This document shows positions 1 to 64,000 of a stretch of DNA of 64,000 nt, one piece after another (the first letter of the stretch is position 1; every line of letters starts with the position of its first letter). A program made the translations under genes and the position numbers. The notes under the pieces were generated by a model. That model was not told the DNA's origin. It was given only the letters and a program-made list of their open reading frames with translations, and searched no databases. The stretch is from positions 1-64,000 of the IMG/VR virus record IMGVR_UViG_3300032322_001765; one strand, written 5' to 3'.

Positions 1-2
1 TA

Positions 3-848
3 CAATTTACTAACGGTAATTCAAATGTTACTATCAATGCCAACTCAAACACATGGACATTTGATAGTACTGGTAACTTGATTATCCCAGGATCATCGGG
101 CGGATTCATCAAAACAGTAGCAAATTCGTCAATAGGTATTGCGGCAGTTGATAATGGTACAAACAATCCAGCACAATTAATGTCCTTTAATGTTACTGCT
201 AATGCCCCGACTACTATCGTATCAGCGTATGCTACTAATGCGCTTATTCAAACTAATGCAACTGGTGCAATCAATACTTGGTCGTTTGATAGTGCAGGTA
301 ACTTAACATTACCAGGCAACACTTTTGCAGTCAAATATGCAAATGGTACGCAGGTGTCCTTAGCTGGAAGTAGTATTAGTAACGGTAACAGCAATGTCTC
401 TATCGCAACATCAAATGGCAATGTTGTTATAAACGCAGTCGGTAATGCTACGATGACAGTTACTGGTACAGGTGCTAATATTACTGGTACATTAACTTCA
501 ACTGGTAAGATTGGTTATGCATCAGGTGCTACAGTAACACAAACTACAAACAGAGGTCAAGGTGTTACTATAAACAGTTTATCAGGTACTGTCGTTACAA
601 CAAGTGCTGTTATGGTTCCAGATCAAGTAGATGCTATTGCGGTCAATAACAATCAAGTAGATCCTGCAACTGATATTGTATATGCTCAAGTAGTAAGTTA
701 TCACAATGGGTGTTATTTAGTTACGCCGTTGCCTACAAGCCTTGTGGGTAATGGATTTTATTTATACTTAAAAAATATAGATACATTTAGTACAGCCAAT
801 GAAGCAGTAACAATAAGATTTATAGTGCAAAAAGCACCTAACTCATAA
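3..848 (+). CDS. Virion fibre/structural protein, 5'-truncated by the window edge
   Basis: Frame is open from base 3 (QFTNGNSNVTINANSNTWTFDSTGNL...). Repeated TW(T/S)FDS(T/A)GNL units and Asn/Thr/Gly-rich beta-type sequence. The C-terminal ATVTQTTNRGQGVTIN motif is typical of phage fibre/minor virion proteins. Confidence 0.65.
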   Translation, partial: QFTNGNSNVTINANSNTWTFDSTGNLIIPGSSGGFIKTVANSSIGIAAVDNGTNNPAQLMSFNVTANAPTTIVSAYATNALIQTNATGAINTWSFDSAGNLTLPGNTFAVKYANGTQVSLAGSSISNGNSNVSIATSNGNVVINAVGNATMTVTGTGANITGTLTSTGKIGYASGATVTQTTNRGQGVTINSLSGTVVTTSAVMVPDQVDAIAVNNNQVDPATDIVYAQVVSYHNGCYLVTPLPTSLVGNGFYLYLKNIDTFSTANEAVTIRFIVQKAPNS

Positions 849-849
849 T

Positions 850-875
850 AAAAAAGCCCCTTAAGGGGCTTTTTT
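850..875. terminator. Bidirectional intrinsic terminator
   Basis: AAAAAAGCCCC-TTAA-GGGGCTTTTTT between convergent genes. The stop codon of the minus-strand gene lies in the loop. Confidence 0.9.
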
Positions 876-1094
876 ATTGGCTAATTTAGATAGCATATGG
901 TCTGTATATTTGCTTTGACACATGGTTACTACATCTTGAAAGGGCCATTCTAAATGAAACGGACAACCACTTTTCCAGTTGCCATGTTTTTTAAAATAAC
1001 CTAACTCCTTCAAATCAGACATATCAGACGGATCAAAACGTTTACGTCTGTTTGCGTAATCACTAAGCAGTGTCCAATGTGGAGTGTTATTCAT
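861..1094 (-). CDS. Hypothetical phage protein (78 aa)
   Basis: Start moved from the track's 1184 to ATG 1094 (MNNTPHW), immediately after the upstream stop at 1096. The C-terminal GCPFHLEWPF motif looks conserved. Confidence 0.7.
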   Translation of the reverse strand: MNNTPHWTLLSDYANRRKRFDPSDMSDLKELGYFKKHGNWKSGCPFHLEWPFQDVVTMCQSKYTDHMLSKLANKKAP

Positions 1095-1095
1095 T

Positions 1096-1284
1096 TTAAT
1101 CACGTTCCATATGTGCTGCTTCTTGAATAATTTTAGTAACTTCATCCAAAGTTTGGCACATAATTTTTGCGGTAGCCCAATCACCGTCGTCGTTTCTACC
1201 TGAAACTTCTACCATATATCCGTTATCATACATATACACAGACAAGCTATCACTACATTTTGTAAGTTTGTCACTTAGATTCAT
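1096..1284 (-). CDS. Hypothetical phage protein
   Basis: AAGGA RBS before the ATG, operon-like packing, protein-like composition. Confidence 0.75.
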   Translation of the reverse strand: MNLSDKLTKCSDSLSVYMYDNGYMVEVSGRNDDGDWATAKIMCQTLDEVTKIIQEAAHMERD

Positions 1285-1299
1285 ATTTGTCCTTTATAA

Positions 1300-1326
1300 A
1301 AATAGGTAGGGAGCAATTGCTCCCTT
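1300..1326 (-). terminator. Probable intrinsic terminator
   Basis: Perfect palindrome AGGGAGCAATTGCTCCCT (1308-1325) followed on the minus strand by ACCTATTTTT, just after the stop at 1332. Confidence 0.6.
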
Positions 1327-1331
1327 ATCCC

Positions 1332-1679
1332 TTAAGCCGCAACTTCTTCTTTTTTACCACGCTCTTTGATTGCATCAAGACTAGGCTTAGTTGCTTTTGT
1401 TGCCTTAACCTTGACTGTACCCTTAGGCGCCTTTTCACGATCAGCAATTGCATCACCAATCAATGCCTGATCATCTCCGCCTTGATAATCTGCATGTGCT
1501 TGCAGATACTTAAGTGCATCAAGTTTAGTCATTGCACTAGGCAATTCAATCAAATCGATGCGAGTTGCACCACCTTTAGTAAACTGTTTTACACGGCGAA
1601 TCAAATCGTCAGTAAAACGAACTTTGCTGTTACCGTTGTGAGTAGTGATACCTGCTACTTTGAACAATTGTTCAGACAT
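1332..1679 (-). CDS. Hypothetical protein with basic Lys/Ala-rich C-terminus (possible nucleic-acid binding)
   Basis: GAGG RBS and its own sigma70-type promoter at 1732-1760. Tail KAPKGTVKVKATKATKP. Confidence 0.75.
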   Translation of the reverse strand: MSEQLFKVAGITTHNGNSKVRFTDDLIRRVKQFTKGGATRIDLIELPSAMTKLDALKYLQAHADYQGGDDQALIGDAIADREKAPKGTVKVKATKATKPSLDAIKERGKKEEVAA

Positions 1680-1731
1680 AATTACCTCTTAAGGTTGTTA
1701 ATAAAAAAGATGTGTTTTACACACAGATATA

Positions 1732-1760
1732 ATGATAACACCGATCAAGTTTATTGTCAA
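1732..1760 (-). promoter_or_regulatory. sigma70-type early promoter
   Basis: TTGACA (1760-1755), 17 bp spacer, TATCAT (1737-1732), with an extended -10 TG. Confidence 0.75.
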
Positions 1761-1782
1761 GAACCGGTGTTACCAAAATTCT

Positions 1783-1926
1783 TTAGGCTTCGCCCAAAAG
1801 TTGAGCCTTCTTAATTGGGCTTTGACCCATACCCAACATTTGAGCCATCAACCAATTTTCGGCTGCGATAACGATATCAGCCCAATAACTTTCACTCATA
1901 TAAACTCGGACACGAAAATTACGCAT
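1783..1926 (-). CDS. Small hypothetical protein, 47 aa (not in ORF track)
   Basis: GGAG RBS, 2 nt after the upstream stop. Translates as MRNFRVRVYMSESYWADIVIAAENWLMAQMLGMGQSPIKKAQLLGEA. Confidence 0.75.
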   Translation of the reverse strand: MRNFRVRVYMSESYWADIVIAAENWLMAQMLGMGQSPIKKAQLLGEA

Positions 1927-1928
1927 GA

Positions 1929-2342
1929 TTATTTCTCCAAAGTGTAAGGTTTGTTCCAACGACCGATATTAACGTCTACATACCAGCCCACATCAAAGTA
2001 GTCAGTTTGAATATCCGAATTGTCGTGATTACCGTTGTTCATTGCAGTCAAAATTTCCTTGAGAAATTTTTTTGCAACACCGTCAAAATGATCCTGATAC
2101 CAAAACGGGTTAACATCAATGTAATCTACTGCAGGGCGAAAGCCACCGTAGTTTGCGTATCGTGGATCATCAACATTCACAGTATTGTAATTACCGATAA
2201 AATCAATTGCACCCGACTTAATGGTCAAGCACAATGTCATGTGATTACGGACACTCAGTGTACCCTTAACATTATACTTTTTCAGAATTGCCTTAACGAC
2301 TGGGGCGATACGTGCTTTCTTTTCTTGAGACATGTAAGCCAT
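1929..2342 (-). CDS. Hypothetical early protein, LPD29-like C-terminal motif
   Basis: AAGGAG RBS and promoter at 2375-2403. DNSDIQTDYFDVGWY resembles the SDxxTDYFD motif I recall from the LPD29 polyvalent-protein domain. Confidence 0.55.
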   Translation of the reverse strand: MAYMSQEKKARIAPVVKAILKKYNVKGTLSVRNHMTLCLTIKSGAIDFIGNYNTVNVDDPRYANYGGFRPAVDYIDVNPFWYQDHFDGVAKKFLKEILTAMNNGNHDNSDIQTDYFDVGWYVDVNIGRWNKPYTLEK

Positions 2343-2374
2343 TTATTGCTCCTTGTTCATCAGTTAATATAGCT

Positions 2375-2403
2375 ATTATATAGCCAAACCCATTTAATGT
2401 CAA
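2375..2403 (-). promoter_or_regulatory. sigma70 consensus early promoter
   Basis: TTGACA (2403-2398), 17 bp, TATAAT (2380-2375). Confidence 0.9.
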
Positions 2404-2405
2404 AT

Positions 2406-2558
2406 TTATTTTTGAGTTTTGTTATAAAGTTTCAAATATATTTCATATTTGACATTTTCATAAGTTGTATTATTGATAACATTATGTAACAAAATTGCAT
2501 CATTCTTGTGGGCACAGCCCACAAGAAATATTGCTAAAAAGACAATAAAATTTTTCAT
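2406..2558 (-). CDS. Small lipoprotein, 50 aa (not in ORF track)
   Basis: MKNFIVFLAIFLVGC-AHKN...: basic N-terminus, hydrophobic core, lipobox LVGC. No clear RBS. Confidence 0.6.
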   Translation of the reverse strand: MKNFIVFLAIFLVGCAHKNDAILLHNVINNTTYENVKYEIYLKLYNKTQK

Positions 2559-2573
2559 TTTTATGGTCAAAAA

Positions 2574-2873
2574 TCATGAAGACCAATAAGTTTCTGAGGA
2601 CGGACTGCAAAAGTAAGGAGTGTCATAACGCTCCTGAAACGTCATACCGTATTGCAGATTCTTACGTGTTACATAAGTTTCAAAAACTTCAACTACAAAA
2701 CCTAGTTGACGTTTTTGTTCCGCAACCGTTTCGATATAATCCTTAGTACACTCTGCAAAATCAATTGCAGTATAGAAACGTAGACCTGGCTTGCTCTTAC
2801 CATAACGGTCTGCTTTTTTAACTCGCTTGTCTGCTTTGTAAATTTCTAGGGTGTATTCAGTAAGTGTAGACAT
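2574..2873 (-). CDS. Hypothetical early protein (99 aa)
   Basis: True start is ATG 2873 (MSTLTEY) behind an AAGGAG RBS. The track's longer N-terminus runs through the promoter. Confidence 0.8.
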   Translation of the reverse strand: MSTLTEYTLEIYKADKRVKKADRYGKSKPGLRFYTAIDFAECTKDYIETVAEQKRQLGFVVEVFETYVTRKNLQYGMTFQERYDTPYFCSPSSETYWSS

Positions 2874-2879
2874 TTGTTG

Positions 2880-2932
2880 CTCCTTGTTATTGACTATACC
2901 GTTATTATATGCCCAAAACGATTTATTGTCAA
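2880..2932 (-). repeat. 53-bp promoter+RBS cassette, copy 1
   Basis: 48/53 identical to 3136-3188. Contains TTGACA (2932-2927)-17-TATAAT (2909-2904) and AAGGAG. Confidence 0.9.
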
Positions 2933-3129
2933 CCAAAAACTGCCTTATAAACCATCTCACGAACCATGGTGTCATTAGCTTCATGTAGACCACTCACCGT
3001 AGAGATATCTTCCATCATTTCAGTTATTTGGGCAACTGACCAATTAAGTTCTTTTGCAGCGATTACAAGACCGTCGATGACCCTGTTGCCATATTCTGTG
3101 AACATACCGTAATGTTGGACTTGAAACAT
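2929..3129 (-). CDS. Hypothetical early protein (66 aa)
   Basis: True start is ATG 3129 (MFQVQHYGMF) behind AAGGAG. The TGA stop lies inside the next promoter's TTGACA. Confidence 0.8.
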   Translation of the reverse strand: MFQVQHYGMFTEYGNRVIDGLVIAAKELNWSVAQITEMMEDISTVSGLHEANDTMVREMVYKAVFG

Positions 3130-3135
3130 TTGAAT

Positions 3136-3188
3136 CTCCTTGTTATTGACTATACCGTTAGTATATAGCCAAACGGATTTATTGTCAA
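3136..3188 (-). repeat. 53-bp promoter+RBS cassette, copy 2
   Basis: TTGACA (3188-3183)-17-TATACT (3165-3160) plus AAGGAG. 5 mismatches to copy 1. Confidence 0.9.
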
Positions 3189-3340
3189 GTTTCGGGTAAA
3201 GATTTTTTATGTTTTTGTTGTCTTTTGTACAACATTTTGCTTTTGACAACTTTTGGCTTGAAGGGCAGATCGTTGTCAAAAAGAACACGGTGTGCCCTAG
3301 GTTTGACTTGTGTTGTAAAACTGATAACTTCTCGTTTCAT
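3185..3340 (-). CDS. Small basic protein, ArfA-like (51 aa, not in ORF track)
   Basis: MKREVISFTTQVKPRAHRVLFDNDLPFKPKVVKSKMLYKRQQKHKKSLPET, with its own consensus promoter at 3377-3405. PFKPKVVKSKxxYxRxxKH resembles the ArfA core but lacks the KGKGS segment. Confidence 0.5.
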   Translation of the reverse strand: MKREVISFTTQVKPRAHRVLFDNDLPFKPKVVKSKMLYKRQQKHKKSLPET

Positions 3341-3376
3341 GATAGCAAAAATATAACAAAATATTAATTATACCTT

Positions 3377-3405
3377 ATTATATTGCCAAATCTATTTTTT
3401 GTCAA
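3377..3405 (-). promoter_or_regulatory. sigma70 consensus early promoter
   Basis: TTGACA (3405-3400), 17 bp, TATAAT (3382-3377). Confidence 0.85.
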
Positions 3406-3417
3406 ATATTTCTACGA

Positions 3418-3942
3418 TCATGAAGAAAGTTCTTTGAAAGACGATACTTCAAAGTTCCAAATGTCAACAGAGGTTGTTGCATTCGGTGTAAACTGAGGTT
3501 TACCACCAAACTTACTAAAAGGAATTCTTAGTGCAACTTCTCTACGTTTTTGTTTTTGCCCAACATAAAACTCAGGAGGTATTTTAAAATAAAAAACCTC
3601 ATTTACCATAGGATCAACAACAACTACTCTTAGTAAACCCTTTTTATTTTTTGTACTGAAGCCGGCGCCTCGTTTAGGTTTAGCAATTGTTCCTTGATTA
3701 ACCACTGTAACTTTTTTGGCATCACTACCATCATCAAAATCTCTACCAGGAATATTTACTCGTTGAATTTTACCCGTGCGTGATATAGCATTTTCTACAA
3801 GACTTTCCATTGCTAAATCACCACGTGTTGTGGCTTTTTGTAGAATTGGTAAATCTCTTTTTGTATATCCAGCAAAGCGATAAATTTTGTTAAGCAAAAT
3901 CAAATCGCTAGCAAAAACATCTAATGAATATTTACTTGCCAT
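3418..3942 (-). CDS. Hypothetical protein, possible PD-(D/E)xK-fold nuclease
   Basis: E...DFDDGSDAK pattern resembles a restriction-type catalytic motif. TAATG coupling to the upstream gene. Confidence 0.4.
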   Translation of the reverse strand: MASKYSLDVFASDLILLNKIYRFAGYTKRDLPILQKATTRGDLAMESLVENAISRTGKIQRVNIPGRDFDDGSDAKKVTVVNQGTIAKPKRGAGFSTKNKKGLLRVVVVDPMVNEVFYFKIPPEFYVGQKQKRREVALRIPFSKFGGKPQFTPNATTSVDIWNFEVSSFKELSS

Positions 3943-4175
3943 TATCGTTTAGTAGTAGTGTAATGAGTACCTTTAGGACCTTTGCTGATAAAAGTTCTTC
4001 CATATAACTCAGCTTGGTACTCATCACTTTTAACATTATATTTTAAAACAAGTTTAATTTTTCGCTCTAAACTAATGCTAAGTAGAACTTCCGGTTTAAA
4101 TTCTAAAATTTCTGCCATAACGGTTTCACCGTTGTCTACGCATGTTACTTTGGCAGTGTCTTCATACCGTATCAT
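3942..4175 (-). CDS. Hypothetical protein
   Basis: 1-nt stop/start overlaps on both sides. Confidence 0.75.
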   Translation of the reverse strand: MIRYEDTAKVTCVDNGETVMAEILEFKPEVLLSISLERKIKLVLKYNVKSDEYQAELYGRTFISKGPKGTHYTTTKR

Positions 4176-4627
4176 TATAGTTCAGCCTTTTCACCAATTT
4201 TGGTAAATAGAGTATCAATCTTTTTTTCTCTTGTCCAACTATTTAGATATCGATTATCTACATTACAAATGTCAATCGCCTCATCCTCTGTAACCACACG
4301 ATGACTGACAATAATTTCATCCAAATGTTCTTGGCTAAACTCTTTTGCTTCTTTACATACAACAGTATCCAGTGCATATTCTTTTTTGCCTTTGGGTACT
4401 TGAACCATATAACGCATTCTAAACATACTTACGGCTTCAACTAAAACCCATTCAGTTTCGTCTGATGGTTCTATCTTAGAAAGACTGTAAGTCCCATCAT
4501 CGTTCTTTTTCCAATCTAAGGTATCACCTTCTTTCCAACCCAACTCTGCTAACATTTCTTCAGGTAGTGGAATGATAGGATCGCCATTTTCATCTTCTTC
4601 AACAGTAGCAATAAATTTTTTCATCAT
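4175..4627 (-). CDS. AbrB/MazE-like swapped-hairpin domain fused to an acidic C-terminal domain
   Basis: IIPLPEEMLAELGWKEGDTLDW matches the AbrB/MazE/SpoVT signature. Confidence 0.65.
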   Translation of the reverse strand: MMKKFIATVEEDENGDPIIPLPEEMLAELGWKEGDTLDWKKNDDGTYSLSKIEPSDETEWVLVEAVSMFRMRYMVQVPKGKKEYALDTVVCKEAKEFSQEHLDEIIVSHRVVTEDEAIDICNVDNRYLNSWTREKKIDTLFTKIGEKAEL

Positions 4628-4908
4628 AATATCCTTATTAAGCCTATAGTATCAATAACAACAATTAATAAATAATTTGCAATCATACCAAACGAACCTC
4701 TAGTGAATGCAGCCCATGCGTATAACGCACAACCTAAAATCCAAGCTGGATATAGAGCAAGCAGGGGAGGATTAGGTACAGTTAACGCCATGGTTAGCGA
4801 ACAACCAATACTTATTGCCCAAGCTAAAACTTCTATGAAAAACCTAAATGGATTAGTTTTATAGTCCTCTTTGATCCAAACAAGTACATTTATTAAAACA
4901 TTGTTCAT
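4624..4908 (-). CDS. Small multi-pass membrane protein
   Basis: About three hydrophobic segments, ATGA overlap. Confidence 0.7.
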   Translation of the reverse strand: MNNVLINVLVWIKEDYKTNPFRFFIEVLAWAISIGCSLTMALTVPNPPLLALYPAWILGCALYAWAAFTRGSFGMIANYLLIVVIDTIGLIRIL

Positions 4909-5138
4909 TCAATGACTTTAGGTTTACTCATTAATTTTCTACATTGTGTTACTACATATGATGGATACTGCTCCTCAGCACTTAGAACTTCTGGACAACT
5001 AAAAGTTATAGTAATAGTGTCCTCATCATCGAATCTGTTATTTTTTACTAATCCATATACAAAAAAGATAAGAAAAACAATTACCAATAAAGTTACTATT
5101 GGCATGAAGATGCCACCGATTCTGTCAGAGTTAATCAT
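4905..5138 (-). CDS. Membrane-anchored hypothetical protein
   Basis: N-terminal hydrophobic helix (IVTLLVIVFLIFFVYGLV) and a CxxV...C pair. Confidence 0.7.
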   Translation of the reverse strand: MINSDRIGGIFMPIVTLLVIVFLIFFVYGLVKNNRFDDEDTITITFSCPEVLSAEEQYPSYVVTQCRKLMSKPKVIE

Positions 5139-5147
5139 AATATTCTT

Positions 5148-5219
5148 TCAACAACATTTGTCTAAAGCATCAGATTTTGCAACACGGTAGGTATTGCCAC
5201 TTTTAAGAAAGTATGTCAT
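5148..5219 (-). pseudogene. 23-codon gene stub, probable deletion remnant (N-terminus of a phage AAA-ATPase-like gene)
   Basis: MTYFLKSGNTYRVAKSDALDKCC* starts 6 nt after a TATAAT box. The +1 frame continues TNVVERIL* into an ATGA overlap with the next gene. The family assignment is from recall only. Confidence 0.4.
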
Positions 5220-5225
5220 GTTATG

Positions 5226-5254
5226 ATTATATATTAGGTTTCTTTAAATGCAAA
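5226..5254 (-). promoter_or_regulatory. sigma70-type promoter (leaderless spacing)
   Basis: TTTGCA (5254-5249)-17-TATAAT (5231-5226), with ATG 6 nt downstream. Confidence 0.65.
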
Positions 5255-5268
5255 TGTAATTGGGTAAA

Positions 5269-5469
5269 TTAATCTCTAACCCGAACAATCTGTTTGTGTT
5301 CCAAAATAACACGATCACGTACACTACCATATATAGTAATAGGGTCATCCAAAACTACAGTGTGTTTGACATCACCGCCGTATGCAACACGGCTTGATTC
5401 TACCCGACCTGTTACAGGAAACTCATTCATATATTCACCAAACACCTTCATACCTGTGTAATCCCACAT
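5269..5469 (-). CDS. Hypothetical phage protein
   Basis: AAGGAG RBS. Confidence 0.75.
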   Translation of the reverse strand: MWDYTGMKVFGEYMNEFPVTGRVESSRVAYGGDVKHTVVLDDPITIYGSVRDRVILEHKQIVRVRD

Positions 5470-5485
5470 AAAGACACTCCTTAAG

Positions 5486-5689
5486 TTATTTGGTAATCAA
5501 CTTTACAAGATAATTATGGATCATATTCATTTCCTCTTGATCCACGTAAAAATCAGTCAAAGGATCATAGTATTGACCCTCTTTTGGATCGTAGTACAGT
5601 ACACGACCATCAGCATAATAGAAGGGGCCTTCGAGACCTTTGCGAGGTTGCCATTTATTATTACGATCACAAATAACTGCATATCCCAT
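5486..5689 (-). CDS. Hypothetical phage protein (Tyr/Asp-rich)
   Basis: TAATG coupling. GLEGPF...VLYYDPKEGQYYDP motif. Confidence 0.75.
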   Translation of the reverse strand: MGYAVICDRNNKWQPRKGLEGPFYYADGRVLYYDPKEGQYYDPLTDFYVDQEEMNMIHNYLVKLITK

Positions 5690-5925
5690 TATTCAACTCC
5701 AAAATGTTCTTTAAGTTTCGCAACTCTATTATCTAACAATTCTAATCCTTCTAATCCGCCGACATAATCTTCTGCCCAAACTTCGTGATGTTCAGTGGGT
5801 TTAACTATGTCGATACACTCTCGCACAATCAACTCAGCTAGCATTTCCATACGGTGTTGGCAATCCTGGCTGATGTGTTTGTGCAAACCCTTACTTAAAA
5901 TTAATTCTTTAACTCGTTCATTCAT
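5689..5925 (-). CDS. Hypothetical protein of a common phage family (MNERxKEL...AELIVREC...EHFGVE)
   Basis: Recognisable terminal motifs and operon packing. Confidence 0.75.
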   Translation of the reverse strand: MNERVKELILSKGLHKHISQDCQHRMEMLAELIVRECIDIVKPTEHHEVWAEDYVGGLEGLELLDNRVAKLKEHFGVE

Positions 5926-5934
5926 GGGTTGTAA

Positions 5935-6123
5935 TCACCATTCACCTTCGGCACAACTTATCAAATATTGATATACTTTATTTGGTTCTGATTCAAATAC
6001 TATTTTTGGTATTTCACCATCGAAAGCTTTATTTGGAGTAAGCCACCATTCTTGAGCATACTTCTCGCCTAACATGCCTTTTAATAACATATTGCAACGA
6101 TTTTGAATTATGTCGATACTCAT
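5935..6123 (-). CDS. MbcA/ParS/Xre antitoxin C-terminal-like domain protein
   Basis: AQEWWLTPNKAFDGEIP resembles the W-x-x-PN-x-x-(L/F)-x-G-x-x-P signature of that family. Confidence 0.5.
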   Translation of the reverse strand: MSIDIIQNRCNMLLKGMLGEKYAQEWWLTPNKAFDGEIPKIVFESEPNKVYQYLISCAEGEW

Positions 6124-6458
6124 TACATGCCTCGCTTAAACGTATTTAAAGAGGGGTTGCATGTATTGATTAAAAAAGTTTCACGTGAATGAGCTAGTTT
6201 TTTGCCTCGTACAATTTCGAGAACGCCGTAAGAAAAATTGTCAGGACCATAATTACGTAAACTTTGGCACAATCCCCAATCTTTGTTTTCAGTTAATGAT
6301 CTCTGCAAATGCTTTTGCATACGACGATGTAACGTTTTTTTGACGTTGCCTTTGTATGCAATTGCAGTTATCCCAACATATTGCTCATTTGTAACAATAT
6401 TTGTTACACAATAAACAACATGATTCCGATCACTACGCTTTTTACGATTTTTTAGCAT
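6123..6458 (-). CDS. GIY-YIG family endonuclease (111 aa)
   Basis: VVY...YVG motif, HRRMQKH Arg, ETFLI Glu. True start is ATG 6458, 6 nt after the -10 box. Confidence 0.75.
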   Translation of the reverse strand: MLKNRKKRSDRNHVVYCVTNIVTNEQYVGITAIAYKGNVKKTLHRRMQKHLQRSLTENKDWGLCQSLRNYGPDNFSYGVLEIVRGKKLAHSRETFLINTCNPSLNTFKRGM

Positions 6459-6464
6459 GATGCT

Positions 6465-6493
6465 ATTATATAGCCAAATCGATTTATTGTCAA
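6465..6493 (-). promoter_or_regulatory. sigma70 consensus promoter (leaderless spacing)
   Basis: TTGACA (6493-6488)-17-TATAAT (6470-6465). Confidence 0.9.
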
Positions 6494-6495
6494 CC

Positions 6496-6528
6496 AAAAA
6501 GAAATGTTACCCTAAAGCAACATTTCTT
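6496..6528 (-). terminator. Intrinsic terminator abutting the next promoter
   Basis: Minus strand AAGAAATGTTGC-TTTAGG-GTAACATTTCTT (12 bp with one G-U) followed by a T run. Confidence 0.65.
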
Positions 6529-6533
6529 GTCAT

Positions 6534-6722
6534 TTAAGCAACTTGTGTGTATGTTGCTCTAAAGAAACAATCGGGGTCTCCGAAAAAATACCCTTCACAG
6601 AACCTTTTGGCTTCTTCCTCAGTAGTGAAAAACTTCTCACCCATATGCCGCTGACCGTAGCCTCGTTCGTATTCAGTCATTGTCACTTTGAAAAGTGTTG
6701 TTTTTATGTTAACTTCAGTCAT
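6534..6722 (-). CDS. Hypothetical phage protein
   Basis: AAAGGAG RBS. EYERGYGQR...FTTEEEAKRF motif. Confidence 0.75.
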   Translation of the reverse strand: MTEVNIKTTLFKVTMTEYERGYGQRHMGEKFFTTEEEAKRFCEGYFFGDPDCFFRATYTQVA

Positions 6723-6723
6723 A

Positions 6724-6789
6724 TTAGTCTCCTTTAGGGAGTGTTATTATCCAAATAAATATTAGCAAAAGTATAAGAAACCAGAACAT
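6724..6789 (-). CDS. 21-aa hydrophobic membrane peptide (not in ORF track)
   Basis: MFWFLILLLIFIWIITLPKGD, with an AAGGAG RBS and promoter at 6820-6848. Its 3' end carries the next gene's RBS. Confidence 0.65.
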   Translation of the reverse strand: MFWFLILLLIFIWIITLPKGD

Positions 6790-6819
6790 TAAGCTCTCCT
6801 TTTATTCTACTACAATCAT

Positions 6820-6848
6820 ATTGTAGCACCTAAATATTTATTTGTCAA
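6820..6848 (-). promoter_or_regulatory. sigma70-type promoter
   Basis: TTGACA (6848-6843)-17-TACAAT (6825-6820) with an extended -10 TG. Confidence 0.8.
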
Positions 6849-7278
6849 TTTTTAAAAACTGTAGTGCTTTTGACAACACTTCTTGTTGTTTGCTGTACGC
6901 ATCATATTCCCATGGCAAATTGATGTACTCGTCATATGGCATAGATTCTGATAAGTTTTTAGTAATTAAAACCCCATGCCAATAAAACTCACCTTTTCTA
7001 GTTATTTTCAAAACTTTGGTAAATTTTTGATGGACATGAATTAGTTCGTGGACAAGAATCAATGGCACTGACTCAATAGGTAAATCATGATTTATGCCAA
7101 TTCGATTCATATGAATCATATCAATGCCACCGTATACAGACTTGCCTAAATCGTATATACAAACTTCTATAATAGGCGGCAGTTCAATGATATTTGATAC
7201 TGCAAGTGCTATTTTATCAACGATATTTTCATATCGCCAATTGTAGTTATTATTTTGATAAAAATATTTTACGTTCAC
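6838..7278 (-). CDS. Zincin-like metallopeptidase
   Basis: HELIH (HExxH) and downstream PWEYDA. GTGA overlap with the upstream gene. Confidence 0.7.
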   Translation of the reverse strand: MNVKYFYQNNNYNWRYENIVDKIALAVSNIIELPPIIEVCIYDLGKSVYGGIDMIHMNRIGINHDLPIESVPLILVHELIHVHQKFTKVLKITRKGEFYWHGVLITKNLSESMPYDEYINLPWEYDAYSKQQEVLSKALQFLKIDK

Positions 7279-8084
7279 ACGTGTTGAATAGTTGAAAAAC
7301 TTTTATCTAATATTTTTTGTCTTTCTTGTTTTGTTCTTGCGCCCAAAACAATAATGTTGTACAACTGGTTATTTGAAACAACTAACATAGTAATACAAAA
7401 TCCTGCTGCTCTCGTAAAACCAGTCTTAATTGTTATTACACCATTTTGACCAAAATAGTTACTTGTTGCTTTACTAGTCAACACGAAATTTTTTGGTTCA
7501 CGATTTTGTTTTCTTTTCTTTTTCACCTTTTTAATTTTTTTGGTAATGACGCCTTCGGGTGTAGTTATAACCTTTTGTGATTGTGCAGCACTTTTTACAA
7601 TGTCAAAAGTACTCACCGCATTTGTAAGTAAAATTAAATCGTTTACAGAACTATGATTCATTGGGCTTAGACCAGTTGGTTCTACAAATCCTGAATTATG
7701 CATCCCAAGGGTTCGTGCATAATCATTCATTTTGTTTATGAAAGAGGGTTGACCACCAGGGTAATGTTGAGACAAAGTAATTGCTGCTACATTGTCACTA
7801 CTAATAAGAGCCATGTTAACTAACTCTTTTCTAGTTAGAATCATACCTTTCTGTAATTTAGTATTAGGTGTTCTACTTGAGGTTACCTTTAATTTTTCAG
7901 TAAGGTCTTGTTTTTCTTTTAATACAGTATACACAGTTAACAACTTGCTAATGCTAGCAATACTAACCTGTTCTGAATTAAGTGATCCTTGAATGACTTC
8001 ACCGTTACTAACATTGTAAACAACACTAGTAGGTGCGGCAAAGCAAAAGCAAGGAACTAATAAAAGTAAAAATAATTTTCGCAT
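7275..8084 (-). CDS. D-alanyl-D-alanine carboxy/endopeptidase (peptidase S11, PBP5/PBP7-like), secreted
   Basis: SISK (SxxK), SDN (SxN) and KTG motifs are all intact. The signal peptide MRKLFLLLLVPCFCFA implies a start at 8084. Confidence 0.85.
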   Translation of the reverse strand: MRKLFLLLLVPCFCFAAPTSVVYNVSNGEVIQGSLNSEQVSIASISKLLTVYTVLKEKQDLTEKLKVTSSRTPNTKLQKGMILTRKELVNMALISSDNVAAITLSQHYPGGQPSFINKMNDYARTLGMHNSGFVEPTGLSPMNHSSVNDLILLTNAVSTFDIVKSAAQSQKVITTPEGVITKKIKKVKKKRKQNREPKNFVLTSKATSNYFGQNGVITIKTGFTRAAGFCITMLVVSNNQLYNIIVLGARTKQERQKILDKSFSTIQHV

Positions 8085-8164
8085 ATAATATTTATTATAC
8101 ATTACAACAGTAGAAATATGAAGCTATAAAGGTAAGGTAAAAGGTGATAAGTAGCCACTCTTTT

Positions 8165-8172
8165 TATAAATA
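8165..8172 (+). promoter_or_regulatory. T4-type late promoter box
   Basis: TATAAATA, 5 nt before ATG 8178. Confidence 0.7.
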
Positions 8173-8177
8173 TCGAG

Positions 8178-9305
8178 ATGACACTGGAAGAACTGGATGC
8201 TACAGCCAAACAAGCTTACTACAGTATGGATTTACCCACTGCTTTGCGCTGCTATGCTGAAGCATTTGTAAGATATCCTAAGTTGGCACTTGCCTACAAC
8301 AACTATGGAAATATTTTAAGAGAAACGGGTTATCCTGAAGAAGCATATGGGTTTTTGGAGACAGCCATGAAGCTTGACCCAACTGATAGAAATTTCCCAT
8401 TTAATTATGCTGTTGCTCATTTAGCAGCAGGAGATTTAGAAAAAGGGTGGGAACTTTTTGAGGCTCGATGGAGATTTAAACATCACGAACACACTTTAGA
8501 AGGATGGACTAAACCTAGATGGAATGGAGAATCGATAGCAGGCAAACGGTTACTTATCACCTGTGAAGAAGGTGACGGTGACAATATTCAATTTATAAGA
8601 TTTGTTGATCAACTAAGTGAACTTGATATTGAACCAATCATACAAACAGAAGTGCAATTAGAAAAATTATTTAAAAATAGTTTTCCTAAATTTACAGTAA
8701 TTAATAATACTCAAGAATTTGATGACTTTGATTATTGGACTCCTATTTTAAGTATTCCCAAATGTCTAAACATAACGTATGCTAATTTACCAAAAAGTAA
8801 AAAATATTTACAAGCATCAAACAAAAGTTTACAAAAATGGAAAAAAGTTATAGGCAAAAAAACTAAACCAATTATTGGATTATGTTGGAGCGGCACAAGC
8901 AAACGTTATCCGTTAGCTGAACTAATTAAATTATTGCCGGCTACAAAAGAATATGATTATGTTAATTTACAAATAAAATACACGGATGAAGAAAAAAGTA
9001 TTTTAGAAATTAATAATGTAAAGTGTTTTAAAGAAAATGTTAAGGATTGGGAAGATACGGCTGCATTAATTGATTACTGTGATATGGTTATAAGCATAGA
9101 CACAGGAATAGTACACTTAGCAGGATCGTTAAACAAACAAACAGTTTTGTTGTTAGACAAATACAAATCGTGTTGGCGTTGGTTATATGATAGTGAAAAG
9201 ACTTTATGGTATGATAGTTTAACCTTAATTAGACAAAGAGAACAGAATAATTATGATGAACAACTTTTTAGAGTATGGGAAACTATTAAACGTAACGGTC
9301 TGTAA
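8178..9305 (+). CDS. TPR-repeat glycosyltransferase (GT9/heptosyltransferase-like C-terminus)
   Basis: N-terminal TPRs (AYNNYGNIL, FNYAVAHL), W-x-G-E-x-x-x-GK...EEGDGDNIQF, and ISIDTGIVHLAG...CWRW. Confidence 0.8.
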   Translation: MTLEELDATAKQAYYSMDLPTALRCYAEAFVRYPKLALAYNNYGNILRETGYPEEAYGFLETAMKLDPTDRNFPFNYAVAHLAAGDLEKGWELFEARWRFKHHEHTLEGWTKPRWNGESIAGKRLLITCEEGDGDNIQFIRFVDQLSELDIEPIIQTEVQLEKLFKNSFPKFTVINNTQEFDDFDYWTPILSIPKCLNITYANLPKSKKYLQASNKSLQKWKKVIGKKTKPIIGLCWSGTSKRYPLAELIKLLPATKEYDYVNLQIKYTDEEKSILEINNVKCFKENVKDWEDTAALIDYCDMVISIDTGIVHLAGSLNKQTVLLLDKYKSCWRWLYDSEKTLWYDSLTLIRQREQNNYDEQLFRVWETIKRNGL

Positions 9306-9570
9306 ATATTCCTCGTACTGTGCTTCTTGCTAGTAATCTTTGTTCTTTAATAGATTCATAAAATTCATAATTTCTTATGAACTCTGTATCTTTTTCGTAA
9401 TTATAATTTCTTAATAACCTGTGATATTCTTGCAAAGTTAATAGTTTACTTAGTTCTTCCCAATTAACTTCTCTATTTTTTTCCGCATGCCATCTTTGAA
9501 CTTGGTCATTTCTTATTGACCATTGTGATACTTCATTTAGTAGTGTGGATGATATTCTAGGAATAGTCAT
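9286..9570 (-). CDS. Hypothetical protein
   Basis: Last gene of the long minus-strand run. Overlaps the convergent gene by 20 nt. Confidence 0.6.
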   Translation of the reverse strand: MTIPRISSTLLNEVSQWSIRNDQVQRWHAEKNREVNWEELSKLLTLQEYHRLLRNYNYEKDTEFIRNYEFYESIKEQRLLARSTVRGIFTDRYV

Positions 9571-9576
9571 TTGACA

Positions 9577-9711
9577 TTAATCGAACAAATCATCTTTTTT
9601 GTCAGGTTGAACCCATTCATTATATAATATAAAAAATGCTATACTAATTGCACCCATTAATAGGACACCAACTAAAAATCCGATTATAAAATACAATTGT
9701 TCAACACCCAT
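9577..9711 (-). CDS. 44-aa single-pass membrane protein (not in ORF track)
   Basis: MGVEQLYFIIGFLVGVLLMGAISIAFFILYNEWVQPDKKDDLFD. An ATAAATA box (9724-9718) lies 6 nt upstream. Confidence 0.65.
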   Translation of the reverse strand: MGVEQLYFIIGFLVGVLLMGAISIAFFILYNEWVQPDKKDDLFD

Positions 9712-9720
9712 AATAAGTAT

Positions 9721-12102
9721 TTATGACTGTAAATTATTGGTATTAGTGTAATGATTATAGAGCCATTCCCAATCGTAACTTAATTTTAATTTATCAAATT
9801 CACCATTAACTGTTTCATAGTAATCTACCGCATCTTTTGCACCTTTTAAAGACCACTGACTAAATTGCCCATCAGCTACACTTAACCAAACATCTAATCT
9901 ATATCTACTTTGTTCATCAATTACATTTAAAGAATTATATTTTAACTTGATGACTTCTCTAAACGCAGTTCGCCAAGTATCCCATTCGCTAGTATTATAA
10001 ATACCTATTCCAGAATTTATATTGACTAAAGTATGAGGGCTATCTAATGTAAAATCTAGTCCTTTGCCAGTAGTTGATAGGGTAAGATTTTTGTTATTTA
10101 AAACAACAGCCATATGTCCATATTCTAACCCATTTAAAATATTTGTGGCAGTGAAGATATAATGTTTTGAAGTATGAGTTCGTTTTGGTTGATAACTAAA
10201 ATCAAAATTAGGACTGACCTTACACTTGCTGTTTATTAAAAAGTACCAAGGAGTTAAAGCAGCGTTTGCTGCTGCATGTTGACTCGCAACTCTTCCTTTA
10301 ACGTTACTAACTTTTATTACTCTATTCGGCAAATGTTTAGTTACTTCTAATAAATGTTCGTAGCGGTCATTTTCACCTTGTTCTCCGTTACTTAAAAATA
10401 TAATATCTAATGGTTCATGACGATACCCTAAATTATGATATTTGACATATGGATAATCTTCTAATTTATCGTACATCTTTACTTTTGCATTCTTAGGAAT
10501 CAAAGCTGCAACATCATCTACAATATGAACGTGTGGTATTGAGTCATCTGAAATTATATTAGAGAAATTAAGATTAATATTGCCTATATAGGTATATGTG
10601 GTTTCTTCTTTGTATTCATTTATTCTATCAAAAATACTATCAATATACTCTACTTCGTTTATTTTTAAATCACATTTAATCTCATTTATAAATTTATTAC
10701 TTTGTGCATTTTTTGATTTATAAATTACTGTTGGCATATTTTCGCTAGAATGATACTGGTTACCAAACACGTAATTATATTTTTCTTCTGTATCATCTGG
10801 ATGCCAACTAAAATCAAAACTATCAATGTTAATTGGTTCAACAACTCTAAAATTACGTATATTTGGTAATTTGATTACTCGTTGATCCGAACAATATTTT
10901 TTTATAGCTACACTAGATTCAACATATATAGGACCGCCGGTTTTTTGCCATTGAGTTCCAAATTCATAATTCATCAACGGATCATGTGGATTAGGCACCC
11001 AGCCGTAATCGAACATTCTGTCATCAATATCATTAGGTATTTTCCAGTTTTCTTTATTTGGTAATAAAACTGCTTTTATATCTTTGATATATTTTTTATC
11101 AGTCGCATCTTTAACTCTATATTGGTAGGTTGGCATAGTTTCACCATCATACCATTGATTACCAAAAACATAGATGTAGGGAGGGTCGTGCGGGTTCGGC
11201 ACCCAACTTTGATCTATTACTGCATTATTAACTAATGGGCGCCAGCATCTACTATCAACATCAGGTAACAAAGTTGCTAACAAATCATGTACATATTTCT
11301 TTTCAATAGCTCCTTTTACCTTATACTGATAAGTAGGCATTGTTTTACTATCATACCATTGATTACCAAAAACATAAATGTACGGCGGCTCCGTTTCGTC
11401 TGGGTGCCATGAAAAATCAATTGTGCTGTTGCTAACTAAAGGTCTCCAACATCTATCATTACTGTCAGGTAATTTTTTTACTTTTTGAAAGTCAACATAC
11501 TTAACACCATGTGCATTTTCATTTATGTACGTAGGTCCTCCTGTCTTCTGCCATTGAGTTCCGAACTGCCAATTTAAGGGAGGTTCGTATGGATTAGGGC
11601 ACCAACTATAATCAAAGTTACTATCATCAATATTATCAGGAATTTGCCACTTATCTTTGTTTGATAATAAAGTAGCTTTTACATTGTATACATATTTCTT
11701 ATCTGTTGCACCTTTAACTCTATATTGGTATGTGGGCATTGTTTCACTATCATGCCATTGATTACCAAATACATAGATAAAGGGAGGGTCAGTATCGTCA
11801 GGATGCCAACTGTAATCAATAGTTGCATTGGCAATGAGAGGTCTCCAACATCGATTATTAGAATCAGGCAATCTTATTGCGTGTTGAAGATTTTGATATT
11901 TTATTCCTTCATGCTGCGGCACGATGAATTTAGGTCCGCCTGTCTTCTGCCACTGAGTTCCAAATTGATGTATGTAGGGTCTTTCGTAGATATAAGGGCG
12001 CCAATTAAAATCAAAGTTACTTGTATCTAATCCTTCTGGTATCTCCCAATAACCTTGTTCATTTAATTTTTTTCTGCGTTCTAGTTCTTCTTCACTATAC
12101 AT
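9721..12102 (-). CDS. Tandem-repeat protein with C-terminal GT-A-like domain
   Basis: Seven ~66-aa W/P-rich repeats (FD[FY]SWxP...FG[NT]QW), then a domain paralogous to 19771-20718. Confidence 0.75.
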   Translation of the reverse strand: MYSEEELERRKKLNEQGYWEIPEGLDTSNFDFNWRPYIYERPYIHQFGTQWQKTGGPKFIVPQHEGIKYQNLQHAIRLPDSNNRCWRPLIANATIDYSWHPDDTDPPFIYVFGNQWHDSETMPTYQYRVKGATDKKYVYNVKATLLSNKDKWQIPDNIDDSNFDYSWCPNPYEPPLNWQFGTQWQKTGGPTYINENAHGVKYVDFQKVKKLPDSNDRCWRPLVSNSTIDFSWHPDETEPPYIYVFGNQWYDSKTMPTYQYKVKGAIEKKYVHDLLATLLPDVDSRCWRPLVNNAVIDQSWVPNPHDPPYIYVFGNQWYDGETMPTYQYRVKDATDKKYIKDIKAVLLPNKENWKIPNDIDDRMFDYGWVPNPHDPLMNYEFGTQWQKTGGPIYVESSVAIKKYCSDQRVIKLPNIRNFRVVEPINIDSFDFSWHPDDTEEKYNYVFGNQYHSSENMPTVIYKSKNAQSNKFINEIKCDLKINEVEYIDSIFDRINEYKEETTYTYIGNINLNFSNIISDDSIPHVHIVDDVAALIPKNAKVKMYDKLEDYPYVKYHNLGYRHEPLDIIFLSNGEQGENDRYEHLLEVTKHLPNRVIKVSNVKGRVASQHAAANAALTPWYFLINSKCKVSPNFDFSYQPKRTHTSKHYIFTATNILNGLEYGHMAVVLNNKNLTLSTTGKGLDFTLDSPHTLVNINSGIGIYNTSEWDTWRTAFREVIKLKYNSLNVIDEQSRYRLDVWLSVADGQFSQWSLKGAKDAVDYYETVNGEFDKLKLSYDWEWLYNHYTNTNNLQS

Positions 12103-13586
12103 TAGCTACACACTTTTACACCATACAACGTTTCAAATCTATCTGCGTCACTTCTATCATTGACCATAGGTTCGCCTCGTATGTTTAATGATGTATTTAA
12201 GAGCATAGGACAACCAGTCATAATATACCATTTTTCTAGCAATTCTCTGATTCCCGAACCATCTTTTTTAACTGTCTGTACTCGACTGGTGCCGTCAACA
12301 TGGCATATAGCAGGAAAAGAATCAGGAAACTTACAATTAGCGATTGATTGCATATAAGGGCTATGATCCCACCCATTACAGAAATCAAAATACTGGTCAG
12401 CCATTTCATAAAGTATGACAGGGGCGAAGGGTCTAAATTGTTGTCTACGCTTAATTTCATTCACTTTGCCTTTTATATCAATTTGTCTAGGATCAGCCAG
12501 TAAACTTCTATTGCCCAATGCTCTAGGACCAAACTCTGCTTTTCCTGATGCAACACCAACTATTTTATTTTTAAGTAATTCATCTAATATATTATTAACA
12601 GGATACTTACCTTTTATATCATATCCTAAATATGCAGTGTTCCAATTAATAGCCATCCCATATGCAAGCGCAGCAGCACCTAAACTACTACCTGCATCAC
12701 CTGGATTAGGCATTATCCAAATATTATCAAAGTAATGTCCTAAATTTCTATTTGCTAAACAATTTAAGGCAACGCCGCCCATATAAACTAAATTACTACT
12801 AAAATTAAAATCCTTTGCTCTACGCATCACATTATAGATTAAATTTTCTGCTAAGTCTTGCGCACCTCTTGCAATTATAAATTCATCCATTGTGTCAAAC
12901 TCTTTATCATTTAATCCTAAATGTAAATTTTCTTTAAACTGAATTTCCCACTCATCGTTAATAAAATAATCTTTAAGTTGGTTTTTAAAAAGTTCACTAC
13001 TTACGCCATACGCACTCATACCCATTAAAATATATTCTTCTTCCATAGGTTCTAATCCGGCTTTTTGTGTCATTGCACTATAAAATAAACCTATACTATT
13101 TGGATAACCTTGACGCCATAACAACTTATATTTTGCAGCTCCCATATGGTTATACTCAGCAGCCCATATACTTATAGTGTCAAACTCTCCGATAGCGTCT
13201 ATTACAACTACAGTAGCTCTTTGAAAGGGGCTAGTTTGAAATCCGGCTGCGGCGTGACTTAAATGATGGTTATACGAAACAATTTTTTGATTAGATTTAA
13301 GTAATGGTTTAATTTGATCATTTAATACTTGTTTAGTTGTCAATTTATTAATTTGTAAACCTTCACCAGAATACAAACGTCTTAATTGTTTTTTAAAAGG
13401 ATTCTCATAATAAGCAATCGTGCTGATATTATAGTTTTGTACTTCTTGAATTAAATTTTCACAAATATTTTTATCATTTTTTATTTTACTATAACGCTCA
13501 CTATGCCCAGCAAAAACTATGCCACCTGTATTATTAATGACTGTTAATGCTGCATCATGAAAACCTGCACTAATACCAAGTATCAT
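12102..13586 (-). CDS. O-carbamoyltransferase, NodU/CmcH/TobZ family
   Basis: HDAA...ERYSK, HHLSH, GGVALNC, GDAG, EFGPRALGNRSLLADP, FRPFAP, HVDGTSRVQTV and LNTSLN are all present. Confidence 0.95.
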   Translation of the reverse strand: MILGISAGFHDAALTVINNTGGIVFAGHSERYSKIKNDKNICENLIQEVQNYNISTIAYYENPFKKQLRRLYSGEGLQINKLTTKQVLNDQIKPLLKSNQKIVSYNHHLSHAAAGFQTSPFQRATVVVIDAIGEFDTISIWAAEYNHMGAAKYKLLWRQGYPNSIGLFYSAMTQKAGLEPMEEEYILMGMSAYGVSSELFKNQLKDYFINDEWEIQFKENLHLGLNDKEFDTMDEFIIARGAQDLAENLIYNVMRRAKDFNFSSNLVYMGGVALNCLANRNLGHYFDNIWIMPNPGDAGSSLGAAALAYGMAINWNTAYLGYDIKGKYPVNNILDELLKNKIVGVASGKAEFGPRALGNRSLLADPRQIDIKGKVNEIKRRQQFRPFAPVILYEMADQYFDFCNGWDHSPYMQSIANCKFPDSFPAICHVDGTSRVQTVKKDGSGIRELLEKWYIMTGCPMLLNTSLNIRGEPMVNDRSDADRFETLYGVKVCS

Positions 13587-13687
13587 TTGTATATGAAGGG
13601 ATCTCTTTTTCGTAATTCTTTGAGTTTTTTTCGATATTTATATTCACGAATTACAAAATAGTACAATTCAATAATTTTTTTAATCAT
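13583..13687 (-). CDS. 34-aa basic peptide preceding the carbamoyltransferase (not in ORF track)
   Basis: MIKKIIELYYFVIREYKYRKKLKELRKRDPFIYK. ATGA overlap with 13586 and start overlapping the upstream stop. Confidence 0.75.
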   Translation of the reverse strand: MIKKIIELYYFVIREYKYRKKLKELRKRDPFIYK

Positions 13688-14540
13688 TTTTTATCCAATT
13701 AATCACCGTCTCCGCTACTTGCTTATTAAAATAAATACCCGGATGCGATCCATTGCCTTTTTTATCTTTTTGATTAAGTATATTTAGATCAATATCTCTA
13801 GCAGAATATTTGTTTATAAAATCCATGTCAAAAACTTTGGTTTTTACTATTGGTATTTGAAACTGTTCTAACGGTATATGTGTAATTTTTTTATGGTCTT
13901 TTAAAAATTGATCTAAATTACTTTGGTAAGTCGTAAATTCAAAAATTTTAATATTTAAAGACTTGCAAAGCAAGGAAATTGTCTTTCTATAAAAAGCAAA
14001 CCTATTATTAATATGTGAATTTTCTAGAAGAAAGCAGGTATATGCAGGTTTCCAAAATGGCGCCATAGGATTATTAACCAAATAAAACTCTAGTTTATCA
14101 TTAGTCCAGTAACAATTTCTTGTTAATTCAGGCCAATTTATAATAATTGCTTTAGGCCTACATTCATCATTTGATAGCATTTCTATAATATTTAAAAAAC
14201 TAAAATCAACTGATGCCCCACCTATTGCCCCGTTTACATAATCTAATCTCAAAGCTTTGCTAGTAATATAAGAAAATGTTTCTTCTAATGGTAATCCTGT
14301 GCCAGTTGTAAAACTGCAACCAAAAAATGCTATATAATTAGATAAATTTACTTCATCTAATTCTTTTTCCATTCTATATCCATAAGAATTAAACTTGTAT
14401 AGAATTTTACGATTAGACCATATCCATTTATCACCAAATTTTTCTTTATTTTTTACAAATTTTTCTTCCGGATCACCGGGATAAAATTCAGCAGATAAAT
14501 TTAATTCATTTTCATACGGAGATTTCAGTAAATAAGTCAT
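13680..14540 (-). CDS. SGNH/GDSL-like hydrolase or acyltransferase
   Basis: FFGCSFTTG (block I-like), GGASVD, RD...SHPG (block V-like). Likely start is ATG 14540. Confidence 0.6.
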   Translation of the reverse strand: MTYLLKSPYENELNLSAEFYPGDPEEKFVKNKEKFGDKWIWSNRKILYKFNSYGYRMEKELDEVNLSNYIAFFGCSFTTGTGLPLEETFSYITSKALRLDYVNGAIGGASVDFSFLNIIEMLSNDECRPKAIIINWPELTRNCYWTNDKLEFYLVNNPMAPFWKPAYTCFLLENSHINNRFAFYRKTISLLCKSLNIKIFEFTTYQSNLDQFLKDHKKITHIPLEQFQIPIVKTKVFDMDFINKYSARDIDLNILNQKDKKGNGSHPGIYFNKQVAETVINWIKND

Positions 14541-15684
14541 GTAATATTTTATAAAATTCAGAAAAAGTATTTTGATAGGTTTCGTTTCTTGATTCATCTA
14601 ACCATTTATTATATTTAATTCCTTGTTTAAACATTTCAACATTTTCATCTTTAGACACATGACTCAATAAATGCTGATAATTTTTAAGTTTATCAGTTAA
14701 TTTGTATTTTAGGGTTTCGGGTAAAATTCTTACGCTATAAAATTTTGGGTCATAAACAATATTTGATTGAACCTTAATATTTAAATTATTAAAATATTCC
14801 ATAAACTCAGGAACATAATAAATGTTCATCCAACTTATAGTCTGTGTTACACTTGTGTTTATCCAACTATTTTCTTTAAGTTTTTGTAAATTATATTCTA
14901 CATCATCCCATTTAGTTCCTTTTCTGATATAGTCGTTACGCTTACCTAAATCGTCAATACTACAATGTACTTCTACTTCTTTAAAGTTTTTCCAAATGTC
15001 TAATAATTGATTTGGTAGGTTAGACATATTAATACTATACCATAATTTTATTTGTTTGTTTAATCCATGTTCGATAAGTCTTTCTAAATAATTCCAATGT
15101 TTCTCTACTAAAGTAGGTTCACCCCCGTTTATATAAATTAACTCAACATCTTGACTGTGTGATAACAAGTCATTCCAAAATTCATCTGATTGTGTCCAAT
15201 TTGAATTAATCTTATTATCGTAAATTGTAACAAAATTTAATTCAGATTGAAGTTTATTGTACTCACTTATCCATTGAGTACTTGATGCCGGATTACATGT
15301 TCTACATTTTGCATTGCATAAGTTCCCTAACCTTAATTCAATAAACTTAAAATTAGGTTTTATAATTCCGTTTATATCATCATAGTCAGTGCCATATCGA
15401 GAAAGTTCTAATTTTCTTTTACTTTGTAAATTTAAATCTTCTTCTTGGTAACATCTTAAACATGCTTGTGGTTTTATTCCATTGCGCATTTCGTTACGTG
15501 TCTGTACAAAAAAATCGCTATTAACTATTTCTATAACCTTATTTTGATTTAAATTTAATTTTTTTCCGTTGGTTCTAGCAAAACTCATACTGTTAGTATG
15601 ATCACTAATGCAACATAATGAACTAGTTCCTTCAGGATGTGTTGCTAAATGCATCCATGGCAATGGACAAAAAGTGTCGGTCAT
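14512..15684 (-). CDS. Radical SAM protein with N-terminal Twitch-type domain
   Basis: CNAKCRTC (CxxxCxxC), INGGEP, and N-terminal C..W...LCC...CLRC. Confidence 0.9.
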   Translation of the reverse strand: MTDTFCPLPWMHLATHPEGTSSLCCISDHTNSMSFARTNGKKLNLNQNKVIEIVNSDFFVQTRNEMRNGIKPQACLRCYQEEDLNLQSKRKLELSRYGTDYDDINGIIKPNFKFIELRLGNLCNAKCRTCNPASSTQWISEYNKLQSELNFVTIYDNKINSNWTQSDEFWNDLLSHSQDVELIYINGGEPTLVEKHWNYLERLIEHGLNKQIKLWYSINMSNLPNQLLDIWKNFKEVEVHCSIDDLGKRNDYIRKGTKWDDVEYNLQKLKENSWINTSVTQTISWMNIYYVPEFMEYFNNLNIKVQSNIVYDPKFYSVRILPETLKYKLTDKLKNYQHLLSHVSKDENVEMFKQGIKYNKWLDESRNETYQNTFSEFYKILHDLFTEISV

Positions 15685-16988
15685 ATATTTTTATACCAAA
15701 TTAAAATATCTTTGTTTCTTGATAATATTGAAAGTAACATATCATTTTCGTTTCTGTGTAAGTCGATTTTGTTAAACCTACGCTTTCCAGCTTTTAAACC
15801 ATTTACATGGTCGCTATACTTTTCGTCAAATGTTTGCCGATACTTCATATCATTAAATGTTTCACTATAAACCTTTGTTAAATGGTTACCTTTTATATTT
15901 TCGTATTCTATAAGGTCATCTAACATCGGGTCTAAAATTCTATGGGGCACACACATGGGACTCATTAATACACTTGATTCAAAATCGAAAGTTATTTTTA
16001 CATAAGATTTTACATTAAGTTGAACCGCTAAATCAATCATGTTTTTCATATCTAGCATTCCAGGGAGGGTCAATGTCACATCTAACACCATTGCATCCAT
16101 ACCATATATGTCATTTAAAAATAATCCCTTTTTAAAATTAGTTAACCATTCATTATATTTTAGACCAGATCGAATATACTCCGCAACTTCACCCGTAGCA
16201 TCCATACTAGCACATATATTAACTTTTTTGAAATTAGGAAGTAAATCATATAGGTTTTGATTTTTGTATGATACACGACTTAGATTAGTATTATATCTAA
16301 CAACAACGTTTTTACTATGTCCTGATTCAACCAAATATTTCATAACTTCCCAATGTATATCATACATTAGTGGCTCTCCACCGACCCAATAAATTTCTTC
16401 AATAGTATTATTTTTTACAGCTTCCCATAGTTCACTTTCAACGACTGTAGTTTGAAAATTTTCAATTTGATTTTTATTTTCATGTACCATCCATCTGTCG
16501 ACCGACGGGTTCCACATGTTTAAAATTCTTTTTTCACTTTCCCAAGAACTTGACAATTGCTCCCCACACATTCTGCATTTAAAATTACAAAGGTTATGTA
16601 TTCTATAATCAAACGAAATTGGTTTCATTGTGGTATGACCAGTTTCATCTGTTGAACTTAATATTTCATCAATTTTATGTGGGAATAAATTTTCGGTAAA
16701 ATACTGTCGATAGGTATATAAATTCAATATATTATTATTACAGACTTGACATTCAGGAATGTTTTCTCCATTAAGTATTCTACGACGAACACTACGCATA
16801 TGTTCGCTATTCCAATGTTCTTCCAGTGTCGTTGGTTTATACTCGTTACTATCAGAACCTTCGCTATCAATATATTGTTTTTGCCAACTAGCCTGTTCAC
16901 GACTAGCACAGCATAATCTACGTTCGCTTTGTGGGCTTATGTAAGTATGTGTCCATGGTGCAACACAAAATGTCTTTTTATCAATCAT
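15681..16988 (-). CDS. Radical SAM protein with N-terminal Twitch-type domain
   Basis: CNFKCRMC, VGGEP, and N-terminal CVAPW...LCC...CQVC. Confidence 0.9.
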   Translation of the reverse strand: MIDKKTFCVAPWTHTYISPQSERRLCCASREQASWQKQYIDSEGSDSNEYKPTTLEEHWNSEHMRSVRRRILNGENIPECQVCNNNILNLYTYRQYFTENLFPHKIDEILSSTDETGHTTMKPISFDYRIHNLCNFKCRMCGEQLSSSWESEKRILNMWNPSVDRWMVHENKNQIENFQTTVVESELWEAVKNNTIEEIYWVGGEPLMYDIHWEVMKYLVESGHSKNVVVRYNTNLSRVSYKNQNLYDLLPNFKKVNICASMDATGEVAEYIRSGLKYNEWLTNFKKGLFLNDIYGMDAMVLDVTLTLPGMLDMKNMIDLAVQLNVKSYVKITFDFESSVLMSPMCVPHRILDPMLDDLIEYENIKGNHLTKVYSETFNDMKYRQTFDEKYSDHVNGLKAGKRRFNKIDLHRNENDMLLSILSRNKDILIWYKNI

Positions 16989-18408
16989 ATGTTGCTAATG
17001 GCTCATCTATATTTGTACCATCACCGCTATTCAATGGTTGGTAGGGTAATACTGTGGTTTCAATTGATTCTATCCAATCTGTTAAAATTTTAGGAAACAC
17101 ACTTAACGATTTGTTTCTACGTTGGTCGTATTCGGCGTAGAATGTTTTAAAATCTTTCCATAATAACTCTTTATTACTTGTCCTACGATGTGGGGCGTCA
17201 ACAACTTCTAAATAGTCTATCAAACGCTCTATGCTAGCTTTTTCACTCTCATGCCACAGTGGTTTGTTTTTTGCATTTTCATACCAATTACTTAAATTAT
17301 TTCTAACGTAATCTTTAATGTGATCAGGTAATGCTAATGGACTTTGAAAGCTCGGAAAACGCAATAGATTTAAGCTAACCGTGGGGCTCTTACAGTTTGG
17401 ATCTTCTTTAAGTTCATATATCTCGTCCAAGAAGTGATGAATACTGAATAAACATAAACTGTTTATTGTCATCATAACGTGAAGGCCTTCGAGATTTGCC
17501 TCAGATGCAATACGTTTAAAATTTTTCTTCCATAGTTTATATTCTAATCCATCACGAATATATTCAGCATGTTTACCCGTAGCTTCGCATGAAGTATACA
17601 AATGAAACCTTTTTATATTTTTTGTTTTTAAAATTAATTTGTCAATGATATCCTCTTTTGCAATTAAATTACTATTAACCGCAAAGCGCATATTACTATC
17701 CTGTTTCTCGAACCAATCGAACAACTTCCAAGTATTACCGGACATGAGTGGTTCGCCACCTGTAATACGTAGTTCTTCTAAACTTTCATTAAGACCATTA
17801 TCCCACCATTCCCAAAATGCTTGCACATAAGGATTTTCACTATCATCTTTGTAAGGCTGTGCCCATGATCCGTCTTGTTGAAAGGCGCCGGCGCCATCGC
17901 TAACTAAGTTTTGATAAGGTCCTTTTTTCTTTATGTCATTCGCCCAAGTTGTACTAAAACTTGCATTGCAATAACTACAAGCCAAATTACACACTCTATC
18001 AAAACTAATTTCAAAGGTTTTCAATAATACATCATGATCCCAAGGAGTCTGATTTGTTTTTGATATATCTTCATCACTATAGATAATTGTTTTAAATGTT
18101 CTATCAGAAACTTGGTCACCACCTATATCTTCAATTTTCCAACAATATTCACACTCTCTAGGTCTTTCACCTTCGAGCATCATTTTACGCATTAATTTTT
18201 TATGGTTAGTATTGTGTATAGCCGAAACATTTACTTTAACTTCTTCTATAGGAATTCTGTGAGCCGGCGGGTGATGACAGCTTGCAGTTGTACCAGACCC
18301 CAACCAAGTAGTTGCATTGTACCATTTTGCTGCACAATAACTTGGACTAATTTTATTGATTACTCTATTTCTATAGTCTGTCAAACTCTCATCAGGTTTT
18401 TTAGGCAT
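16981..18408 (-). CDS. Radical SAM protein with N-terminal Twitch-type domain (SCHH subtype)
   Basis: CNLACSYC, TGGEP, and N-terminal CAAKW...SCHHP...CEYCW. Confidence 0.9.
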   Translation of the reverse strand: MPKKPDESLTDYRNRVINKISPSYCAAKWYNATTWLGSGTTASCHHPPAHRIPIEEVKVNVSAIHNTNHKKLMRKMMLEGERPRECEYCWKIEDIGGDQVSDRTFKTIIYSDEDISKTNQTPWDHDVLLKTFEISFDRVCNLACSYCNASFSTTWANDIKKKGPYQNLVSDGAGAFQQDGSWAQPYKDDSENPYVQAFWEWWDNGLNESLEELRITGGEPLMSGNTWKLFDWFEKQDSNMRFAVNSNLIAKEDIIDKLILKTKNIKRFHLYTSCEATGKHAEYIRDGLEYKLWKKNFKRIASEANLEGLHVMMTINSLCLFSIHHFLDEIYELKEDPNCKSPTVSLNLLRFPSFQSPLALPDHIKDYVRNNLSNWYENAKNKPLWHESEKASIERLIDYLEVVDAPHRRTSNKELLWKDFKTFYAEYDQRRNKSLSVFPKILTDWIESIETTVLPYQPLNSGDGTNIDEPLATYD

Positions 18409-19771
18409 TTAATTCTTTCCAAAAGTTTTCATATTGGGGAAACGTACTTATAAAGTCTGTACCTCTCCGTAAATCGTATTCATTTATAAACTTCACAAAA
18501 TCTTCTTGTAAATCTATTCTTGTTTCATTGTTTGTAAGGTAATCGCAAAATCTTTTGATTTGATCCCATTCCTCAAGATACAGTCTTGCGTGTTCAGCTT
18601 TGATATAGTATTTTAGTAATAATTCTGACTTTGCTAAAATATCTTTGGCAAAATGCTCTCTTACATCTTTCGGAAGAATAAGGACATTTAAATGGGGAGG
18701 CCAACGTAGATAATTTATACTTACAGGAACTCTATTATTTGCACTCGTTAAATTAAATTCTTTTCGTAATTCAATAACCAAATCTAAAAAATCAGTAGTA
18801 GTTGGTAAACTTAGCACATTCATTGTGGTCATAATACTCACTGTAGAATCTGTATTACTTAAAATTTTTCTAACGTTATCTATCCATTTGTTGTAATTTA
18901 ATCCATATCTGCTGTATTCTGCTTGTTCACCTATCGATTCCAAACTTGTATAAATATCCACTCGTTTAACAGAATTGGATAGTTTATTAATTGTTTCTAT
19001 AAAATTATCTATCAATTTATCGTCTACACATAAATTAGAATTAATTGCTAATTCTAAGTTTGGTTTGGGATTATCGATAAGGTACGATAAAGTTTTTTGT
19101 ACATCTTTACTTAACAGCGGTTCACCACCTGTAATTCTAAACACTCGTAAATCGTCAATAATAGTAGGAAAATATTTATGGAAAGTATTTACATATGGAT
19201 TATCGTCACTATGCTTGTAAGGAAAACGTCCTACTTGTTTTAACCAATCTAGATTATGATTACTATTAAATGTAGGATAGGGCCCATGTCTTTCAATTTC
19301 TTCCATCCACTTGCTCGACACCTCAGGACTGCAATAACTACATTTAAAATTACACACATTACTGAATGAAACTTCTAAATAAGCAGGATTTATATCAGCA
19401 TATGGATCGCTACGTGCGACTTCATCTATTCTGTCCCACGCCCAATAATCTGCTGTTTTATAATGTCTATCACTAAAGTAAGATTTATCCAAATCTTCTA
19501 CGTTCCAACAATAGTCGCATTCTTGAGGTCGTTCGCCTTTTAACATTTTAACACGTTGTTCTTTTTTATAAGAACTGTTATGCAAGCTTGCTGGATTTTG
19601 TAATTCGCTTAATTGAATTTTATGTGGGCTGGGATGATGACAACTATGGTTATAACCATTTTGTAAATTTAAAGTTGTTTGCAACCACTTGGCACTACAA
19701 AAACTAGAACTAATATTGTTAATTTTTATAACTTTTTGTTTTAATTCCTCAATTCTCTGTTCGTTGCTCAT
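18401..19771 (-). CDS. Radical SAM protein with N-terminal Twitch-type domain (SCHH subtype)
   Basis: CNFKCSYC, TGGEP, and N-terminal CSAKW...SCHHP...CDYCW. The TAATG overlap supports a start at 19771. Confidence 0.9.
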   Translation of the reverse strand: MSNEQRIEELKQKVIKINNISSSFCSAKWLQTTLNLQNGYNHSCHHPSPHKIQLSELQNPASLHNSSYKKEQRVKMLKGERPQECDYCWNVEDLDKSYFSDRHYKTADYWAWDRIDEVARSDPYADINPAYLEVSFSNVCNFKCSYCSPEVSSKWMEEIERHGPYPTFNSNHNLDWLKQVGRFPYKHSDDNPYVNTFHKYFPTIIDDLRVFRITGGEPLLSKDVQKTLSYLIDNPKPNLELAINSNLCVDDKLIDNFIETINKLSNSVKRVDIYTSLESIGEQAEYSRYGLNYNKWIDNVRKILSNTDSTVSIMTTMNVLSLPTTTDFLDLVIELRKEFNLTSANNRVPVSINYLRWPPHLNVLILPKDVREHFAKDILAKSELLLKYYIKAEHARLYLEEWDQIKRFCDYLTNNETRIDLQEDFVKFINEYDLRRGTDFISTFPQYENFWKELNA

Positions 19772-20718
19772 TACCACCCTTCTATTTTTCTGATTACATC
19801 TATCTCTTTTACTAATGGTCCTAAATTATGTCTATCACTTTTATAATGCCTTTTAAAAAATTTACTTTGTTCAGAACTTAACATACATATTGGTAATCCT
19901 AATTTAGTATCAAGTAAATTTCCTATTCTGTCAATTTCATCTAATAAATTAACTTTTTCATGTTCTTCCCAAAGCTTTTCAAAATTATCAAACCATTGTA
20001 CTTCATTTGAATTCCAATCAGTGAGCATAGTCATGTACGTTCCTAATCTTGCACCATAAATACCCCATAAACCATTCTCAACGTCTGCACCTACATTATG
20101 CCAAATAGTTAAGTTATCAAGGTTTCTACTTACTACGCTTCGTTGAAAATCGTTTATGTTTGGTTTTGTTCCATTAATTAAACACATTTTCACTCCTTCT
20201 CTGAAACCTGCACGCCAAGCCTGAAATGGTCTGTAGTTAGGATAAGTAGTGCTATAACAATCGTTCATGCTCCAGTATAACCCATTTGTATAATCTAAAC
20301 AAAAATCTACTGTAGTGATATTATTGCCGTCACTTGCCTCATGAGTTTTCATATTTTCTACATAGGTTTTAGTCCAACTACTTATACCGCCGTTTCCATA
20401 TTGTAAGCCATTGATTATATTTTTTGCTTTCCAACGATACTGTGCTTTTTGATAACTTTCATCTTTGTCTGTAAAATCTAGTGTTAAATTAAAAAACTCA
20501 AAATTAGGTAAATTATCTCCGTCAATTAATATAAAACGTTCAGTATCACTTTCTTCTGCTGCGGCTTTATGTGCTGCGTCACTTCCTTTAACACCGTCTA
20601 CTCTACGTGCCCATGGTACCATGTTTTTAATTTTAACCCAAAATTCTTCTTTTTGTGGCTCATCATAACTTAAATAAATGCAATCTAAGTCTGCTATATC
20701 AACTTTATCATAACTCAT
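19771..20718 (-). CDS. GT-A-like glycosyltransferase
   Basis: YLSYDEP...VDGVKG..AAH..AA...FILIDGDN (DxD motif), NGLQYGNGG, WRAGFREGVK. Confidence 0.6.
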   Translation of the reverse strand: MSYDKVDIADLDCIYLSYDEPQKEEFWVKIKNMVPWARRVDGVKGSDAAHKAAAEESDTERFILIDGDNLPNFEFFNLTLDFTDKDESYQKAQYRWKAKNIINGLQYGNGGISSWTKTYVENMKTHEASDGNNITTVDFCLDYTNGLYWSMNDCYSTTYPNYRPFQAWRAGFREGVKMCLINGTKPNINDFQRSVVSRNLDNLTIWHNVGADVENGLWGIYGARLGTYMTMLTDWNSNEVQWFDNFEKLWEEHEKVNLLDEIDRIGNLLDTKLGLPICMLSSEQSKFFKRHYKSDRHNLGPLVKEIDVIRKIEGW

Positions 20719-20998
20719 ATATTTTTGCTTCCCATCTACAAACTTTACCTAAATAATCTTCATCCACAAGTATTGCATTATCTTCATATGCGCATCTTAC
20801 ACCATTGACATTTGGTACTACTTTAATAAAATTTATTTTACCTGCAAGCTTGACTATTTTTTGTTCGACGATTCGTATATCAAATCTACACTCTGCATAA
20901 GTTTGAGCATCGACCACTATATAATTTCCAGGCAAATCCTCACAAGTATAGAATAATACATCTCCGTTTTCATCGTAATATAATCTAAACTCTACCAT
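20708..20998 (-). CDS. Hypothetical protein
   Basis: Overlaps both neighbours in the coupled cluster. Confidence 0.7.
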   Translation of the reverse strand: MVEFRLYYDENGDVLFYTCEDLPGNYIVVDAQTYAECRFDIRIVEQKIVKLAGKINFIKVVPNVNGVRCAYEDNAILVDEDYLGKVCRWEAKIYEL

Positions 20999-21785
20999 AT
21001 TCTTCCTTTACAATCTTAGCAAAATCTTTATTATGATAGTGGAAAATATAAGTCTGTGGTATTTTTTGAATTCGAATTGGGTGAGTTAATTCATAAACTA
21101 ACTCTCGCTTCCAATCATCAGTAATCAAATTATTTACATATTGTTTCATATGAACGAAACTAAATCCATCGACGCAGGGCATAGTTGTATTTTCTACTCC
21201 CATAATATGACAAACTATACTATAAACCCAATCCGTAGTTGGTAACTCATCTACATTGCATTTAAATTTTTTAATTATATCATACCAATTTTCAAAAACA
21301 AACCGCACATTCTTAAAAAATAGTTCAGCAAATGGTGACTTTTTAAAATATGTTACTGCATTATAAACGTCGGGCAAATTATTATCATCAATAAACTTTC
21401 TGTAAAATCTTACATCACTTATTTGTTGTTTATAATCTCTTATGGTTGTACAAACACAAACATCCTTTAAACTCAACACATCAAATAGATAATCAATATC
21501 AGTGTTGACTATCATATCCGCTTCTAGTTTTATTGTATGATCATATGGGCTGGCTTCATAGACCTGCCAATCATTAACCAACTTCCATGCACTATTTGGT
21601 TCTAAGTCCCCGTATGGCAATTCGATAACATTGTCAAATGCAGCACACATACTTACGTCATTACTTAATAATGTTATGTTTGCTTTTGGATTTGCTTTTT
21701 TTAAACTCAAAGCAAGTGCGTCTGCACAATCAATATAATTTGTTTCTTTCGTATTTTGTGCTAAAACAAGATAACCTTTCGTCAT
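20985..21785 (-). CDS. GT-A-like sugar transferase paralogue (GT8/GT71-like)
   Basis: GYLVLA...SPYDHTIKLEADM (EAD at the DxD position). Paralogue of 21782-22579. Confidence 0.6.
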   Translation of the reverse strand: MTKGYLVLAQNTKETNYIDCADALALSLKKANPKANITLLSNDVSMCAAFDNVIELPYGDLEPNSAWKLVNDWQVYEASPYDHTIKLEADMIVNTDIDYLFDVLSLKDVCVCTTIRDYKQQISDVRFYRKFIDDNNLPDVYNAVTYFKKSPFAELFFKNVRFVFENWYDIIKKFKCNVDELPTTDWVYSIVCHIMGVENTTMPCVDGFSFVHMKQYVNNLITDDWKRELVYELTHPIRIQKIPQTYIFHYHNKDFAKIVKEEYGRV

Positions 21786-22579
21786 ACTATTTCCATAAAG
21801 TTTTGTTTATTAAGACAATGAAAATCCATATCTTTAACTATGATATAATTCTTTTTTATTTTTTCTTTATGAATTTTTTCTCTGTATATTTTATATTCTG
21901 TATTGTAAAGCTCTTGTCCAACTCTTTCGATTTTTAATTCTTTGTCTACATGTACAAGATTCCATGGCATATGGCATTCGGGATCATCTAAATGTCCATT
22001 AATAATTCTGTGCGCAATAGTTAGTGCATAGTCATTTCGATACATAAGACTGTACATTCCATATAATTCCGCATAATATCTATAGTTATGTTGAATCATT
22101 TTAATACATTCAAATAACTGTTTTGTTTTGTTCGTTTTTTTGAAAACAATAATTGTAGCCCACATCGTAGGGTAAGATATTGGGCTAATTAATTCATTTT
22201 CTATATTCTCCATTAAAAATTTTATGTTATTCGGAACGACATAATCAGTGCATATATTAAACAGTAAGTTAAGCGAATCACTATTAATTAAATAATCTGT
22301 ATCTAATAATAATGTTTCATCATACGGCGTTAAGTCGTATGCTTGATATCTACCTTTGTTAATCCAAACCGTTTTATTCTTTTTATTACTTTTATCAGAA
22401 TCAACTATAAAAACATTATCAAATTTATAATCATATTTCGCTATATCAGTATTAATATCTGTAACTACACTAGATTTTAAACCTAAAAAATGTTCCGCAC
22501 GTTTTGCGGTTGCGATAGCCATTTTAAAATAGTCAACACTATCAGTGTTGAACGCAAATAATAGAATGCCTCTGCTCAT
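21782..22579 (-). CDS. GT-A-like sugar transferase (GT8/GT71-like)
   Basis: GILLFA...TPYDETLLLDTDY (DxD) and YRNDYA. Confidence 0.65.
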   Translation of the reverse strand: MSRGILLFAFNTDSVDYFKMAIATAKRAEHFLGLKSSVVTDINTDIAKYDYKFDNVFIVDSDKSNKKNKTVWINKGRYQAYDLTPYDETLLLDTDYLINSDSLNLLFNICTDYVVPNNIKFLMENIENELISPISYPTMWATIIVFKKTNKTKQLFECIKMIQHNYRYYAELYGMYSLMYRNDYALTIAHRIINGHLDDPECHMPWNLVHVDKELKIERVGQELYNTEYKIYREKIHKEKIKKNYIIVKDMDFHCLNKQNFMEIV

Positions 22580-22881
22580 CTATTATTTTTTAATAATGAA
22601 TGTTCTTCATACCATTGAGTAATTATATTGTTATAATTCTCTTTTGCTTTATCTAAGAGTTGTTTCCTGTTTACTTTAATTGGGTTTTCATAATTATCTA
22701 ATAAAATAATTGTCTCCTCATCGATTCCATTAAGTTCAGAAATAAAATTTAAAGAACTTACCCATAATCCTCCTTGGTCAGCAAAAATCATCTTGCTTTG
22801 ATATTTTTCTTTGAGTTGATTTTTTTGAGAAATAAAATCGAATCTAATCTTAGACTCAACCAAAAGATTTTCCACGTTCAT
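22576..22881 (-). CDS. Hypothetical protein (possible fibre-assembly-type)
   Basis: AGGAG RBS before ATG 22881. ATGA coupling to the downstream GT. Confidence 0.65.
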   Translation of the reverse strand: MNVENLLVESKIRFDFISQKNQLKEKYQSKMIFADQGGLWVSSLNFISELNGIDEETIILLDNYENPIKVNRKQLLDKAKENYNNIITQWYEEHSLLKNNR

Positions 22882-22924
22882 AAACACTCTCCTAAGAGTA
22901 TTTACTAGGTATAATTTTGTTTAT

Positions 22925-23935
22925 TTAATTTCCGACAACTAAAGATTGGACATTAACAGAACCCCAAGTATTTGTTAACACACCACCTGAGGCTACGCTC
23001 TTAGGGTATCTAACAACTAAGGTTGTTGTTGAATTATTGACTGGACCCGTATTGTTTCCTGCTGCTATACTAAAACTGTTAGGATCTTGATCCCACACAC
23101 ATGTTACAGTTAATATAGAACCTATGTCACCATTAGTACCTTGAGTGCCGTTTGTTTTAGCAAACACCGAAATATTGGTTCCTGAATAAAACCCGATATC
23201 TGATACAATACCTGTAATAGTTGGATACATTCTAAATAATTGCCTATCTGATGTTGATAAACTATAGTATCCAATTGATGTATTAAGAATTTGTGGGGTT
23301 CCGGTACCACCTATTCTTGTAAAACCGTTGTATGTTGTTCCGGCAATTTTAGCTGTAGAAGTTCCTGTAGGGGCACTTAAAACCAAAGTTCCAATAGAAT
23401 TAGCTAAAGAATTAAATAGGATATCTGCTTTTGATGTTGTTGCTGCGTGGGTGAAATTTAATACTATCTGTCCGCCCGCATTAAAAAAATATCTAGCTTT
23501 ATCACCTGATTCAAATGTGCAAATAAAGGTAAAGGTGATTTTGTCACTCCAATTTGATGTTGTAAATCGTGTTGTAGTTGTTTCTGTTATGCCCTGAGCC
23601 AAAGCATAGTGTTTATTGTTTTCTATTTGTGCTAAGCCTGTTGTTACTGCACTAAGATATGTGATAACATTGTTATCGACCGGTGGGGTAAGAGGATTAA
23701 CTAAAGACACTCCTTGATGCGAGGCTATGGTATTAATATTGTTTATTAAATTAGCCCAATTTTCACTTTCAATTAGAACGTTTTGATTTACTGATGTAAG
23801 TGCAGGTTGACCGTAACCCGAATCACGCAAACCTGTCGCAAAAATTTCGTTTAAATTAGGATTGGTAGTTGCTTGTGTGCCAATTAAGGTGTTGTAATCA
23901 ATGGCTTGTATTAAGCCACCAGCTTGATAAGTCAT
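22925..23935 (-). CDS. Virion structural protein (paralogue of 23937-24890)
   Basis: Shared MTY..GLI.A.D.N, W..LIN and ARYFFNAGGQI motifs. Thr/Gly-rich. Confidence 0.7.
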   Translation of the reverse strand: MTYQAGGLIQAIDYNTLIGTQATTNPNLNEIFATGLRDSGYGQPALTSVNQNVLIESENWANLINNINTIASHQGVSLVNPLTPPVDNNVITYLSAVTTGLAQIENNKHYALAQGITETTTTRFTTSNWSDKITFTFICTFESGDKARYFFNAGGQIVLNFTHAATTSKADILFNSLANSIGTLVLSAPTGTSTAKIAGTTYNGFTRIGGTGTPQILNTSIGYYSLSTSDRQLFRMYPTITGIVSDIGFYSGTNISVFAKTNGTQGTNGDIGSILTVTCVWDQDPNSFSIAAGNNTGPVNNSTTTLVVRYPKSVASGGVLTNTWGSVNVQSLVVGN

Positions 23936-23936
23936 A

Positions 23937-24890
23937 TTAACTACCCGTTACTGAACCTGTTACAGAAATACTTCCCCAAGTGTTAGATAAGTAGCTTATT
24001 GACGGAGGTCTTATAGTACAAGTTGTGGTTGAACCTGACGTTAACCCAAGAGTTGAGCCTCCGTTAGGATCTTCATCCCACAATGTTGTAATTGTTAATA
24101 CACTGCCGGATCCTGGAAGGGCATTTAGTCTTAAATTTACAGAAATAAATGTTCCTGTATATGCTGACGGTGTTCCTGTTCCTAGCTGTCTGTACACTTC
24201 TTGGTTAGTAGTTGTCAATGCATAAAAACCGGTATTCGCCGACAACGTGGCCGGTGTTCCAGAGCCACCAATTTTAGTAATACCATTATAAGTTGTACCT
24301 GCAATTGTGCAGCTGCCCGAATTTATACCACTAATAACCAATGTACCCATTGCAGTTGCTAAATTACTTAGTAAAGCATTTACACCTGTTCCAGTAGGAT
24401 GAGCGAAAGTTAATGCTATTTGTCCTCCTGCATTGAAAAAATACCTAGCTTCCGCCGCACCAGCAAACGTTACTGAATGAGTAAAAGTTATCGCTGAACT
24501 CCAAGCTGTTGAATTGGTTGTTGCAGTTGGAGAAGATGTTCCTTGTGCAACAGCACTAAATCTAGAATTGTAAATATTTTGTAGATTTGTAGATATTGCA
24601 TTAATTACCTCTATTCTATCTCCTTGGCTAGGGGCAGTAATTGAAGTAATTGCTGTTCCTTGGTGACTGGCTACAGTTTGTGTAGTATTAATTAAATTTG
24701 CCCAATCCGTATGTGAGACCAAAGTGAAGGCCTCTACGTTAGGGACACCAGTTTGTCCATAGCCGGCGTTGCCTATCCCTAAACCCCATACAGTATTTAA
24801 AGTATTAGTTGTTGAAATTCCACTGGTAGCATTACCGACAAACGTATTAAAATCTGCTGCTTCAATCAGCCCAAAGCTAGAATATGTCAT
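23937..24890 (-). CDS. Virion structural protein
   Basis: Same motifs as above. AAGGTG RBS. Located in the tail module. Confidence 0.7.
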   Translation of the reverse strand: MTYSSFGLIEAADFNTFVGNATSGISTTNTLNTVWGLGIGNAGYGQTGVPNVEAFTLVSHTDWANLINTTQTVASHQGTAITSITAPSQGDRIEVINAISTNLQNIYNSRFSAVAQGTSSPTATTNSTAWSSAITFTHSVTFAGAAEARYFFNAGGQIALTFAHPTGTGVNALLSNLATAMGTLVISGINSGSCTIAGTTYNGITKIGGSGTPATLSANTGFYALTTTNQEVYRQLGTGTPSAYTGTFISVNLRLNALPGSGSVLTITTLWDEDPNGGSTLGLTSGSTTTCTIRPPSISYLSNTWGSISVTGSVTGS

Positions 24891-24899
24891 ATGTCACCT

Positions 24900-26111
24900 T
24901 TAACTAATTATAACAACTGCTTCGATGACACCTTCACCATCATCATTTTTGTCGGTCAACGCTCTACCAATTGTGTTAAATGGCGTTATTTCGTCCTTTG
25001 CTCCTGCTCTTGCTAACCCATTGCCTGCACTCACTAGTCTGTCGCCTTTAGTAATCTTACCAATAACATTGACAGTAACACGACCAGCTAAAGCTACTGC
25101 AGGGTGAGTAGAATCATCACCTGCCATACTATTCATCAAATACGCGGCGCTGTTACTAATTACACCAAAAACATGTTCACTCAAGTCTTCCTTAACTGCG
25201 GTAATTTCTTTTTCACCACCTAATTCAACTACGGTTCCTACGCCATATGGTTGATCCGATTCATATCTTTCTGCTAAGTCAGCATAAGTTGCTTGTATTC
25301 TTGCACCGGAAGCCAATGTCCAAACGTTTGCAATAGTGCCGCCGCCCGCAATATATGTTGTCGTTACTCTTGTTGGGGCAATATTTCCTGTAAACTGAGA
25401 AACACTATTAGCTCCGGTTAAGTAATCAGAAACATTAGCATTAGTATATGTACCGCTCGGATTAAATGGTGCTCCGTTACCAAGCATATAATTATCACAT
25501 TTAATACCAAAAGTAGCTGAACTAAATGCAATATTTCCGTTTCCTAAAACAATACCATTTGCACTTGTATTACCATTAACCGTCCAAACACCCGTTAAAG
25601 TACCAGCAGTTGTTGAGCTTCCTGTAGTTATTACTTGAGTTCTTAGTGTTGCAATATTAGCAGTGGTGCTTACGTTTGCATTTGCTGTTGTTAGATTTGC
25701 TGCGATTGTTGCAAAATTTACTGTTATGGAGTTACCAGAAATAGCATTGTTTACTGATAAATTATTTGCGAGTACATTACCTGTGACATTAACATTTCCT
25801 AAAGTAGTATCACCTGCACTTGTAGCTGATGTTAAAATAACCCAGTTGCTAGCAGTTGTTGTGTTATCCGCAGGACAAACTCTTAATGTTCCGTCAGTTG
25901 TATTGTACCATAGCTGACCTCTAATGGGGTTCGCAGGAACGCTGTCATCAGCAAAATTTTCTAGCATCCTAACAAAGTTAGTATCTAAAATTTGTCCATA
26001 ACTAGCTTGATTTCTGCCGGGTAGGCTCAAACTAGTACTCGTTGTATTAACAGTACCATCTTGAATGGTAGTTAATACACTTCCGTCGCTTCTAATAATT
26101 GTATATGCCAT
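24900..26111 (-). CDS. Tail fibre with C-terminal intramolecular-chaperone (peptidase G2-like) domain
   Basis: N-terminal MAYTI..DG...G.NYGQ...NF..MLENFA...P..GQLWY baseplate-attachment motif. C-terminal ADLAERY...GTVV...GVIS...VALAGRV...KGD.LV. Confidence 0.7.
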   Translation of the reverse strand: MAYTIIRSDGSVLTTIQDGTVNTTSTSLSLPGRNQASYGQILDTNFVRMLENFADDSVPANPIRGQLWYNTTDGTLRVCPADNTTTASNWVILTSATSAGDTTLGNVNVTGNVLANNLSVNNAISGNSITVNFATIAANLTTANANVSTTANIATLRTQVITTGSSTTAGTLTGVWTVNGNTSANGIVLGNGNIAFSSATFGIKCDNYMLGNGAPFNPSGTYTNANVSDYLTGANSVSQFTGNIAPTRVTTTYIAGGGTIANVWTLASGARIQATYADLAERYESDQPYGVGTVVELGGEKEITAVKEDLSEHVFGVISNSAAYLMNSMAGDDSTHPAVALAGRVTVNVIGKITKGDRLVSAGNGLARAGAKDEITPFNTIGRALTDKNDDGEGVIEAVVIIS

Positions 26112-26131
26112 AAGTTACTCCAGTAATATAT

Positions 26132-26138
26132 TATTTAT
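26132..26138 (-). promoter_or_regulatory. Late promoter box
   Basis: ATAAATA, 20 nt upstream of ATG 26111, with a GGAG RBS in between. Confidence 0.6.
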
Positions 26139-26139
26139 C

Positions 26140-26760
26140 TTACACTGTGACCAGGTTAGTTAAGCTTTGGATTCGGACAGTATAATCTATCTGTATTTGT
26201 CTGTTTAAGCTTTTCTGTACAGGGTGAAAAATCACATGTGTAATTAACTTCGTTAGTTCATTACCAAAAGTGTCGGTTCCGTCGTAGGCCAATAGTCCTA
26301 GTTCATCAAAAACATAAGCACTTTCAGTTTGTGTTCCATTATCAAATGCTAGCTGACCCGGTGGCTCACCATAATCTAATAGACATTGGACAATAATATC
26401 TGTATAAACTTTACCTGAAGTATGATTAATAGTAATCTTATTTCTTGCAGGATTTAAATTTAAGATATTAGTGTCGTCTACTACTTTTGCATAAGTTTGA
26501 TTGTAGAGACTAGCATTTTGTCCTGTGGTGTTGGGCGGTAAATATGTTATAATTCCGGTTTCATCAACACTTGCACCCCCGTTTCCAAAAGCCATTTTAT
26601 ATATAGTGCCCAATCCCTTGTTACTTAGTGATTCCGCAATAGCTATACTTATATTTTCATAATGAATAGCATTGTGCTTATCCACAAAAACTTCGTCATT
26701 ATTGGGATCATATATTTTTAAAAACCCGTCAATTTTAATAGGAATCGTGTAGTGTGACAT
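26140..26760 (-). CDS. Conserved baseplate/fibre-attachment structural protein
   Basis: MAFGNGG, FDELGL and THVIFHPVQKSLNR motifs. Located in the tail module. Confidence 0.65.
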   Translation of the reverse strand: MSHYTIPIKIDGFLKIYDPNNDEVFVDKHNAIHYENISIAIAESLSNKGLGTIYKMAFGNGGASVDETGIITYLPPNTTGQNASLYNQTYAKVVDDTNILNLNPARNKITINHTSGKVYTDIIVQCLLDYGEPPGQLAFDNGTQTESAYVFDELGLLAYDGTDTFGNELTKLITHVIFHPVQKSLNRQIQIDYTVRIQSLTNLVTV

Positions 26761-26912
26761 TAGTTATCGCCTCGTATTTGCACTAACACCTCATTCGTGT
26801 TAGGGTCGTGAATTTTTATAGCAGAACTGAAATAAAAGCCCGAATATTCGTTTAAAGAATCTCTTTTTTCTGCTTCAACCTGCTTTTCTATCTTCTCTGA
26901 TTTTTCCATCAT
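26760..26912 (-). CDS. 50-aa protein (not in ORF track)
   Basis: MMEKSEKIEKQVEAEKRDSLNEYSGFYFSSAIKIHDPNTNEVLVQIRGDN. TAATG coupling, with a late box 7 nt upstream. Confidence 0.75.
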   Translation of the reverse strand: MMEKSEKIEKQVEAEKRDSLNEYSGFYFSSAIKIHDPNTNEVLVQIRGDN

Positions 26913-26919
26913 AATTTCT

Positions 26920-26926
26920 TATTTAT
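26920..26926 (-). promoter_or_regulatory. Late promoter box
   Basis: ATAAATA just after the giant gene's stop. Confidence 0.6.
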
Positions 26927-26928
26927 CT

Positions 26929-29900
26929 CTAAAAAGGAGCGTTATTTTGTAAAAATACTGCTGTGTCAGTAACGCTGATTTGTAATGGATCACCATTACT
27001 AGTAATTGTTTCACTATTCCAAGTATCAGCATATTCGGCATCCGTAATTCTTCTAGCAGGATTAATTCCATATCCTATAGAATATTTGCTATGCGTATCA
27101 GCCGTACTCGTTCCTTGCACGCCTCTGGTCAATCCTGTTAGGGTATTTGTTTCAGTATTGATTACATCAAACCTTATTCTTTCACCATTAATTTCTACAA
27201 CATTTCCAATCGTTATAGTAACCGTTACTAAATCACCTACTGATACTCCTGAACTGAATATTACTGCCGGTTTTCCATTGAATAATGTTAATCCATATTG
27301 GCTAGATGCAAGTGTTGAGATTGTAGTTTTATTATAAACTTGAACTCCTTTAACCTCATTAATATCACATTGTACATATGTATAAATTGTTCCTGATTCG
27401 TCATTAACTATTAAATCAGTTGAAATTGGTTCAACTAGATTACTTACATTATAAAAATACATAGTAGTATCAGTTGATATAAAATCCTGTGTTAACCAAG
27501 AACCATCAGTAGAATTAGTTCTTGTCACAAACCCATTGCCATATTTATTGACAGTAATATTGAATGACATTGGATTAGGACTTTCTCCTGTAACCATACT
27601 CGTTATTAGTATATAATCATCTACATTCGTATCAGTAAATAATGATAATCTATTATCATATTCCGTATTCATTTCAACAGAACTAACTGTTTGGCTATTA
27701 TTAACTTCATAAGTTCCTATTCCACCAAAGCCTGATATGTACGCAGTAATTACAGTTCCCGATGCTATGTTTCCTCCAAATATTTCTTGACCTATATTTA
27801 AAACTCCCTTATCAATATTTGCTACTGTTAATGTTGTTCCTAATATTGAGCCAGTAAATAATGCGCTAGTACTATAGTTAGTCAATGTTGGCAACAATCT
27901 AACTCCATTAGATCCCAATGGTGCGCTATTTTCTATTATTGTAATCCAATTTCTATTACCCTCATCATATGTCATATTTGGCATAGTTCCTGGCACAGTT
28001 GGATAAGGAATAATGATAGTTTCTGAATCTAACCAAGCGTATCCTCCTGAAACAAAGCCAGTTAAATTAGGACCAATTACTGGGTATCCCAAACTACTAT
28101 CTTTAAATAGTTCATACGTTGTTGCAGAAACCTTATTAATATAAAAGGTCATTTGATTAAGTTCGGTTGTGCCTTGAACACCATCAATTCGGATTAGATC
28201 ATTAGTTGCAAATCCAGGATCACTATTAAAGGTTAATAACACAGGAGTTTTACTTATATCAACAAAAGATATACCAGTGCATTTTATTCCGTCAGACATT
28301 CCATTGAATAGATTTGTCGTTAAGTATTGTCTACTTGTATCATAGAAGGTAGTTACTGCAATAGTGTCGCTTCCTGAACCACCTACCGATATAAAAAGAT
28401 GCAAATACCATGTTCCGCCTATGTTTTGAAACTCATAATCAGCTCCTGGTACACCTGCAGGAAATAATCTTTCACCATTTTTTTCTACAATACTATTATT
28501 GACGTTATTACCTGACAACGTAGTAAGTTCTAAATTTAATTGAAAGCTAGAAGTTACCCCTGTTGTTACAAAAACTTCAGTTTCAGGTATCGAATAACCA
28601 TATTGAACTGACCCAAATACTGAAGTACTGTCTCCTAATATTGAAAACACAATGTAATCCGTCGCAGAATCATACGTATCAGTAATAAAAAGAATTTTAG
28701 TAAAGCCTAAAATATCTGGTATTACTAAGTAGTCTACATTATATTCTAGTTTGGTTAAAGGTCCACCAGAAACACTAACACAAACTAATGGTTCATTGAT
28801 GACCGGAGTGAATTCAATATTAAAATCAAAATATGATTGTCCGGTATCCTCATCCTGTTTTAATGGATAATATTTAGAATTGTTTCTAATTAATTCTTTT
28901 CCATTACCAATTTCATATACTTCAATCAAAATGTAAGTACCTGCAGGAATAGATTGATTTAATGTTATCGTTTCTTCCATCCAATCTACAGTATAACTGT
29001 AAGGTAAGTTAGCTGAAGATTGATTCTCGTAAATGCGACGACCCCTATCCGATACTCTTTCACCAATAATGAATACTGACAATCTAGCCGGATTTACAAC
29101 AAGATTAGCAAAACTAAGTTTTAAGTTATAATTTGGAACACCTGTTTTAGTTTGCATATTAAATCCTGTATGCTTATACCAAATTGGTGAATTAAAATCT
29201 ATATCCCAATATGCACCCGGCGCAGTATTTACATACATAGATAATGTGTCCGTTACTACTCCTGCTACTAATTCTTCTGGTCCATATCCATATAAGAAAT
29301 CGTTTCCTTGTACTACATAATAAGGATCATCAACAGATATAGAAGAAACATCTGTCCATGAACTACCGTTCGTTGACCTCAAGAAGGTATCATTTTCACC
29401 AACTGCATAAAAGAAATTATCTGCAAAATATACGTAAGTTAAATTTTCAGTTGTAATATATTGACTTGAAATTTGCGTCCAAGTTATTCCGTTTACAGAT
29501 GTGAGAATTAAACCAGGATCACTAGTTCCATTACCTGTTTTATCTCCTACTGCAACAAAAATAGAATTACCATAAACTACTGATTTAATATTAGTAGTAA
29601 TTGGGCTCCCTGATATTGAAGCCTGAACCCAGTTACTTGCGTTAGAGCTATAGTAAATTACCCCTGCGTCACCAACAATAACAATTCTATTCAAACTTAC
29701 CGAAGATGTTACTGAGTTAAATCCGTTTGTAGTTAACGAAGGCGTTATTGTACTCCATACTGTGCCATTAATGCTAGTTAAAATAGCAGATTGTGTAGAA
29801 ACTGTAGGAGCCGATGTACCTGATCCTGAGGTTACTTGATAAGTTAAACCAACCACTATAAAACCAACGAAAGTGGTATTGTTTACATATGCAATATCAT

Positions 29901-32900
29901 TTAAATTATTTTGAAACGTTGGGCTTGTAAAATCATACACTTGATCCCAAGTTATGCCGGTACTGCTTCTTAAAATTTTACCACCAACTGCATAAAATAC
30001 CCCATTCACATTTATGACAGAGCTTAATGAAACATTACCCACTCCTATTTGTGAAGTATCGAATGTTCCTTGATCGTATCCAAGAATGTCAAATCCTGTA
30101 ACACTACCTGTAGACACCCAATCTGATTTATCAAAGCTTAAATATATTGGACTTGCAGTAGTTGTTGTAACTACAATATATGCACCGCCTGAATATATAA
30201 TATCTGTTATACCTAAAGTTATCGATGCTATTTCATAACTAGACCAAGCACCAGTTTGCGTAAGCGTAAGAATAAAACTTGCTTCGCTACTTTCACCTGC
30301 CGCTACGAAAGTAGTACCATCATATGTTATAGCCTTGATATCTATTCCTGTAGGATAGAAAGGCAAGCTTTGTACAACAGTATCTATAGGGAATTCATCT
30401 TCTGGTGCAAAAGAATTTCCATAATAAACATTATTAGGATAGGTAATACCTTTTACTAGTTGTTGGGCATCTTTGCCAGGCATACCAACAGTTGGCTGAT
30501 AATAAGCTTCAATTCTATCCAATGCATTTATTGCATTATCACTACTTAATAATGGATACCATTTAGAAGGATTAAATTCTTGATCATTGTTAGCCTCTAT
30601 ACATTGCCAAATAAAACCTTGGTATATTACTAGTGAACTAGTGTTATAATTATAGTTATAATTATTAACTATTGGTTCTGGTAAATATCCGTAATTATTA
30701 CCAGAACCATTCCAAATAAATGATGAGTAACTTACTGGTACGGTTAACAATGTATTTTCAAAAACTCCTATTGTTCCTGTTTGTGTAGAACTATCATAAT
30801 CTAGTGCCTTTACATAGTACTGACTGAATTCACCTATTGATAGCCCTTCAATTGTAGCATTAAAAATACTATTTGATTCAGAAACAATATCTATAGTAAT
30901 TTTAGCATCATTAACAAGAGGTGCACCACCTAATAAAGCGCCTGATATAATAATTGTATTGCCGGCATTGTATATAAACCCGGGATTAAGAATTTCCATA
31001 TAATACAAATTGTTAATATTATCTGGATTAAACTTGGGTCTACTAATTCTAATTAATGCACCGCCTCCTGTGTACATTTGTGAAGTAGTGACAGTTTGTA
31101 CAGATGATACAGTATAAGTTCCTGCGCCACCCGAACCAGTTCCGAATGCAGTTATTTCACATGACCCAATAATATTCGGATTATATACTTTATCTCCTAC
31201 AACCAAAGATTCACCATCTTCTATAACATCAACCGTAAGTGTAGTACCTGTTATACTCCCCACAAAGTTTTTACCGGTATCATCGTAAATGTAGCTACTG
31301 TGAATTTTATAAAAATACATGTAAGACCCGTTAATCTGTCCGGGCTTCAAATCACTGTAACTATAGTCTAGTGTAACTACCGCTTGACCGTCAACATCGT
31401 CTAAATCTAATATTGGTAATACTGCTCCTTGTAGACTGCTTAAACTTGCATCGTTAGAAACGCCATATACTGAAATTTCCGTAATTCCGCCATTTCCATC
31501 TATATCTTCTACCACAATTAAACAATTATTAGGAATATTTCCAGTTAAGAAAAGAAGAGGACCTGTACCTGATTCAGTGGCAGGCTCACTTATCATAATG
31601 TTGTTATTGGTTGTTTTGCTTTTAACTACAGCCCCATATGGTATACCAAATCCGGTAACATAATCACCGATACTAATACCAGTTGTATTTACCATTTCAA
31701 TAATAGAAGAACCTTCAACAGTTGTACCTTCTAATTGTTCTGTCGCATTAGCCCCGCCTAAAGAAGTACCTTGAACAGTTAACACATCTCCTGTAACATA
31801 ATCTTCACCTATAGTTACAATGTCGGCGTAGTATGTTCCACCCAGTAATACATTAAAGATGTTGAATTCAGCTCCATTACCTGAACCGCCGGTTGGTGCT
31901 CTTTCGCCTGAATCTACTGATGCAAAAAGTTTAGTAGTATTACTTGAATCGTTGCCTATGCTTAGATACGGGCTTGAATAGAAAGTATTCGGCATCCATT
32001 CAGTTATTGAACTTCTATAACTGGTCCTATCAAATTTTAATATTGGTTTGATACTTCTTACTTTTTCGCTCACCATTGTAGGAATAGCTTTTGCAGTAAG
32101 AGAAATTCTATGTGTATATGTAGGTTCTAATAAAGTTTGATTAATAAACGGTACTGGATTGTTACCAGTCAAAGCGTCATCGTATGTTCTATGTAATGTC
32201 ACAACCGCTGCATTTATAAGAGAAAATGCAACTACGGTTCTTGTTGTAAATATATCAATATTATGGATATAGTAATATCCATCCGGAACTAATTTATAAC
32301 CATTTGTTGTGATGCCGGTAGAATAAATTAAATCTCCGCTTATTAGGTTAGTAGTCAAATACTGAATAGAAAAACCAACAAAATTTATTCTTTCAATAGA
32401 AGATTCATAAGATACACTAGGCTCAAAAACGATTTCAGGAGGCACTACATAACCTTCACCGGCATCAATTATGTTTATTGATACAACTTTATCGCCACTT
32501 AGATTAGATGTAAGCAGTGCTTGACGTTTTGGCGCAGGATATTTTGTTGTATCAATAAACGCCGTAACAGTTGGAGGAGTAACATAATCTCTACTTCCAT
32601 TAAATACGCTTACTGCCGGCATATTAATATAAATTGGTGTTCCGGCAAAATGTGATTCTGCCTGAGAATCGTTAATAGCTCGACTAATGCCTAATATTAT
32701 TCCCCTCTGTCTATCAACACTTGTATAACCGATAAACTCATTGTTAATTTTTAATGTCCCTGTAACAGGCAATCCTTCGGCATTGTCTACAATTATTTGC
32801 AAATCAGTATTGCTTATAAAACTACCAACATTACATATGATTACATTATCTATTACTCCTAAACTCAATCCATAATTATTATACCATTCAGTATATTTAG

Positions 32901-35900
32901 GATCATTCCAAATATCGCTGTTTGTTGTAAACTGATCAGGATAACTTGGATAAACAGGATTTGTTGCAGAATAACTACTTCCGTAAAGCAGTTGAGGAGT
33001 AATAAATCTGCCCTCTGCGTCATCATAAATTGCTGGCAAATCATAATCAGTTATATTAGCGTTATATGGTTCATTTCTTGTATAGCGTAAATAAAAATCT
33101 TTAAACACAACATGATAAGGCTTCATCTCTGTTATATAACCTTCTAACAAAGATTGATTATCACGTTGAAATTTTTGATTAGTGGTTAATTCTCTTACAG
33201 TATAACCAACATCCGCAAAACTTGTTTTAGTTAACCAAGGTAAATAATTTTGTCCCTCTATATTTTCACTTTGAATATATTCAAATAATTTAGTTAAACT
33301 TACATTTCTATCCTTAAATAAAGGTCCTAAATAAATTTGTTCATTTAATGCACGGATTATATAGCGTGTTTCAGTTGAAGGGAATGCGTCGAACCCATTA
33401 CTATCAAAGCCTGTGCCAAACCCAGTGCCATATTTTTCATAATCCCATAAACTATCTAAAAAATGTATGGTGCCGTTTTGTAGACCTATTCTCACCCATT
33501 CAGAATTTTGATATATGTATACTTCTCTATTTCCCTGACTATTGCTTGCAACACCTACTATCATACCTTCAGTGGTAGGTAGTGTTAATAAATCCGTATA
33601 TATTGAAACTTCTAGTTCGGCTCTAGTGCTATCATCATATCCTTCGGCCCACCAATAAATGTTCGCCCAATAATTAGAAGTGTTTACAAAATCCCCTTGT
33701 ATACTTAAGAATGTAGTGTTACCAAATTCATTTACTGGATAAGCCTTTACTACAGTGTTAGCGTACTGTAGATATGTTTTTAACGCAGACAGTCTGTTTA
33801 CAAAAAAGCTTTGGCGAGGTCTTACGTTTATACCAGTTTGTAAAAGTTTAGGTACGGAATAATCAGGAACACTTGCACCTGTTTCATCCAATCCAGCAAA
33901 ACTATCTAACATTCTATCGTAAAGCCCAGTAGGGGTATTAAAACCTTTGTCAACATTTGGGAATCCTGGCAAAAAATCGTCTGGATAATTTGTTCTAATT
34001 AATTTGAAATCTAAATGACCAGTTGGACCATTTGCATTAGCACTATATCCTAAATGTAGATTAGTTGATGTGTCATTAATATATTCACTTGCATTGTAAA
34101 AAGCATAAACATTAGGTTCTAGTGATGCAAAAAATGCTACACCGGAATCTTTTGGATTAGCGATATATTGCTCTACAATTGTATCACTTAATGTTTTACC
34201 TATATTAGTTGAAATTATATTTGTATTTCTAACCCAATAATAATATTTTGCAACTAGATTATTGTTACTATCTGTGGTATACGCGGTAGAGTATTTTGCA
34301 GGATCATATGGTGTCCCATTTCCTGCATAGAAGAAAGGTAGTACATCACTTTCAATCCAAGTGTAAACTGTAACATCGCTTCCTTCAAATACTGTTCCCC
34401 AGTACTTACTATTATATTGATTATCATTTTGATGATAATTCATAAATCGTGATGAAGAAGGATTATACCATAATTTTCCAATATGACTATCAGTCCAAAC
34501 TATATTACCCACAGTATTATCAGGCGAATTGTATCCGGCAGGATCTGTAGGTGTTATGTAATCTATGTTTTCTGCGACAACACCCAATAATTTTCCTTGT
34601 AGAGGATCTATAAAATCTAATCCAGTTAAGGTTTCATTGTTTCTGTTATCATATAAAGAAACTTTTTGTATTTTTTCTACGTCAACTACAGGATTAGATT
34701 GTCTATATAAATGCCAATTAGATATCTGTGTTGAATTTTCAAAAACAAGTACTTTACCACCTAACGTTGTTGGTTGAAAGTTGGGGGAGCCTATAATTAC
34801 TACACCGTTATTAAACGACAATGCAGTTCCATATAAAGGTTGTGACCCGTAATTCTGATCTATATCATTCAATGACTGCGCATAAGCATATTTTCCAATA
34901 TTGGTTAAACTTTCATCATATGATTGAATATAATCATACATGTATGCGGCACCAGCATTACTGTTAGTATCTTCAAAAATAGTTAGATTGTTGTCAAATA
35001 CTGTATCATTATGTATGTTATTGTCATTTGAAAAATCAAAAGTAGTATTAATATATCTAATAGCGACCGGTGCACTTACAACAAAACTATTTTCTTCATT
35101 GTATCTTACTGCATAGCCAAATTGTGTTCTTGTTTGCTTGTGACTATCCTGAATTATTTGAGATTTGATATAATCAGTGAACCCCATCTCATATAAATAA
35201 TTCCCATTAAAAACACTAATGTTGAGTTTATTATTCATTGGTCCTAAATTAATATCTCTTAATCTAATAATTAAACGACCATCTTCTGTTGCATAAGCAA
35301 AAACGTTTGTTACACCTGCGCTGTTAATTGCACCAGCTAACGTAGCTGCGTTTCCAGCTGGCATATACACACGATAACCATTTATTAAAAGGTAAGTATC
35401 AGCAGTAAGATTAGCCGCAAGTAAACCAGTCATTGTGCCAAAACGCTTACCCTCATTAGTAAATCTATATACTGCACCTTCTGTTTGCACATTATTGATT
35501 ACATCAAATGGTGCACCAACTAATAATTCACTGCCAAAAGTGTTTGTATCGACCGAGAATCCAAACAACTCACCCTGTCTTAAGTCACCAGTATTATCGA
35601 ACCCGTATATTTGTTGTGTTAACACAAACTGGGCGCTGCTTATTGTAATGATATCTCCTGCAAATAAACCTATCGTACCTATAACAATAATGTTTACAAT
35701 TACAACATAATTGCTTGTTGACAGTAACTTCCCATTTACATATATTCGTGTTTGATTTGTAGGTTCGAAGGCTAATACGATAAGTAGCGGATCAGTAGGA
35801 CGTTGATCATATTGTACTTCAATATTTTCAATTAATCTGTCATACATATACACTACACCGGTATTTGTGAGTGTTATATCATAATCTGTATAAGGAGCAC

Positions 35901-38900
35901 CTACAAATAATTTACTACCGTCGTGATTTGTTGCTACGCTGAAACCAAATTTGTCTCCTATCTCTGCCATTGGGGGACTAATAGATCCAACTAAACTGAA
36001 ATTAACACTAGCAATAAAAATGTTTGAACCTGTAGTTGCTGTGTACTGAATTTGTTCTATCGTATAAAAAGTAGTTGTATTTGCAGAAACGTTATAAGTA
36101 CCAGTTATTACGGTTACTGAAGCATCATCACTAAATGTTACGGTGTAAATTGGTGATCCAGCTGCAATTGTACTATAAATCATTTCAACGGTATAGAACG
36201 TTGTTCTGTTAGTGCCTGGATCATATGCCTCATTGGCAATAGTATATAATCTAGAACTAATTGGTCCTGTGTTAGAAAATGCAACTTTATCACCGTGTGC
36301 TAACTTACTACGCTGGTCTCCTGAACATCTAAACAAATAAGTACCTTCTACTACAGTGAATAATGTTGTTGCGCCAATAGCACTATATGAAGTAACAAAA
36401 TTTACCATTTGTCCTTCGTTAATATAACTTAAGCGATTTCCTGATACAGTAAATTGTCTTTGATTTACAACGGTAGCTGTTGATAACGAAATACCTGCAC
36501 TTGAATATGTTAGAGTTTTATCTCTTTGAAATGCTAAAACTGTTTCGTCATTTTGTGCACCTAAATATAACAAGTTACTGTCACCTGAAATATCCATTGC
36601 ATCACCAACTCTACCTCCTGTGATAGATATGACTTGCTCTTGAATAATACTGTTTATTGTTCCGTTAGGTGGTATTCTATAAACAAAAATTTGGCTTATG
36701 ATATTATTTGGTTTAGAAACAATTAACAAATCATTACTGTAGACTATAGTTTTACCAAACTCCCCGCCGTTATTAATTGTATTCTTTAAGAAAAATACAC
36801 CATTAGGAGAAATATCATAGTGATATACTTTACCATCTCCTGAATCACCTATAAAATACCCAACGTTAGGTACATAAGCAACGCCTGAACCAAATGTGTT
36901 TGCGTCTAGTAATCCAGAATTTAAATTATTAAGTATATAGTTATTTGTTTTCTCATAAACTGCCCAGCTCCCGTCTACACCCCGATCTACCCAAACTTTA
37001 TTAACTGCATATTCTGCATTTAATAGTGGTAATGAATCGATATCACGGGCAGTATTTAATCTTTGGCTTTGCAGTAAATAAACTAATCCGTTTCCAAATA
37101 AGACATTAATTTGGCTATTTAAGTCTAGTGAAACTCTTATAGATTCTAATGATAATACATCTTCTACTTTATAAAAACCATTAACTACTACCTCAAAATT
37201 TAAAACAGCTATGAGTTGATTTTTCAGTAATCCATGTGGTTTTTGAAATACGAAGGTAACATTACCGTCTAAATTGTTATAGACTATGCGCAATTCTGAT
37301 TGAATTGACAACGGCGTATAAATTTGCCACGTGTTGTCTTTATCTGCTACCCAAATATAATCATTTTTGTAAATGTCTTGTAAGTCAATCGCTGCCAACC
37401 CTGCAATATTATAGGATTGTCCTCTAGTATCATCAATGTTTACATAACCTGCGCTGGCTAATTTTTCAGTATAACTATTTGATATTACCGGCAATATATC
37501 TGTTGATACCACCGATCTTCCATAATTTTTAAGATTATATAATGGAATGTTTTGTTGTATACCATTTGGCGCTACATTATCTGTGATACCTAAAATGCTT
37601 GGATTTCCTGTCAAATCATATTCATTGAGAGTTACCTCAATAAAATTCTGATTCATTAGTCCACCATATTCTCCTGTTTTTATAGCCCAGTTTTCATAAA
37701 TTTCATAATTTAATTGATTCTGTTGAATATTAACGCCCTGTAACTTAGTGACACTATCTACCGTACCCTTAGAAGTTATCATATTTTTATACAGGTTAAT
37801 TTGAGTACCGTCTGTAAAATTAGCGTCAGCGAAATACTGTCTTGGTCTAAATCCTATCAATGATGCACTTAATAAATCACCGTCATTCTCTAAATTTGGA
37901 TTAACAGTATTGTAGAACAAGGTGGCTTCATATGACCGTGTACTTGAATTTGGTAATAACCCTTTTTGAATATTATCATATGATGTCTTAGACCACTCAT
38001 TATAATCAAATTCGTTCTTTGGTAAAATAGTAACTTTATTCGCAATATAATAATCATTCTTGAATATGACTATCATACCTTTTACATACTTTACATTAGA
38101 TTGCCATTCTTGAATATTATCTTGATTTAAAATAAAACCGGCGGCATTTACCGTACCATTCCATTCCGCAGATTTTGTACCGGATACAAAAATTCTTTGT
38201 TGTCTTAGTCCTGTAATTAAGTTATAAATTACATCATTAAACACTGTGACGTTATCAAAAACGACAACATGTTCGATAGTACTAAGATTAGCAGTCATAA
38301 ATGCTATTGCGTCACCTTCGTTAAGTGCTTTGACACTAAACTCAGTTCCGTTTCTATAAACGAAAAGGTCTGTCAACGAAATAGGAATTAAGTTTTGATT
38401 TAAAACAAAATTGTCTTTAGTAAATGTAAGTGGTTGGACAATTGAATTTTCTTTGTTGATAACGACTGCTCTAGCATTAGGGTTAATATTAATCGTGCTT
38501 CCAAATTCCCAACCAGTGTCTACCCAATATAATAATTCATATATTATTTGGTCCCAGTTTAACTCTAACCCATTCTCAACGTTTTCAAATTTTACACCTT
38601 GTTCTTGTAAATATAATCCATATCCTCTTATAAAAGCACACAAATCATCTAATGTAGTATATTCATATCCGTAAGGTGTAGTTATTTTAATGTTAGTATA
38701 ATTTTTTGGAATTTTAACTACAGTTGTATCAATTTGAAACGTATCTAAAACACCATTATTATTTGGGGCAAAAGAAATAAAATAATTTTTATTTTGGCTG
38801 TTACCAAAAATTTTATATCCTTTAATAGTTTTTTGTACAATTATAGACCCATACGTAATTGTATCGATTGATTGATTTTCATATAATAATACACCAAAGC

Positions 38901-41900
38901 TTTCATCCGGAATTAATAAAGAATTATTTTTGCTGTTAGTAGATCCTTTTTCGACATAAAATTTAAGTAAGTCTTTATCACTAAATCCTGCTAATCTGTA
39001 TGACAATCTAACATCTAAATTTTGTACTAAATCAGTGATCGTAGTAGTTCCATCTACTCCAAATTGATATAGATAATCAACGATCCAGTTCACGTAACTG
39101 TGAGTTGCATTTCCATTACCATATACAGTTAGATTTGCTAAAGTTGTTCTAAATCTATTATTGTATAGGTACTGTTTAAATTCTTCATTATACTTGTACT
39201 TGTCTACATCAATTCCCAAACCAAACAGTTGCGCAGGTTTTAATAAAGCTGCGATACGTATTAAATCGAAGGGCCAATTTGAACTCTTTAAATATGCGTA
39301 TTCAGCAGGACCAACATCACCTGTAGCCCATAGCTTACCAAAATTACTTACATCATATGAACCTAATAAAAACTCAAAAGGATTTTTTAATTTTCCTAAA
39401 GTATCAACTGGTATAATATCTAATAAAGCAGGTCTAATTGCATTCTCATTGATATATGGATCACCGTTATTATAAACGTATCCAGCTGCAAGATCAGCCC
39501 ACAGGTAAGTATTATCGCTTGTATATGGTGCTACACCATACCGTTGTATCCACCAATCGGGTTGTTCGGAAAAACCTAACATTTCCCATGGTCTTGTATC
39601 TGGATTTGAAGTGTCATACAACCATAAATAAATCCCTCTCCAATTACCTTTTTGAATTTTTTTATTATTAAAATTAAAAGTGCTATCTTTATAATTATAC
39701 GTAAAGGGCTTTAAAGGATCATATAAATGTTCTTCATAATCAATTCTGTTTATTCCGACCCAATTCAAAAATTGATAGTTATAAATGGCTTGATATTCCT
39801 CATAGCTTATACCTATATTTCTAAACGCACCTGGCGTAACATCAAATTGAGTAATCGGGAGTTGAGAACTTATCTTTAAATTATTATAGATTCTTAATTC
39901 AAATTCCAATAATACTCTGTCACGATAATCACTTAGAACATTGTTATTGTAATTACCATAAAGTTTATTATAAGAACCGTCATGACCTACTAAGAAATAA
40001 GTAGGTGTAGAGTATGTGTTATCTAAAACTATTTTTGGAACACTGCTTGGGTATAGACCTAATTTAGTTGGCGTATTGGGAACATAACTTCCATAAGTTT
40101 GATAATATTCTTTAATCGTAATTATATCATCATTTTGTAAATCTTTAGTAATAGTTAAATTGGGTTCAGTTGGAGAAACTACATAATCAATATTTTTTAT
40201 TAATTGAAATGTTTCTACCTGATTAACGCTGTTGCGTCTTGTTAAATAAACCAAAACTCCATAGTAATTAGCACTGGTATAATCATAAACTCTACTTAAA
40301 TTGAAAATACTTGTATATAATTCAGTTTTGAATACATAATTGTTTGTGATATATGCATTTTTTGATGGCAACATATCAGACCAAAAGAATGGACTAGTAT
40401 CAACCTTTGAAATAGACAACTGATCTAATACATCATCTAAAATAAATGCTGGGGTTTGTAAAGGTGTATACTCGCCGTTGGTCAAAGTTTGTATCATTAA
40501 TCCTTTAAATTTACTGTACTCTAAAGAATTATAATTTAATGCATCAAAAAAATTATTATTAGTATTACGCAAGAATGTGGCGCAATTTACCAAAGAAGAA
40601 CTGTTTTGAATAATACGTGTACCGTATGGTACTATATTACCTAAATCCCTATAATTATTTGCTCCAAATGCAGGTCCTTGCAAATTAGGCACATTATTAC
40701 AAATACTCTTATAATGTCCTCTAACATCACCAAGGTTGATTGTAGTGATATTATCATTAAATGGATTATGGTCTAAATTCAAAGGTATTTGATAGTAACC
40801 TATTTTTGAAACTTGGTCACTATATAACATAATTGTTATTTGTTCCCCTAAAATTGGCTGCTCATTAAAAGTTACAGAGGTTGTAGTATTTGTTGTAGTA
40901 ACTGTATAGCCGGATGCCGACACTCTTTCATTATTTTTATATACAACAATTACAGGCCATTTAGTTGTTGCTTGATCTTTTACCTTAATATCGCATGTGA
41001 TTGCAGGATTCGCTGTTGTTCCGGTATATGTCGAATCAAATACTTGATATTGAAAACTATCTTCTATAGCTGTTTGCCATCCTATTAACCTGTCATATAA
41101 TACATTAGTTTTATATTGGTAAATATAACCATCAGAAACAGATTTAGTGACAACTTGTTGATTTTCAACATATGTAAAGTTTTGAGAGTTTAAAGAAACA
41201 TTAAATTGAATATCACTATAGTTACTATCCGAACTGTATTTTATAGGAAATAGTAGAACAGGATCATCCGCTCCTGTACCAATTGAGTATTCAAAAAGTG
41301 TACAGCCTGCAAAATCACTACCGTAGTAGAAGTCGTTGTCGCCGTAACTTATTCCATTTTTATCAAATAAATCAAACAACGGTGGTTGATTTACACGTGT
41401 TTTTAGTTGTGCTTCATGCCAATTATTTCCATCAAAATAGAAAGTCGTACCTGTATAATTTTCACCTAATGAAAATACTGTTTGTTCATTAATTAGTACC
41501 TCACCACCAGGTGCAATACTAAGTGTTATAACCGGTGTGCTAGTTCCTGTAACGGATTCAAGTTGTACTCTCCAAATTTTATTTCTAACCTCTAAATTTT
41601 CATCACCTGCAAATACTATAGTTGCACCATCGAATAATGCAGAGGTAGGACCGTCTGGAGCAAAACTTGTTTGTCCTGCTACCTGTGTAAAGGCATCTGT
41701 AACCGAAAAATTAATATAGTTAGTAGAAGTCCTTGCTATTGATCCTGAATTATATAATTTTAAGTTAGGGTAAAATTCAATAATAGGTCGCTTTGCTCTA
41801 TTATTGGGATTATTTAATGCTTCAACACTTATGGTACTTACTGGAGAATTAGCAATAACAGTGTTTAGTACGTCGATGTGGAACCAGCGATTTCCTCTAC

Positions 41901-44013
41901 TCCAGGAGTTTTTATCCAAACTGTTTCTAGCAATTACGATGTAATCTTGTTCCGATGGGTAAAAAAGTGTGTCACCAAAAGGATAAGTATCGTAGGGATT
42001 GGCATCATATGGTGTAGTTAATGGGGTACCAAATAGTTCAGGTGTTTGAAATTCGCTGTCTGGTATTAATTGAATACCTAAACCCACATTTTCAACATAG
42101 TATTGATCAGCTTTATATTTTTCAGGTACAATGTTTCCACTGAATATAACTTTTAATCCATTCGTAAAAGTAATTCCATTTGGGCTAGTATATTCTAACT
42201 TCCCTAAAATATCTTTTTCTACATCAATAAAATTATATTGAGGATTATCGACTAATTTAATTACACCCACACGCTGTGGATTAGTACCATCTTGATAGTA
42301 CAATGTATCGAGTGCCGCAGTTAATATAGGAACTAAGAATATTTCAGCATAAGAATTTTTTACAAAATTTCTACCTATATATGTAGCACCGTAGTTTATT
42401 GTAATTTTAGTGTTATCAGGTAATGCTCCTGCTTCTGTTAATCTTATTATAAAATCGTTATTACCTGCATTTATTAAATTTATTCTATAATAATTTTTAT
42501 TAATTTCAGTAGCTACTTGTTGTTCAAATAAACCTTGATCTATTGTTGCTGCCATTGAACCACTAGCTGTGACTAGTTGAACTTCGCTGCCGTTTGGTTC
42601 AGTGGAAATAGTAAATGCAGTATTACTAAGTATTTCTCTCACATAGTACATACCACCATAAAATGCAGCAGAGATTGTAGTTGCTGTATTAGCAGTAATG
42701 TCAACTTCTGGACCGCCCGGGGTCGCAGAAATTGTAAATTGCGTACTACTTACTACATTTTTTATATAGTATTGGGTTCTAGCCGTTATACCAGCAATAG
42801 TAGAACCAAAAGAAAGTGGCTGATTTGCAGAAAAACCCGTTGTATCAGAGGTTGTTAATCTATTGTTAGCTGCTGTTGTTGCAGAGACTATGAATGTTCT
42901 ACCATTGGTAACACCACCAAATACCGGTCCTGAAAAGTTAATACCTTCATTAACACGTAAGTTTGCTGTAGAGGCACAGATTAGCTCATTCTCTGTGGTG
43001 CTAGTATTAGTAGCCGTAATTGTAATTGTAGAGCTAGGTGTTAATGTAGGATTGTTTATATCATAATTTGTTGAGTCATAAAATTGACCAACGTAACCCA
43101 AACTGCTAGGTGTTGAACCATAGAATAGCAAAGTTTTATTATTTAAATTTGCTATACCATCAATACCTTTTAAATTAGATAATAACGCTCCGTTAATTTG
43201 ACTGAACGATTTGTCAGTAACTAAATCTATATCAAGATTACCTGGGTATAACCAATCGTTTTGTTCGTTCGCATATGGCACTTCAAACGTCATTATGCCT
43301 GATGATGTACCATTAAAATCTACACCATATATTTCACGTGTGCTTAAGTTGGGTCTTGCTGAATTTTTTCCGCTTATTCCTGGTTCAGTTTGAATCCAAA
43401 AAGGTGACTTACCATTTAGTACAAAACTATATGTGCCGCCTCTTATGAGTGTTAGTATTGGATTATCACCTTCTACAGGAATGCTGTCTGTTATAAAATT
43501 ATAACTAAAATTAAATAAAGACTCATCACCAACTTCTACATCATACGTGACGTTATTTCGTAGGGGCGCAGTAGTAACATTTAGTACATCAGGACCATTA
43601 GGAAGCCAAAAATATTGCGCATAGTTAACTAACTTATCTAAATTGCAAAAACTATCCCACGAATAGAATTGATTAGAAAAAAGATTATTGTTATTATCAA
43701 CACTGCCGTTTTGTAATTTTAACGCATCTAAAATTCCTGGATAAGTTATTAAGTCTACGGCTCTCGCTGTATCTTTTTTCTTAAAAACAACCGCAGGTTC
43801 TAGTTGATAGTCTCTACGAATTTTTGAGGTTTCAGCAAGATAGCTATCTCTAGATGAGATGCCATATCCAAATTTGCTACCTATATAACCTTCAATTCTT
43901 GTAAAATTAGGTTGTTGTACAAGTTGATCTAACGTAGCATCAAGAAATTGTTGATTAGTTTTTGTTTTGAAGACTTCAGGTAAGAAATCAATTGTTCTAA
44001 CTTTTGTTACCAT
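26929..44013 (-). CDS. Giant (5694 aa) baseplate wedge/receptor-binding protein, positional T4 gp7 equivalent
   Basis: Single 17 kb ORF directly after gp6. Contains FG-GAP-like repeats (FGFSV...LxVGAP), BNR/Asp-box-like repeats (AVG..G.I..S.NG..W), CBM5/12-like W...Y..G..V motifs and EM..YHV.F (gp7-like PYH motif). Confidence 0.7.
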   Translation of the reverse strand: MVTKVRTIDFLPEVFKTKTNQQFLDATLDQLVQQPNFTRIEGYIGSKFGYGISSRDSYLAETSKIRRDYQLEPAVVFKKKDTARAVDLITYPGILDALKLQNGSVDNNNNLFSNQFYSWDSFCNLDKLVNYAQYFWLPNGPDVLNVTTAPLRNNVTYDVEVGDESLFNFSYNFITDSIPVEGDNPILTLIRGGTYSFVLNGKSPFWIQTEPGISGKNSARPNLSTREIYGVDFNGTSSGIMTFEVPYANEQNDWLYPGNLDIDLVTDKSFSQINGALLSNLKGIDGIANLNNKTLLFYGSTPSSLGYVGQFYDSTNYDINNPTLTPSSTITITATNTSTTENELICASTANLRVNEGINFSGPVFGGVTNGRTFIVSATTAANNRLTTSDTTGFSANQPLSFGSTIAGITARTQYYIKNVVSSTQFTISATPGGPEVDITANTATTISAAFYGGMYYVREILSNTAFTISTEPNGSEVQLVTASGSMAATIDQGLFEQQVATEINKNYYRINLINAGNNDFIIRLTEAGALPDNTKITINYGATYIGRNFVKNSYAEIFLVPILTAALDTLYYQDGTNPQRVGVIKLVDNPQYNFIDVEKDILGKLEYTSPNGITFTNGLKVIFSGNIVPEKYKADQYYVENVGLGIQLIPDSEFQTPELFGTPLTTPYDANPYDTYPFGDTLFYPSEQDYIVIARNSLDKNSWSRGNRWFHIDVLNTVIANSPVSTISVEALNNPNNRAKRPIIEFYPNLKLYNSGSIARTSTNYINFSVTDAFTQVAGQTSFAPDGPTSALFDGATIVFAGDENLEVRNKIWRVQLESVTGTSTPVITLSIAPGGEVLINEQTVFSLGENYTGTTFYFDGNNWHEAQLKTRVNQPPLFDLFDKNGISYGDNDFYYGSDFAGCTLFEYSIGTGADDPVLLFPIKYSSDSNYSDIQFNVSLNSQNFTYVENQQVVTKSVSDGYIYQYKTNVLYDRLIGWQTAIEDSFQYQVFDSTYTGTTANPAITCDIKVKDQATTKWPVIVVYKNNERVSASGYTVTTTNTTTSVTFNEQPILGEQITIMLYSDQVSKIGYYQIPLNLDHNPFNDNITTINLGDVRGHYKSICNNVPNLQGPAFGANNYRDLGNIVPYGTRIIQNSSSLVNCATFLRNTNNNFFDALNYNSLEYSKFKGLMIQTLTNGEYTPLQTPAFILDDVLDQLSISKVDTSPFFWSDMLPSKNAYITNNYVFKTELYTSIFNLSRVYDYTSANYYGVLVYLTRRNSVNQVETFQLIKNIDYVVSPTEPNLTITKDLQNDDIITIKEYYQTYGSYVPNTPTKLGLYPSSVPKIVLDNTYSTPTYFLVGHDGSYNKLYGNYNNNVLSDYRDRVLLEFELRIYNNLKISSQLPITQFDVTPGAFRNIGISYEEYQAIYNYQFLNWVGINRIDYEEHLYDPLKPFTYNYKDSTFNFNNKKIQKGNWRGIYLWLYDTSNPDTRPWEMLGFSEQPDWWIQRYGVAPYTSDNTYLWADLAAGYVYNNGDPYINENAIRPALLDIIPVDTLGKLKNPFEFLLGSYDVSNFGKLWATGDVGPAEYAYLKSSNWPFDLIRIAALLKPAQLFGLGIDVDKYKYNEEFKQYLYNNRFRTTLANLTVYGNGNATHSYVNWIVDYLYQFGVDGTTTITDLVQNLDVRLSYRLAGFSDKDLLKFYVEKGSTNSKNNSLLIPDESFGVLLYENQSIDTITYGSIIVQKTIKGYKIFGNSQNKNYFISFAPNNNGVLDTFQIDTTVVKIPKNYTNIKITTPYGYEYTTLDDLCAFIRGYGLYLQEQGVKFENVENGLELNWDQIIYELLYWVDTGWEFGSTININPNARAVVINKENSIVQPLTFTKDNFVLNQNLIPISLTDLFVYRNGTEFSVKALNEGDAIAFMTANLSTIEHVVVFDNVTVFNDVIYNLITGLRQQRIFVSGTKSAEWNGTVNAAGFILNQDNIQEWQSNVKYVKGMIVIFKNDYYIANKVTILPKNEFDYNEWSKTSYDNIQKGLLPNSSTRSYEATLFYNTVNPNLENDGDLLSASLIGFRPRQYFADANFTDGTQINLYKNMITSKGTVDSVTKLQGVNIQQNQLNYEIYENWAIKTGEYGGLMNQNFIEVTLNEYDLTGNPSILGITDNVAPNGIQQNIPLYNLKNYGRSVVSTDILPVISNSYTEKLASAGYVNIDDTRGQSYNIAGLAAIDLQDIYKNDYIWVADKDNTWQIYTPLSIQSELRIVYNNLDGNVTFVFQKPHGLLKNQLIAVLNFEVVVNGFYKVEDVLSLESIRVSLDLNSQINVLFGNGLVYLLQSQRLNTARDIDSLPLLNAEYAVNKVWVDRGVDGSWAVYEKTNNYILNNLNSGLLDANTFGSGVAYVPNVGYFIGDSGDGKVYHYDISPNGVFFLKNTINNGGEFGKTIVYSNDLLIVSKPNNIISQIFVYRIPPNGTINSIIQEQVISITGGRVGDAMDISGDSNLLYLGAQNDETVLAFQRDKTLTYSSAGISLSTATVVNQRQFTVSGNRLSYINEGQMVNFVTSYSAIGATTLFTVVEGTYLFRCSGDQRSKLAHGDKVAFSNTGPISSRLYTIANEAYDPGTNRTTFYTVEMIYSTIAAGSPIYTVTFSDDASVTVITGTYNVSANTTTFYTIEQIQYTATTGSNIFIASVNFSLVGSISPPMAEIGDKFGFSVATNHDGSKLFVGAPYTDYDITLTNTGVVYMYDRLIENIEVQYDQRPTDPLLIVLAFEPTNQTRIYVNGKLLSTSNYVVIVNIIVIGTIGLFAGDIITISSAQFVLTQQIYGFDNTGDLRQGELFGFSVDTNTFGSELLVGAPFDVINNVQTEGAVYRFTNEGKRFGTMTGLLAANLTADTYLLINGYRVYMPAGNAATLAGAINSAGVTNVFAYATEDGRLIIRLRDINLGPMNNKLNISVFNGNYLYEMGFTDYIKSQIIQDSHKQTRTQFGYAVRYNEENSFVVSAPVAIRYINTTFDFSNDNNIHNDTVFDNNLTIFEDTNSNAGAAYMYDYIQSYDESLTNIGKYAYAQSLNDIDQNYGSQPLYGTALSFNNGVVIIGSPNFQPTTLGGKVLVFENSTQISNWHLYRQSNPVVDVEKIQKVSLYDNRNNETLTGLDFIDPLQGKLLGVVAENIDYITPTDPAGYNSPDNTVGNIVWTDSHIGKLWYNPSSSRFMNYHQNDNQYNSKYWGTVFEGSDVTVYTWIESDVLPFFYAGNGTPYDPAKYSTAYTTDSNNNLVAKYYYWVRNTNIISTNIGKTLSDTIVEQYIANPKDSGVAFFASLEPNVYAFYNASEYINDTSTNLHLGYSANANGPTGHLDFKLIRTNYPDDFLPGFPNVDKGFNTPTGLYDRMLDSFAGLDETGASVPDYSVPKLLQTGINVRPRQSFFVNRLSALKTYLQYANTVVKAYPVNEFGNTTFLSIQGDFVNTSNYWANIYWWAEGYDDSTRAELEVSIYTDLLTLPTTEGMIVGVASNSQGNREVYIYQNSEWVRIGLQNGTIHFLDSLWDYEKYGTGFGTGFDSNGFDAFPSTETRYIIRALNEQIYLGPLFKDRNVSLTKLFEYIQSENIEGQNYLPWLTKTSFADVGYTVRELTTNQKFQRDNQSLLEGYITEMKPYHVVFKDFYLRYTRNEPYNANITDYDLPAIYDDAEGRFITPQLLYGSSYSATNPVYPSYPDQFTTNSDIWNDPKYTEWYNNYGLSLGVIDNVIICNVGSFISNTDLQIIVDNAEGLPVTGTLKINNEFIGYTSVDRQRGIILGISRAINDSQAESHFAGTPIYINMPAVSVFNGSRDYVTPPTVTAFIDTTKYPAPKRQALLTSNLSGDKVVSINIIDAGEGYVVPPEIVFEPSVSYESSIERINFVGFSIQYLTTNLISGDLIYSTGITTNGYKLVPDGYYYIHNIDIFTTRTVVAFSLINAAVVTLHRTYDDALTGNNPVPFINQTLLEPTYTHRISLTAKAIPTMVSEKVRSIKPILKFDRTSYRSSITEWMPNTFYSSPYLSIGNDSSNTTKLFASVDSGERAPTGGSGNGAEFNIFNVLLGGTYYADIVTIGEDYVTGDVLTVQGTSLGGANATEQLEGTTVEGSSIIEMVNTTGISIGDYVTGFGIPYGAVVKSKTTNNNIMISEPATESGTGPLLFLTGNIPNNCLIVVEDIDGNGGITEISVYGVSNDASLSSLQGAVLPILDLDDVDGQAVVTLDYSYSDLKPGQINGSYMYFYKIHSSYIYDDTGKNFVGSITGTTLTVDVIEDGESLVVGDKVYNPNIIGSCEITAFGTGSGGAGTYTVSSVQTVTTSQMYTGGGALIRISRPKFNPDNINNLYYMEILNPGFIYNAGNTIIISGALLGGAPLVNDAKITIDIVSESNSIFNATIEGLSIGEFSQYYVKALDYDSSTQTGTIGVFENTLLTVPVSYSSFIWNGSGNNYGYLPEPIVNNYNYNYNTSSLVIYQGFIWQCIEANNDQEFNPSKWYPLLSSDNAINALDRIEAYYQPTVGMPGKDAQQLVKGITYPNNVYYGNSFAPEDEFPIDTVVQSLPFYPTGIDIKAITYDGTTFVAAGESSEASFILTLTQTGAWSSYEIASITLGITDIIYSGGAYIVVTTTTASPIYLSFDKSDWVSTGSVTGFDILGYDQGTFDTSQIGVGNVSLSSVINVNGVFYAVGGKILRSSTGITWDQVYDFTSPTFQNNLNDIAYVNNTTFVGFIVVGLTYQVTSGSGTSAPTVSTQSAILTSINGTVWSTITPSLTTNGFNSVTSSVSLNRIVIVGDAGVIYYSSNASNWVQASISGSPITTNIKSVVYGNSIFVAVGDKTGNGTSDPGLILTSVNGITWTQISSQYITTENLTYVYFADNFFYAVGENDTFLRSTNGSSWTDVSSISVDDPYYVVQGNDFLYGYGPEELVAGVVTDTLSMYVNTAPGAYWDIDFNSPIWYKHTGFNMQTKTGVPNYNLKLSFANLVVNPARLSVFIIGERVSDRGRRIYENQSSANLPYSYTVDWMEETITLNQSIPAGTYILIEVYEIGNGKELIRNNSKYYPLKQDEDTGQSYFDFNIEFTPVINEPLVCVSVSGGPLTKLEYNVDYLVIPDILGFTKILFITDTYDSATDYIVFSILGDSTSVFGSVQYGYSIPETEVFVTTGVTSSFQLNLELTTLSGNNVNNSIVEKNGERLFPAGVPGADYEFQNIGGTWYLHLFISVGGSGSDTIAVTTFYDTSRQYLTTNLFNGMSDGIKCTGISFVDISKTPVLLTFNSDPGFATNDLIRIDGVQGTTELNQMTFYINKVSATTYELFKDSSLGYPVIGPNLTGFVSGGYAWLDSETIIIPYPTVPGTMPNMTYDEGNRNWITIIENSAPLGSNGVRLLPTLTNYSTSALFTGSILGTTLTVANIDKGVLNIGQEIFGGNIASGTVITAYISGFGGIGTYEVNNSQTVSSVEMNTEYDNRLSLFTDTNVDDYILITSMVTGESPNPMSFNITVNKYGNGFVTRTNSTDGSWLTQDFISTDTTMYFYNVSNLVEPISTDLIVNDESGTIYTYVQCDINEVKGVQVYNKTTISTLASSQYGLTLFNGKPAVIFSSGVSVGDLVTVTITIGNVVEINGERIRFDVINTETNTLTGLTRGVQGTSTADTHSKYSIGYGINPARRITDAEYADTWNSETITSNGDPLQISVTDTAVFLQNNAPF

Positions 44014-44030
44014 GTAAATTTACCTATTAA

Positions 44031-47000
44031 TTATACTGTAATTGTTTGCAATTCATTTGGAGTTAATGCAGAAATCACAACTATATCCGTTGCTTGTGCT
44101 GCATTTACAAAAATTTCATAAGGTGCACTTCTTATTTCATACAAATCACCAAACGTCATGTTAGGATTATTCGGCACTAAAACAGCCGAACTTATTAAAT
44201 CACCCAACTCAGAATGTAAGTAGGCGCTTAATTCGCTGAAATAAAATGTATCGCCAAACGTCCATGTATCAATGCTAAAATATGTATTCATAGCAGAAAG
44301 AACCGCTGAACGTATTTCACTCACACTGGCTGTTGTGGCTGATGATTTTATAACCTTTATTGTAGCTCTTAAATTTGGTTCTGCTTTTGCACCAAACAAA
44401 GGTTTAAATCTTGCGCTATTCATAATAACACTATCTGATAGCATCTTATATTCTGAAATTTGACTAAATTGACTTGTTAGTTCATTTATGGTTGGTCTTG
44501 CTGGCTCAGGTACCGTGCCAGTTGTATCTTTAATCCAATTTTGATATTGAGTATAATAACTTTGTGTTAGTAAGTACAAATCAATAATGTTAGTTGTACC
44601 GGGATCAACTCTAGTTGTTTCTCCTGATATATGTTTATATTGGAAGTATAATCCTTGTCTACCTGTTTTGACCAAATAATCTGAAAGTAATTCTAAGTTT
44701 ACAATATTAGCCGATGTATTATCGTTAACAGTTCTATAAAATTTACTTTCTATTACTGCATAAAAAACTTGACCCACTGGATATTCGTATTTTACAATTG
44801 CGATATCCGCTTGTGTTCCATATGCATAAACAATTGAACTAGAAGGCACCATCTCATACCTTGTCAATAAGTTAGCATCGATTACTCTACGGAAAAAGAC
44901 AAAGTTTGTATAATTTCTTGTTCCCGGCACATATCCAGTTACGTCAATAAAGAAATCAGGATTTTTATAGGATCCAACAGTAGTTAAATCTGCCGCACTT
45001 ACTTCAACAGCAAAATCGTCTACATATCCGTCATTCTGAATAGTTTGTCCTGTAACGTTTAATGTAACATCTCTAGGGAAGGGAAAATTATAGTTAGGTA
45101 AGGTATTGCATTTTAATATGCTTATAAAATCTTGTAATAGTTTACCTGTGCTAGGATCATATACTATTTTATCTCTGTCAAATGTAAATCTTACATCGTA
45201 TACACTTCCAAAATAATATGCGACACTACGCCATGTTACCAAATATCTACCATAGCCCAAACTTTGAAATCTAACAAAATATGAGGTATTATTATATGTG
45301 CTTGTCGCCCAACGTTCTTGATTTGCTAATAATGCGTTGTTAAAAATTAAACTGAAATTTTGATTTAATCTTATTTTAGTCACACACTCTGAAACCAGTG
45401 CTGCTCCTAAAACATTCGTTAAACTAGGAATGACTACACTTAACACAGCGCCATCAGGAATAGAATTAGTTAATCTAACTGGACCTAATCCGTTATCTAA
45501 ATTACCATCACCTCCGTTACTGCCATCACCTACAACAAGTGATACACTTGTCCATATGGATGTTTGATCGCTGGGTAAAGGTAATCCTGCTACTAGTCTA
45601 TTGTCGCTTCCAAAATAATATCCGGGTGGCGCAGTAAATCCTAATAATGCTCCTTGAGTAATGTACTTTACATTTCCTGTTGTAAATACACCGACACTGA
45701 TTGGTGCGCCACCTGATGTAAAGAATCCGGTACTCTCTCCATTTATATTATTAGTTTGACTCCATAATATTACATTATCAGTTGTAAGATATCTAGGGTA
45801 TGCTTGCGTGTAATATTGATACGCTCTTTCACCACCTAATATATTTGGAATATTTTCAGTTAAGAAATTAATAATATCATTAGTAGTATTAGCAGTAAAA
45901 ATAGTAAAACCATCATTCAAATCTTCATACAGCCCGCCGTCATCCGCAAAATCATTTGTACTCGAATACTTTGCACTAGGATCTACTAAATCAAAATTTC
46001 TACTAGTACCTACACTTGTTCTATTAATCGCCTTACTTTTAATAATTGAATTATACAAGGTGAATGGAAAATTGTTATAATCTTCTCCGTTTACCATACG
46101 ATTTTGTGTATAGTATCTTTGTGGTGCTCTTATTTTAATGTCAGCTAATGTTTCACGTGCTTGTGCATTACTAACAGGTAACTGTAAATTCATTGTTATA
46201 GTTAGTGTTTCTTGACGTCCTGTTCTACTAATGTAGGGAATGTTTATAGTAATGTTTTGAAACTCACTTGGATCAATCGTATACGTCAACCCGTTACTTG
46301 ATCTTACAAAACTCGAAAATGTTCCAATTGGTATCGCACTAAAAACACCATCTCCAAAAACATAAGTAACCTGATCATTTGTTCTTGAATTTACGCTAAA
46401 AACTTTTTTTTCTGAAGTTAATCTTTGCAGGTTTGAATTAGCAAAAACACTTTCTACTTGCTTCCATTCAATAAACTCGTTAGTTATTGAATTCAATTCG
46501 TATAACCATGTGTCAGTATTATTAATACCTTGAATATCAATGTTTATGGCTTGATTACTAATTTGTTCTTGAATAGTAAAATTATATGTTTGTAACTGCC
46601 CTTGCTTAAAGTAAATGAAAAATCCTGTGTTTGGACTACCGTAACCTAATTTGTCATTTCTATAAAGAATATTAAAAACACCGCTATCACCAGGTGGAAG
46701 TTCATATAATGTGTCACTATCAACACTAGTCATACTAGTGCCTTCAAATGACATAGCTATTCCATCTACTACGGTGCTGAAAGGCAAAACGGGGGTAAAT
46801 CCATCAGGTATTCTGATTCCGTATTCATCAGTTTTAATGTCTAACAATACTTTACTATTACCCGGTTTACCTACTTTTTGTGTATCAACAAATGTTGCAT
46901 TTAATATGGTATTGAATTGCTCTTGCCAATTAGGATTAGCAGGATCATTCCATAAGACTGTTATTCCACTCAAATTTAAATTGGTATAGTCACGTATTTG

Positions 47001-47381
47001 TTCTGTGGTACTTATTGATGTTACTTTTGCGAAGCCTTGACCAGCAATATTTCTTTTAGGAGTATAGCCAACTAAGTTTGCCAACTTAATTACGCTATCT
47101 CGTCTTTCTGCCGTATCAATAAAATTTTCTCTAGTGTTGAGATCGTTTCTAAAACTTAAGGCCTGACCCATAAACGCAACAACATCCATTAATGCGCTAA
47201 ACTCACTACTTTCGATGTAGTCGTTAAATGTTTCAGGGTAGTATAAACGTAAATAATCTACAAAAGTTTTACGTATTGTCTCAAAATCATAGCTTTGAAA
47301 ATCTGCTTGACTATACGTTTTGTAGATTGATTTCCAATCGTTTACACCAAATACACTAGATTGTCTTGAACTTGTAGCCAT
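44031..47381 (-). CDS. Baseplate wedge protein, T4 gp6-like
   Basis: DFQSYDFETI...DY..SSEFSAL.D..A...TAERRDSV..LA..GYTP and RAP..Y.TQNR.V..EDY. Confidence 0.85.
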   Translation of the reverse strand: MATSSRQSSVFGVNDWKSIYKTYSQADFQSYDFETIRKTFVDYLRLYYPETFNDYIESSEFSALMDVVAFMGQALSFRNDLNTRENFIDTAERRDSVIKLANLVGYTPKRNIAGQGFAKVTSISTTEQIRDYTNLNLSGITVLWNDPANPNWQEQFNTILNATFVDTQKVGKPGNSKVLLDIKTDEYGIRIPDGFTPVLPFSTVVDGIAMSFEGTSMTSVDSDTLYELPPGDSGVFNILYRNDKLGYGSPNTGFFIYFKQGQLQTYNFTIQEQISNQAINIDIQGINNTDTWLYELNSITNEFIEWKQVESVFANSNLQRLTSEKKVFSVNSRTNDQVTYVFGDGVFSAIPIGTFSSFVRSSNGLTYTIDPSEFQNITINIPYISRTGRQETLTITMNLQLPVSNAQARETLADIKIRAPQRYYTQNRMVNGEDYNNFPFTLYNSIIKSKAINRTSVGTSRNFDLVDPSAKYSSTNDFADDGGLYEDLNDGFTIFTANTTNDIINFLTENIPNILGGERAYQYYTQAYPRYLTTDNVILWSQTNNINGESTGFFTSGGAPISVGVFTTGNVKYITQGALLGFTAPPGYYFGSDNRLVAGLPLPSDQTSIWTSVSLVVGDGSNGGDGNLDNGLGPVRLTNSIPDGAVLSVVIPSLTNVLGAALVSECVTKIRLNQNFSLIFNNALLANQERWATSTYNNTSYFVRFQSLGYGRYLVTWRSVAYYFGSVYDVRFTFDRDKIVYDPSTGKLLQDFISILKCNTLPNYNFPFPRDVTLNVTGQTIQNDGYVDDFAVEVSAADLTTVGSYKNPDFFIDVTGYVPGTRNYTNFVFFRRVIDANLLTRYEMVPSSSIVYAYGTQADIAIVKYEYPVGQVFYAVIESKFYRTVNDNTSANIVNLELLSDYLVKTGRQGLYFQYKHISGETTRVDPGTTNIIDLYLLTQSYYTQYQNWIKDTTGTVPEPARPTINELTSQFSQISEYKMLSDSVIMNSARFKPLFGAKAEPNLRATIKVIKSSATTASVSEIRSAVLSAMNTYFSIDTWTFGDTFYFSELSAYLHSELGDLISSAVLVPNNPNMTFGDLYEIRSAPYEIFVNAAQATDIVVISALTPNELQTITV

Positions 47382-47399
47382 AGTAATATCTCTTTGTAG

Positions 47400-47406
47400 T
47401 ATTTAT
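47400..47406 (-). promoter_or_regulatory. Late promoter box
   Basis: (G)ATAAATA, 18 nt upstream of the gp6-like ATG. Confidence 0.6.
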
Positions 47407-47427
47407 CAATACTAAAAATGGCGATTT

Positions 47428-47919
47428 TTACCGTGATACGCCGGGCATTAACATAGATGCGCCGCCAGTTCCAGCTGGACTTGCACGACCTGTTTGCTGA
47501 TCAAAATTGACTGCTAAGGTTTGAACAAAGTTGAAGGGGCTTACTGCTATTTCTACTTCTATTAAAACTCCGTTTTCATACGGATAAACAATTACACTAT
47601 TCACAAGAAGTCTAGGATCAAGATTCGCCATTCTTCTTATTTCAGACTCTACTGCGACTTGTAAATCTATGGTGTTCGGTTCAAATACAAAATCCCAAAG
47701 AGTAGTACCATAGTCTGGTCTACCTGGTTTAGAACCCTGTGGAATGTTTAATGAATTTAAAAAATCTTGCAAAACTAGTTCAGTATCAACCATTCTAAAT
47801 TTTTTATTTAAAACAACAGGATTAGTGATTGAACCGGATCCACCGTCTGCACCGGATGCTATGTTAGTTTTTCTAACCTGATCTAATTGTAGTGTACTGA
47901 AACCGATGTAAGTTGGCAT
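47428..47919 (-). CDS. Baseplate wedge/sheath initiator, T4 gp25-like
   Basis: LN...G.KPGRPDYGT.LWDFVFEP...I.R....DPR. Confidence 0.85.
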   Translation of the reverse strand: MPTYIGFSTLQLDQVRKTNIASGADGGSGSITNPVVLNKKFRMVDTELVLQDFLNSLNIPQGSKPGRPDYGTTLWDFVFEPNTIDLQVAVESEIRRMANLDPRLLVNSVIVYPYENGVLIEVEIAVSPFNFVQTLAVNFDQQTGRASPAGTGGASMLMPGVSR

Positions 47920-47937
47920 GTGATTTTCCTAATATAT

Positions 47938-47945
47938 TATTTATA
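47938..47945 (-). promoter_or_regulatory. Late promoter box
   Basis: TATAAATA, 18 nt upstream of ATG 47919, with an AGGA RBS. Confidence 0.7.
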
Positions 47946-47946
47946 A

Positions 47947-50900
47947 TTAATCTAAAGGCAGATTTGATCCCAAAGAGTTATAGTACTTTTGTCGGGCTTT
48001 TTCTGCATCATCTATGGCTGAATAAAAATCCTTTTCTATCTTTAACAATTGATCTTTAGATAAAGTTCCATTATTAAATGCTTCTTGCGCATTTTTATAA
48101 GCTTCTTTTTTAGCATTTACAACATTTTGAGCAGAGTTTGCACTCGACAATGTTGATGCGTTAGGTTGCGGTGAACTATTTTTGTTTGTTGATGCTACTG
48201 TTGATTTAACAGGTGAAGGTATCTTACTATTGCCTAATAAACTCTTACTTTGATTCGCTAATCCTTGATTATTAAATGTATTATTTGCTACAGTTGGTGC
48301 TTTTATATCGATTGCACCAGGTGTTCCTGCTGAGGCTAACTGAGATTCAAACTCTTGAATTTCAGTATCAGATAACCCTGTTGTCGCTAAAGCATTAACC
48401 GATCCACTGTTTTTTGCCAAATCTGTAGATAATTCATTGACTTCGGCTTTAACTCCCTGTTTACCTTTAAATAAATTAGAAGCAACATTTTTAATCTTAT
48501 CCCCTAATTTTCCTATCGTTAATGGTTCTTGTCCCTTATCTAATATTTTTGCTGTTATTGCTAAACCACCGGCAACCTTAGCTAAGTTAGAAGCCGAAGC
48601 TGCCGGGCCACCGGCAAGTAAGCTAGTTGTCATTAACGCATCTGCAACACTAACATTACTTAAACTATTTTTCACTTTATCAGTAAAATTAGATTTATTT
48701 TGTTGTTCTGCCCCCAACGCATCACTAGATGTTTGTTTTGGTTTCTCTGCTGTACTATTTGCCGCATCTAAATTTTGTGGTTTATTGGCTGTGAGTTTTT
48801 TCAATGATCCTGTTATTTTACTCCAAACACTAGCCGCTGCTCCTTGTACGCTGCTACCTACTTTTTTAAGTAGACCGCCTAATCCTGTATTTTGTTTGTC
48901 TGCTAAATTAGCCGCTGCATTACCTCCGGCAATTAATTTAGTTGGATCATTGTTAGATGCTGATAATTTTGATGTTCCTATATTCGCAAAGTTTGACCCA
49001 CTGCCTATAGCAGAGGCTTTTAAAACATCAAGTGTTGGTCCTACCCCTACTGTAGCACCTGCTAATACTAAACCGCCTATTTGTCCTGAACTTTCTTTAC
49101 CTGTTATTGCACCTGCTTGTATGAGTGCTTGTTCGCTATTGCCTAATACATCAGCCGCCGCAACAGATTGAGCGGATGCGTTGTTTATTAAATCACCACT
49201 CTGTGCTATACCATTCTTTCCAGTAAAGACATTTGGAGGCATTGCTTGCTCTATTGTTTTGCCATTACTTATTGCTGTGTTAACCGCTACCGAACTACCT
49301 GGTTTCAAATAACCTGCTTCTTCTAGTTGAGTTGGTGTTAGTGCTAAAGAACCAATACTTGCTACTTTTTGACCGTTAATATCAACTACTCCTGCTGAAC
49401 TGCGTACTGCATTTGCGCTTGGTCCATTAGCTGCATCTACTGCCATTTGAGAAACTAGGGCAGTAGTAGTCACTTTATCCAGAGGATTGCCAACTGGATT
49501 CAAATTAGGAACAGTGGCCATTACCGCCGGTGACGTTACTGGAGTAGGAGTTCCAACTACAGATTGGTTTAGTTGTTGGACATTTTCACTTGGTGGGGAA
49601 GGAAAGTTTGCACTAGCCGACATATTGACCTTTACATCGACGCCTTGGTTTCCATTAGCCCATGGTTGATGTGCAGGTGCTCTGCTAACAATACTTGATA
49701 ATTTACCGGGAGCAGGTAAATAACCTTTTGAATCATCATATAAAGTATCGGTGTGAGCTATGATAGGCAACTGTTTAACTTCTTCGGGCACTAGTGAACT
49801 TGCTCCTGTGTTTAAATGAACATTAGGTCCACCATTTAGGTAGTTTGTTTTATCACTTTTTATACTACTATCATCTTTACTATATAAACTCATTTTTGAG
49901 TTTACTTTTAATGTATAATTATTTTTAACAAAGCCTTTATAATCGGTTCCAACAAACTGTGAAGTGGCCTGTAAACTTTCCATATTAATATTTTCTGCAC
50001 TAATATTCAAATTCTTTTTAGCATTTACGTTAATGTTATTGTCCGCATGTAAATTCAAGTCACCCTGTGTTCTGATATTAACGCTATTGGTAGCGTACAT
50101 ATCTATTGTGCCTTCTTTACCTAATTCTACCCATGACTGACCATTAGCGTGTATTATGAATAACGTTTCAGCAGAATCATTCATTAATAACATGTGACCC
50201 TGTGATGTTCGTAATCTAAGCAATTTATTATTGCCATCATAATCACCATCATCTAATATTAAACTGTGTCCACCGGTTCTTCCAATAACAGCAAATTGCT
50301 CATCAGGAATGCTACTATCATTTATTGCTTCACTTAATGTTTTACTACCCGAACCGTTAAAACCACCTGCATAAATAGGGCTGCCGGGTGTGCTTAGTCC
50401 GAACACATGACTAGGGCTTTCTCGCATTGCACTACTCGAAATAGTACCTCGTACGGTGTCTCTAATCAATCCCTGTACATTTAAAATAGCAGCTTGATAA
50501 CTATGAATTGGTCTAGCAATTTTAGGAAGTTCGGGAGTATTTTCATATTCAGCGTTAGCGTCATTTAATTCTGTTACCGGTAAGCTTGTGGCGCCACCGT
50601 AACTATCAGCTTCACCCTCATTTGGTATAATATTTTTACTTGATCCTATTCCAGGCACCATGTGTATAAGTGCAGGAGGAGGAATAGATGCTATGTAATA
50701 ACCTAAATCAGGTTGACCATTGATGAAAAAACAAATTACTTGAGTATTAATATCAGGTGGCGTGGCCCAAAAACCATAACTGTTTCTGTTACCTACAAAC
50801 GTTCCATCACCATTATTACTTGCTGTATTTTGTGTGTATCCAAAGAAGGGGCTGGCATAATTGACCCAAGTCCAGTTATCAGGATCATCTTGATCGGGCC

Positions 50901-51063
50901 CATTTAGTCTGTCCAAATAAACTTGGATTTTTCCTGATCGCAAAGGATCAATATTGTTTTTTACAATGCCTATAATAGGATGATCGTATGTGACGCTACC
51001 GCCACGATTATCCTTAAAAATATTAAATACACCCCGTTGCTTTATAAGGTCTTCATTTGCCAT
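47947..51063 (-). CDS. Baseplate central spike, gp5/VgrG-like, with long C-terminal extension
   Basis: OB-fold motif (GIVKNNIDP...GK.QV...W...PF.G...GFW..PPD..TQV) and beta-helix repeats (RT.GGHSLILDD, HM.LMND). Confidence 0.8.
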   Translation of the reverse strand: MANEDLIKQRGVFNIFKDNRGGSVTYDHPIIGIVKNNIDPLRSGKIQVYLDRLNGPDQDDPDNWTWVNYASPFFGYTQNTASNNGDGTFVGNRNSYGFWATPPDINTQVICFFINGQPDLGYYIASIPPPALIHMVPGIGSSKNIIPNEGEADSYGGATSLPVTELNDANAEYENTPELPKIARPIHSYQAAILNVQGLIRDTVRGTISSSAMRESPSHVFGLSTPGSPIYAGGFNGSGSKTLSEAINDSSIPDEQFAVIGRTGGHSLILDDGDYDGNNKLLRLRTSQGHMLLMNDSAETLFIIHANGQSWVELGKEGTIDMYATNSVNIRTQGDLNLHADNNINVNAKKNLNISAENINMESLQATSQFVGTDYKGFVKNNYTLKVNSKMSLYSKDDSSIKSDKTNYLNGGPNVHLNTGASSLVPEEVKQLPIIAHTDTLYDDSKGYLPAPGKLSSIVSRAPAHQPWANGNQGVDVKVNMSASANFPSPPSENVQQLNQSVVGTPTPVTSPAVMATVPNLNPVGNPLDKVTTTALVSQMAVDAANGPSANAVRSSAGVVDINGQKVASIGSLALTPTQLEEAGYLKPGSSVAVNTAISNGKTIEQAMPPNVFTGKNGIAQSGDLINNASAQSVAAADVLGNSEQALIQAGAITGKESSGQIGGLVLAGATVGVGPTLDVLKASAIGSGSNFANIGTSKLSASNNDPTKLIAGGNAAANLADKQNTGLGGLLKKVGSSVQGAAASVWSKITGSLKKLTANKPQNLDAANSTAEKPKQTSSDALGAEQQNKSNFTDKVKNSLSNVSVADALMTTSLLAGGPAASASNLAKVAGGLAITAKILDKGQEPLTIGKLGDKIKNVASNLFKGKQGVKAEVNELSTDLAKNSGSVNALATTGLSDTEIQEFESQLASAGTPGAIDIKAPTVANNTFNNQGLANQSKSLLGNSKIPSPVKSTVASTNKNSSPQPNASTLSSANSAQNVVNAKKEAYKNAQEAFNNGTLSKDQLLKIEKDFYSAIDDAEKARQKYYNSLGSNLPLD

Positions 51064-51065
51064 AA

Positions 51066-53513
51066 TTAAAATCTAATATTAAGAATTTCTACTTGTCCTT
51101 GATAACTGTCATCATCAGCAGTTACATTTGTTCTTCCTGCGCCACCTGCATTATTAGCGTTACCGGCAGCAACATTTGTTAATTCAACCGTGTTGTTGTT
51201 ATTTGTAGGTGATACTGGATTATTCTGAATAGAGGCTAATATATTAGCTCTTGTTTGTTCTGCGGTTGAAGCCTGTCCCCTAGCAGTAAAGACTTCTCTT
51301 TGAGGCTCTGCAACTGGCGGTGGTGCATTTTGGCTTGAATTAGTAAAGCCCGGTGAAGCATTTGATGTGTTTACGGATACTGCATTTTTCTGAATTGTTG
51401 ATACAATATTTGCCTTCTTTTCTTCTGCTGTTGAAACTTTTTCTCTTGCTGTCTTATTAGTAGATGAAGGGTTCTTTGTTTTTGCGAAATCAGGTAACAC
51501 TGATTTTAAATCTTGTGTGAATACGCCATTGTTAAATTTACTGGAAACCCGTGTTACCATGTATATCATTCTGCCTTCAGATTGTACCTCAATATCAGGA
51601 GTATAGTTCCAAAACTTTACATTATTTTTTGGTTCTAATAATCCAGACTGTATGTTATAATCTTGAACTTCATTAAATCCTATTTCGATAAACACTTGAC
51701 CAGTATTAGCATTAATAGAATAATCTGGTCCATACCATTTGTTTAATGCATCTGATAAACTACCGGCTTCCACTGGCATTAAAAAATCAGGATCACCCAA
51801 TATTTTAATGTTTGCTTTTAATTGATCCGCTGGGCTATATAAAAAGGTTTTAACTGTATTTTGTAACTCATTAGTGCCAGGAAGTTTTCCCATTGGATTA
51901 CTATTTGTAGCTGGTAATACCGCGTTTGGTGCACTGTCACTATTTTCTTCAATTAGTCCACCTTCACTACTTAAAACTTGTGTATTAAAATACAAAAGAT
52001 TATAGGACATTTCATAAGCTAATACTTCTGTGTTTTGTCCAGTATACCAATATTTGTATACCTTACTTGGTCCATAATATCCTGTTTGCAATTGTAGGGC
52101 TAAAGAACGCAAATAAGGAACGCTGTAGGGTTGGATCAAATATGTTATTTCATATGCGTAATCGTTTCTTAAAGGATCAAAGTCGATTATTTTTACCTGA
52201 GGTTTTACGATATACCATTGAAATCCTTTTTTAGTATTTGCTCCTTCTTTTTTGGTATCTTCTAGTGTTGATTCTTCTGGTTTGGTTGGTGCTGTTTCTT
52301 CCTTGTCAAAGAATACCATACTATCTCTAAGATATGTACTTTGACCTATAATTTGATCAATCGCACCTAACACCGACAAACCAGTACCTAAATTTATTTG
52401 TCTTAATTCTTTTTTTATCGTCTGTGATTTAAAGTAAGCTGTTCTATCATTTACCGCTTGCACTTTATCCACTAAGGTTGTAGGAGTATAAGCTTTAGTA
52501 TAAAAATCTTCATTAACTATACTTGAAGATCCAATAGTGCTATTTGGTGCAAATACTACCTTATATACATCTGCGATTTTTTGCTTTGGTTTTCCTTTTT
52601 GAGGACTGACATGTTCTTTTTGTAAATTATTAAAGACATCAAATAAACCTTTTGTTTGTCCTGGTTTAGTGTCTTGACCTCCCAAAGCATTCGCTACCGT
52701 ATCGGCAACAATTGACATAGGTTTAGGTATCACTCCTCTTTTTAAAGAGTATCCAATTTGTTCATTTAACATTTTTGCTTCAATATCATAAACAGTTGCT
52801 TTATTTTCTAGTTTAAATGACATTTTAGTGAGGACAATAGGAAACGCACGTTCAAACGCTGCGGTACTGTCTGTTTTAGTATACGAAGGTGTTGCAGGTG
52901 CATCTATGGGTTTAGTGACTACATTTCCATTTTCGTCATAACCATAAAATCTTACAACAAGTAGGTAAGGACAAAGTAAAGCATCAGTTTGATTTTCTAT
53001 TGGTCTCTTAATTTTCGCTTTTTTCTGTGCTTCTTCTTGTGCGGCAACTAATCTGCTAGGAAAACTCATCGCATAAGGTTCAATTATTTGAAACTTAACG
53101 TTAGAAACATTACCAGCTACCATTGATTCTTTACCATTTGTCAATGTAGTTATTTCTAGATTATCTATAAAAAAATCTAAATCAAAAAATTTATTCTTAG
53201 GTGTAGAGGGAGAGTTTACTGGTGCACCTGCGCTTTGCACTAATAACTCCATATCTTTTAATAACCACTTACCATTAACAAAATAACTATTGTAACTGTC
53301 CGCGTTTAAAGCATACAAACTTATTCTATAAGTAACACTACTAAATTTACTTAAAGGATTGTATTGTCTTTTATTGGGCTTATCTAATTCAAAGCTTTCT
53401 GGACTAGCAGTAACAACTACATCAGGTAATCTGCCTTCTGTTTTTGTAGGATTATTGTTTGTTCTATTGAAGTTATTATCGTCTTGAGTCTGATTTTGAG
53501 AAACCTCTGCCAT
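51066..53513 (-). CDS. Baseplate hub protein (probable gp27-like)
   Basis: Lies between the gp53-like and gp5-like genes. YNPL..F.S.TY.ISLY, Y.YWYTG.N.EV and I.GDP.F motifs. Confidence 0.55.
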   Translation of the reverse strand: MAEVSQNQTQDDNNFNRTNNNPTKTEGRLPDVVVTASPESFELDKPNKRQYNPLSKFSSVTYRISLYALNADSYNSYFVNGKWLLKDMELLVQSAGAPVNSPSTPKNKFFDLDFFIDNLEITTLTNGKESMVAGNVSNVKFQIIEPYAMSFPSRLVAAQEEAQKKAKIKRPIENQTDALLCPYLLVVRFYGYDENGNVVTKPIDAPATPSYTKTDSTAAFERAFPIVLTKMSFKLENKATVYDIEAKMLNEQIGYSLKRGVIPKPMSIVADTVANALGGQDTKPGQTKGLFDVFNNLQKEHVSPQKGKPKQKIADVYKVVFAPNSTIGSSSIVNEDFYTKAYTPTTLVDKVQAVNDRTAYFKSQTIKKELRQINLGTGLSVLGAIDQIIGQSTYLRDSMVFFDKEETAPTKPEESTLEDTKKEGANTKKGFQWYIVKPQVKIIDFDPLRNDYAYEITYLIQPYSVPYLRSLALQLQTGYYGPSKVYKYWYTGQNTEVLAYEMSYNLLYFNTQVLSSEGGLIEENSDSAPNAVLPATNSNPMGKLPGTNELQNTVKTFLYSPADQLKANIKILGDPDFLMPVEAGSLSDALNKWYGPDYSINANTGQVFIEIGFNEVQDYNIQSGLLEPKNNVKFWNYTPDIEVQSEGRMIYMVTRVSSKFNNGVFTQDLKSVLPDFAKTKNPSSTNKTAREKVSTAEEKKANIVSTIQKNAVSVNTSNASPGFTNSSQNAPPPVAEPQREVFTARGQASTAEQTRANILASIQNNPVSPTNNNNTVELTNVAAGNANNAGGAGRTNVTADDDSYQGQVEILNIRF

Positions 53514-53531
53514 AAGTTTATTCCATTAAAA

Positions 53532-53831
53532 TTAAAAACCTAAAGCCGCTTTCAGATTTGGCAATTGCGGAATATAGATGTACTTTCCTGCAACAAAATC
53601 AAATAAAGGATCTTTAAGCGTATTGGGATTTCTTTGAGAAAATACCCACCACAATTCACTGTCGCCATACAAATCATATGCCAATAAATCAGGTCTTAAA
53701 TTATAAGTTTGATTTATTTGCCAATAGCTATCTTGAGGATCAACCGGAATAGGTCGATTTACCATAACATCAAGAAATTGCCTATTAAAAACTTGTGTCA
53801 AATAATACGGACTTGTTTGCGGATAAGACAT
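53532..53831 (-). CDS. Baseplate wedge protein, T4 gp53-like (LysM-like)
   Basis: Y.I...Y..RPDLLAYDLYG...LWWVF. The TAATG overlap gives a start at 53831. Confidence 0.85.
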   Translation of the reverse strand: MSYPQTSPYYLTQVFNRQFLDVMVNRPIPVDPQDSYWQINQTYNLRPDLLAYDLYGDSELWWVFSQRNPNTLKDPLFDFVAGKYIYIPQLPNLKAALGF

Positions 53832-55528
53832 TACCAAAAACCTCCTCTATAGAGTGTACCTTTTGCATAGTTAGCAACACTAAATTTTTGAGAAGTGTTA
53901 TATCTAGTGACAATAGGTATACATGTCAATGAAATAGTTAATTTAGTTGGAACATAAGTTACATCTTTGTTTGATAAATGTCCGCTAAAAGTAGGTTCTT
54001 CAGAAATGCCGCCCGGCGTTAACCCACTATTTCTTACCCTAAACCAACTTTTTATTGTACCAGAAAACGAAGTTGGTTTAGGTTCTTTTGTCTTTTTGGG
54101 TATATAAAATGCGTTACTCTGACCTTCATATAAATTAGGGTTTCCAGCACGAATATAATCTACATCGTTCGGTAATGTATAAGAAAATTGACTAACTAAT
54201 AAAGGATGATCTTTGTATTGATCGGGTCCATATCCAAACAAATAACAAAGTGGCGGTGGATTACCTGCTGCAGGACCAATAGTGCCGTTAGGATCTTGAC
54301 CATAAAACATTTTAGTAACCGTTCTAAAAAAATGTATCATAGCTAAAACATAATTTGCTTCACCTGTACTTTGTGCAGTAAAATCTGCTGTAATTTGTAT
54401 TTCATCTACAGAACTATTTTTGTAAAAATACTGTTTGTAATTACTATGTATTATATCTACTGATTCATAATTTGCTCGATATGAATTTGTAATTTGAGGT
54501 GTGTATGGAAAAACAACACCGTCTGTATCTCTTAATGGATATAAGATATCGCCGGGTTCTGCTAAATTATATAGATATGTTGCGTTTGATGCCAATGATA
54601 ATCTAACACGCCAATCCAATCCTTGGTACAACGCTTCTCTTGCTATAACACCACCGGTTGCTCTTGCTGCATCCACGCTTGCAGCAGTTGGTGCAGGTAA
54701 TGTTTCAGTAATTGTTCCGCCCTGAAAATCATTTCTAGTAACACGTTGAGTTCCATCAGCAAATGTTTCTATGATTGAACCATCTTCAAACGTTTCGGAT
54801 TTTACCGGTATTGGTGTAGGAGTTTGAATTTTGATTGCATTTAAAACACTTTGATTAGTTTGTGCAACATAACTTTCAGCCGGTGTCGGTGCTCCTATAG
54901 CACTCAATACGCTGGCGTTTGTTGCTTGATTAAATTGTGCCGATGGCACTTCAAGTCGTCCTACGACTGTCGGCTGAGTAACTATTGTTCCTAATACATT
55001 TTGATTTGTTTGTTGTACGTAGGCTTCACCTACGTTTGGTGCGCCAATAGATTTTAATACTTGATTATTCGTATTACGGTTATAACTCTCAGCAGTTTGT
55101 GAGTTAAAGTTTTGTACAGGGTTTGAAGTTAATGGAACTGAATCCGTTGGACTTTGACCCGGTGTATTAGTAGCGGGCGGCGGCACAGAGTTGTTAACCG
55201 CTTGTTGTCTAGCCTGTTGAGTAAGTGATGCTGAATACGCTCTTTCCGCTTGGGCAAGTTCTGCTTGTGATGCATCATATGCTGATCGATAATCTTGCTC
55301 CAGTTTTGCAGCATCATTAGTTGCTTGTCTTGCAGTCTCATATGCTTGTTGATTCGCTGGCGTGGGATTAGCAAAAAATGCTTCTTCTGCTCGGTCTTGT
55401 TTGTTTTGTAGTAATTCTTTTACATTAGTTGCAGACTGCAAGCCTTTCAAATTTTCTGCCGAATTGGTTTCGGCAGCAGCTAATTGATTTCTGTTATTTT
55501 GTACTGCAATGTCCCATTGATTAGCCAT
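53831..55528 (-). CDS. Baseplate-tail tube junction protein (gp48/gp54-like) with long N-terminal extension
   Basis: C-terminal GVVFPYTP.I, I.I.A.FT.Q...EA.Y.LA..HF.R..TKM.YG and PP...L.GYG tube-fold motifs. Start at ATG 55528 (MANQW). Confidence 0.6.
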   Translation of the reverse strand: MANQWDIAVQNNRNQLAAAETNSAENLKGLQSATNVKELLQNKQDRAEEAFFANPTPANQQAYETARQATNDAAKLEQDYRSAYDASQAELAQAERAYSASLTQQARQQAVNNSVPPPATNTPGQSPTDSVPLTSNPVQNFNSQTAESYNRNTNNQVLKSIGAPNVGEAYVQQTNQNVLGTIVTQPTVVGRLEVPSAQFNQATNASVLSAIGAPTPAESYVAQTNQSVLNAIKIQTPTPIPVKSETFEDGSIIETFADGTQRVTRNDFQGGTITETLPAPTAASVDAARATGGVIAREALYQGLDWRVRLSLASNATYLYNLAEPGDILYPLRDTDGVVFPYTPQITNSYRANYESVDIIHSNYKQYFYKNSSVDEIQITADFTAQSTGEANYVLAMIHFFRTVTKMFYGQDPNGTIGPAAGNPPPLCYLFGYGPDQYKDHPLLVSQFSYTLPNDVDYIRAGNPNLYEGQSNAFYIPKKTKEPKPTSFSGTIKSWFRVRNSGLTPGGISEEPTFSGHLSNKDVTYVPTKLTISLTCIPIVTRYNTSQKFSVANYAKGTLYRGGFW

Positions 55529-55540
55529 TATTTTACCCTT

Positions 55541-55556
55541 GATAAATATATTTATC
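55541..55556. promoter_or_regulatory. Perfect 16-bp palindrome made of two back-to-back late-promoter boxes
   Basis: GATAAATA-TATTTATC at the divergence point between the baseplate and gp55 operons. Confidence 0.7.
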
Positions 55557-55588
55557 TGCACAAAAACACCCTATTTTTACCATAACCG

Positions 55589-55617
55589 TTGCAATTCTGT
55601 CAACGTTATACTATACT
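55589..55617 (+). promoter_or_regulatory. sigma70-type promoter for the gp55-like gene
   Basis: TTGCAA (55589-55594)-17-TATACT (55612-55617). Confidence 0.7.
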
Positions 55618-55642
55618 TTTCACAACAAATTTACGGAGAACT

Positions 55643-56530
55643 ATGAGCCTCACACCAAAAAAACCTGTCAATTATTTGAATAATAAAGACATTTTAAAAG
55701 AGATACACTACAGTAAAAACACCTATTGTAGCTATAAAAACCCAGAAAAAGATCACAAATATGATTTAATAATCGATCACCCAAATGATCCATTGAAAAA
55801 ATGCTTTGATTTTTGTCTGAAGCGTGATGCTTTAAAACAGGCTAAAGAAAATCGGGCAGCTAGAATATTTGTAGAAACAGGGGAAAAAGTGGATATTAAA
55901 AATATCCCAGAAACTGATTTGGTGTTTAGAATCATGACCTGGGATCATATACCTGTGGCTCCTAAGCAACCTAGAAAGGTAGATAAAAAGAAAACTGCAA
56001 AGGATATATTCGATTTTGAAGATGATACTGAAACTTTTGAGGATTTAGAAGATGTATCCGGCGGCGATATCGACGATATGGTACATGTCAAAGTTAATTT
56101 TCCTCCGTTTCAACATTTTAGAATGGATAAAAATAGAACCTTTCGTTGTATAGGCAAAAGCCATTGGATGGGAAATATGACTGATGGTGAATTTAGCAAA
56201 GAACACGGAAACATCACTGACAAACTAGCACGTATGTACATTATGATGTGTGAAAAATATGCCATGAAATTTAATTGGCGTGGGTACACATATAATGATG
56301 AAATGCGTAATAGTGCTATTCTTCAATTAACCTACGTAGGGTTGCGATTTAACGAAGCCAAATCTCAAAACCCATTTGCATATTATACGGCAGCAATTAC
56401 CAATAGTTTTTGCCGTGTACTAAACAGTGAAAAACGTAATCAAAACATACGTGATGACATATTAGAAATAAATGGATTAAATCCTAGTTGGACTCGTCAA
56501 GGTCAAGTTAGCATGTCATACGAAGAATAA
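55643..56530 (+). CDS. Late-transcription sigma factor, T4 gp55-like
   Basis: NYLNNKD, NW.GYTY..EM...A, F...KS.NPFAY.T....NSF.R....EK. GGAG RBS before ATG 55643. Located directly upstream of gp47/gp46 as in T4. Confidence 0.85.
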   Translation: MSLTPKKPVNYLNNKDILKEIHYSKNTYCSYKNPEKDHKYDLIIDHPNDPLKKCFDFCLKRDALKQAKENRAARIFVETGEKVDIKNIPETDLVFRIMTWDHIPVAPKQPRKVDKKKTAKDIFDFEDDTETFEDLEDVSGGDIDDMVHVKVNFPPFQHFRMDKNRTFRCIGKSHWMGNMTDGEFSKEHGNITDKLARMYIMMCEKYAMKFNWRGYTYNDEMRNSAILQLTYVGLRFNEAKSQNPFAYYTAAITNSFCRVLNSEKRNQNIRDDILEINGLNPSWTRQGQVSMSYEE

Positions 56531-56539
56531 CCTTTTATA

Positions 56540-56568
56540 TTGTCATTTTACAAAATTTAGATTAAACT
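56540..56568 (+). promoter_or_regulatory. sigma70-type promoter (leaderless spacing)
   Basis: TTGTCA-17-TAAACT, with ATG 56575 6 nt downstream. Confidence 0.55.
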
Positions 56569-56574
56569 TACTGG

Positions 56575-57588
56575 ATGAATAACCTTTTTAAAAAAGCAGC
56601 ACTGTTTACAGATATACATTTTGGTCTTAAGACAAATAGTTTACAACACAATCAAGATTGCGCCAATTTTATCGATTGGTTCATAAGTGAGGCTAAAAAA
56701 GAAAATTGTGAAACTTGTTTCTTTTTAGGAGACTGGCATCATCATAGAGCAAGTATTAATTTACATACTCTACAGTTTAGTTTAAATGCTATCGAGAAGT
56801 TAAGTCAAAATTTTGACAGGGTATTTTTTATACCAGGTAATCACGATTTATACTATCGTGACAGGCGAGACATACATTCAGTTGAGTGGGCTAAACATTT
56901 ACAAAACATAACTTTAGTAAATGATTGGTACACTCAAGGAGATGTCACTATTGCGCCATGGTTAGTACAAGACGATTACAAAAAACTGAAGAAATTAAAT
57001 GGCAAATATTTGTTTGGTCATTTTGAATTACCACACTTCTATATGAACGCTATGGTAGAGATGCCAGACCATGGTGAACTTAACGAATCTCACTTAGGCG
57101 GATTCGATAAAGTATTCAGTGGTCATTTTCACAAAAGACAAGCAAGAAAAAATATTTGGTATATGGGAAATGCTTTTCCACACAACTATGCTGATGCGGG
57201 TGATGATGCACGTGGTATGATGATATTAGAATGGGGTGAAGAACCAGTATTTAAATCATGGCCTAGACAACCATTGTATCGAGTGTATAAACTAAGTGAA
57301 GTATTAGAAAATCCAGAAGGCTTATTATTAATTGATAGTCACGTTCGTGTTCATTTAGATATCGATATTAGTTATGAAGAAGCTAATTTTATTAGAGAAA
57401 CACTTATACCAGAACATAAATTAAGAGAAATGACATTAATACCTATGAAGCTTGATCAAATTGAACAACAAGGATTTGAAGGATTGCAGTTTGAATCTGT
57501 GGATCAAATTGTTATTGATCAAATTAATGCGATAGAATCCGCAGCATTTGATAAGAAAATATTGTTGGACATTTATAATAATCTATGA
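56575..57588 (+). CDS. Recombination nuclease, T4 gp47/SbcD/Mre11-like
   Basis: TDIHFG, LGDW, GNHD and SGHFH phosphoesterase motifs. Confidence 0.92.
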   Translation: MNNLFKKAALFTDIHFGLKTNSLQHNQDCANFIDWFISEAKKENCETCFFLGDWHHHRASINLHTLQFSLNAIEKLSQNFDRVFFIPGNHDLYYRDRRDIHSVEWAKHLQNITLVNDWYTQGDVTIAPWLVQDDYKKLKKLNGKYLFGHFELPHFYMNAMVEMPDHGELNESHLGGFDKVFSGHFHKRQARKNIWYMGNAFPHNYADAGDDARGMMILEWGEEPVFKSWPRQPLYRVYKLSEVLENPEGLLLIDSHVRVHLDIDISYEEANFIRETLIPEHKLREMTLIPMKLDQIEQQGFEGLQFESVDQIVIDQINAIESAAFDKKILLDIYNNL

Positions 57589-59348
57589 TAACATTAAAAA
57601 ATATTACTCTCCGTAATTTTTTAAGTACGGGTCAAGTAACACAAGCAATAGATTTACATAAACAAGAACTAACACTAATACTAGGAGAAAATCTAGATTT
57701 AGGAGGTGACGGTGCCCGTAACGGCACTGGCAAAACCACATTGATACAGGGTCTTAGCTATGCGTTGTTCGGTGTTCCTATTAATGACATTCGCAAAGAC
57801 AATCTAGTTAACAGAACAAACAGTAAAGGAATGTTAGTTACATTAGAGTTTTCTGTTAACGGTATCGATTATAAAATAGAGCGCGGTAGAAAACCAAATA
57901 TATTAAAATTTTATGTAAACAACGATTTACAAAAAACGCAAGATGACACTCAAGGCGAAAATAAAGAAACACAACAAGCAATTGAAAAAGTAGTTCACAT
58001 GAGCAAGGATATGTTTACGCATATCATTGCGCTTAATACGTACACGCAACCTTTTCTAGCACTTAAGTCTAATGAGCAAAGAGATATTATCGAACAGCTT
58101 TTAGGTATAACCTTATTGTCAGAAAAAGCTGAAGTAATTAAATCATTAATAAAGGATACCAAAGACGAAATTCAACAAGAAGATTTTCGCATTAAAGCCG
58201 TCGAAGAGGCAAACAAACGTGTACAAGAACAGATAGAGGCATTAAAGCGCAGGCAGAAGTTGTGGAAAACAAAATATGATCAAGATGTTTTAGAACTTAA
58301 AACTAGCTTAGAAGAATTAAGTAAGATTGACATTGAAAATGAATTGTCAATGCATAAAAAATTAGCGGAGCATACTGAAATATACAAAAAGTATACCGAC
58401 TTAAACAAATTTATATCAAGAGCCGAATTGGATCTTGATAAAGAAACGAAAACAAACAATAAGCTTAAAAAAGAAATTGAATCTTTACAAAATCATAAAT
58501 GTTACGCATGTGGGCAAGATTTGCATGATAAGAAACACGACGAAGTTTTAAAATTAAAAGAATCTCAGTTAAGTGATTCTGGACTGATATGCTTGACTTT
58601 ATCTGGTGAGATCCTTGAACTACAAGAACAACTAAAAGTTATCGGTGAGCCAGGACCCGCACCTAAAACGTTTTATGATGCGGAAAGTGACGCAGTAGAA
58701 CATCGTAGTACAATGAACAATATATCTACTATGCTTGCTGCTAAACTAAAGGAAATAGATCCATATCAAGAACAAATAAATGATATGGAGAGTCAGGCGT
58801 TACAAGAAATAAGTTTTGATCAAATAAACAGGCTAACAAGAACTATGGAACATCAAAAATTTCTATTAGACTTGTTAACTAGCAAAGATAGCTTTGTTCG
58901 CAAAAAGATTATCGATCAAAATCTAAGTTATCTGAATGCAAGACTAACTCACTATCTTGACAAAATTGGATTGCCCCATCAGGTTGTATTTAAAAATGAT
59001 TTACAAGTAGAAATTACTGAATTGGGTAGAGAATTAGATTTCGACAATTTATCTAGAGGCGAGAGAAACAGATTAATATTAGGGTTAAGTTTCGCATTTC
59101 GTGATGTTTGGGAAAGTTTATACACACCGATCAATACGTTGTTTATCGACGAACTTATAGATTCTGGTTTAGATACTTTGGGAGTTGAAAACAGTATTGC
59201 TATTTTAAAAGATATGAGTAGACGTAGGCATAAATCTATATGGTTGGTATCACACAGAGAAGAATTAGCAGGTAGAGTTCCTAGCGTACTTAAGGTCATT
59301 AAAGAAAACGGGTTTACAACATACAACACAGCGATTGACATAGAATGA
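57585..59348 (+). CDS. Recombination ATPase, T4 gp46/SbcC/Rad50-like
   Basis: Walker A GTGKT, coiled coil with CYAC zinc hook, LSRGE signature, Walker B LFIDE. Confidence 0.92.
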   Translation: MITLKNITLRNFLSTGQVTQAIDLHKQELTLILGENLDLGGDGARNGTGKTTLIQGLSYALFGVPINDIRKDNLVNRTNSKGMLVTLEFSVNGIDYKIERGRKPNILKFYVNNDLQKTQDDTQGENKETQQAIEKVVHMSKDMFTHIIALNTYTQPFLALKSNEQRDIIEQLLGITLLSEKAEVIKSLIKDTKDEIQQEDFRIKAVEEANKRVQEQIEALKRRQKLWKTKYDQDVLELKTSLEELSKIDIENELSMHKKLAEHTEIYKKYTDLNKFISRAELDLDKETKTNNKLKKEIESLQNHKCYACGQDLHDKKHDEVLKLKESQLSDSGLICLTLSGEILELQEQLKVIGEPGPAPKTFYDAESDAVEHRSTMNNISTMLAAKLKEIDPYQEQINDMESQALQEISFDQINRLTRTMEHQKFLLDLLTSKDSFVRKKIIDQNLSYLNARLTHYLDKIGLPHQVVFKNDLQVEITELGRELDFDNLSRGERNRLILGLSFAFRDVWESLYTPINTLFIDELIDSGLDTLGVENSIAILKDMSRRRHKSIWLVSHREELAGRVPSVLKVIKENGFTTYNTAIDIE

Positions 59349-59851
59349 ATACTTTATACCTTGATATGGACGGGGTTGTTGCAGATTTTGATGCTTATGC
59401 TTATAATACATTAGGTTTAGGTCCTTCAGAAGGTATATATCCAAATAGTGAATGGGAAAAGTTACGCAGCAATCCTAGACTCTACAGAGATTTAGAAAAA
59501 ACACCTTACGCAGATGAATTAGTGTTTCAATGTAGTGTTTTTGCAAAACGTAATAATTTTAATTTAAAGTTTTTAACAGCAGTACCAAAAGATAATGATT
59601 TACCTTGGGCTTTCTATGACAAGTTTAAATGGGTAGAAAAGAACGGTTTTAGTAATATTCCTATCATGTTTGGCCCTTATAGTAAAGACAAACATATGCA
59701 TTGTAAAACTGGTGATATCTTAATTGATGATAGAACTAGTAACATTGAAGAATGGATAGCAGCAGGTGGATATGGTATATTACATAGAACAAGTTATGAA
59801 CATACATTAGAGGAGTTATTCAATTATGAAAATATTATTAACAGGTCATAA
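59345..59851 (+). CDS. 5'(3')-deoxyribonucleotidase, HAD superfamily
   Basis: LDMDGVVADF and ILIDD...NI.EW...GG. Confidence 0.85.
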   Translation: MNTLYLDMDGVVADFDAYAYNTLGLGPSEGIYPNSEWEKLRSNPRLYRDLEKTPYADELVFQCSVFAKRNNFNLKFLTAVPKDNDLPWAFYDKFKWVEKNGFSNIPIMFGPYSKDKHMHCKTGDILIDDRTSNIEEWIAAGGYGILHRTSYEHTLEELFNYENIINRS

Positions 59852-60647
59852 AGGTTTCATTGGTCAAAATATGCTTAAGTATCTCCAATCTAATACAGAT
59901 TGGTCTATTGATACATATGACATTAAAGATGAATTCCAAGGGGTCATGTCTTATGACTGGGTAATTCATTTAGGTGCAGTAACAAGTACAACCGAAAAAA
60001 ACTTAGATAAAGTTTTAACTCAAAATTATGAGTTTTCTAAAAATCTGTTTGACGAATGCAAAACGTTTGGGGTGAATTTACAATATGCTAGTTCTGCTAG
60101 TGTATATGGACAAAATTTAGAATTTACAGAAGAAAGTCCATTAGATCCAATAACTCCGTACGCATGGTCAAAATATCTTTTCGAGCGACACGCCTCAAAT
60201 AATATGGGAGGTAATATAGTTCAAGGGTTTAGGTATTTTAACGTTTATGGAAAGCACGAAGATCATAAAGAAGGTCAGTCCAGTCCTATTCATCAGTTTA
60301 CAAAACAAGCTAAAACAAACGGAAAAATAAAGATTTTTGATGATAGTCATAAAATGTTTAGAGATTTTATTTGTGTTGATGATGTTTGTAGAGTACAGAT
60401 TGAGTTTATTAAAAGCGTTAAAGAATCAGGCATTTGGAATTTAGGCACAGGTAGGCCGACTAGTTTTGAGAAAGTTGCCGAATATATCAAAGATATATAT
60501 GGCGGAAAGTTAAAGTATGCTATGATGCCAGATCAGTTACAGAGAAGTTATCAATATTATACATGCAGTGATAATACCAAATTAGAAAATACCATTGGCA
60601 AGCAGAGTTGGATAAAAATTAAAGATTTTTTAAAACAAGACAAGTAA
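59826..60647 (+). CDS. hldD: ADP-L-glycero-D-manno-heptose 6-epimerase-like (extended SDR)
   Basis: TGHKGFIG, HLGA..STTE, YASSASVYG, YAWSK, FRYFNVYG..E.HK and RDFICVDDV. Confidence 0.75.
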   Translation: MKILLTGHKGFIGQNMLKYLQSNTDWSIDTYDIKDEFQGVMSYDWVIHLGAVTSTTEKNLDKVLTQNYEFSKNLFDECKTFGVNLQYASSASVYGQNLEFTEESPLDPITPYAWSKYLFERHASNNMGGNIVQGFRYFNVYGKHEDHKEGQSSPIHQFTKQAKTNGKIKIFDDSHKMFRDFICVDDVCRVQIEFIKSVKESGIWNLGTGRPTSFEKVAEYIKDIYGGKLKYAMMPDQLQRSYQYYTCSDNTKLENTIGKQSWIKIKDFLKQDK

Positions 60648-60649
60648 AG

Positions 60650-60656
60650 ATAAGTA
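60650..60656 (+). promoter_or_regulatory. Late promoter box variant
   Basis: ATAAGTA, 5 nt before ATG 60662 (same spacing as at 8165). Confidence 0.5.
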
Positions 60657-60661
60657 GATTC

Positions 60662-61222
60662 ATGCCAAGTCCACAAAAAGCAAAAGGTTCAAGTTTTGAA
60701 AGAGAAATTGCGAAATTTCTTTCAGAATTATACGGAGAAAGTTTTATACGTGCCCCAGGGTCCGGAGCGTATGTGGGCGGTACAAATCAAAGCAGGAAGC
60801 AATTTTTACACGAAGGTCAAATTCGCAGTTTTAAGGGAGACATTGTTCCAGGACAAAGTTTTTCTAAATTTAATGCGGAGTGTAAGAGTTATAAAGACTT
60901 CCCATTTCACTTATTACTTACGGGTGAGAACAAACAATTTGACCAATGGATAGCACAAATGATAGAAGTATCAGACCAAGATGATTTTAATATTCTTTTT
61001 ATGAAGTTTAATCGCATTGGTAAGTTCGTAGCAGTACAACCAAAATTTACATGGGTGTTAGATAATTATACTTTTTATTCAAGTAAAACGGTTGGTGATT
61101 GGATACTTACAGAATTTGATAGCTTTTTCAAAAACAACAAAGACTTAGTTAAAAATTACTCAGGCTCAATAGACACAACGTCACAATCTCAAAATTTAAC
61201 GAATTTACAATTAGCCGACTGA
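60662..61222 (+). CDS. Holliday-junction resolvase-like PD-(D/E)xK nuclease (Hjc-type)
   Basis: K.KG..FER.IA.., R.P.SG, GDI and ECKSY. Confidence 0.7.
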   Translation: MPSPQKAKGSSFEREIAKFLSELYGESFIRAPGSGAYVGGTNQSRKQFLHEGQIRSFKGDIVPGQSFSKFNAECKSYKDFPFHLLLTGENKQFDQWIAQMIEVSDQDDFNILFMKFNRIGKFVAVQPKFTWVLDNYTFYSSKTVGDWILTEFDSFFKNNKDLVKNYSGSIDTTSQSQNLTNLQLAD

Positions 61223-61680
61223 GTTGTCAGTCCTCCTTGAGGAAGTACAGGTAGTGCTGTGCCGACGGATCTGGAGTATACATGTCAGTAATGACATGGA
61301 ATGTCGAGAGGGCAATCTTTGTTAGGGAACCCTCAATGAGTTTGTATCTTACTCTGTTTTGCGGATACAAAACATGCGTTGCCGAAGAGCTAAATGAAAA
61401 AATAAGTTTAGTAGCTTCACTACAGTCCCATTATACTTACAGGGCAACCGACGGCGTATAGCAACTAAAAGTGTTAGCTATTCGGGGAATAAACAGCAAG
61501 TGGATGACGGGCATGGCAAGTTTCCAATTGGTAGTGCTGAATAGCACTACCATGGCTTCAAAGCGGCAATATATAAGCCCTAAAGAAAAGTTTTCGAAAG
61601 TTATAACAGTCAATAAAATTCCGAACAATGCGAACGTAGTGAGCATGTGAAGGAATTAGATGAACGAAGTTCATCTTTTA
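61217..61680 (+). ncRNA. Candidate large structured non-coding RNA (unassigned)
   Basis: About 460 nt with no credible ORF, visibly GC-richer than flanks, and at least eight nested helices including CATGTCA-GTAA-TGACATG (GNRA loop on +). Ends in a terminator-like hairpin. Confidence 0.6.
61658..61680 (+). terminator. Terminator-like hairpin
   Basis: AGATGAAC-GAA-GTTCATCT followed by TTTA. Confidence 0.55.
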
Positions 61681-61734
61681 ATAATTCTAATAATATTAAT
61701 GGTAATCCTAAGTTATGATAATGAATATCTACGG

Positions 61735-61911
61735 TTAGAAGAAAGGTAACTTTGTGTTCTTTGTTGTTTCTAAGTTTTCTTCTATTAAATTGCCGATGGC
61801 TTGTCTTTCCTTAAATGACATATTGAGTATGTCTATATAAGATGCCCCACCCCTCATATACCATGCCATTTTTAATGCATTGGCTTTAATGGCTTCACAA
61901 TCTTTTTCCAT
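61735..61911 (-). CDS. T4 gp51-like hub/tail assembly chaperone segment (58 aa from ATG; -1 frame open back to 61971; not in ORF track)
   Basis: MEKDCEAIKANALKMAWYMRGGASYIDILNMSFKERQAIGNLIEENLETTKNTKLPFF. No RBS before its ATG. Confidence 0.7.
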   Translation of the reverse strand: MEKDCEAIKANALKMAWYMRGGASYIDILNMSFKERQAIGNLIEENLETTKNTKLPFF

Positions 61912-61921
61912 ATCGTCTATT

Positions 61922-61971
61922 AACTTCTGAACCTCATCGGGGGCTAGGGCCAGAAGTCTTAGACGAAAAAA
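61922..61971 (-). promoter_or_regulatory. Putative -1 programmed ribosomal frameshift element
   Basis: Slippery T-TTT-TTC (61971-61965), 6-nt spacer containing the frame-0 stop, then a stem GACTTCTG...CAGAAGTT. Confidence 0.7.
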
Positions 61972-62783
61972 TCAGATATGTTTAGATCAAATGGTTGTTC
62001 GTAATTGTGGCTACAACTTGGACAAGTAAATGCTAAAGGTTTAGCTTCAGTTGTTTTTCTTAGATTAATACTTTGGTCTTTGATGTTATCATATTCTTTC
62101 TTTGGTATATTTTCTAAGAACTCTTTTATGTACTCTTTTTCAATGACTACGCTTTCAGGAGTTTTGACATATTCTACAATTTCTAATATCAATTCTGTTG
62201 CAATCTCATTCATTTCTTTTACCAACTCAGACATTTTATTTTCTTTGTCAGCACCTTCTTCCATTTTTGATATTATTCCATATGCTCTTTGTAAGTCAAA
62301 TTGTTTTTGACTGTTCTCATTTACTTTTGTATATGTCAATGGTTTAAATTTTATTTGCACATCGTTGTACACTGGATAAAGTTTGTTATAATCCCCTGGA
62401 CTGAATTCATTAAGCATTCCAGTTAAATTTACATCGTATTTGGCGTCGTGATTGCAATTTGGGCATACAGTTAAAATTTCCATAGTAGACCCATTAGTTG
62501 CAATTTTAATTGCTAGAAGAATAGGATCTAAATCAATTTGTAGTAATTGCCATGGGTCTTTGATATTTGGTGCGCAACTGTGAATAATTTCAACTACTGC
62601 TTGGCCATTAAAAAGTGCATCTGGTGTGCGTGTGGTAATTTCGTCTAATGCAGTCATGGGAAAAATTGGTATCTCCCCTGACTCCGGTAAATCAATGGCA
62701 TTTTCTTTATATCCTATGCCTTTGCTAGGTAATTTCAAATATAATGCAGGTTTACGAAAATAACTTTTTAGTGGGTTAGACAT
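61959..62783 (-). CDS. T4 gp26-like baseplate hub/tail assembly chaperone
   Basis: NPLKSYFRKPALYLKLPS.G, MTA.DE, two CPxC motifs, C-terminal DFF. GGAG RBS before ATG 62783. Confidence 0.75.
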   Translation of the reverse strand: MSNPLKSYFRKPALYLKLPSKGIGYKENAIDLPESGEIPIFPMTALDEITTRTPDALFNGQAVVEIIHSCAPNIKDPWQLLQIDLDPILLAIKIATNGSTMEILTVCPNCNHDAKYDVNLTGMLNEFSPGDYNKLYPVYNDVQIKFKPLTYTKVNENSQKQFDLQRAYGIISKMEEGADKENKMSELVKEMNEIATELILEIVEYVKTPESVVIEKEYIKEFLENIPKKEYDNIKDQSINLRKTTEAKPLAFTCPSCSHNYEQPFDLNISDFFV

Positions 62784-62816
62784 TTTTTCTCCAAAATTTG
62801 ACAGTAATTTTTCAAC

Positions 62817-62835
62817 TAAATACAAGATATTTATA
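62817..62835. promoter_or_regulatory. Divergent late promoter boxes
   Basis: TAAATA on + (62817-62822) and TATAAATA on - (62835-62828), between the chaperone and tape-measure genes. Confidence 0.55.
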
Positions 62836-62846
62836 GGTAAAATATT

Positions 62847-64000
62847 ATGGCTGAAATTAACGACGAAAGACTAGAACGGTTCTTCGAACTCATTGGAGAT
62901 ATCAATGAAGCCCTTACAGTTGAGGAGCGTGAAAAGAAACGTTTACAGAAAGAAGCGGATGAGCGAAGGGCAAAAGTAGTTACTTTGTTCAAGGGATTGG
63001 GAGATAGTCTTTCTAATTTTGGTAAAGCAATTTCAAATTCAGACCAAGGATTTTCAAAATTTAGTGGCAGCGTTAATGCAACTACGGATGCAGTAGCAGG
63101 ATTCGCCTCAAATATGGGACCAGCTGGAAAGGCTGTTGCGGCATTAACTAAAGTTATTGGCGGGTTAGTAACTTTAAGTTTTGAGCAAAATGACAAATTG
63201 CTTAAAGCTTACCAAGGCTTGAGTAGAATGGGTAGTGTAACTACTGGGGGATTAGAAGAACTTCAAAGTAGGATGAATAAAATGGGTTACACAAGTGAAA
63301 AGGATTATGAAAAATTCCTTGAAGTGCTGAAACCTGTTACCAAAGAAATGGCATTGCTTGGTGGGTCTGTAACATTTGGTCGAGATAAACTAGAGCAAAT
63401 TTTTCAAGGTTTTATATCATCAGATAATCAACGTGAAGCTGCCTTAAAAAGATTAGGATATACAACAGAAGAATATCAAGCCGGTATCGCAGAATACCTA
63501 CAACTGCAAACACGATTAGGTATTGCACAAACTAAAACGGTTAAAGATTTAGATAAAGAAGCATTTAAATATCTTAGAACAATTAAAGATTTAGAAGAAA
63601 TTACAGGTTTAACACGTGATGAACAAGCTAAGGCAAGAGAAAAACTTATGTCTGATGCACGTGCGGATCTATATTATACAAAACTTCAACAAGAAAATAG
63701 AGGCAAAGAAGCAGACAACTTTATGAACTTTATGGTATCTTTCAATGAAAGATACGGCGATGAAGCTGCTCAAGGTCTGCAAGACCTATTAATGAATCAA
63801 GGCAGAATAACAACTGATGCCGCCGCCGCAATATTCCAAGCAGCCCCTAATGCTTATCAAGAAGCACTTAAGGCGATGGATAAAGGTTCAGATTATTTTA
63901 ATGTTGCTATGAAAAATATCGGTCAGTCCGGTATGAATAGAGTTAAGCAACTTGAAGGCACGTTTATGCTTCAAGAAAATGTCTTAAAAGATATGGGGTT
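62847..64000 (+). CDS. Tape-measure-like protein, 3'-truncated by the window edge (not in ORF track)
   Basis: Open from ATG 62847 (MAEINDERLERFFELIG...) to the end. Helical Ala/Gly/Leu-rich sequence (GPAGKAVAALTKVIGGL, LEEITGLTRDEQ). Confidence 0.7.
   Translation, partial: MAEINDERLERFFELIGDINEALTVEEREKKRLQKEADERRAKVVTLFKGLGDSLSNFGKAISNSDQGFSKFSGSVNATTDAVAGFASNMGPAGKAVAALTKVIGGLVTLSFEQNDKLLKAYQGLSRMGSVTTGGLEELQSRMNKMGYTSEKDYEKFLEVLKPVTKEMALLGGSVTFGRDKLEQIFQGFISSDNQREAALKRLGYTTEEYQAGIAEYLQLQTRLGIAQTKTVKDLDKEAFKYLRTIKDLEEITGLTRDEQAKAREKLMSDARADLYYTKLQQENRGKEADNFMNFMVSFNERYGDEAAQGLQDLLMNQGRITTDAAAAIFQAAPNAYQEALKAMDKGSDYFNVAMKNIGQSGMNRVKQLEGTFMLQENVLKDMG

What the first reader, a model, noticed from the sequence alone, without database searches (positions are those of the whole stretch)
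14512..19771. Four tandem radical SAM paralogues in two auxiliary-cluster subtypes
Two have an N-terminal C...CC...CxxC Twitch ligand set. The other two replace CC with SCHH, which may change auxiliary metal ligation. The 2+2 arrangement suggests sequential distinct reactions or heteromers rather than redundancy.
Basis: partly seen in the sequence, partly recalled or inferred. Interest (0 to 1): 0.6.

Follow-up and report, generated by a model that had tools for sequence, protein, structure and literature searches.

The report
Four radical SAM genes in phage sugar cassette
A large freshwater phage carries four old, separately conserved copies of an uncharacterised radical SAM enzyme family (with an iron-sulfur "twitch" domain at the front). 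They sit in one tight operon beside sugar-transfer genes, so they most likely act one after another to tailor a sugar rather than being spare copies.

Summary
Four translationally coupled minus-strand genes, here called A (14512-15684), B (15681-16988), C (16981-18408) and D (18401-19771), all score 301-343 bits on NCBIfam NF033640, N_Twi_rSAM (cut-off 170). A and B carry C…CC…CxxC. C and D carry C…SCHH…CxxC.

- The two subtypes are real. SCH-type proteins form one supported clade, split into C and D lineages.
- Both subtypes keep the same four twitch cysteines, so a full Cys ligand set remains. The best-supported register puts His45 at the second Cys of "CC". Relatives carry Tyr, Phe, Val or Gln there, so it is not an obligatory ligand.
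- Redundancy is excluded. Paralogues share 23-36% identity, each has orthologues at 50-79%, and lake variants run 32 synonymous to 8 non-synonymous.
- D stands alone in 45 of 65 related viral loci, C follows it in 19, and B or A orthologues occur in 2-3. D therefore does not need C.
- A D-C heteromer got no support from a complex prediction. That is not evidence against it.

In 43 of 60 distinct viral loci and in two bacterial chromosomes, D adjoins glycosyltransferases, carbamoyltransferase, sugar epimerases or a polysaccharide exporter. The best reading is sequential radical tailoring of a sugar. The substrate is unknown. These are new members of a known but uncharacterised family.

The parts
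18401..19771 (-). D: N_Twi radical SAM enzyme, SCHH subtype, 456 aa. It is the core gene of the cassette. Twitch Cys: C25 (19697-19699), SCHH 43-46 (19634-19645), CDYC 85-88 (19508-19519). Radical SAM CNFKCSYC 140-147 (19331-19354).
   Evidence: NF033640 at 331.7 bits. AF2 model pLDDT 93.8. More than 100 homologues at 61-79% identity. Present in all 80 related viral loci, and alone in 45 of the 65 with at least 6 kb downstream.
16981..18408 (-). C: N_Twi radical SAM enzyme, SCHH subtype, 475 aa, 36% identical to D. Twitch Cys: C25 (18334-18336), SCHH 43-46 (18271-18282), CEYC 86-89 (18142-18153). Radical SAM CNLACSYC 140-147 (17968-17991).
   Evidence: NF033640 at 301.2 bits. It forms its own clade, SH-aLRT 100. 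In viral loci it always lies within about 650 bp downstream of D. It overlaps the D stop by 8 nt.
15681..16988 (-). B: N_Twi radical SAM enzyme, CC subtype, 435 aa. Twitch Cys: C8 (16965-16967), CC 26-27 (16908-16913), CQVC 80-83 (16740-16751). Radical SAM CNFKCRMC 134-141 (16566-16589).
   Evidence: NF033640 at 304.4 bits. Pfam SPASM at residues 8-84 scores 21.2 bits, just under the 21.5 cut-off. It sits in a small long-branch CC clade, and its orthologues were seen only together with C.
14512..15684 (-). A: N_Twi radical SAM enzyme, CC subtype, 390 aa. Twitch Cys: C6 (15667-15669), CC 24-25 (15610-15615), CLRC 75-78 (15451-15462). Radical SAM CNAKCRTC 123-130 (15295-15318).
   Evidence: NF033640 at 342.7 bits. 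Pfam SPASM at residues 6-79 scores 24 bits (cut-off 21.5). AF2 model pLDDT 93.7. 1140 homologues at E <= 1e-10, the best at 52-72% identity.
19771..20718 (-). 315-aa protein directly upstream of D, probably a GT-A-type glycosyltransferase. It is the most constant neighbour of D in context type 1.
   Evidence: Found upstream of D in 27 of 60 distinct viral loci and in Ralstonia phage RsoM2USA. Invariant D66-x-D68 and other motifs. The nearest ESM Atlas cluster is named 'Glycosyltransferase 2-like', which is a lead only. No PDB or Pfam hit.
20985..21785 (-). 266-aa GT8-like (glycogenin-like) glycosyltransferase.
   Evidence: A family profile hits glycogenin-1 and glycogenin-2 at E 1.7e-6 over residues 4-106. 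Conserved in 36 loci.
21782..22579 (-). 265-aa protein with the same N-terminal pattern as the GT8-like neighbour. It is inferred to be a second GT-A transferase.
   Evidence: Conserved in 35 loci, always beside the GT8-like gene. Invariant D93-x-D95. No PDB hit, so this is an inference.
12102..13586 (-). NodU/CmcH-type O-carbamoyltransferase, 494 aa.
   Evidence: Pfam Carbam_trans_N at 3e-32 and Carbam_trans_C at 3e-48. PHROG 'Nol-like carbamoyltransferase' at 1.5e-95. It co-occurs with D in 13 loci and beside a D-type gene in a gammaproteobacterial chromosome.
13680..14597 (-). 305-aa protein of unknown function with a GCSFTTG motif, possibly SGNH-like. As called, the ORF overlaps the 3' end of A by 86 nt.
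   Evidence: No family hit. Weak homologues follow the rSAM genes in several related loci. The SGNH reading rests only on my view of the motif.

Best explanation
The window comes from a jumbo T4-like phage of lakes. A, B, C and D are four functionally distinct members of the N_Twi_rSAM family, in which a twitch iron-sulfur domain lies in front of the radical SAM core.

How the genes are organised (shown):
- They form one translationally coupled operon at the end of a tail and baseplate gene block.
- They lie inside a sugar-handling cassette: two GT8-like transferases, a GT-A-like protein, then D, C, B, A, an unknown protein, and an O-carbamoyltransferase.

How each enzyme most likely works (inferred from family chemistry):
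- The CX3CX2C cluster cleaves SAM to the 5'-deoxyadenosyl radical, which abstracts a hydrogen from a sugar carbon.
- The substrate is probably a nucleotide-sugar or a growing glycan.
- The twitch [4Fe-4S] cluster has the same four Cys ligands in both subtypes: one Cys before the hairpin, the GX4C Cys, and CxxC. As in BtrN and anSME it probably accepts the electron from the substrate radical rather than binding substrate.

How the pathway is built (pattern shown, meaning inferred): D performs the core step, since it is the only copy present in most related phages. C, then B and A, add further tailoring steps. D+C and B+A behave as two exchangeable modules.

The subtype difference (speculative): the residue right after the ligand Cys is Cys in A and B and His in C and D. 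I take it to be an active-site or second-shell residue that steers the fate of the radical. A thiol could act as hydrogen donor, giving epimerisation or reduction. An imidazole could act as a base, giving oxidation or elimination.
For: - Family membership and motifs.
- Phage identity: baseplate wedge, hub, late sigma factor and SbcCD-like genes. The record is a 220,867-bp virus record estimated 61% complete. Holders are lake and freshwater metagenomes.
- Distinct, selected genes: 23-36% pairwise identity and a 32:8 synonymous to non-synonymous ratio with no indels. Orthologues of D reach 61-79% and of A 52-72%.
- Subtype clades.
- Four invariant Cys in the CX9-15GX4C...CX2C layout, matching the published twitch definition and the fully ligated BtrN cluster (PMC6231123).
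- Register placing His45 at the second Cys of CC: GX4C is kept in both subtypes; the basal sequence L131 has S-C-C-H; two CC-lineage members keep only the GX4C Cys.
- Non-ligand residues at that site (Tyr, Phe, Val, Gln).
- Nested occurrence: 45 loci with D alone, 19 with D+C, 2-3 with B or A.
- Modular exchange: in locus L017, B and A are 77% and 72% identical to the window's while D and C are 46% and 55%. In L013 and L014, D and C are 66-74% identical, but no B orthologue is present and the CC-type gene is only 28-29% identical to A.
- Sugar context in independent settings:
  - GT8-like profile hit.
  - A second viral context with a methyltransferase, a GT2, two GT7 plus lectin-domain proteins, and two NDP-sugar epimerase/dehydratases around D.
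  - A Bacteriovorax 1.8-Mb contig with two GT4 genes and an ABC-2 exporter.
  - A gammaproteobacterial chromosome with carbamoyltransferase and a GT28-like gene.
  - Overall, 43 of 60 distinct viral loci have transferases directly upstream.
- Nearest folds to the core include the sugar-acting twitch enzyme BlsE (Z 12.8), anSME and viperin.
Against: - No member of NF033640 has a known substrate, as far as my literature searches show. The sugar substrate rests on gene neighbourhood alone.
- In 12 of 60 distinct viral loci (context type 3) D sits among ClpP, DNA ligase, Bax1-I and UvdE genes with no recognisable transferase beside it.
- In several Bdellovibrionota MAGs, arrays of up to 9 family members lie in housekeeping surroundings, one next to the ATP synthase operon, without sugar genes.
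- The structural neighbours are all at superfamily level (TM 0.3-0.36, Z about 12 on the core only) and also include RiPP maturases.
- The motif register is not settled. Gap-free MAFFT alignments instead pair Ser43 with the first Cys of CC.
- The Cys-versus-His role is speculation.
Confidence: 0.45

Rival explanations
1. Peptide or protein maturases. The four enzymes cross-link or epimerise residues of a phage protein, for example a tail or fibre protein encoded upstream, or of a small peptide, as most characterised SPASM/twitch enzymes do.
For: - The cassette directly follows tail and baseplate structural genes on the same strand. In RsoM2USA the same order follows the tail sheath and a confirmed virion protein.
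- Top Foldseek and VIA matches include SkfB, SuiB, CteB, ChlB and EpeE.
- Bdellovibrionota arrays lack sugar genes.
Against: - No RiPP recognition element or PqqD-like domain was found in any of the four.
- No short Cys-rich or repeat-type precursor gene is conserved beside D across the three viral contexts.
- Glycosyltransferases, not peptidases or exporters of peptides, are the recurrent neighbours.
- The fold matches are at superfamily level only.
Confidence: 0.15
2. Nucleotide or DNA modification. The enzymes act on a free nucleotide or on phage DNA (hypermodified bases, or viperin/MoaA-like chemistry), and the transferases decorate DNA rather than a glycan.
For: - Weak family-level hits to viperin and MoaA models, and viperin is among the best fold matches.
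- In one relative D lies next to ThyX.
- In context type 3 it lies among DNA ligase and UvdE genes.
- T4-like phages are known to glycosylate DNA (my own knowledge).
Against: - The matches to viperin and MoaA are far below cut-off (16-38 bits against 180-284).
- Bacterial contexts with an ABC-2 polysaccharide exporter and GT4 genes point to an exported glycan, not DNA.
- No hydroxymethylase, kinase or DNA transferase typical of base hypermodification was seen in the cassette.
Confidence: 0.12
3. Heteromeric enzyme. D and C (and perhaps B and A) form obligate hetero-oligomers, one subunit catalytic and the other structural or electron-transferring.
For: - In viral loci C is always within about 650 bp downstream of D, and here the two overlap by 8 nt.
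- D+C and B+A are inherited as pairs.
Against: - D occurs without C in 45 of 65 loci with enough flank. C-clade genes occur without a D-clade gene in some Bdellovibrionota loci.
- All four keep complete radical SAM, GGEP and twitch motifs, so none looks like a degenerate partner.
Confidence: 0.1
4. Redundant recent duplicates with no separate roles.
For: They are tandem genes of one family in one operon.
Against: - Only 23-36% pairwise identity.
- Each falls in a different clade with its own orthologues in other phages and in bacteria.
- Purifying selection is seen in natural variants.
Confidence: 0.02

Closest known systems
NCBIfam NF033640 N_Twi_rSAM (twitch domain-containing radical SAM protein; uncharacterised)
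   Same: All four proteins match end to end (profile positions about 1-397 of 398) at 301-343 bits against a cut-off of 170. The N-terminal twitch Cys pattern is followed by CX3CX2C and GGEP.
   Different: C and D belong to a separate, well-supported subclade. It lacks the second Cys of the CC doublet, carries S-C-H-[HL]-P instead, is about 60-80 residues longer, and gets no Pfam SPASM hit. No biochemical function is attached to the family, so membership gives no function.
BtrN (butirosin 2-deoxy-scyllo-inosamine dehydrogenase), the prototype twitch enzyme acting on a carbohydrate-like substrate
   Same: One auxiliary cluster is bound by one Cys before a beta-hairpin, one after it, and two after the following helix. 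BtrN's cluster is fully Cys-ligated (PMC6231123). The same four-Cys layout is invariant here. The substrate is probably a sugar.
   Different: In BtrN the twitch domain is C-terminal, whereas here it precedes the core. No specific sequence or fold match to BtrN was obtained. Activity is untested.
BlsE, anSME and viperin (best structural neighbours of the core)
   Same: A partial TIM-barrel radical SAM core. VIA-align gives Z 12.8, 12.7 and 12.2 over about 185-206 residues of model A (residues 111-349). BlsE is a twitch enzyme acting on a nucleoside sugar.
   Different: Identity is 16-17%. Only the core aligns, and the N-terminal twitch and C-terminal helical region are not covered. TM scores are 0.27-0.36. 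This is resemblance at superfamily level only.
Ralstonia jumbo phage RsoM2USA ORF349-354 (all annotated hypothetical)
   Same: It is the only cultured phage among 50,697 records with a D homologue (45% identity, 98% coverage). The upstream order matches: the 315-aa partner, two GT8-like genes and a small ORF, downstream of tail genes.
   Different: It has D only, with no C, B or A orthologues and no carbamoyltransferase in the locus. The paper on this phage does not mention these genes.

Membership tests
Radical SAM superfamily | CX3CX2C motif for the SAM-binding [4Fe-4S] cluster, plus a GGE-type SAM-binding motif, in a partial TIM barrel | tested here: met
   CNAKCRTC, CNFKCRMC, CNLACSYC and CNFKCSYC, with GGEP in all four. 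Pfam PF04055 hits score 24-34 bits; A and D are over the cut-off, B and C under it. The AF2 cores align to solved radical SAM enzymes at Z about 12.
NCBIfam NF033640 N_Twi_rSAM | Full-length match to the family model above its curated cut-off (170 bits) | tested here: met
   A 342.7, B 304.4, C 301.2 and D 331.7 bits, covering profile positions about 1-397 of 398. The six-frame genome search gives the same result.
Twitch (truncated SPASM) domain | CX9-15GX4C around a beta-hairpin, then a helix, then further Cys, giving the ligands for one auxiliary cluster (definition in PMC6231123) | tested here: met
   - A: C6-x12-G19-x4-C24 ... C75xxC78.
- D: C25-x13-G39-x4-C44 ... C85xxC88.
- B has Ser in place of the Gly.
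- The AF2 models show the hairpin (A strands 12-15 and 21-22; D strands 31-35 and 40-42) and the following helices.
- The Pfam SPASM model hits only A (24.0 bits, over the cut-off) and B (21.2 bits, just under), not C or D.
Twitch (truncated SPASM) domain | Actually binds one auxiliary Fe-S cluster; its type and ligation (four Cys, or an open or non-Cys site) | not testable with these tools
   Needs reconstitution with EPR or Moessbauer, or a crystal structure. Sequence shows only that four Cys are invariant in both subtypes. Model coordinates were not returned, so the His geometry could not be measured.
RiPP-maturing SPASM/twitch enzymes (sactisynthases, ranthipeptide and streptide maturases) | An N-terminal RiPP recognition element and an adjacent precursor peptide gene | tested here: not met
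   No RRE or PqqD-type domain in the Pfam or NCBIfam scans. No conserved short precursor-like ORF is shared by the three viral contexts of D. Absence of a precursor is hard to prove.
Viperin / MoaA-type nucleotide-acting radical SAM enzymes | A match to the equivalog models above cut-off | tested here: not met
   Viperin model NF038283 scores 16-25 bits (cut-off 180). MoaA TIGR02666 scores 26-38 bits (cut-off 284).

The most novel reading that the evidence does not exclude
This lake jumbo phage runs a large radical-chemistry workshop. It encodes 17 radical SAM proteins and its own IscU and IscA iron-sulfur assembly proteins. In the most novel reading, the D-C-B-A cassette with its transferases builds a radical-tailored sugar of a kind not yet described, placed on the virion or on the infected cell surface. 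That would give the first function for the N_Twi family. The single Cys-to-His switch next to the twitch ligand would decide the reaction type, for example epimerase versus dehydrogenase or dehydratase.
Probability: 0.2. Interest if true: 0.75.

Novelty: new member of a known kind. Interest (0 to 1): 0.5.

Why it matters
- N_Twi_rSAM is a curated but biochemically blank family. A word-index search with D found at least 5,805 proteins at E <= 1e-5 among the 8,000 candidates scored, and the nearest ESM Atlas clusters are 88-100% viral.
- The family has two lineages differing at one residue beside an Fe-S ligand. D is the core, and C, B and A are add-ons. The genes keep company with glycosyltransferases in phages and in predatory bacteria. 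Together these give enzymologists a defined set of four proteins, a cultured handle (RsoM2USA ORF349) and a concrete substrate class to try.
- If phage virions or infected cells carry radical-tailored sugars, that bears on host recognition and on defence evasion in freshwater phage-host systems.

Tried and rejected
- **Megablast of the 5.3-kb stretch against 50,697 phage records:** no match.
- **Literature searches** for an N-terminal twitch radical SAM, for the family name, and for radical SAM with jumbo phage and glycosyltransferase: nothing on this family. The RsoM2USA paper does not mention these genes.
- **Single-sequence scan of 185,579 species genomes with D:** nothing. The profile scan then found Bdellovibrionota and other MAGs.
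- **Complex prediction of D with C:** score 0.00 in two runs, verdict 'no answer'. This is neither support nor evidence against binding.
not possible, because structure prediction returns no coordinates and none appear in the Python box.
- **Foldseek and VIA-align against the PDB:** only radical SAM cores at superfamily level, no specific relative.
- **Profile-profile comparison of the neighbours of D in the three viral contexts:** no remote homology between them; all probabilities are under 3% (a first attempt timed out).
- **PDB profile searches** for the 315-aa partner, the 265-aa protein and two context-3 neighbours: nothing significant.
- **Sigma-70 promoter and terminator scan of 9-27.5 kb:** counts equal to shuffled expectation, so uninformative.
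- **My first reading of the DSSP strings** as direct proof of the hairpin register was dropped. The strand boundaries allow both registers. The register now rests on GX4C, L131 and the single-Cys variants.
- **** was a mistyped request and gave no data.


Full report
**What is there.** Window positions 14512-19771 hold four consecutive minus-strand genes. In the order of transcription I call them D (18401-19771, 456 aa), C (16981-18408, 475 aa), B (15681-16988, 435 aa) and A (14512-15684, 390 aa). Their ends overlap by 8, 8 and 4 nt (ATGCCTAA, ATGATTGA, ATGA), which is the usual sign of one translationally coupled operon. Each has a CX3CX2C radical SAM motif and a GGEP motif. All four match the NCBIfam model NF033640, 'twitch domain-containing radical SAM protein' (N_Twi_rSAM), from end to end at 343, 304, 301 and 332 bits against a cut-off of 170. 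A has C6, C24-C25 and C75xxC78. B has C8, C26-C27 and C80xxC83. C and D have C25, S43-C44-H45-H46, and C86xxC89 (C) or C85xxC88 (D).

**Where it lies.** The window is the first 64 kb of a 220,867-bp IMG/VR virus record, estimated 61% complete. Downstream on the same strand lie a 5,694-aa ORF, a baseplate wedge, a hub/lysozyme and virion proteins. On the other strand lie a T4-type late sigma factor and SbcCD-like genes. The wedge protein is 31-35% identical to those of GAP32-, CBB-, XbC2- and Atu_ph07-type jumbo phages. Near-identical DNA occurs in lake and freshwater metagenomes from several studies. One contig of the probable source run spans the four genes. Small pieces from three other runs lie on all four genes with substitutions only and no indels. 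Of the 40 best-supported differences, 32 are synonymous and 8 are not. The genes are therefore real, intact and under purifying selection.

**Are the two subtypes real?**
- Pairwise identities are 36% for C-D, 26% for A-B and 23-26% across the subtypes.
- D has more than 100 listed homologues at 61-79% identity and nearly the same length. A has homologues at 52-72%. These are old, separately conserved lineages.
- I collected 207 family members from 80 viral loci, RsoM2USA, 42 bacterial loci and the whole phage record. I reduced them to 104 rows and built a maximum-likelihood tree.
- All 59 SCH-type rows fall on one side of a branch with SH-aLRT 95. Support is 100 if one basal sequence with S-C-C-H is included.
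- Inside this group there is a C clade (13 rows, support 100) and a D clade (47 rows). A and B sit in two different subclades of the CC-type remainder, and B's clade is small and on a long branch.
- This was a quick search with the LG+G4 model, because the mixture model did not finish in time. The motif columns were not removed, but they are 2-3 of 474 columns.
The subtypes separate.

**Does SCHH change the ligation of the auxiliary cluster?** Probably not.
- The twitch domain is defined by one Cys before a beta-hairpin, CX9-15GX4C, then a helix and two more Cys. BtrN ligates its auxiliary [4Fe-4S] cluster fully with four such Cys (PMC6231123).
- Exactly four Cys in this layout are invariant across both subtypes. 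The AF2 models of D (pLDDT 93.8) and A (pLDDT 93.7) show the hairpin and helices in the expected order.
- So what differs is a fifth position, not one of the four ligands.
- Which residue of SCHH matches which Cys of CC depends on the register. Gap-free MAFFT alignments pair Ser43 with the first Cys and Cys44 with the second.
- Three observations favour the other register, in which Cys44 is the GX4C cysteine and His45 stands where the second Cys of CC stands:
  - GX4C is kept in both subtypes. In CC types the Gly is at +13 and the Cys at +18 from the first Cys. In SCH types they are at +14 and +19.
  - The basal sequence L131 has G-x4-C-C-H, that is S18-C19-C20-H21.
  - Two CC-lineage members with a single Cys keep the +18 (GX4C) Cys and have Val or Gln at +19.
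- In either register, the position occupied by His45 is Tyr or Phe in several bacterial D-clade proteins (SCYL, SCFL, SCYH). The second His is Leu in part of the C clade. Residues that cannot bind iron are tolerated there.
- In phage D orthologues, however, HSCHHP is invariant in 84 of 84 ORFs, so the histidines matter for something.
- I could not measure their geometry, because no coordinates are returned.
- My reading, marked as inference: this is an active-site or second-shell position next to the cluster, not a ligand swap.

**Sequential steps, heteromers or redundancy?**
- Redundancy is excluded by the points above.
- Among 65 related viral loci with at least 6 kb downstream of D, 45 have D alone and 19 have D followed within about 650 bp by a C orthologue. 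Only 2-3 have B or A orthologues, always together with C.
- These loci were fetched with D as the query, so they cannot show C without D. In Bdellovibrionota loci, C-clade genes do occur without a D-clade gene.
- In locus L017, B and A are 77% and 72% identical to the window's, while D and C are only 46% and 55% identical. In L013 and L014 the reverse holds. D+C and B+A thus behave as two exchangeable modules.
- A Pseudobdellovibrio contig carries C, A, B and another C-type gene in tandem.
- This pattern fits a core step (D) with optional added steps.
- It does not fit an obligate D-C complex. The complex prediction gave no support either way.

**What pathway?** D occurs in three unrelated viral neighbourhoods.
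- **Type 1** (27 of 60 distinct loci, including the window and Ralstonia phage RsoM2USA). The order is virion proteins, a small ORF, a 265-aa protein, a 266-aa protein, a 315-aa protein, then D. The profile of the 266-aa protein hits glycogenin (GT8) at E 1.7e-6. The 315-aa protein has DxD-type invariants and a 'GT2-like' Atlas neighbour. A carbamoyltransferase often follows.
- **Type 2** (16 of 60). D is flanked by a methyltransferase, a GT2-like protein, two GT7 proteins with lectin domains, and two NDP-sugar epimerase/dehydratases.
- **Type 3** (12 of 60). The neighbours are ClpP, DNA ligase, Bax1-I, unknown proteins and UvdE, with no evident sugar gene beside D.
- **Bacteria.** On a 1.8-Mb Bacteriovorax contig, D-type genes sit next to two GT4 genes, an ABC-2 exporter pair and another radical SAM/SPASM gene. 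On a 2.6-Mb gammaproteobacterial contig they sit next to a carbamoyltransferase, DUF6071 and a GT28-like gene.
- Four independent sugar-related settings make a carbohydrate substrate the best guess. Type 3 and some gene arrays in Bdellovibrionota are the main counter-evidence.
- Fold comparison gives only superfamily-level neighbours: BlsE, anSME, viperin, SkfB, SuiB and MoaA.

**Comparison with what is known, and novelty.**
- The four proteins are clear members of a curated family whose function is unknown. I found no paper on it.
- The only cultured phage with a D homologue is RsoM2USA (45% identity). There it and its neighbours are annotated as hypothetical and are not discussed.
- I therefore rate the finding as new members of a known kind.
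- New here are the definition of the SCH subclade, its most likely register, the nested D > C > B/A pattern and the link to sugar genes.

**Limits.**
- The substrate, the cluster content and the oligomeric state are untested.
- The tree is a quick search.
- The loci were gathered with D and C as bait, which biases the co-occurrence counts.
- MAG taxonomy is as deposited, and some 'bacterial' contigs are clearly phage.

Noticed in passing
Same virus record outside the window: G000:C1 about 153,000-179,000 (loci L174, L175): A second radical SAM island with 13 more CX3CX2C proteins, giving 17 in the 221-kb record. It holds three further N_Twi members (all CC type), three B12-binding radical SAM proteins (PhpK-, ladderane-lipid- and KedN5-like), two TrsS/Tes-like proteins, several short radical SAM proteins, and a class-III aminotransferase.
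   Followed up: partly
Same record, G000:C1:147364-147744 and 147877-148242 (L174:1364-1741 and 1877-2239): The phage encodes its own Fe-S assembly proteins: an IscU/NifU-type scaffold (PF01592, E 6e-52) and an A-type carrier (PF01521, E 8e-19). This fits the heavy load of Fe-S enzymes.
   Followed up: partly
window 26929-44013 (-): A single 5,694-aa ORF lies between the sugar cassette and the baseplate wedge gene (44031-47381). It is presumably a giant virion or fibre protein and a candidate acceptor for the cassette's product. It was not analysed.
   Followed up: no
window 7275-8102 (-) and 8178-9305 (+): A D-Ala-D-Ala carboxypeptidase (Peptidase_S11, E 1e-35) and a TPR plus GT9 (heptosyltransferase-like) protein flank the cassette. 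These are further cell-envelope or sugar genes in a phage.
   Followed up: no
Loci L104, L110, L112, L127 (Bdellovibrionota MAG contigs): Tandem arrays of 4 to 9 N_Twi radical SAM genes in predatory bacteria, some in housekeeping surroundings (L112 lies beside the ATP synthase operon). L127 has C-, A-, B- and C-type genes in a row.
   Followed up: partly
Loci L094 (Fischerella MAG), L100 (Neomarinimicrobiota MAG), L107 (Flavobacteriaceae MAG): These 'bacterial' contigs carry the phage-type cassette together with phage structural genes homologous to the window's. They are probably phage contigs binned into MAGs.
   Followed up: no
window 13680-14597 (-) against 14512-15684 (-): The 305-aa ORF as called overlaps the 3' end of A by 86 nt, so its true start is probably a later ATG. 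It has no family match.
   Followed up: no
Locus L009/L010 (ENA lake or sea metagenome scaffolds), genes at 7821-8966 and 9021-9890: In a relative with D at 64% and C at 68% identity, the pair lies next to ThyX and an Mtd_N-domain protein (the tropism determinant of diversity-generating retroelements). A Zn-ribbon radical SAM gene lies nearby.
   Followed up: no

What the first reader, a model, noticed from the sequence alone, without database searches (positions are those of the whole stretch)
31070..43030. Russian-doll domain insertions inside the giant protein
At ~42550-43030 a complete module (T...F..N..L.F...I.G.....YYI....S.TQFTIS..PGG) sits inside a homologous module, between GRT and YYVREILSNTAFTIS. 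At ~36020-36510 YSAIG...F..SG...G.KV.F...RTTFYTVE is nested within YSSAG...F..SG...G..V.F...TTTFYTIE. At ~31545-31750 a foreign module splits LGGA/NN of a unit whose intact copy (LGGAPLVND) lies nearby, and another insert occupies ~31070-31270. Repeated loop insertion, including self-into-self, suggests a recombinational mechanism for extending adhesin arms outward.
Basis: partly seen in the sequence, partly recalled or inferred. Interest (0 to 1): 0.65.

Follow-up and report, generated by a model that had tools for sequence, protein, structure and literature searches.

The report
Nested domain insertions in phage baseplate giant
A 5,694-residue baseplate protein of an uncultured jumbo phage really does carry small beta-barrel domains inserted inside copies of themselves, and 38 relatives preserve the stages without, with one and with two nested modules, which makes it a rare natural series showing how proteins grow by domain-in-domain insertion.

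Summary
The giant ORF (window 26929-44013, minus strand, 5,694 aa) sits directly after the gp5-, gp25- and gp6-like baseplate genes. It matches PA5oct gp355, which that record annotates as a virion protein.

In an alignment of 38 giant homologues, the only low-occupancy segments of the window protein are residues 322-495, 4089-4158, 4249-4316 and 5383-5452.

- **Nest 1:** three states exist: no module, outer module only, and outer plus inner.
- **Nest 2:** the inner module is replaced by a 6-residue loop in 11 homologues. Two relatives carry a third level.
- **Self-into-self:** inner and outer modules are full-length homologues (hhalign E 2e-21 and 1e-23). Comparisons between different module families give probability below 3%, except M3 against M4 (88%).
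- **Structure:** AlphaFold2 models (pLDDT 93 and 87) show the guests as compact barrels like EF-Tu domain II and E1 FCCH.

Gains and precise losses recurred, with 2-5 changes per site. The recombination mechanism and an adhesin role remain inference. The insert at 31066-31269 lies at a domain boundary, not inside a domain. The closest precedent is the recursive insertions in cyanobacterial RNA polymerase Si3.

The parts
26929..44013 (-). Giant ORF, 5,694 aa (P0001). It is a virion structural and baseplate-module protein and the positional orthologue of PA5oct gp355.
   Evidence: ORF list and translation. phrog_10938 'virion structural protein', E 1.8e-223. tblastn to PA5oct, 26.5% identity, E 4e-72. 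Same gene order in PA5oct: hub/lysozyme, wedge, wedge, gp355, which the record annotates with ESI-MS/MS.
42895..43026 (-). Nest 1, outer module M1, N-terminal half (residues 330-373).
   Evidence: M1 HMM positions 1-43, E 5.7e-9. It is contiguous with the C-terminal half in the outer-only homologues P0006-12 and P0018 and in L003/L005.
42649..42894 (-). Nest 1, inner module M1 (residues 374-455). It is a complete copy inserted between GRT and YYV of the outer module.
   Evidence: 82-aa clean indel. M1 HMM positions 1-81, E 1.5e-32. hhalign against the contiguous outer module: probability 99.4%, E 2.2e-21, 79 columns. The five inner modules form one clade, support 96/93.
42535..42648 (-). Nest 1, outer module M1, C-terminal half (residues 456-493).
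   Evidence: M1 HMM positions 41-77, E 6e-12. Co-folding of the two halves as separate chains: weak support, ipSAE 0.34 against best control 0.00.
36391..36507 (-). Nest 2, outer module M2, N-terminal half (residues 2503-2541; strands 1-3).
   Evidence: M2 HMM positions 1-38. AlphaFold2 strands at model residues 9-17, 27-31 and 43-45.
36136..36390 (-). Nest 2, inner module M2 (residues 2542-2626). It is a complete six-stranded barrel in the loop between strands 3 and 4 of the outer module.
   Evidence: M2 HMM positions 1-81, E 2e-33. hhalign against the contiguous outer module: probability 99.6%, E 1.2e-23. Structural matches span model residues 49-133, exactly this segment, with Z up to 10.6. 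Eleven homologues have 6 residues here instead.
36010..36135 (-). Nest 2, outer module M2, C-terminal half (residues 2627-2668; strands 4-6).
   Evidence: M2 HMM positions 43-81. Strands at model residues 140-148, 153-158 and 171-176 mirror the inner strands at 97-105, 110-115 and 128-134.
34735..35958 (-). FG-GAP-type propeller blades directly after nest 2 (residues 2686-3093), with further segments between the blades.
   Evidence: Pfam FG-GAP_2, 32.1 bits against a cut-off of 23, at residues 2683-2724. An iterated blade HMM finds four blades: 2686-2729, 2813-2855, 2963-3029 and 3060-3093.
31750..31875 (-). LGG..ND unit A (M5), N-terminal part (residues 4047-4088). It hosts the nest-3 guest.
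   Evidence: M5 HMM positions 20-52 at residues 4060-4092. Its secondary-structure pattern is the same as in intact unit B.
31534..31749 (-). Nest 3 guest module M3 (residues 4089-4160), a barrel of a different family from its host.
   Evidence: M3 HMM positions 1-69, E 4.7e-32. Absent in 23 of 38 homologues, leaving a 2-4 residue loop. Structural matches span model residues 61-132; the best is 8eci_2 with Z 9.7, rmsd 2.1 over 69 residues.
31456..31533 (-). LGG..ND unit A (M5), C-terminal part (residues 4161-4186).
   Evidence: Aligns with the ND..i.v...G.I..v.G part of unit B and of guest-free homologues. Two strands in the model.
31066..31269 (-).
   Evidence: M4 HMM, E 6e-27. Present in 0, 1 or 2 tandem copies in homologues. 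Structural matches span model residues 218-288, to EF-Sec and aEF1A domain 2 with Z 5.8-5.9.
30838..31065 (-). Intact LGG..ND unit B (M5, residues 4317-4392).
   Evidence: M5 HMM positions 1-76, E 4.8e-31; present in all 38 homologues.
27658..27867 (-). Second M4 module (residues 5383-5452), inserted in a beta-sandwich host.
   Evidence: 47% identical to residues 4250-4315, E 3.6e-11. Present in 7 of 38 homologues. The host HMM M6 is split, positions 2-20 and 23-72, but is contiguous (3-72) in P0006.
27544..27993 (-). Host domain M6 (W.T.NG.R...PN type; residues 5341-5382 and 5453-5490) around the second M4 module.
44031..51063 (-). Upstream baseplate genes: gp6-like wedge (44031-47381), gp25-like wedge (47428-47919), and hub plus tail lysozyme (47947-51063).
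   Evidence: phrog_10646 E 1e-255; phrog_43 E 9e-10; phrog_13211 E 2.7e-34.

Best explanation
The giant ORF encodes the large baseplate-module protein of an uncultured jumbo myophage. The source is a 220.9-kb record rated 61% complete. The gene occupies the slot after the gp6-like wedge gene, as PA5oct gp355 does.

A conserved scaffold carries autonomous beta-barrel modules of 65-85 residues. These barrels resemble EF-Tu domain II and E1 FCCH, and their N- and C-terminal strands are adjacent. In the window copy, four modules sit inside loops of other small domains: M1 in M1, M2 in M2, M3 in the LGG..ND unit, and M4 in a beta-sandwich. The host halves lie 70-85 residues apart in sequence and are predicted to close around the guest.

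The two self-into-self cases arose by in-frame duplication of a whole module into a loop of its parent copy. After that, modules were gained, doubled in tandem, nested further and precisely deleted many times in the family.

Shown here:
- the split-domain architecture
- the homology of inner and outer modules
- the intermediate states in homologues
- recurrent state changes

Inferred:
- The DNA events were illegitimate or microhomology-mediated recombination, filtered by selection for fold-compatible loop sites.
- The modules project from the baseplate periphery as extra binding or spacer modules, probably for glycans.
- Nesting adds surface modules without lengthening the scaffold that must fit the baseplate lattice.
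For: **Gene context.**

**State table.**
- Nest 1 is absent, outer only, or outer plus inner.
- The nest-2 inner site holds 6, 85-94, 99-121, 162, 186 or 295 residues.
- The nest-3 guest is absent (0-5 residues) or 66-74 residues.
- M4 is present in 0, 1 or 2 copies.

**Homology of inner and outer.** hhalign gives E 2.2e-21 and 1.2e-23 over the full length. Different module families compare at probability below 3%, except M3 against M4 at 88%.

**Split HMM hits.**

**Structure.**
- AlphaFold2 of residues 2494-2676 gives pLDDT 93.3 and pTM 0.78, with mirrored three-plus-three strand patterns.
- Guest boundaries from structural matches are model residues 49-133, 61-132 and 218-288, which equal the indel boundaries.
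- ESM Atlas rows align 118-127 residues across model residues 5-176, so both halves and the guest are covered.
- The nest-1 halves folded as two chains scored ipSAE 0.34 against best control 0.00. The verdict was weak support. The mark was reached by 58 of 80 solved complexes and 2 of 110 mismatched pairs. At a score of 0.60 or under it was reached by only 7 of those 80 and by both mismatches. The runs agree in at least 95% of contacts and the partner's pLDDT is 72.

**Evolution.**
- Minimum state changes per site are 2-5 on each of four largely congruent segment trees.
- Pairs at 76-82% core identity differ by the nest-3 guest.
- The inner M1 modules have a single origin.
- P0018 and P0019 carry a third nesting level, and P0032 holds M5 guests at the nest-2 site.
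- The module families occur only in this gene within its own genome.
Against: - No atomic coordinates could be inspected, so packing of the outer halves rests on confidence scores, strand patterns and alignment spans.
- The explicit two-chain test gave only weak support.
- No junction signature of the DNA event was found; the only oddity is an 11-nt word at both edges of the late M4 module.
- The trees are unrooted, so gains and losses cannot be separated for most sites. The clearest individual events are losses.
- Not every expansion is nested. The M4 doubles and the extra M5 units are tandem.
- Binding function and outward orientation were not tested.
- Whether nest 2 lies inside the propeller or at its N-terminal edge is unresolved.
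Confidence: 0.82

Rival explanations
1. The regions are ordinary tandem arrays of degenerate repeats. The apparent outer halves are truncated first and last units, and the indels reflect unequal crossing-over between units.
For: GRTFIVSATTAANNRLTTS can be read by eye as a weak second half of a unit. At the M4 site the doubled form in relatives is truly tandem. P0037 may carry two M2 copies in series.
Against: - The 82-aa nest-1 insert aligns end to end with the 85-90-aa contiguous module (79 columns, E 2.2e-21). It is one whole unit, not the end of one unit plus the start of the next.
- HMM hits are positions 1-43, 1-81 and 41-77, and 1-38, 1-81 and 43-81. They are not successive full units.
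- Outer-only homologues have exactly one contiguous unit.
- The AlphaFold2 model gives two six-stranded units, one inside the other, with pTM 0.78.
Confidence: 0.03
2. Loss-only history. An ancient, fully decorated ancestor carried all the nested modules, and the present variation is only independent precise deletions. On this view there is no continuing insertion process and nothing is being 'extended outward'.
For: - The best-resolved events are losses: the whole nest 1 in the P0013-15/17 subclade, whose sister P0016 keeps it, and the nest-3 guest in P0006, P0010 and P0014.
- Inner and outer modules are only 28-29% identical, so the duplications are old.
- The inner M1 modules have one origin.
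Against: - Some states are confined to a few lineages: the third-level insert in P0018 and P0019, M5 guests at the nest-2 site in P0032, M4 doubling in 8 sequences, and 19 further insert blocks that the window protein lacks, most of them with 1-6 carriers.
- M4 occurs at three different sites.
- Self-homology itself requires insertion events at some time.
Confidence: 0.15
3. The patchy distribution of module states comes from homologous recombination between co-infecting relatives, which swaps pre-existing cassettes. It does not come from repeated independent insertions and deletions.
For: Phage tail and baseplate genes are known to be mosaic (general knowledge). About a quarter of the splits differ between segment trees.
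Against: - Four segment trees share 25-28 of 35 splits and give the same minimum numbers of changes, including the segments nearest each site.
- Guest modules diverge in step with their hosts. The inner M1 tree mirrors the host tree.
- Local gene conversion over a few hundred bases cannot be excluded.
Confidence: 0.15
4. A dedicated mobile or diversifying element, such as a homing-endonuclease cassette, an intein-like element or a retroelement, places the modules.
For: An 11-nt word occurs at both edges of the late M4 module.
Against: - The other five junction pairs show no target-site duplications.
- The guests are plain structural barrels with no enzyme domain.
- The guests are in frame and folded as part of the protein.
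- The modules occur in no other gene of the genome.
- No scan for a reverse transcriptase or an endonuclease in the neighbourhood was made.
Confidence: 0.03

Closest known systems
Recursive hybrid-motif (SBHM) insertions in Si3 of the cyanobacterial RNA polymerase beta' subunit (RpoC2)
   Same: A small beta-barrel-type module is inserted into a loop of its own homologue, and this is repeated. The result is the A1-B1-C-B2-A2 architecture, described as eight domains in six levels in Prochlorococcus RpoC2 (PMC13114784).
   Different: - The fold, the protein and the biology all differ: a transcription enzyme against a virion baseplate protein.
- The depth here is 2 in the window and 3 in relatives.
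- Here the module-free, one-module and two-module states coexist among homologues of 31-85% identity, and guests of different families share sites.
Insertion and decoration barrels of phage virion proteins: the P22 coat I-domain, the insertion domain of the Mystique tail tube, and lambda gpJ, Chi and JBD30 tail-tip domains
   Same: The small beta-barrel fold is the same and the modules are used as inserts in virion proteins. VIA-align scores: Z 10.6 to 9n71_B, 9.9 to 8vjh_B, 9.7 to 8rk3_U, and 6.4 to the P22 I-domain 2m5s.
   Different: - Those are single-level insertions of a foreign module into a large host fold.
- No sequence similarity was detected.
- Here the host is itself a barrel of the same family.
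'Evolved' Dit and Tal baseplate proteins of siphophages with inserted carbohydrate-binding modules; T5 pb9 Dit with a split A domain
   Same: Baseplate proteins gain extra modules as loop insertions that are present or absent among related phages (literature found). ESM Atlas clusters of the pb9 A-domain type align over 118-127 residues of the two-domain model, TM 0.47-0.50.
   Different: The guests there are CBM or OB folds in a Dit galectin or A domain of siphophages. They are not self-insertions and not recursive. Carbohydrate binding is shown for some of them but was not tested here.
Endosialidase (phi92, K1F): a beta-barrel domain inserted in a beta-propeller
   Same: A barrel sits next to or within a propeller of a phage host-recognition protein. 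Foldseek hits 4hiz and 3ju4 have probability 0.80-0.96. The inserted-barrel description comes from my own knowledge of the EndoNF structure.
   Different: The match is weak (E about 4e-3, TM 0.25). Whether nest 2 lies between propeller blades here is not established.
PA5oct gp355 and phrog_10938 giant virion structural proteins of jumbo myophages related to Rak2, 121Q, Atu_ph07 and SCTP-2
   Same: Homologous core (residues 1035-1966 against phrog_10938, E 1.8e-223; 24-29% identity to cultured phages) and the same gene order.
   Different: The cultured-phage proteins gave no tblastn match to residues 2380-2900 or 4020-4430, which hold nests 2-4. The nested modules are therefore features of this uncultured clade.

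Membership tests
Nested (recursive) domain-insertion architecture, A1-B-A2 / A1-B1-C-B2-A2 | A complete guest domain interrupts the sequence of a host domain. | tested here: met
   Split HMM hits around a full-length guest for M1, M2, M5/M3 and M6/M4. Guest-free homologues have a contiguous host.
Nested (recursive) domain-insertion architecture, A1-B-A2 / A1-B1-C-B2-A2 | The two host halves fold into one domain. | tested here: met
   This rests on prediction only.
- AlphaFold2 gives pLDDT 93.3 and pTM 0.78, with the outer strands mirroring the inner barrel.
- ESM Atlas alignments cover model residues 5-176.
- The nest-1 halves as two chains gave weak support, 0.34 against best control 0.00.
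- No coordinates were inspected and there is no experiment.
Nested (recursive) domain-insertion architecture, A1-B-A2 / A1-B1-C-B2-A2 | Recursion: a guest is itself the host of a further insertion. | tested here: inconclusive
   In the window, the outer M1 and M2 modules are themselves indels or appendages of the scaffold, but their own hosts were not resolved. In the relatives P0018 and P0019, the M2 guest is split (HMM positions 1-58 and 34-81) by a further 54-77 aa module, which gives depth 3.
Self-into-self insertion (guest homologous to host) | Significant full-length homology between the guest and the uninterrupted host. | tested here: met
   hhalign gives 99.4%, E 2.2e-21 and 99.6%, E 1.2e-23. 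Controls between different families give probability below 3%, except M3 against M4 at 88%.
phrog_10938 / PA5oct gp355-like virion structural protein | Profile match and conserved position after the gp6-like wedge gene. | tested here: met
   E 1.8e-223. Synteny in the window and in PA5oct.
phrog_10938 / PA5oct gp355-like virion structural protein | Presence in the virion. | not testable with these tools
   The only evidence is the ESI-MS/MS note on gp355 in the PA5oct record.
T4 gp7-type baseplate wedge protein | Sequence or fold similarity to gp7. | not tested
   Only the gene position (after the gp25-like and gp6-like genes) suggests it. Pfam gave no such hit.
EF-Tu domain II-like / E1 FCCH-like small beta-barrel (guest modules) | Six-stranded barrel that superposes on known members. 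| tested here: met
   Fold level only.
- E1 FCCH 4p22_B: Z 6.2 and 6.3.
- EF-Tu, EF-Sec and aEF1A domain 2: Z 5.3-5.9.
- Phage barrels: Z 9-10.6.
EF-Tu domain II-like / E1 FCCH-like small beta-barrel (guest modules) | Pfam E1_FCCH gathering score. | tested here: not met
   The only hit scores 21.6 bits against a cut-off of 29.5, and it lies elsewhere in the protein (residues 5261-5307).
FG-GAP beta-propeller (putative host of nest 2) | FG-GAP repeats above threshold that form a closed propeller around the insertion site. | tested here: inconclusive
   One Pfam blade above the cut-off and four blades by iterated HMM, all downstream of nest 2. The upstream blades were seen by eye only, and no fold was made of this region.
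   The record is a virus contig. The gene lies in a baseplate operon and its homologues are jumbo-phage virion proteins.

The most novel reading that the evidence does not exclude
The baseplate giant of this jumbo-phage clade behaves as a natural domain-insertion library. Autonomous barrels are repeatedly copied from within the gene and grafted in frame into permissive loops, including loops of their own copies, and they are excised just as precisely. This turnover at about 25 sites would be the clade's main route for changing host recognition, and it may be helped by a specific template-switching or microhomology process.
Probability: 0.15. Interest if true: 0.8.

Novelty: new variant of a known kind. 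Interest (0 to 1): 0.62.

Why it matters
Domain-in-domain insertion is common, but self-into-self and multi-level nesting are rare. They are best known from one enzyme, the cyanobacterial RNA polymerase Si3 (PMC13114784). I found no description in that paper of the module-free, one-module and two-module stages coexisting among close homologues.

Here a single gene family preserves those stages at several sites, with divergences of 15-70%. The order, reversibility and permissive loop positions of domain insertion can therefore be read directly from natural sequences.

For phage biology, it suggests how a baseplate protein can add surface modules without changing the length of the scaffold that must fit a symmetric lattice. 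For protein engineering, it provides natural, validated insertion sites and compact 65-85-residue barrels that tolerate being both host and guest.

Tried and rejected
- **Whole-protein self-BLAST** returned only the identity hit. BLAST of 70-aa fragments found only weak pairs apart from the two M4 copies, so pairwise search badly understates the repeats.
- **PDB sequence searches** of the three regions found nothing meaningful; the best were protocadherin and Atg10 at E 0.02-0.3.
- **Searches of cultured phages.** Megablast of the gene and tblastn of residues 2380-2900 and 4020-4430 found no match.
- **Junction repeats.** A search for target-site duplications or direct repeats at six junction pairs found only 5-7-nt words, except one 11-nt word at the late M4 module.
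- **Clustering of guests.** Single-linkage clustering merged everything through composite guests and was discarded in favour of per-module HMMs.
- **Upstream propeller blades.** The iterated blade HMM did not detect the blades seen by eye upstream of nest 2.
- **Two-chain fold of the nest-1 halves.** It gave only weak support: ipSAE 0.34 against best control 0.00. The mark was reached by 58 of 80 solved complexes and 2 of 110 mismatched pairs, but at a score of 0.60 or under by only 7 of those 80 and by both mismatches.
- **P0030 guest.** I first read the guest at the late site in P0030 as a host-type module. The HMM assigns it to M4, so I make no claim about it.
- **Literature.** Searches found no description of nested insertions in phage giant proteins. 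They cover open-access papers only.
Full report
**What and where.** The window holds one ORF of 5,694 codons on the minus strand (26929-44013). Residue i maps to window position 44013-3(i-1).

The window is the first 64 kb of a 220.9-kb virus record rated 61% complete. The protein matches phrog_10938 'virion structural protein' at E 1.8e-223. It also matches, at 24-29% identity, large virion proteins of the jumbo myophages PA5oct, Atu_ph07, SCTP-2 and the Rak2/121Q-like coliphages.

The genes just upstream are a baseplate hub with tail lysozyme, a gp25-like wedge subunit and a gp6-like wedge subunit. PA5oct has the same order and ends in gp355, a 3,857-aa protein whose record carries an ESI-MS/MS note. 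The 'giant protein' is therefore a phage baseplate-module protein, not a bacterial adhesin.

**Homologues give the decisive test.** Six related viral contigs and 38 giant homologues of 3,602-5,831 aa at 26-85% identity were aligned with the window protein.

The list is residues 322-495, 4089-4158, 4249-4316 and 5383-5452. The last is a second copy of the fourth insert's module (47% identity, E 3.6e-11).

The state table shows the following.
- **Nest 1:** absent in 24 sequences, outer module only in P0006-12, P0018 and L003/L004, and outer plus inner in P0001-4 and P0016. P0005 is an N-truncated gene call, so its state was taken from L003.
- **Nest 2:** the outer module is present in nearly all. 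The inner position holds a 6-residue loop in 11 sequences, one module (85-94 aa) in 17, and 99-295 aa in the rest.
- **Nest 3:** the guest is present in 15 and replaced by 0-5 residues in 23.
- **Fourth insert:** 0, 1 or 2 copies.

The junctions are clean. Examples are NGT|YYV without the nest-1 inner module and LNG-TS-NDC without the nest-3 guest.

**Self-into-self is real and is not a tandem array.** The 82-aa nest-1 insert aligns end to end with the contiguous 85-90-aa module of the outer-only homologues (hhalign probability 99.4%, E 2.2e-21, 79 columns). The nest-2 inner module does the same with the contiguous outer module (99.6%, E 1.2e-23, 83 columns).

As a control, five module families compared with one another give probability below 3%. 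The exception is M3 against M4 at 88%.

Module HMMs hit the window protein in a split pattern:
- M1 at 332-375 (HMM positions 1-43), 374-455 (1-81) and 455-491 (41-77)
- M2 at 2503-2540 (1-38), 2543-2625 (1-81) and 2630-2668 (43-81)

A tandem array would give successive full units, so this rules out the tandem reading for nests 1 and 2. Nest 3 is a foreign guest (M3) inside an LGG..ND unit (M5) whose intact copy lies at 4317-4392. The second M4 copy splits a beta-sandwich host (M6) that is contiguous in guest-free homologues.

**Structure prediction.**

*Nest 2.* Residues 2494-2676, folded with a 34-sequence alignment, gave pLDDT 93.3 and pTM 0.78. The strands read 9-17, 27-31, 43-45, then 48-57, 67-71, 83-85, 97-105, 110-115, 128-134, then 140-148, 153-158, 171-176. 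This is a six-stranded unit sitting in the loop between strands 3 and 4 of another six-stranded unit with the same spacing.

An exhaustive structural comparison matched model residues 49-133, which is exactly the inner module. The best matches are barrels of phage virion proteins:
- Mystique tail tube 9n71_B, Z 10.6, rmsd 1.9 over 72 residues
- K1 lyase, Z 10.4
- Chi tail tip, Z 9.9
- JBD30 baseplate, Z 9.7
- P22 I-domain, Z 6.4

E1 FCCH (Z 6.2) and EF-Tu-type domain 2 (Z about 5.5) also matched. ESM Atlas rows of the T5 pb9 A-domain type align 118-127 residues across model residues 5-176 at TM 0.47-0.50. That span covers both outer halves and the guest.

*Nests 3 and 4.* Residues 4030-4400 gave pLDDT 87.2. 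Structural matches fall on model residues 61-132 and 218-288, which are the nest-3 guest and the M4 module.

The verdict was weak support: ipSAE 0.34 against best control 0.00. The mark was reached by 58 of 80 solved complexes and 2 of 110 mismatched pairs. At a score of 0.60 or under it was reached by only 7 of those 80 and by both mismatches. The runs agree in at least 95% of contacts and the partner's pLDDT is 72.

I could not inspect coordinates, so packing of the outer halves is inferred from these indirect measures and from the guest-free homologues.

**Evolutionary pattern.** A tree of the conserved core and three further segment trees share 25-28 of 35 splits. They give stable minimum numbers of state changes:
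- nest-1 outer: 3-4
- nest-1 inner: 2
- nest-2 inner: 2-3
- nest-3 guest: 4-5
- M4 copy number: 5
- late M4: 3-4

Large-scale recombination therefore does not explain the patchiness.

Some events are clearly precise losses. P0016 keeps the whole nest 1 while its sister subclade lacks it. P0010 and P0014 lack the nest-3 guest that their relatives at 76-82% core identity carry.

The five nest-1 inner modules form one clade (support 96/93) whose topology mirrors the hosts, so there was one duplication event. Its polarity relative to the outer-only lineages is weakly resolved.

Evidence for gains comes from several observations:
- the self-homology itself
- M4 at three sites
- tandem M4 doubling in eight sequences
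- a third-level module inside the nest-2 guest in P0018 and P0019
- M5 units as guests at the nest-2 site in P0032
- 19 further insert blocks of 44-319 aa that the window protein lacks

Within the phage's own 220.9-kb record, the module families occur only in this gene. That points to intragenic copying.

**Mechanism.** The DNA at six junction pairs shows no target-site duplications. The one oddity is an 11-nt word at both edges of the late M4 module. The events are old: inner and outer modules are only 28-29% identical.

My best account has three steps:
1. In-frame intragenic duplication or insertion by illegitimate recombination.
2. Survival only where the guest lands in a surface loop of a small domain.
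3. Tolerance of the guest because these barrels fold on their own and have adjacent termini.

Later, tandem doubling, further nesting and precise deletion followed. This account is inference.

The idea that the modules act as extra binding or spacer modules at the baseplate periphery is also inference. It rests on the gene context and on the fold's use in other virion proteins. An attractive but untested rationale is that nesting adds surface modules without lengthening a scaffold that must keep its register in the baseplate.

**Comparison with what is known.** Domain insertion is common. A 2026 survey reports it in 20% of multidomain proteins. That survey highlights a six-level recursive insertion of hybrid-motif domains in cyanobacterial RpoC2 Si3 as the extreme case (PMC13114784). 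Phage virion proteins with single inserted barrels or CBMs are also well known, for example the P22 I-domain, the 'evolved' Dit and Tal proteins, and T5 pb9.

What is new here is the combination of four features:
- self-into-self nesting of a different barrel family
- its occurrence in a phage baseplate giant
- the intermediate states preserved among homologues
- guests and hosts exchanging roles between sites

I rate it a new variant of a known kind.

**Limits.**
- The fourth insert (31066-31269) is an indel at a domain boundary and is not a proven intradomain insertion.
- The host of the nest-1 outer module is unknown.
- Whether nest 2 lies within the FG-GAP propeller is unresolved. Four blades were detected, all downstream, and the upstream blades were seen by eye only.
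- The trees are unrooted.
- No read-mapping tool was used and no code other than table 11 was needed.

Noticed in passing
It is absent in 31 of 38 homologues. An 11-nt word, CATTATTTACT, occurs at both of its edges.
   Followed up: partly
window 34735-35958 (residues 2686-3093): Four FG-GAP-type propeller blades are separated by segments of about 80 and 105 aa, and one blade is itself interrupted. The site after residue 2883 is a family hot spot: 13 homologues carry 78-319 extra residues there.
   Followed up: partly
homologues P0018 and P0019 (nest-2 site; aligned after window residue 2601): There is a third nesting level. A module of about 77 aa (..G..I.V.G..P..YNGT..V..) sits inside the M2 guest, between YDPG and TTF.
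   Followed up: partly
homologue P0032 (nest-2 site): Two LGG..ND (M5) units occur as guests at the nest-2 site. M5 is a host in the window protein, so modules exchange host and guest roles.
   Followed up: partly
L003, L004 and L005; P0005, P0007-12 and P0028 (aligned after window residue 4304): The M4 module is doubled in tandem (HMM positions 3-65 then 2-69), not nested. Both modes of growth occur in the same gene.
   Followed up: yes
P0005 against L003: P0005 is an N-terminally truncated gene call that starts at an internal Met, residue 399 of the L003 ORF. Its apparent lack of nest 1 is an artefact.
   Followed up: yes
G000 C1:118327-131901 (+), outside the window: The same phage record holds a second giant ORF of 4,525 aa and several others of 1,700-2,650 aa. 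One of them (92216-97390) gives a marginal M5 hit, E 0.0035.
   Followed up: no
window 5261-5307 in protein residues (about window 28093-28233): A sub-threshold Pfam E1_FCCH hit (21.6 bits against a cut-off of 29.5) marks a further small barrel in the C-terminal part. This part may hold more modules than the six families modelled here.
   Followed up: no
window 9721-26760, minus strand: A long run of same-strand genes lies downstream of the giant ORF. Several have no PHROG match (22925-24890 and 9721-12102) and one matches phrog_11259, of unknown function. These are probably further tail or baseplate components.
   Followed up: no

Follow-up and report, generated by a model that had tools for sequence, protein, structure and literature searches.

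A large noncoding RNA with two predicted pseudoknots, found at a conserved genomic position in uncultured T4-like phages

What is encoded in the long gap between two converging genes of an uncultured T4-like phage? We analysed a stretch of 64,000 nucleotides (positions 1 to 64,000 of IMG/VR record IMGVR_UViG_3300032322_001765, hereafter the window). A sequence-only reading had proposed that positions 61217-61680 encode a novel structured RNA of about 460 nt, listing ten helices and stating that the region could not be assigned to tmRNA, RNase P or a group I/II intron. We asked whether this structure is real, whether it belongs to a known family, and what it may do.

Genomic context and distribution

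The candidate lies in a gap of 512 nt between converging genes. The flanking genes are as follows.

60662..61222, + strand: PDDEXK_15/RusA-like putative resolvase, the last ORF of a + strand block (gp55 late sigma, gp47, gp46, nucleotidase, epimerase, PDDEXK).
61735..62825, - strand: converging genes, a 58-aa ORF with no family match (61735-61911) and a gp26-like baseplate hub (61959-62825) with TATAAATA just upstream.

The G+C content of the region is 0.40-0.44, against 0.29-0.39 on both sides, and the minimum free energy z-scores are -3.2 for the + strand and -3.7 for the - strand. Four of the roughly 46 distinct perfect hairpins of at least 7 bp present in the window lie in this 0.7% of it.

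We next searched for homologues, using the nearly invariant hairpin P10 (see below) as a search handle. The same element, about 410-560 nt in length, was found in at least 120 IMG/VR contigs and at least 120 metagenome contigs, from related lake and ocean phages. It lies between a PDDEXK endonuclease gene and a converging pair formed by a small ORF and the gp26 baseplate hub. The PDDEXK gene is upstream of the RNA on the same strand in essentially every locus with enough sequence, the exception being a locus (L177) which keeps the RNA with a GIY-YIG-like ORF in place of PDDEXK. Only one copy was detected in the window. In contrast, no DNA match was found in 50,697 phage records, and the PDDEXK homologues of the cultured phages PA5oct and SCTP-2 are followed directly by other genes. 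A scan of 185,579 prokaryotic genomes with the P10 pattern hit two MAG contigs, neither of which carries the RNA or its flanking genes. More distant phages carry different RNAs in the same slot, with the same 5' and 3' modules but another core (sister classes, the element described here being class 1). The core model found no further copy in sister-class loci or in the rest of the window.

Predicted secondary structure

In order to test the proposed fold, we aligned 98 distinct copies of the element (median identity 66%). Compensatory changes support about 12 helices and two pseudoknots, and 48 of the 70 pairs predicted by RNAalifold are compensated. The resulting model, read from the + strand, comprises the following parts.

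61217..61232, +: P1, 5' hairpin (6 bp, 4-nt loop), which overlaps the PDDEXK stop codon in this window.
61233..61276, +: P2 (CUCC 61233-36 with GGAG 61273-76), enclosing hairpin P3 (61245-50/61257-62, closing pair 61241/61266) and the invariant joiners UUGA and GGAUCU.
61281..61298, +: P4 hairpin (7 bp, GUAA loop), variable in length among homologues.
61302..61453, +: core multi-helix junction closed by the long-range helix P5 (61302-06/61449-53) and containing P6 (61308-12/30-34), P6a (61316-18/26-28), P7 (61336-38/73-75 plus 61341-48/64-71), P8 (61378-83/61443-48) and P8a (61384-87/61415-18, tandem G.A, 61390-94/61407-11).
61354..61359, +: 5' strand of pseudoknot PKA, in the P7 loop, pairing with 61491-96.
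61418..61442, +: conserved single strand inside P8 (ACUACAG ... UUACAG), holding the 5' strand of pseudoknot PKB (61426-29).
61456..61483, +: P9 hairpin (61456-65/61473-83, one bulge).
61485..61496, +: 3' strands of PKB (61485-88) and PKA (61491-96), tying the P8 internal loop to the P7 loop.
61501..61519, +: conserved single strand GGAUGACGGxCAUGGCAA, carrying position 61511.
61529..61552, +: P10, 10-bp hairpin nearly invariant in sequence.
61553..61571, +: conserved single strand UGGCUUCAAAxCGGCAAU, carrying position 61563.
61572..61616, +: variable A-rich linker, conserved neither in length nor in sequence.
61617..61657, +: P11, long hairpin with two tandem sheared G.A steps (61623-24/61649-50 and 61632-33/61641-42) and a GNA/GNRA-type loop.
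61658..61680, +: P12, terminal 8-bp hairpin with a GAA loop and a U-rich tail, probably the 3' end or terminator (inferred).

In the 150-nt core, 98.5% of cells are paired and 24 of 30 pairs are compensated. None of 500 shuffles reached this level, and slid controls gave only 30-38% of paired cells. PKA, represented by 24 haplotypes, is 97% paired, again with 0 of 500 shuffles reaching this value and with 35-51% in slid controls. For PKB, the pair 61426/61488 reads UA in 66 copies, AU in 10, CG in 7 and GC in 6. All six pairs of P1 show at least two Watson-Crick types, and P3 also covaries. In P9, 9 of 10 pairs covary, 98% are paired, and 99 G-U were counted against 3 A-C. In P12, 7 of 8 pairs covary and 99% are paired. 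The inner two base pairs of P11 read AC/GU, GC/GC or GU/AC. This hairpin is shared with the sister classes, and it is the only match to its tandem-G.A loop pattern in the window. P2 is invariant in class 1, but reads CCCA/UGGG and CACC/GGUG in sister-class loci. This led us to reject the possibility that the conserved CCUCCU is an anti-Shine-Dalgarno mimic. An alternative pairing of UUGCCG with CGGCAA (61566-71) is not supported by covariation, as judged by eye in the alignment, whereas the P8 pairing is supported.

Eight of the ten helices of the sequence-only reading were thus upheld by homologues: 61217-22/27-32, 61281-87/92-98, 61308-12/30-34, 61341-48/64-71, 61378-83/61443-48, the GAAG...CTTC arm with its tandem G.A, 61529-38/43-52 and 61658-65/69-76. 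The helix 61529-38/43-52 is almost invariant (only the loop-closing pair 61538/61543 switches between U-A and A-U) and is therefore supported mainly by conservation. Two helices were not upheld. The 3' arm of TCCTC/GAGGA (61231-43) varies freely, CUCC 61233-36 pairing instead with GGAG 61273-76. In the case of TATTC/GAATA (61479-91), 61477-83 is the 3' arm of P9 and 61485-88 is in a pseudoknot. The long-range helix P5, the two pseudoknots and the P11 hairpin had been missed.

We also noticed that positions 61511 and 61563 always carry the same base (GG 63, UU 16, CC 13, AA 2), with about 15 coordinated switches on the tree. We looked for a protein that could read this pair, but no residue of PDDEXK, the 58-aa ORF or gp26 tracks it.

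To determine on which strand the structure is constrained, we compared G-U with A-C in the well-aligned helices. G-U outnumber A-C by 250 to 33, which puts the RNA on the + strand. Hairpins would also form in single-stranded DNA, and GCGAAGC-type mini-hairpins may well exist in DNA. However, the G-U asymmetry, the long-range helices and the two pseudoknots make a DNA-level element (packaging site, origin, or recombination hotspot with hairpins or cruciforms) very unlikely. We then tested whether the region could be a protein-coding gene or pseudogene. The period-3 power of substitutions is 1.5 times the median, against 203 times in the PDDEXK control, although column entropy is similar (0.89 against 0.80 bits), the RNA being conserved about as well as the neighbouring protein gene. 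Copy lengths fall in all three classes modulo 3, and the longest stop-free stretches (median 71 aa over six frames) are about what chance gives by a rough estimate. These results reject the coding reading.

Search for known RNA families

A search of the whole window against Rfam 15 (including GOLLD, ROOL, OLE, HEARO, raiA, tmRNA, RNase P, group I/II introns, T-box, 6S and pRNA) gave no hit at gathering score. At E<=10, positions 61000-62000 gave only three chance-level partial matches (E 5-9) to unrelated small-RNA families, and none to any large-RNA, tmRNA, RNase P or intron model. At E<=1, nothing was found within the element of 27 related loci, the single match lying about 1 kb upstream of the gap. 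ARAGORN did not detect any tRNA or tmRNA in the window, including permuted forms. The 5' and 3' ends do not pair, and there is no conserved tag frame. A group I intron would require flanking exons of one gene, but the genes on the two sides converge, so there is no split gene. The statement that the region cannot be assigned to tmRNA, RNase P or introns stands on Rfam and ARAGORN. Resemblances to tmRNA (GAUUCUGGA), RNase P (ACAG...CCGG), the T-box (GGUACCG) and Y RNA (GGUAGUG) are short, of chance size and unsupported by the models. No description of this RNA was found in the literature, although overlap with the candidate structured RNAs catalogued from IMG/VR (Fremin et al. 2023, PMC10690425) could not be checked. 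These 8,495 candidates average 67 nt and may include single hairpins of this RNA; no full-length model of about 460 nt is described.

Possible functions

Taken together, the covariation, strand asymmetry and lack of codon-like substitution indicate that 61217-61680 (+ strand) is a noncoding, structured RNA gene, although there is no transcript evidence of any kind. The RNA may be made either from its own A/T-rich late-type promoter just 5' of P1 or by read-through of the gp55-gp47-gp46-PDDEXK block, and we infer that it ends at P12. An A/T-rich motif sits before P1 in a third to a half of members, and TATAAATA late promoters are used in this phage. However, the motif is absent or different in many members and is a weak match in the window itself, and consensus scans called neither a promoter nor a terminator at the ends of the RNA.

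No gene follows the RNA on its strand, and many unpaired nucleotides and one whole stem (P10) are fixed in sequence. This suggests that the RNA acts in trans, as the folded subunit or scaffold of a phage ribonucleoprotein, and not as a cis-regulator. We consider a stand-alone gene with such a role to be somewhat more likely than not. No protein partner was identified, and the ribonucleoprotein reading rests on exclusion and on analogy with other large conserved RNAs. A search for antisense targets in the window revealed only chance-level 12-15-mers, the longest of which lies in the same sense as the local mRNA. A cis-acting 3' UTR or insulator, stabilising the upstream mRNA or preventing collision of the converging transcription units, would fit the position of the element and its terminal hairpin with a U-rich tail. 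However, a terminator needs one hairpin, whereas this is a 460-nt fold with pseudoknots and fixed unpaired bases, and the ordinary terminator of this phage (847-878) looks different. We regard this possibility as very unlikely.

A role as guide or cofactor RNA of the adjacent nuclease was suggested by the position of the RNA, which starts 2-113 nt after the PDDEXK gene on the same strand in nearly all loci. This also appears very unlikely, since L177 keeps the RNA without PDDEXK, PA5oct and SCTP-2 have PDDEXK homologues without such a gap, no PDDEXK residue tracks the variable RNA position, no terminal variable guide segment is evident and HEARO does not match.

The density of invariant single-stranded nucleotides and the two pseudoknots clamping the core resemble large ribozymes, raising the possibility of a catalytic centre, for example for processing the RNA out of the operon transcript or for acting on another RNA. 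However, no Rfam ribozyme, intron or RNase P model matches even weakly, no exons or substrate are evident, and the sister classes have different cores. We consider this reading unlikely. A replication-primer RNA, forming a persistent hybrid with its template, perhaps at the A-rich linker that follows the folded core, would be consistent with the location at the end of a recombination and replication gene block and next to the baseplate-hub genes; oriF of T4 appears to lie beside genes 25 and 26. Against this, no DNA unwinding element, iterons or skew switch was found beyond what the change in gene orientation gives, T4 origin transcripts are not known to need such a fold, and the 3' module and terminal hairpin are conserved as RNA structure. 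We consider this role improbable.

An RNA-only assembly of the GOLLD/ROOL/OLE kind is the leading alternative, although still unlikely. GOLLD and ROOL were found to be multimers by cryo-EM (bioRxiv 10.1101/2024.12.08.627333). PKA and PKB are loop-to-strand pairings that could form in trans, and one or both of them, or the same-base pair 61511/61563, may be contacts between copies. In addition, the invariant palindrome CCAUGG follows P10, and the same-base rule is tracked by no residue of the three neighbouring proteins. However, our data do not distinguish pairing within a copy from pairing between copies. On a more speculative view, which we consider less likely than not, the RNA would be the founding member of a phage-specific superfamily of large RNAs filling one fixed genomic slot in a whole lineage of uncultured T4-like large phages. 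Its cores would diversify (class 1 and at least one or two sister classes) while the 5' and 3' modules stay shared, and it would work as a ribozyme or a self-assembling RNA machine during infection. It would also contain a so far undescribed tertiary contact requiring two distant bases to be identical, for example a short parallel-stranded motif or a contact between copies.

Relation to known systems

Large, highly conserved structured RNAs are rare, and the few known classes (ribosomal RNAs, RNase P, tmRNA, group I and II introns, OLE, GOLLD, ROOL) each turned out to do something fundamental or structurally unprecedented. The RNA described here is of that size and complexity, and its alignment is suited to structure determination. 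Like GOLLD and ROOL, it is several hundred nucleotides long, with many helices, pseudoknots and conserved unpaired bases, is carried by phages, and is known only from comparative genomics, without a known function. However, it has no sequence or covariance-model similarity to them, is not next to tRNA genes, and occurs in uncultured freshwater and marine T4-like large myoviruses and not in Lactobacillales or rumen bacteria. It shares with tmRNA and RNase P RNA a similar size, pseudoknots, long-range helices and conserved joiners, but lacks a tRNA-like end pairing and matches neither model. The phi29 pRNA is also a phage-encoded structured RNA, acting in trans as part of a protein machine, as we infer for the RNA described here, and showing loop-loop pairing that covaries. 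It is however only about 120-174 nt, belongs to phi29-like podoviruses and gives no model match, and no link to the packaging genes was seen here. The omega RNA/HEARO of IscB and TnpB is likewise a large structured RNA immediately beside a nuclease gene on the same strand. In our case the nuclease is a PDDEXK resolvase-like protein, not RuvC/HNH, RNA and nuclease each occur without the other, and no transposon ends are present. Finally, ColE1 RNA II and the T4 origin transcripts are also structured transcripts of about 500 nt next to replication genes, but there is no evidence of hybrid formation or of an origin here, and the fold of the phage RNA is far more conserved and is pseudoknotted.

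Genomic context and composition of the intergenic region

Window positions 61223-61734 form a 512-nt gap between converging genes. Upstream on the + strand lies a gene for a 186-aa PDDEXK_15 / RusA-like putative resolvase, the last ORF of a block made of the gp55 late sigma factor, gp47, gp46, a 5'-nucleotidase, a sugar epimerase and PDDEXK. Downstream on the - strand are a 58-aa ORF with no family match and a gp26-like baseplate hub. The gene content and the use of TATAAATA motifs before late genes mark a T4-like myovirus, and the source contig is a 220-kb IMG/VR genome. The T4 late-promoter motif TATAAATA occurs at positions 8165 (+), 13642 (-), 47945 (-) and 62835 (-). It lies just upstream of three ORF starts (8178 +, 47919 - and 62825 -), while the copy at 13642 lies about 56 nt upstream of the start at 13586. 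This fits the gp55-like sigma factor encoded at 55589-56530. Elsewhere in the window, a single 5,694-aa ORF of 17 kb (26929-44013, - strand) lies among the tail and baseplate genes and presumably encodes a giant fibre or adhesin-like structural protein. A Nol-like carbamoyltransferase, an auxiliary metabolic gene inside a run of minus-strand genes (12102-13586, - strand), together with the NAD-dependent epimerase at 59826-60647, hints at sugar or surface modification by the phage.

The G+C content of the gap rises to 0.40-0.44, against 0.29-0.39 around it. Both strands folded better than shuffled sequences, with z-scores of -3.2 and -3.7, and four of the roughly 46 distinct perfect hairpins of at least 7 bp in the 64-kb window fall in this 0.7% of it. 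Since single-sequence folding proves little on its own, we next collected homologues.

A family of intergenic elements at a fixed genomic position

Loci anchored by tblastn searches with the two flanking proteins showed that about 50 of them carry the intergenic sequence at 66-89% nucleotide identity. Metagenome contigs with the element came mostly from lakes, with some marine contigs and one TARA contig. In every IMG/VR hit of sufficient length the whole element was present, whereas hits cut by a contig end held the corresponding part. This gave 98 distinct full-length copies of about 410-560 nt, with a median pairwise identity of 66%. Synteny is essentially invariant: PDDEXK is followed 2-113 nt later by the RNA on the same strand, then by the converging 58-aa ORF and gp26. 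The flanking proteins are 56-82% (PDDEXK) and 33-63% (gp26) identical to those of the window. A scan of one genome for each of 185,579 prokaryotic species with the pattern of the conserved hairpin P10 gave only 2 chance hits, and no DNA match was found in 50,697 cultured-phage records. The nearest cultured PDDEXK homologues (below 45% identity; PA5oct, SCTP-2) have no such gap.

The element is a noncoding RNA of the + strand

In order to test for conserved structure, we applied RNAalifold to 32 diverse copies, which predicted 70 pairs, 48 of them with compensatory changes. A covariance model of the 150-nt core was then used to realign all 98 copies. On that alignment 98.5% of cells are standard pairs and 24 of 30 pairs have double changes. 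No shuffle in 500 reached the observed pairing or covariation score, and sliding the partners by 1-3 columns reduced pairing to 30-38%. In the well-aligned helices G-U outnumbers A-C by 250 to 33, as expected only if the + strand is the folded strand, and we consider a DNA-level element very improbable. Column entropy revealed no 3-base periodicity, with 1.5 times the median power, against 203 times for 450 nt of the adjacent PDDEXK gene aligned in the same way. Mean entropy is similar (0.89 against 0.80 bits), indicating that the element is about as constrained as a protein gene but is not one. Copy lengths fall in all three classes mod 3, and by a rough estimate stop-free stretches are about what chance gives.

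Predicted secondary structure and pseudoknots

The following features were identified on the + strand (window coordinates).

61217-22/27-32: P1.
61233-36/61273-76: P2, CUCC with GGAG, enclosing hairpin P3 (61245-50/57-62) and invariant joiners.
61281-87/92-98: P4.
61302-06/61449-53: P5, a long-range helix closing a junction that holds P6, P7 and P8.
61308-12/30-34: P6, with P6a.
61336-38/73-75 and 61341-48/64-71: P7, in which 11 of 11 pairs covary.
61378-83/61443-48: P8, with its arm P8a (61384-87/61415-18, tandem G.A, 61390-94/61407-11).
61456-65/61473-83: P9.
61485-88/61426-29: pseudoknot PKB, formed by the strand after P9 with the P8 internal loop.
61491-96/61354-59: pseudoknot PKA, formed by the strand after P9 with the P7 loop.
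61529-38/43-52: P10, a nearly invariant 10-bp hairpin between two conserved single strands.
61572-61616: variable A-rich linker.
61617-57: P11, a long hairpin with two tandem G.A steps.
61658-65/69-76: P12, the terminal hairpin, with 7 of 8 pairs covarying and a U-rich tail.

PKA has 24 distinct haplotypes, almost all of them fully complementary. It is 97% paired, a value reached by no shuffle in 500, while slid controls gave 35-51%. Of the ten helices proposed in the sequence-only reading, eight stand. The TCCTC/GAGGA helix fails because GAGGA is not conserved and CUCC belongs to P2, and the TATTC/GAATA helix fails because its arms belong to P9 and PKB. We also noted an exact 10-nt direct repeat, GGTAGTGCTG, at 61250-61259 and 61530-61539. 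One copy is the loop and 3' side of P3 and the other the 5' arm of P10, so that the P3 copy could compete for the P10 3' arm, although only a subset of homologues keeps the P3 copy.

Same-base covariation on either side of P10

Positions 61511 and 61563, located in the two conserved single strands on either side of P10, carry the same base: G/G 63, U/U 16, C/C 13, A/A 2, and only 4 mixed. On a tree built without these columns, each position changes 15-16 times and the pair state changes 16 times, indicating that the two switched together about 15 independent times. No third column is complementary to them, and no residue of PDDEXK, the 58-aa ORF or gp26 follows them. Read in parallel register, the neighbours give G.A, N.N, C.C and A.G, which suggests, by inference only, a short parallel-stranded or symmetric contact. 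This tertiary signal is so far unexplained.

Sister classes with a different core

More distant loci, with PDDEXK about 60% identical, keep a 400-520-nt gap in the same slot (loci L035-L077 and L358-L437 of our collection, for example L037:3502-3962). These gaps were matched by nhmmer only at the 5' module (P1-P3) and at the 3' module (the GA hairpin plus the terminal hairpin). The middle is different, strongly conserved in its own right, and not found by the class-1 core model. One class-2 motif alone hits at least 119 IMG/VR contigs, and a third group was noted (L068, L071, L075, L076). In these RNAs P2 reads CCCA/UGGG or CACC/GGUG, which both supports P2 and rules out an anti-Shine-Dalgarno role for CCUCC. 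In both classes a GUUG.../...CAACCG helix interleaved with a G-run/C-run helix could be seen by eye, and they may therefore share a pseudoknotted core topology.

Expression and possible function

We infer that the RNA is expressed from an A/T-rich late-type motif just 5' of P1, or by read-through. The motif is present in about a third to a half of members and is weak in the window. In one subgroup (about 20 of 95 homologues, e.g. loci L166, L160, L057) a conserved ACAGAACCC motif lies instead 31-48 nt before the CUCC of P2, and may be an alternative promoter or a 5' extension of the RNA. Termination at P12 is likewise inferred. The ordinary terminator of this phage looks different: a perfect 14-bp G+C-cored hairpin at 847-878, flanked by A and T runs, resembles a bidirectional intrinsic terminator. 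The GA-hairpin pattern of the 3' module occurs nowhere else in the window. A role restricted to that of a cis 3' UTR or insulator appears unlikely.

The element is a conserved, independently folding + strand RNA with a clamped double-pseudoknot core, sequence-fixed elements and no cis target, and we are highly confident that it is a real structured RNA gene. That it acts in trans as the RNA subunit or scaffold of a phage RNP is an inference, and this reading as a whole, including its mode of expression and termination, is only somewhat more likely than not. An RNA-only multimer of the GOLLD/ROOL kind is a less likely possibility, a ribozyme slightly less likely again, and a replication-primer RNA doubtful.

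Comparison with known RNAs

A search of the window with Rfam 15 (4,227 models) gave nothing at gathering score. At E<=10 the region gave only three chance-level partial matches to unrelated small RNAs. At E<=1 nothing was found within the element of 27 related loci of both classes, the single match there lying about 1 kb upstream of the gap. Literature searches found no description of this RNA, although the IMG/VR catalogue of short candidates (mean 67 nt; PMC10690425), with which overlap could not be assessed, may contain fragments of it. The observation of a structured region is confirmed, and its interpretation in the sequence-only reading as a novel ~460-nt structured RNA is supported. No known family fits, so we rate it as a new class, of interest for its size, conservation, fixed genomic slot, sister classes and same-base covariation.

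ARAGORN detected no tRNA or tmRNA, and the ends of the element do not pair, as they would in tmRNA or RNase P. There is no split gene, as would be needed for an intron. The possibility of a nuclease guide was considered because of the adjacent PDDEXK gene. However, in one class-1 locus (L177) a 147-aa GIY-YIG-like (Seg-type homing endonuclease) ORF (L177:6718-7161) sits where PDDEXK normally is, with two further small ORFs between gp46 and it, while the RNA and the downstream genes are unchanged. Conversely, the cultured phages PA5oct and SCTP-2 have the nuclease without the RNA. The nuclease-guide idea fails on both counts, and we regard a PDDEXK cofactor as improbable.
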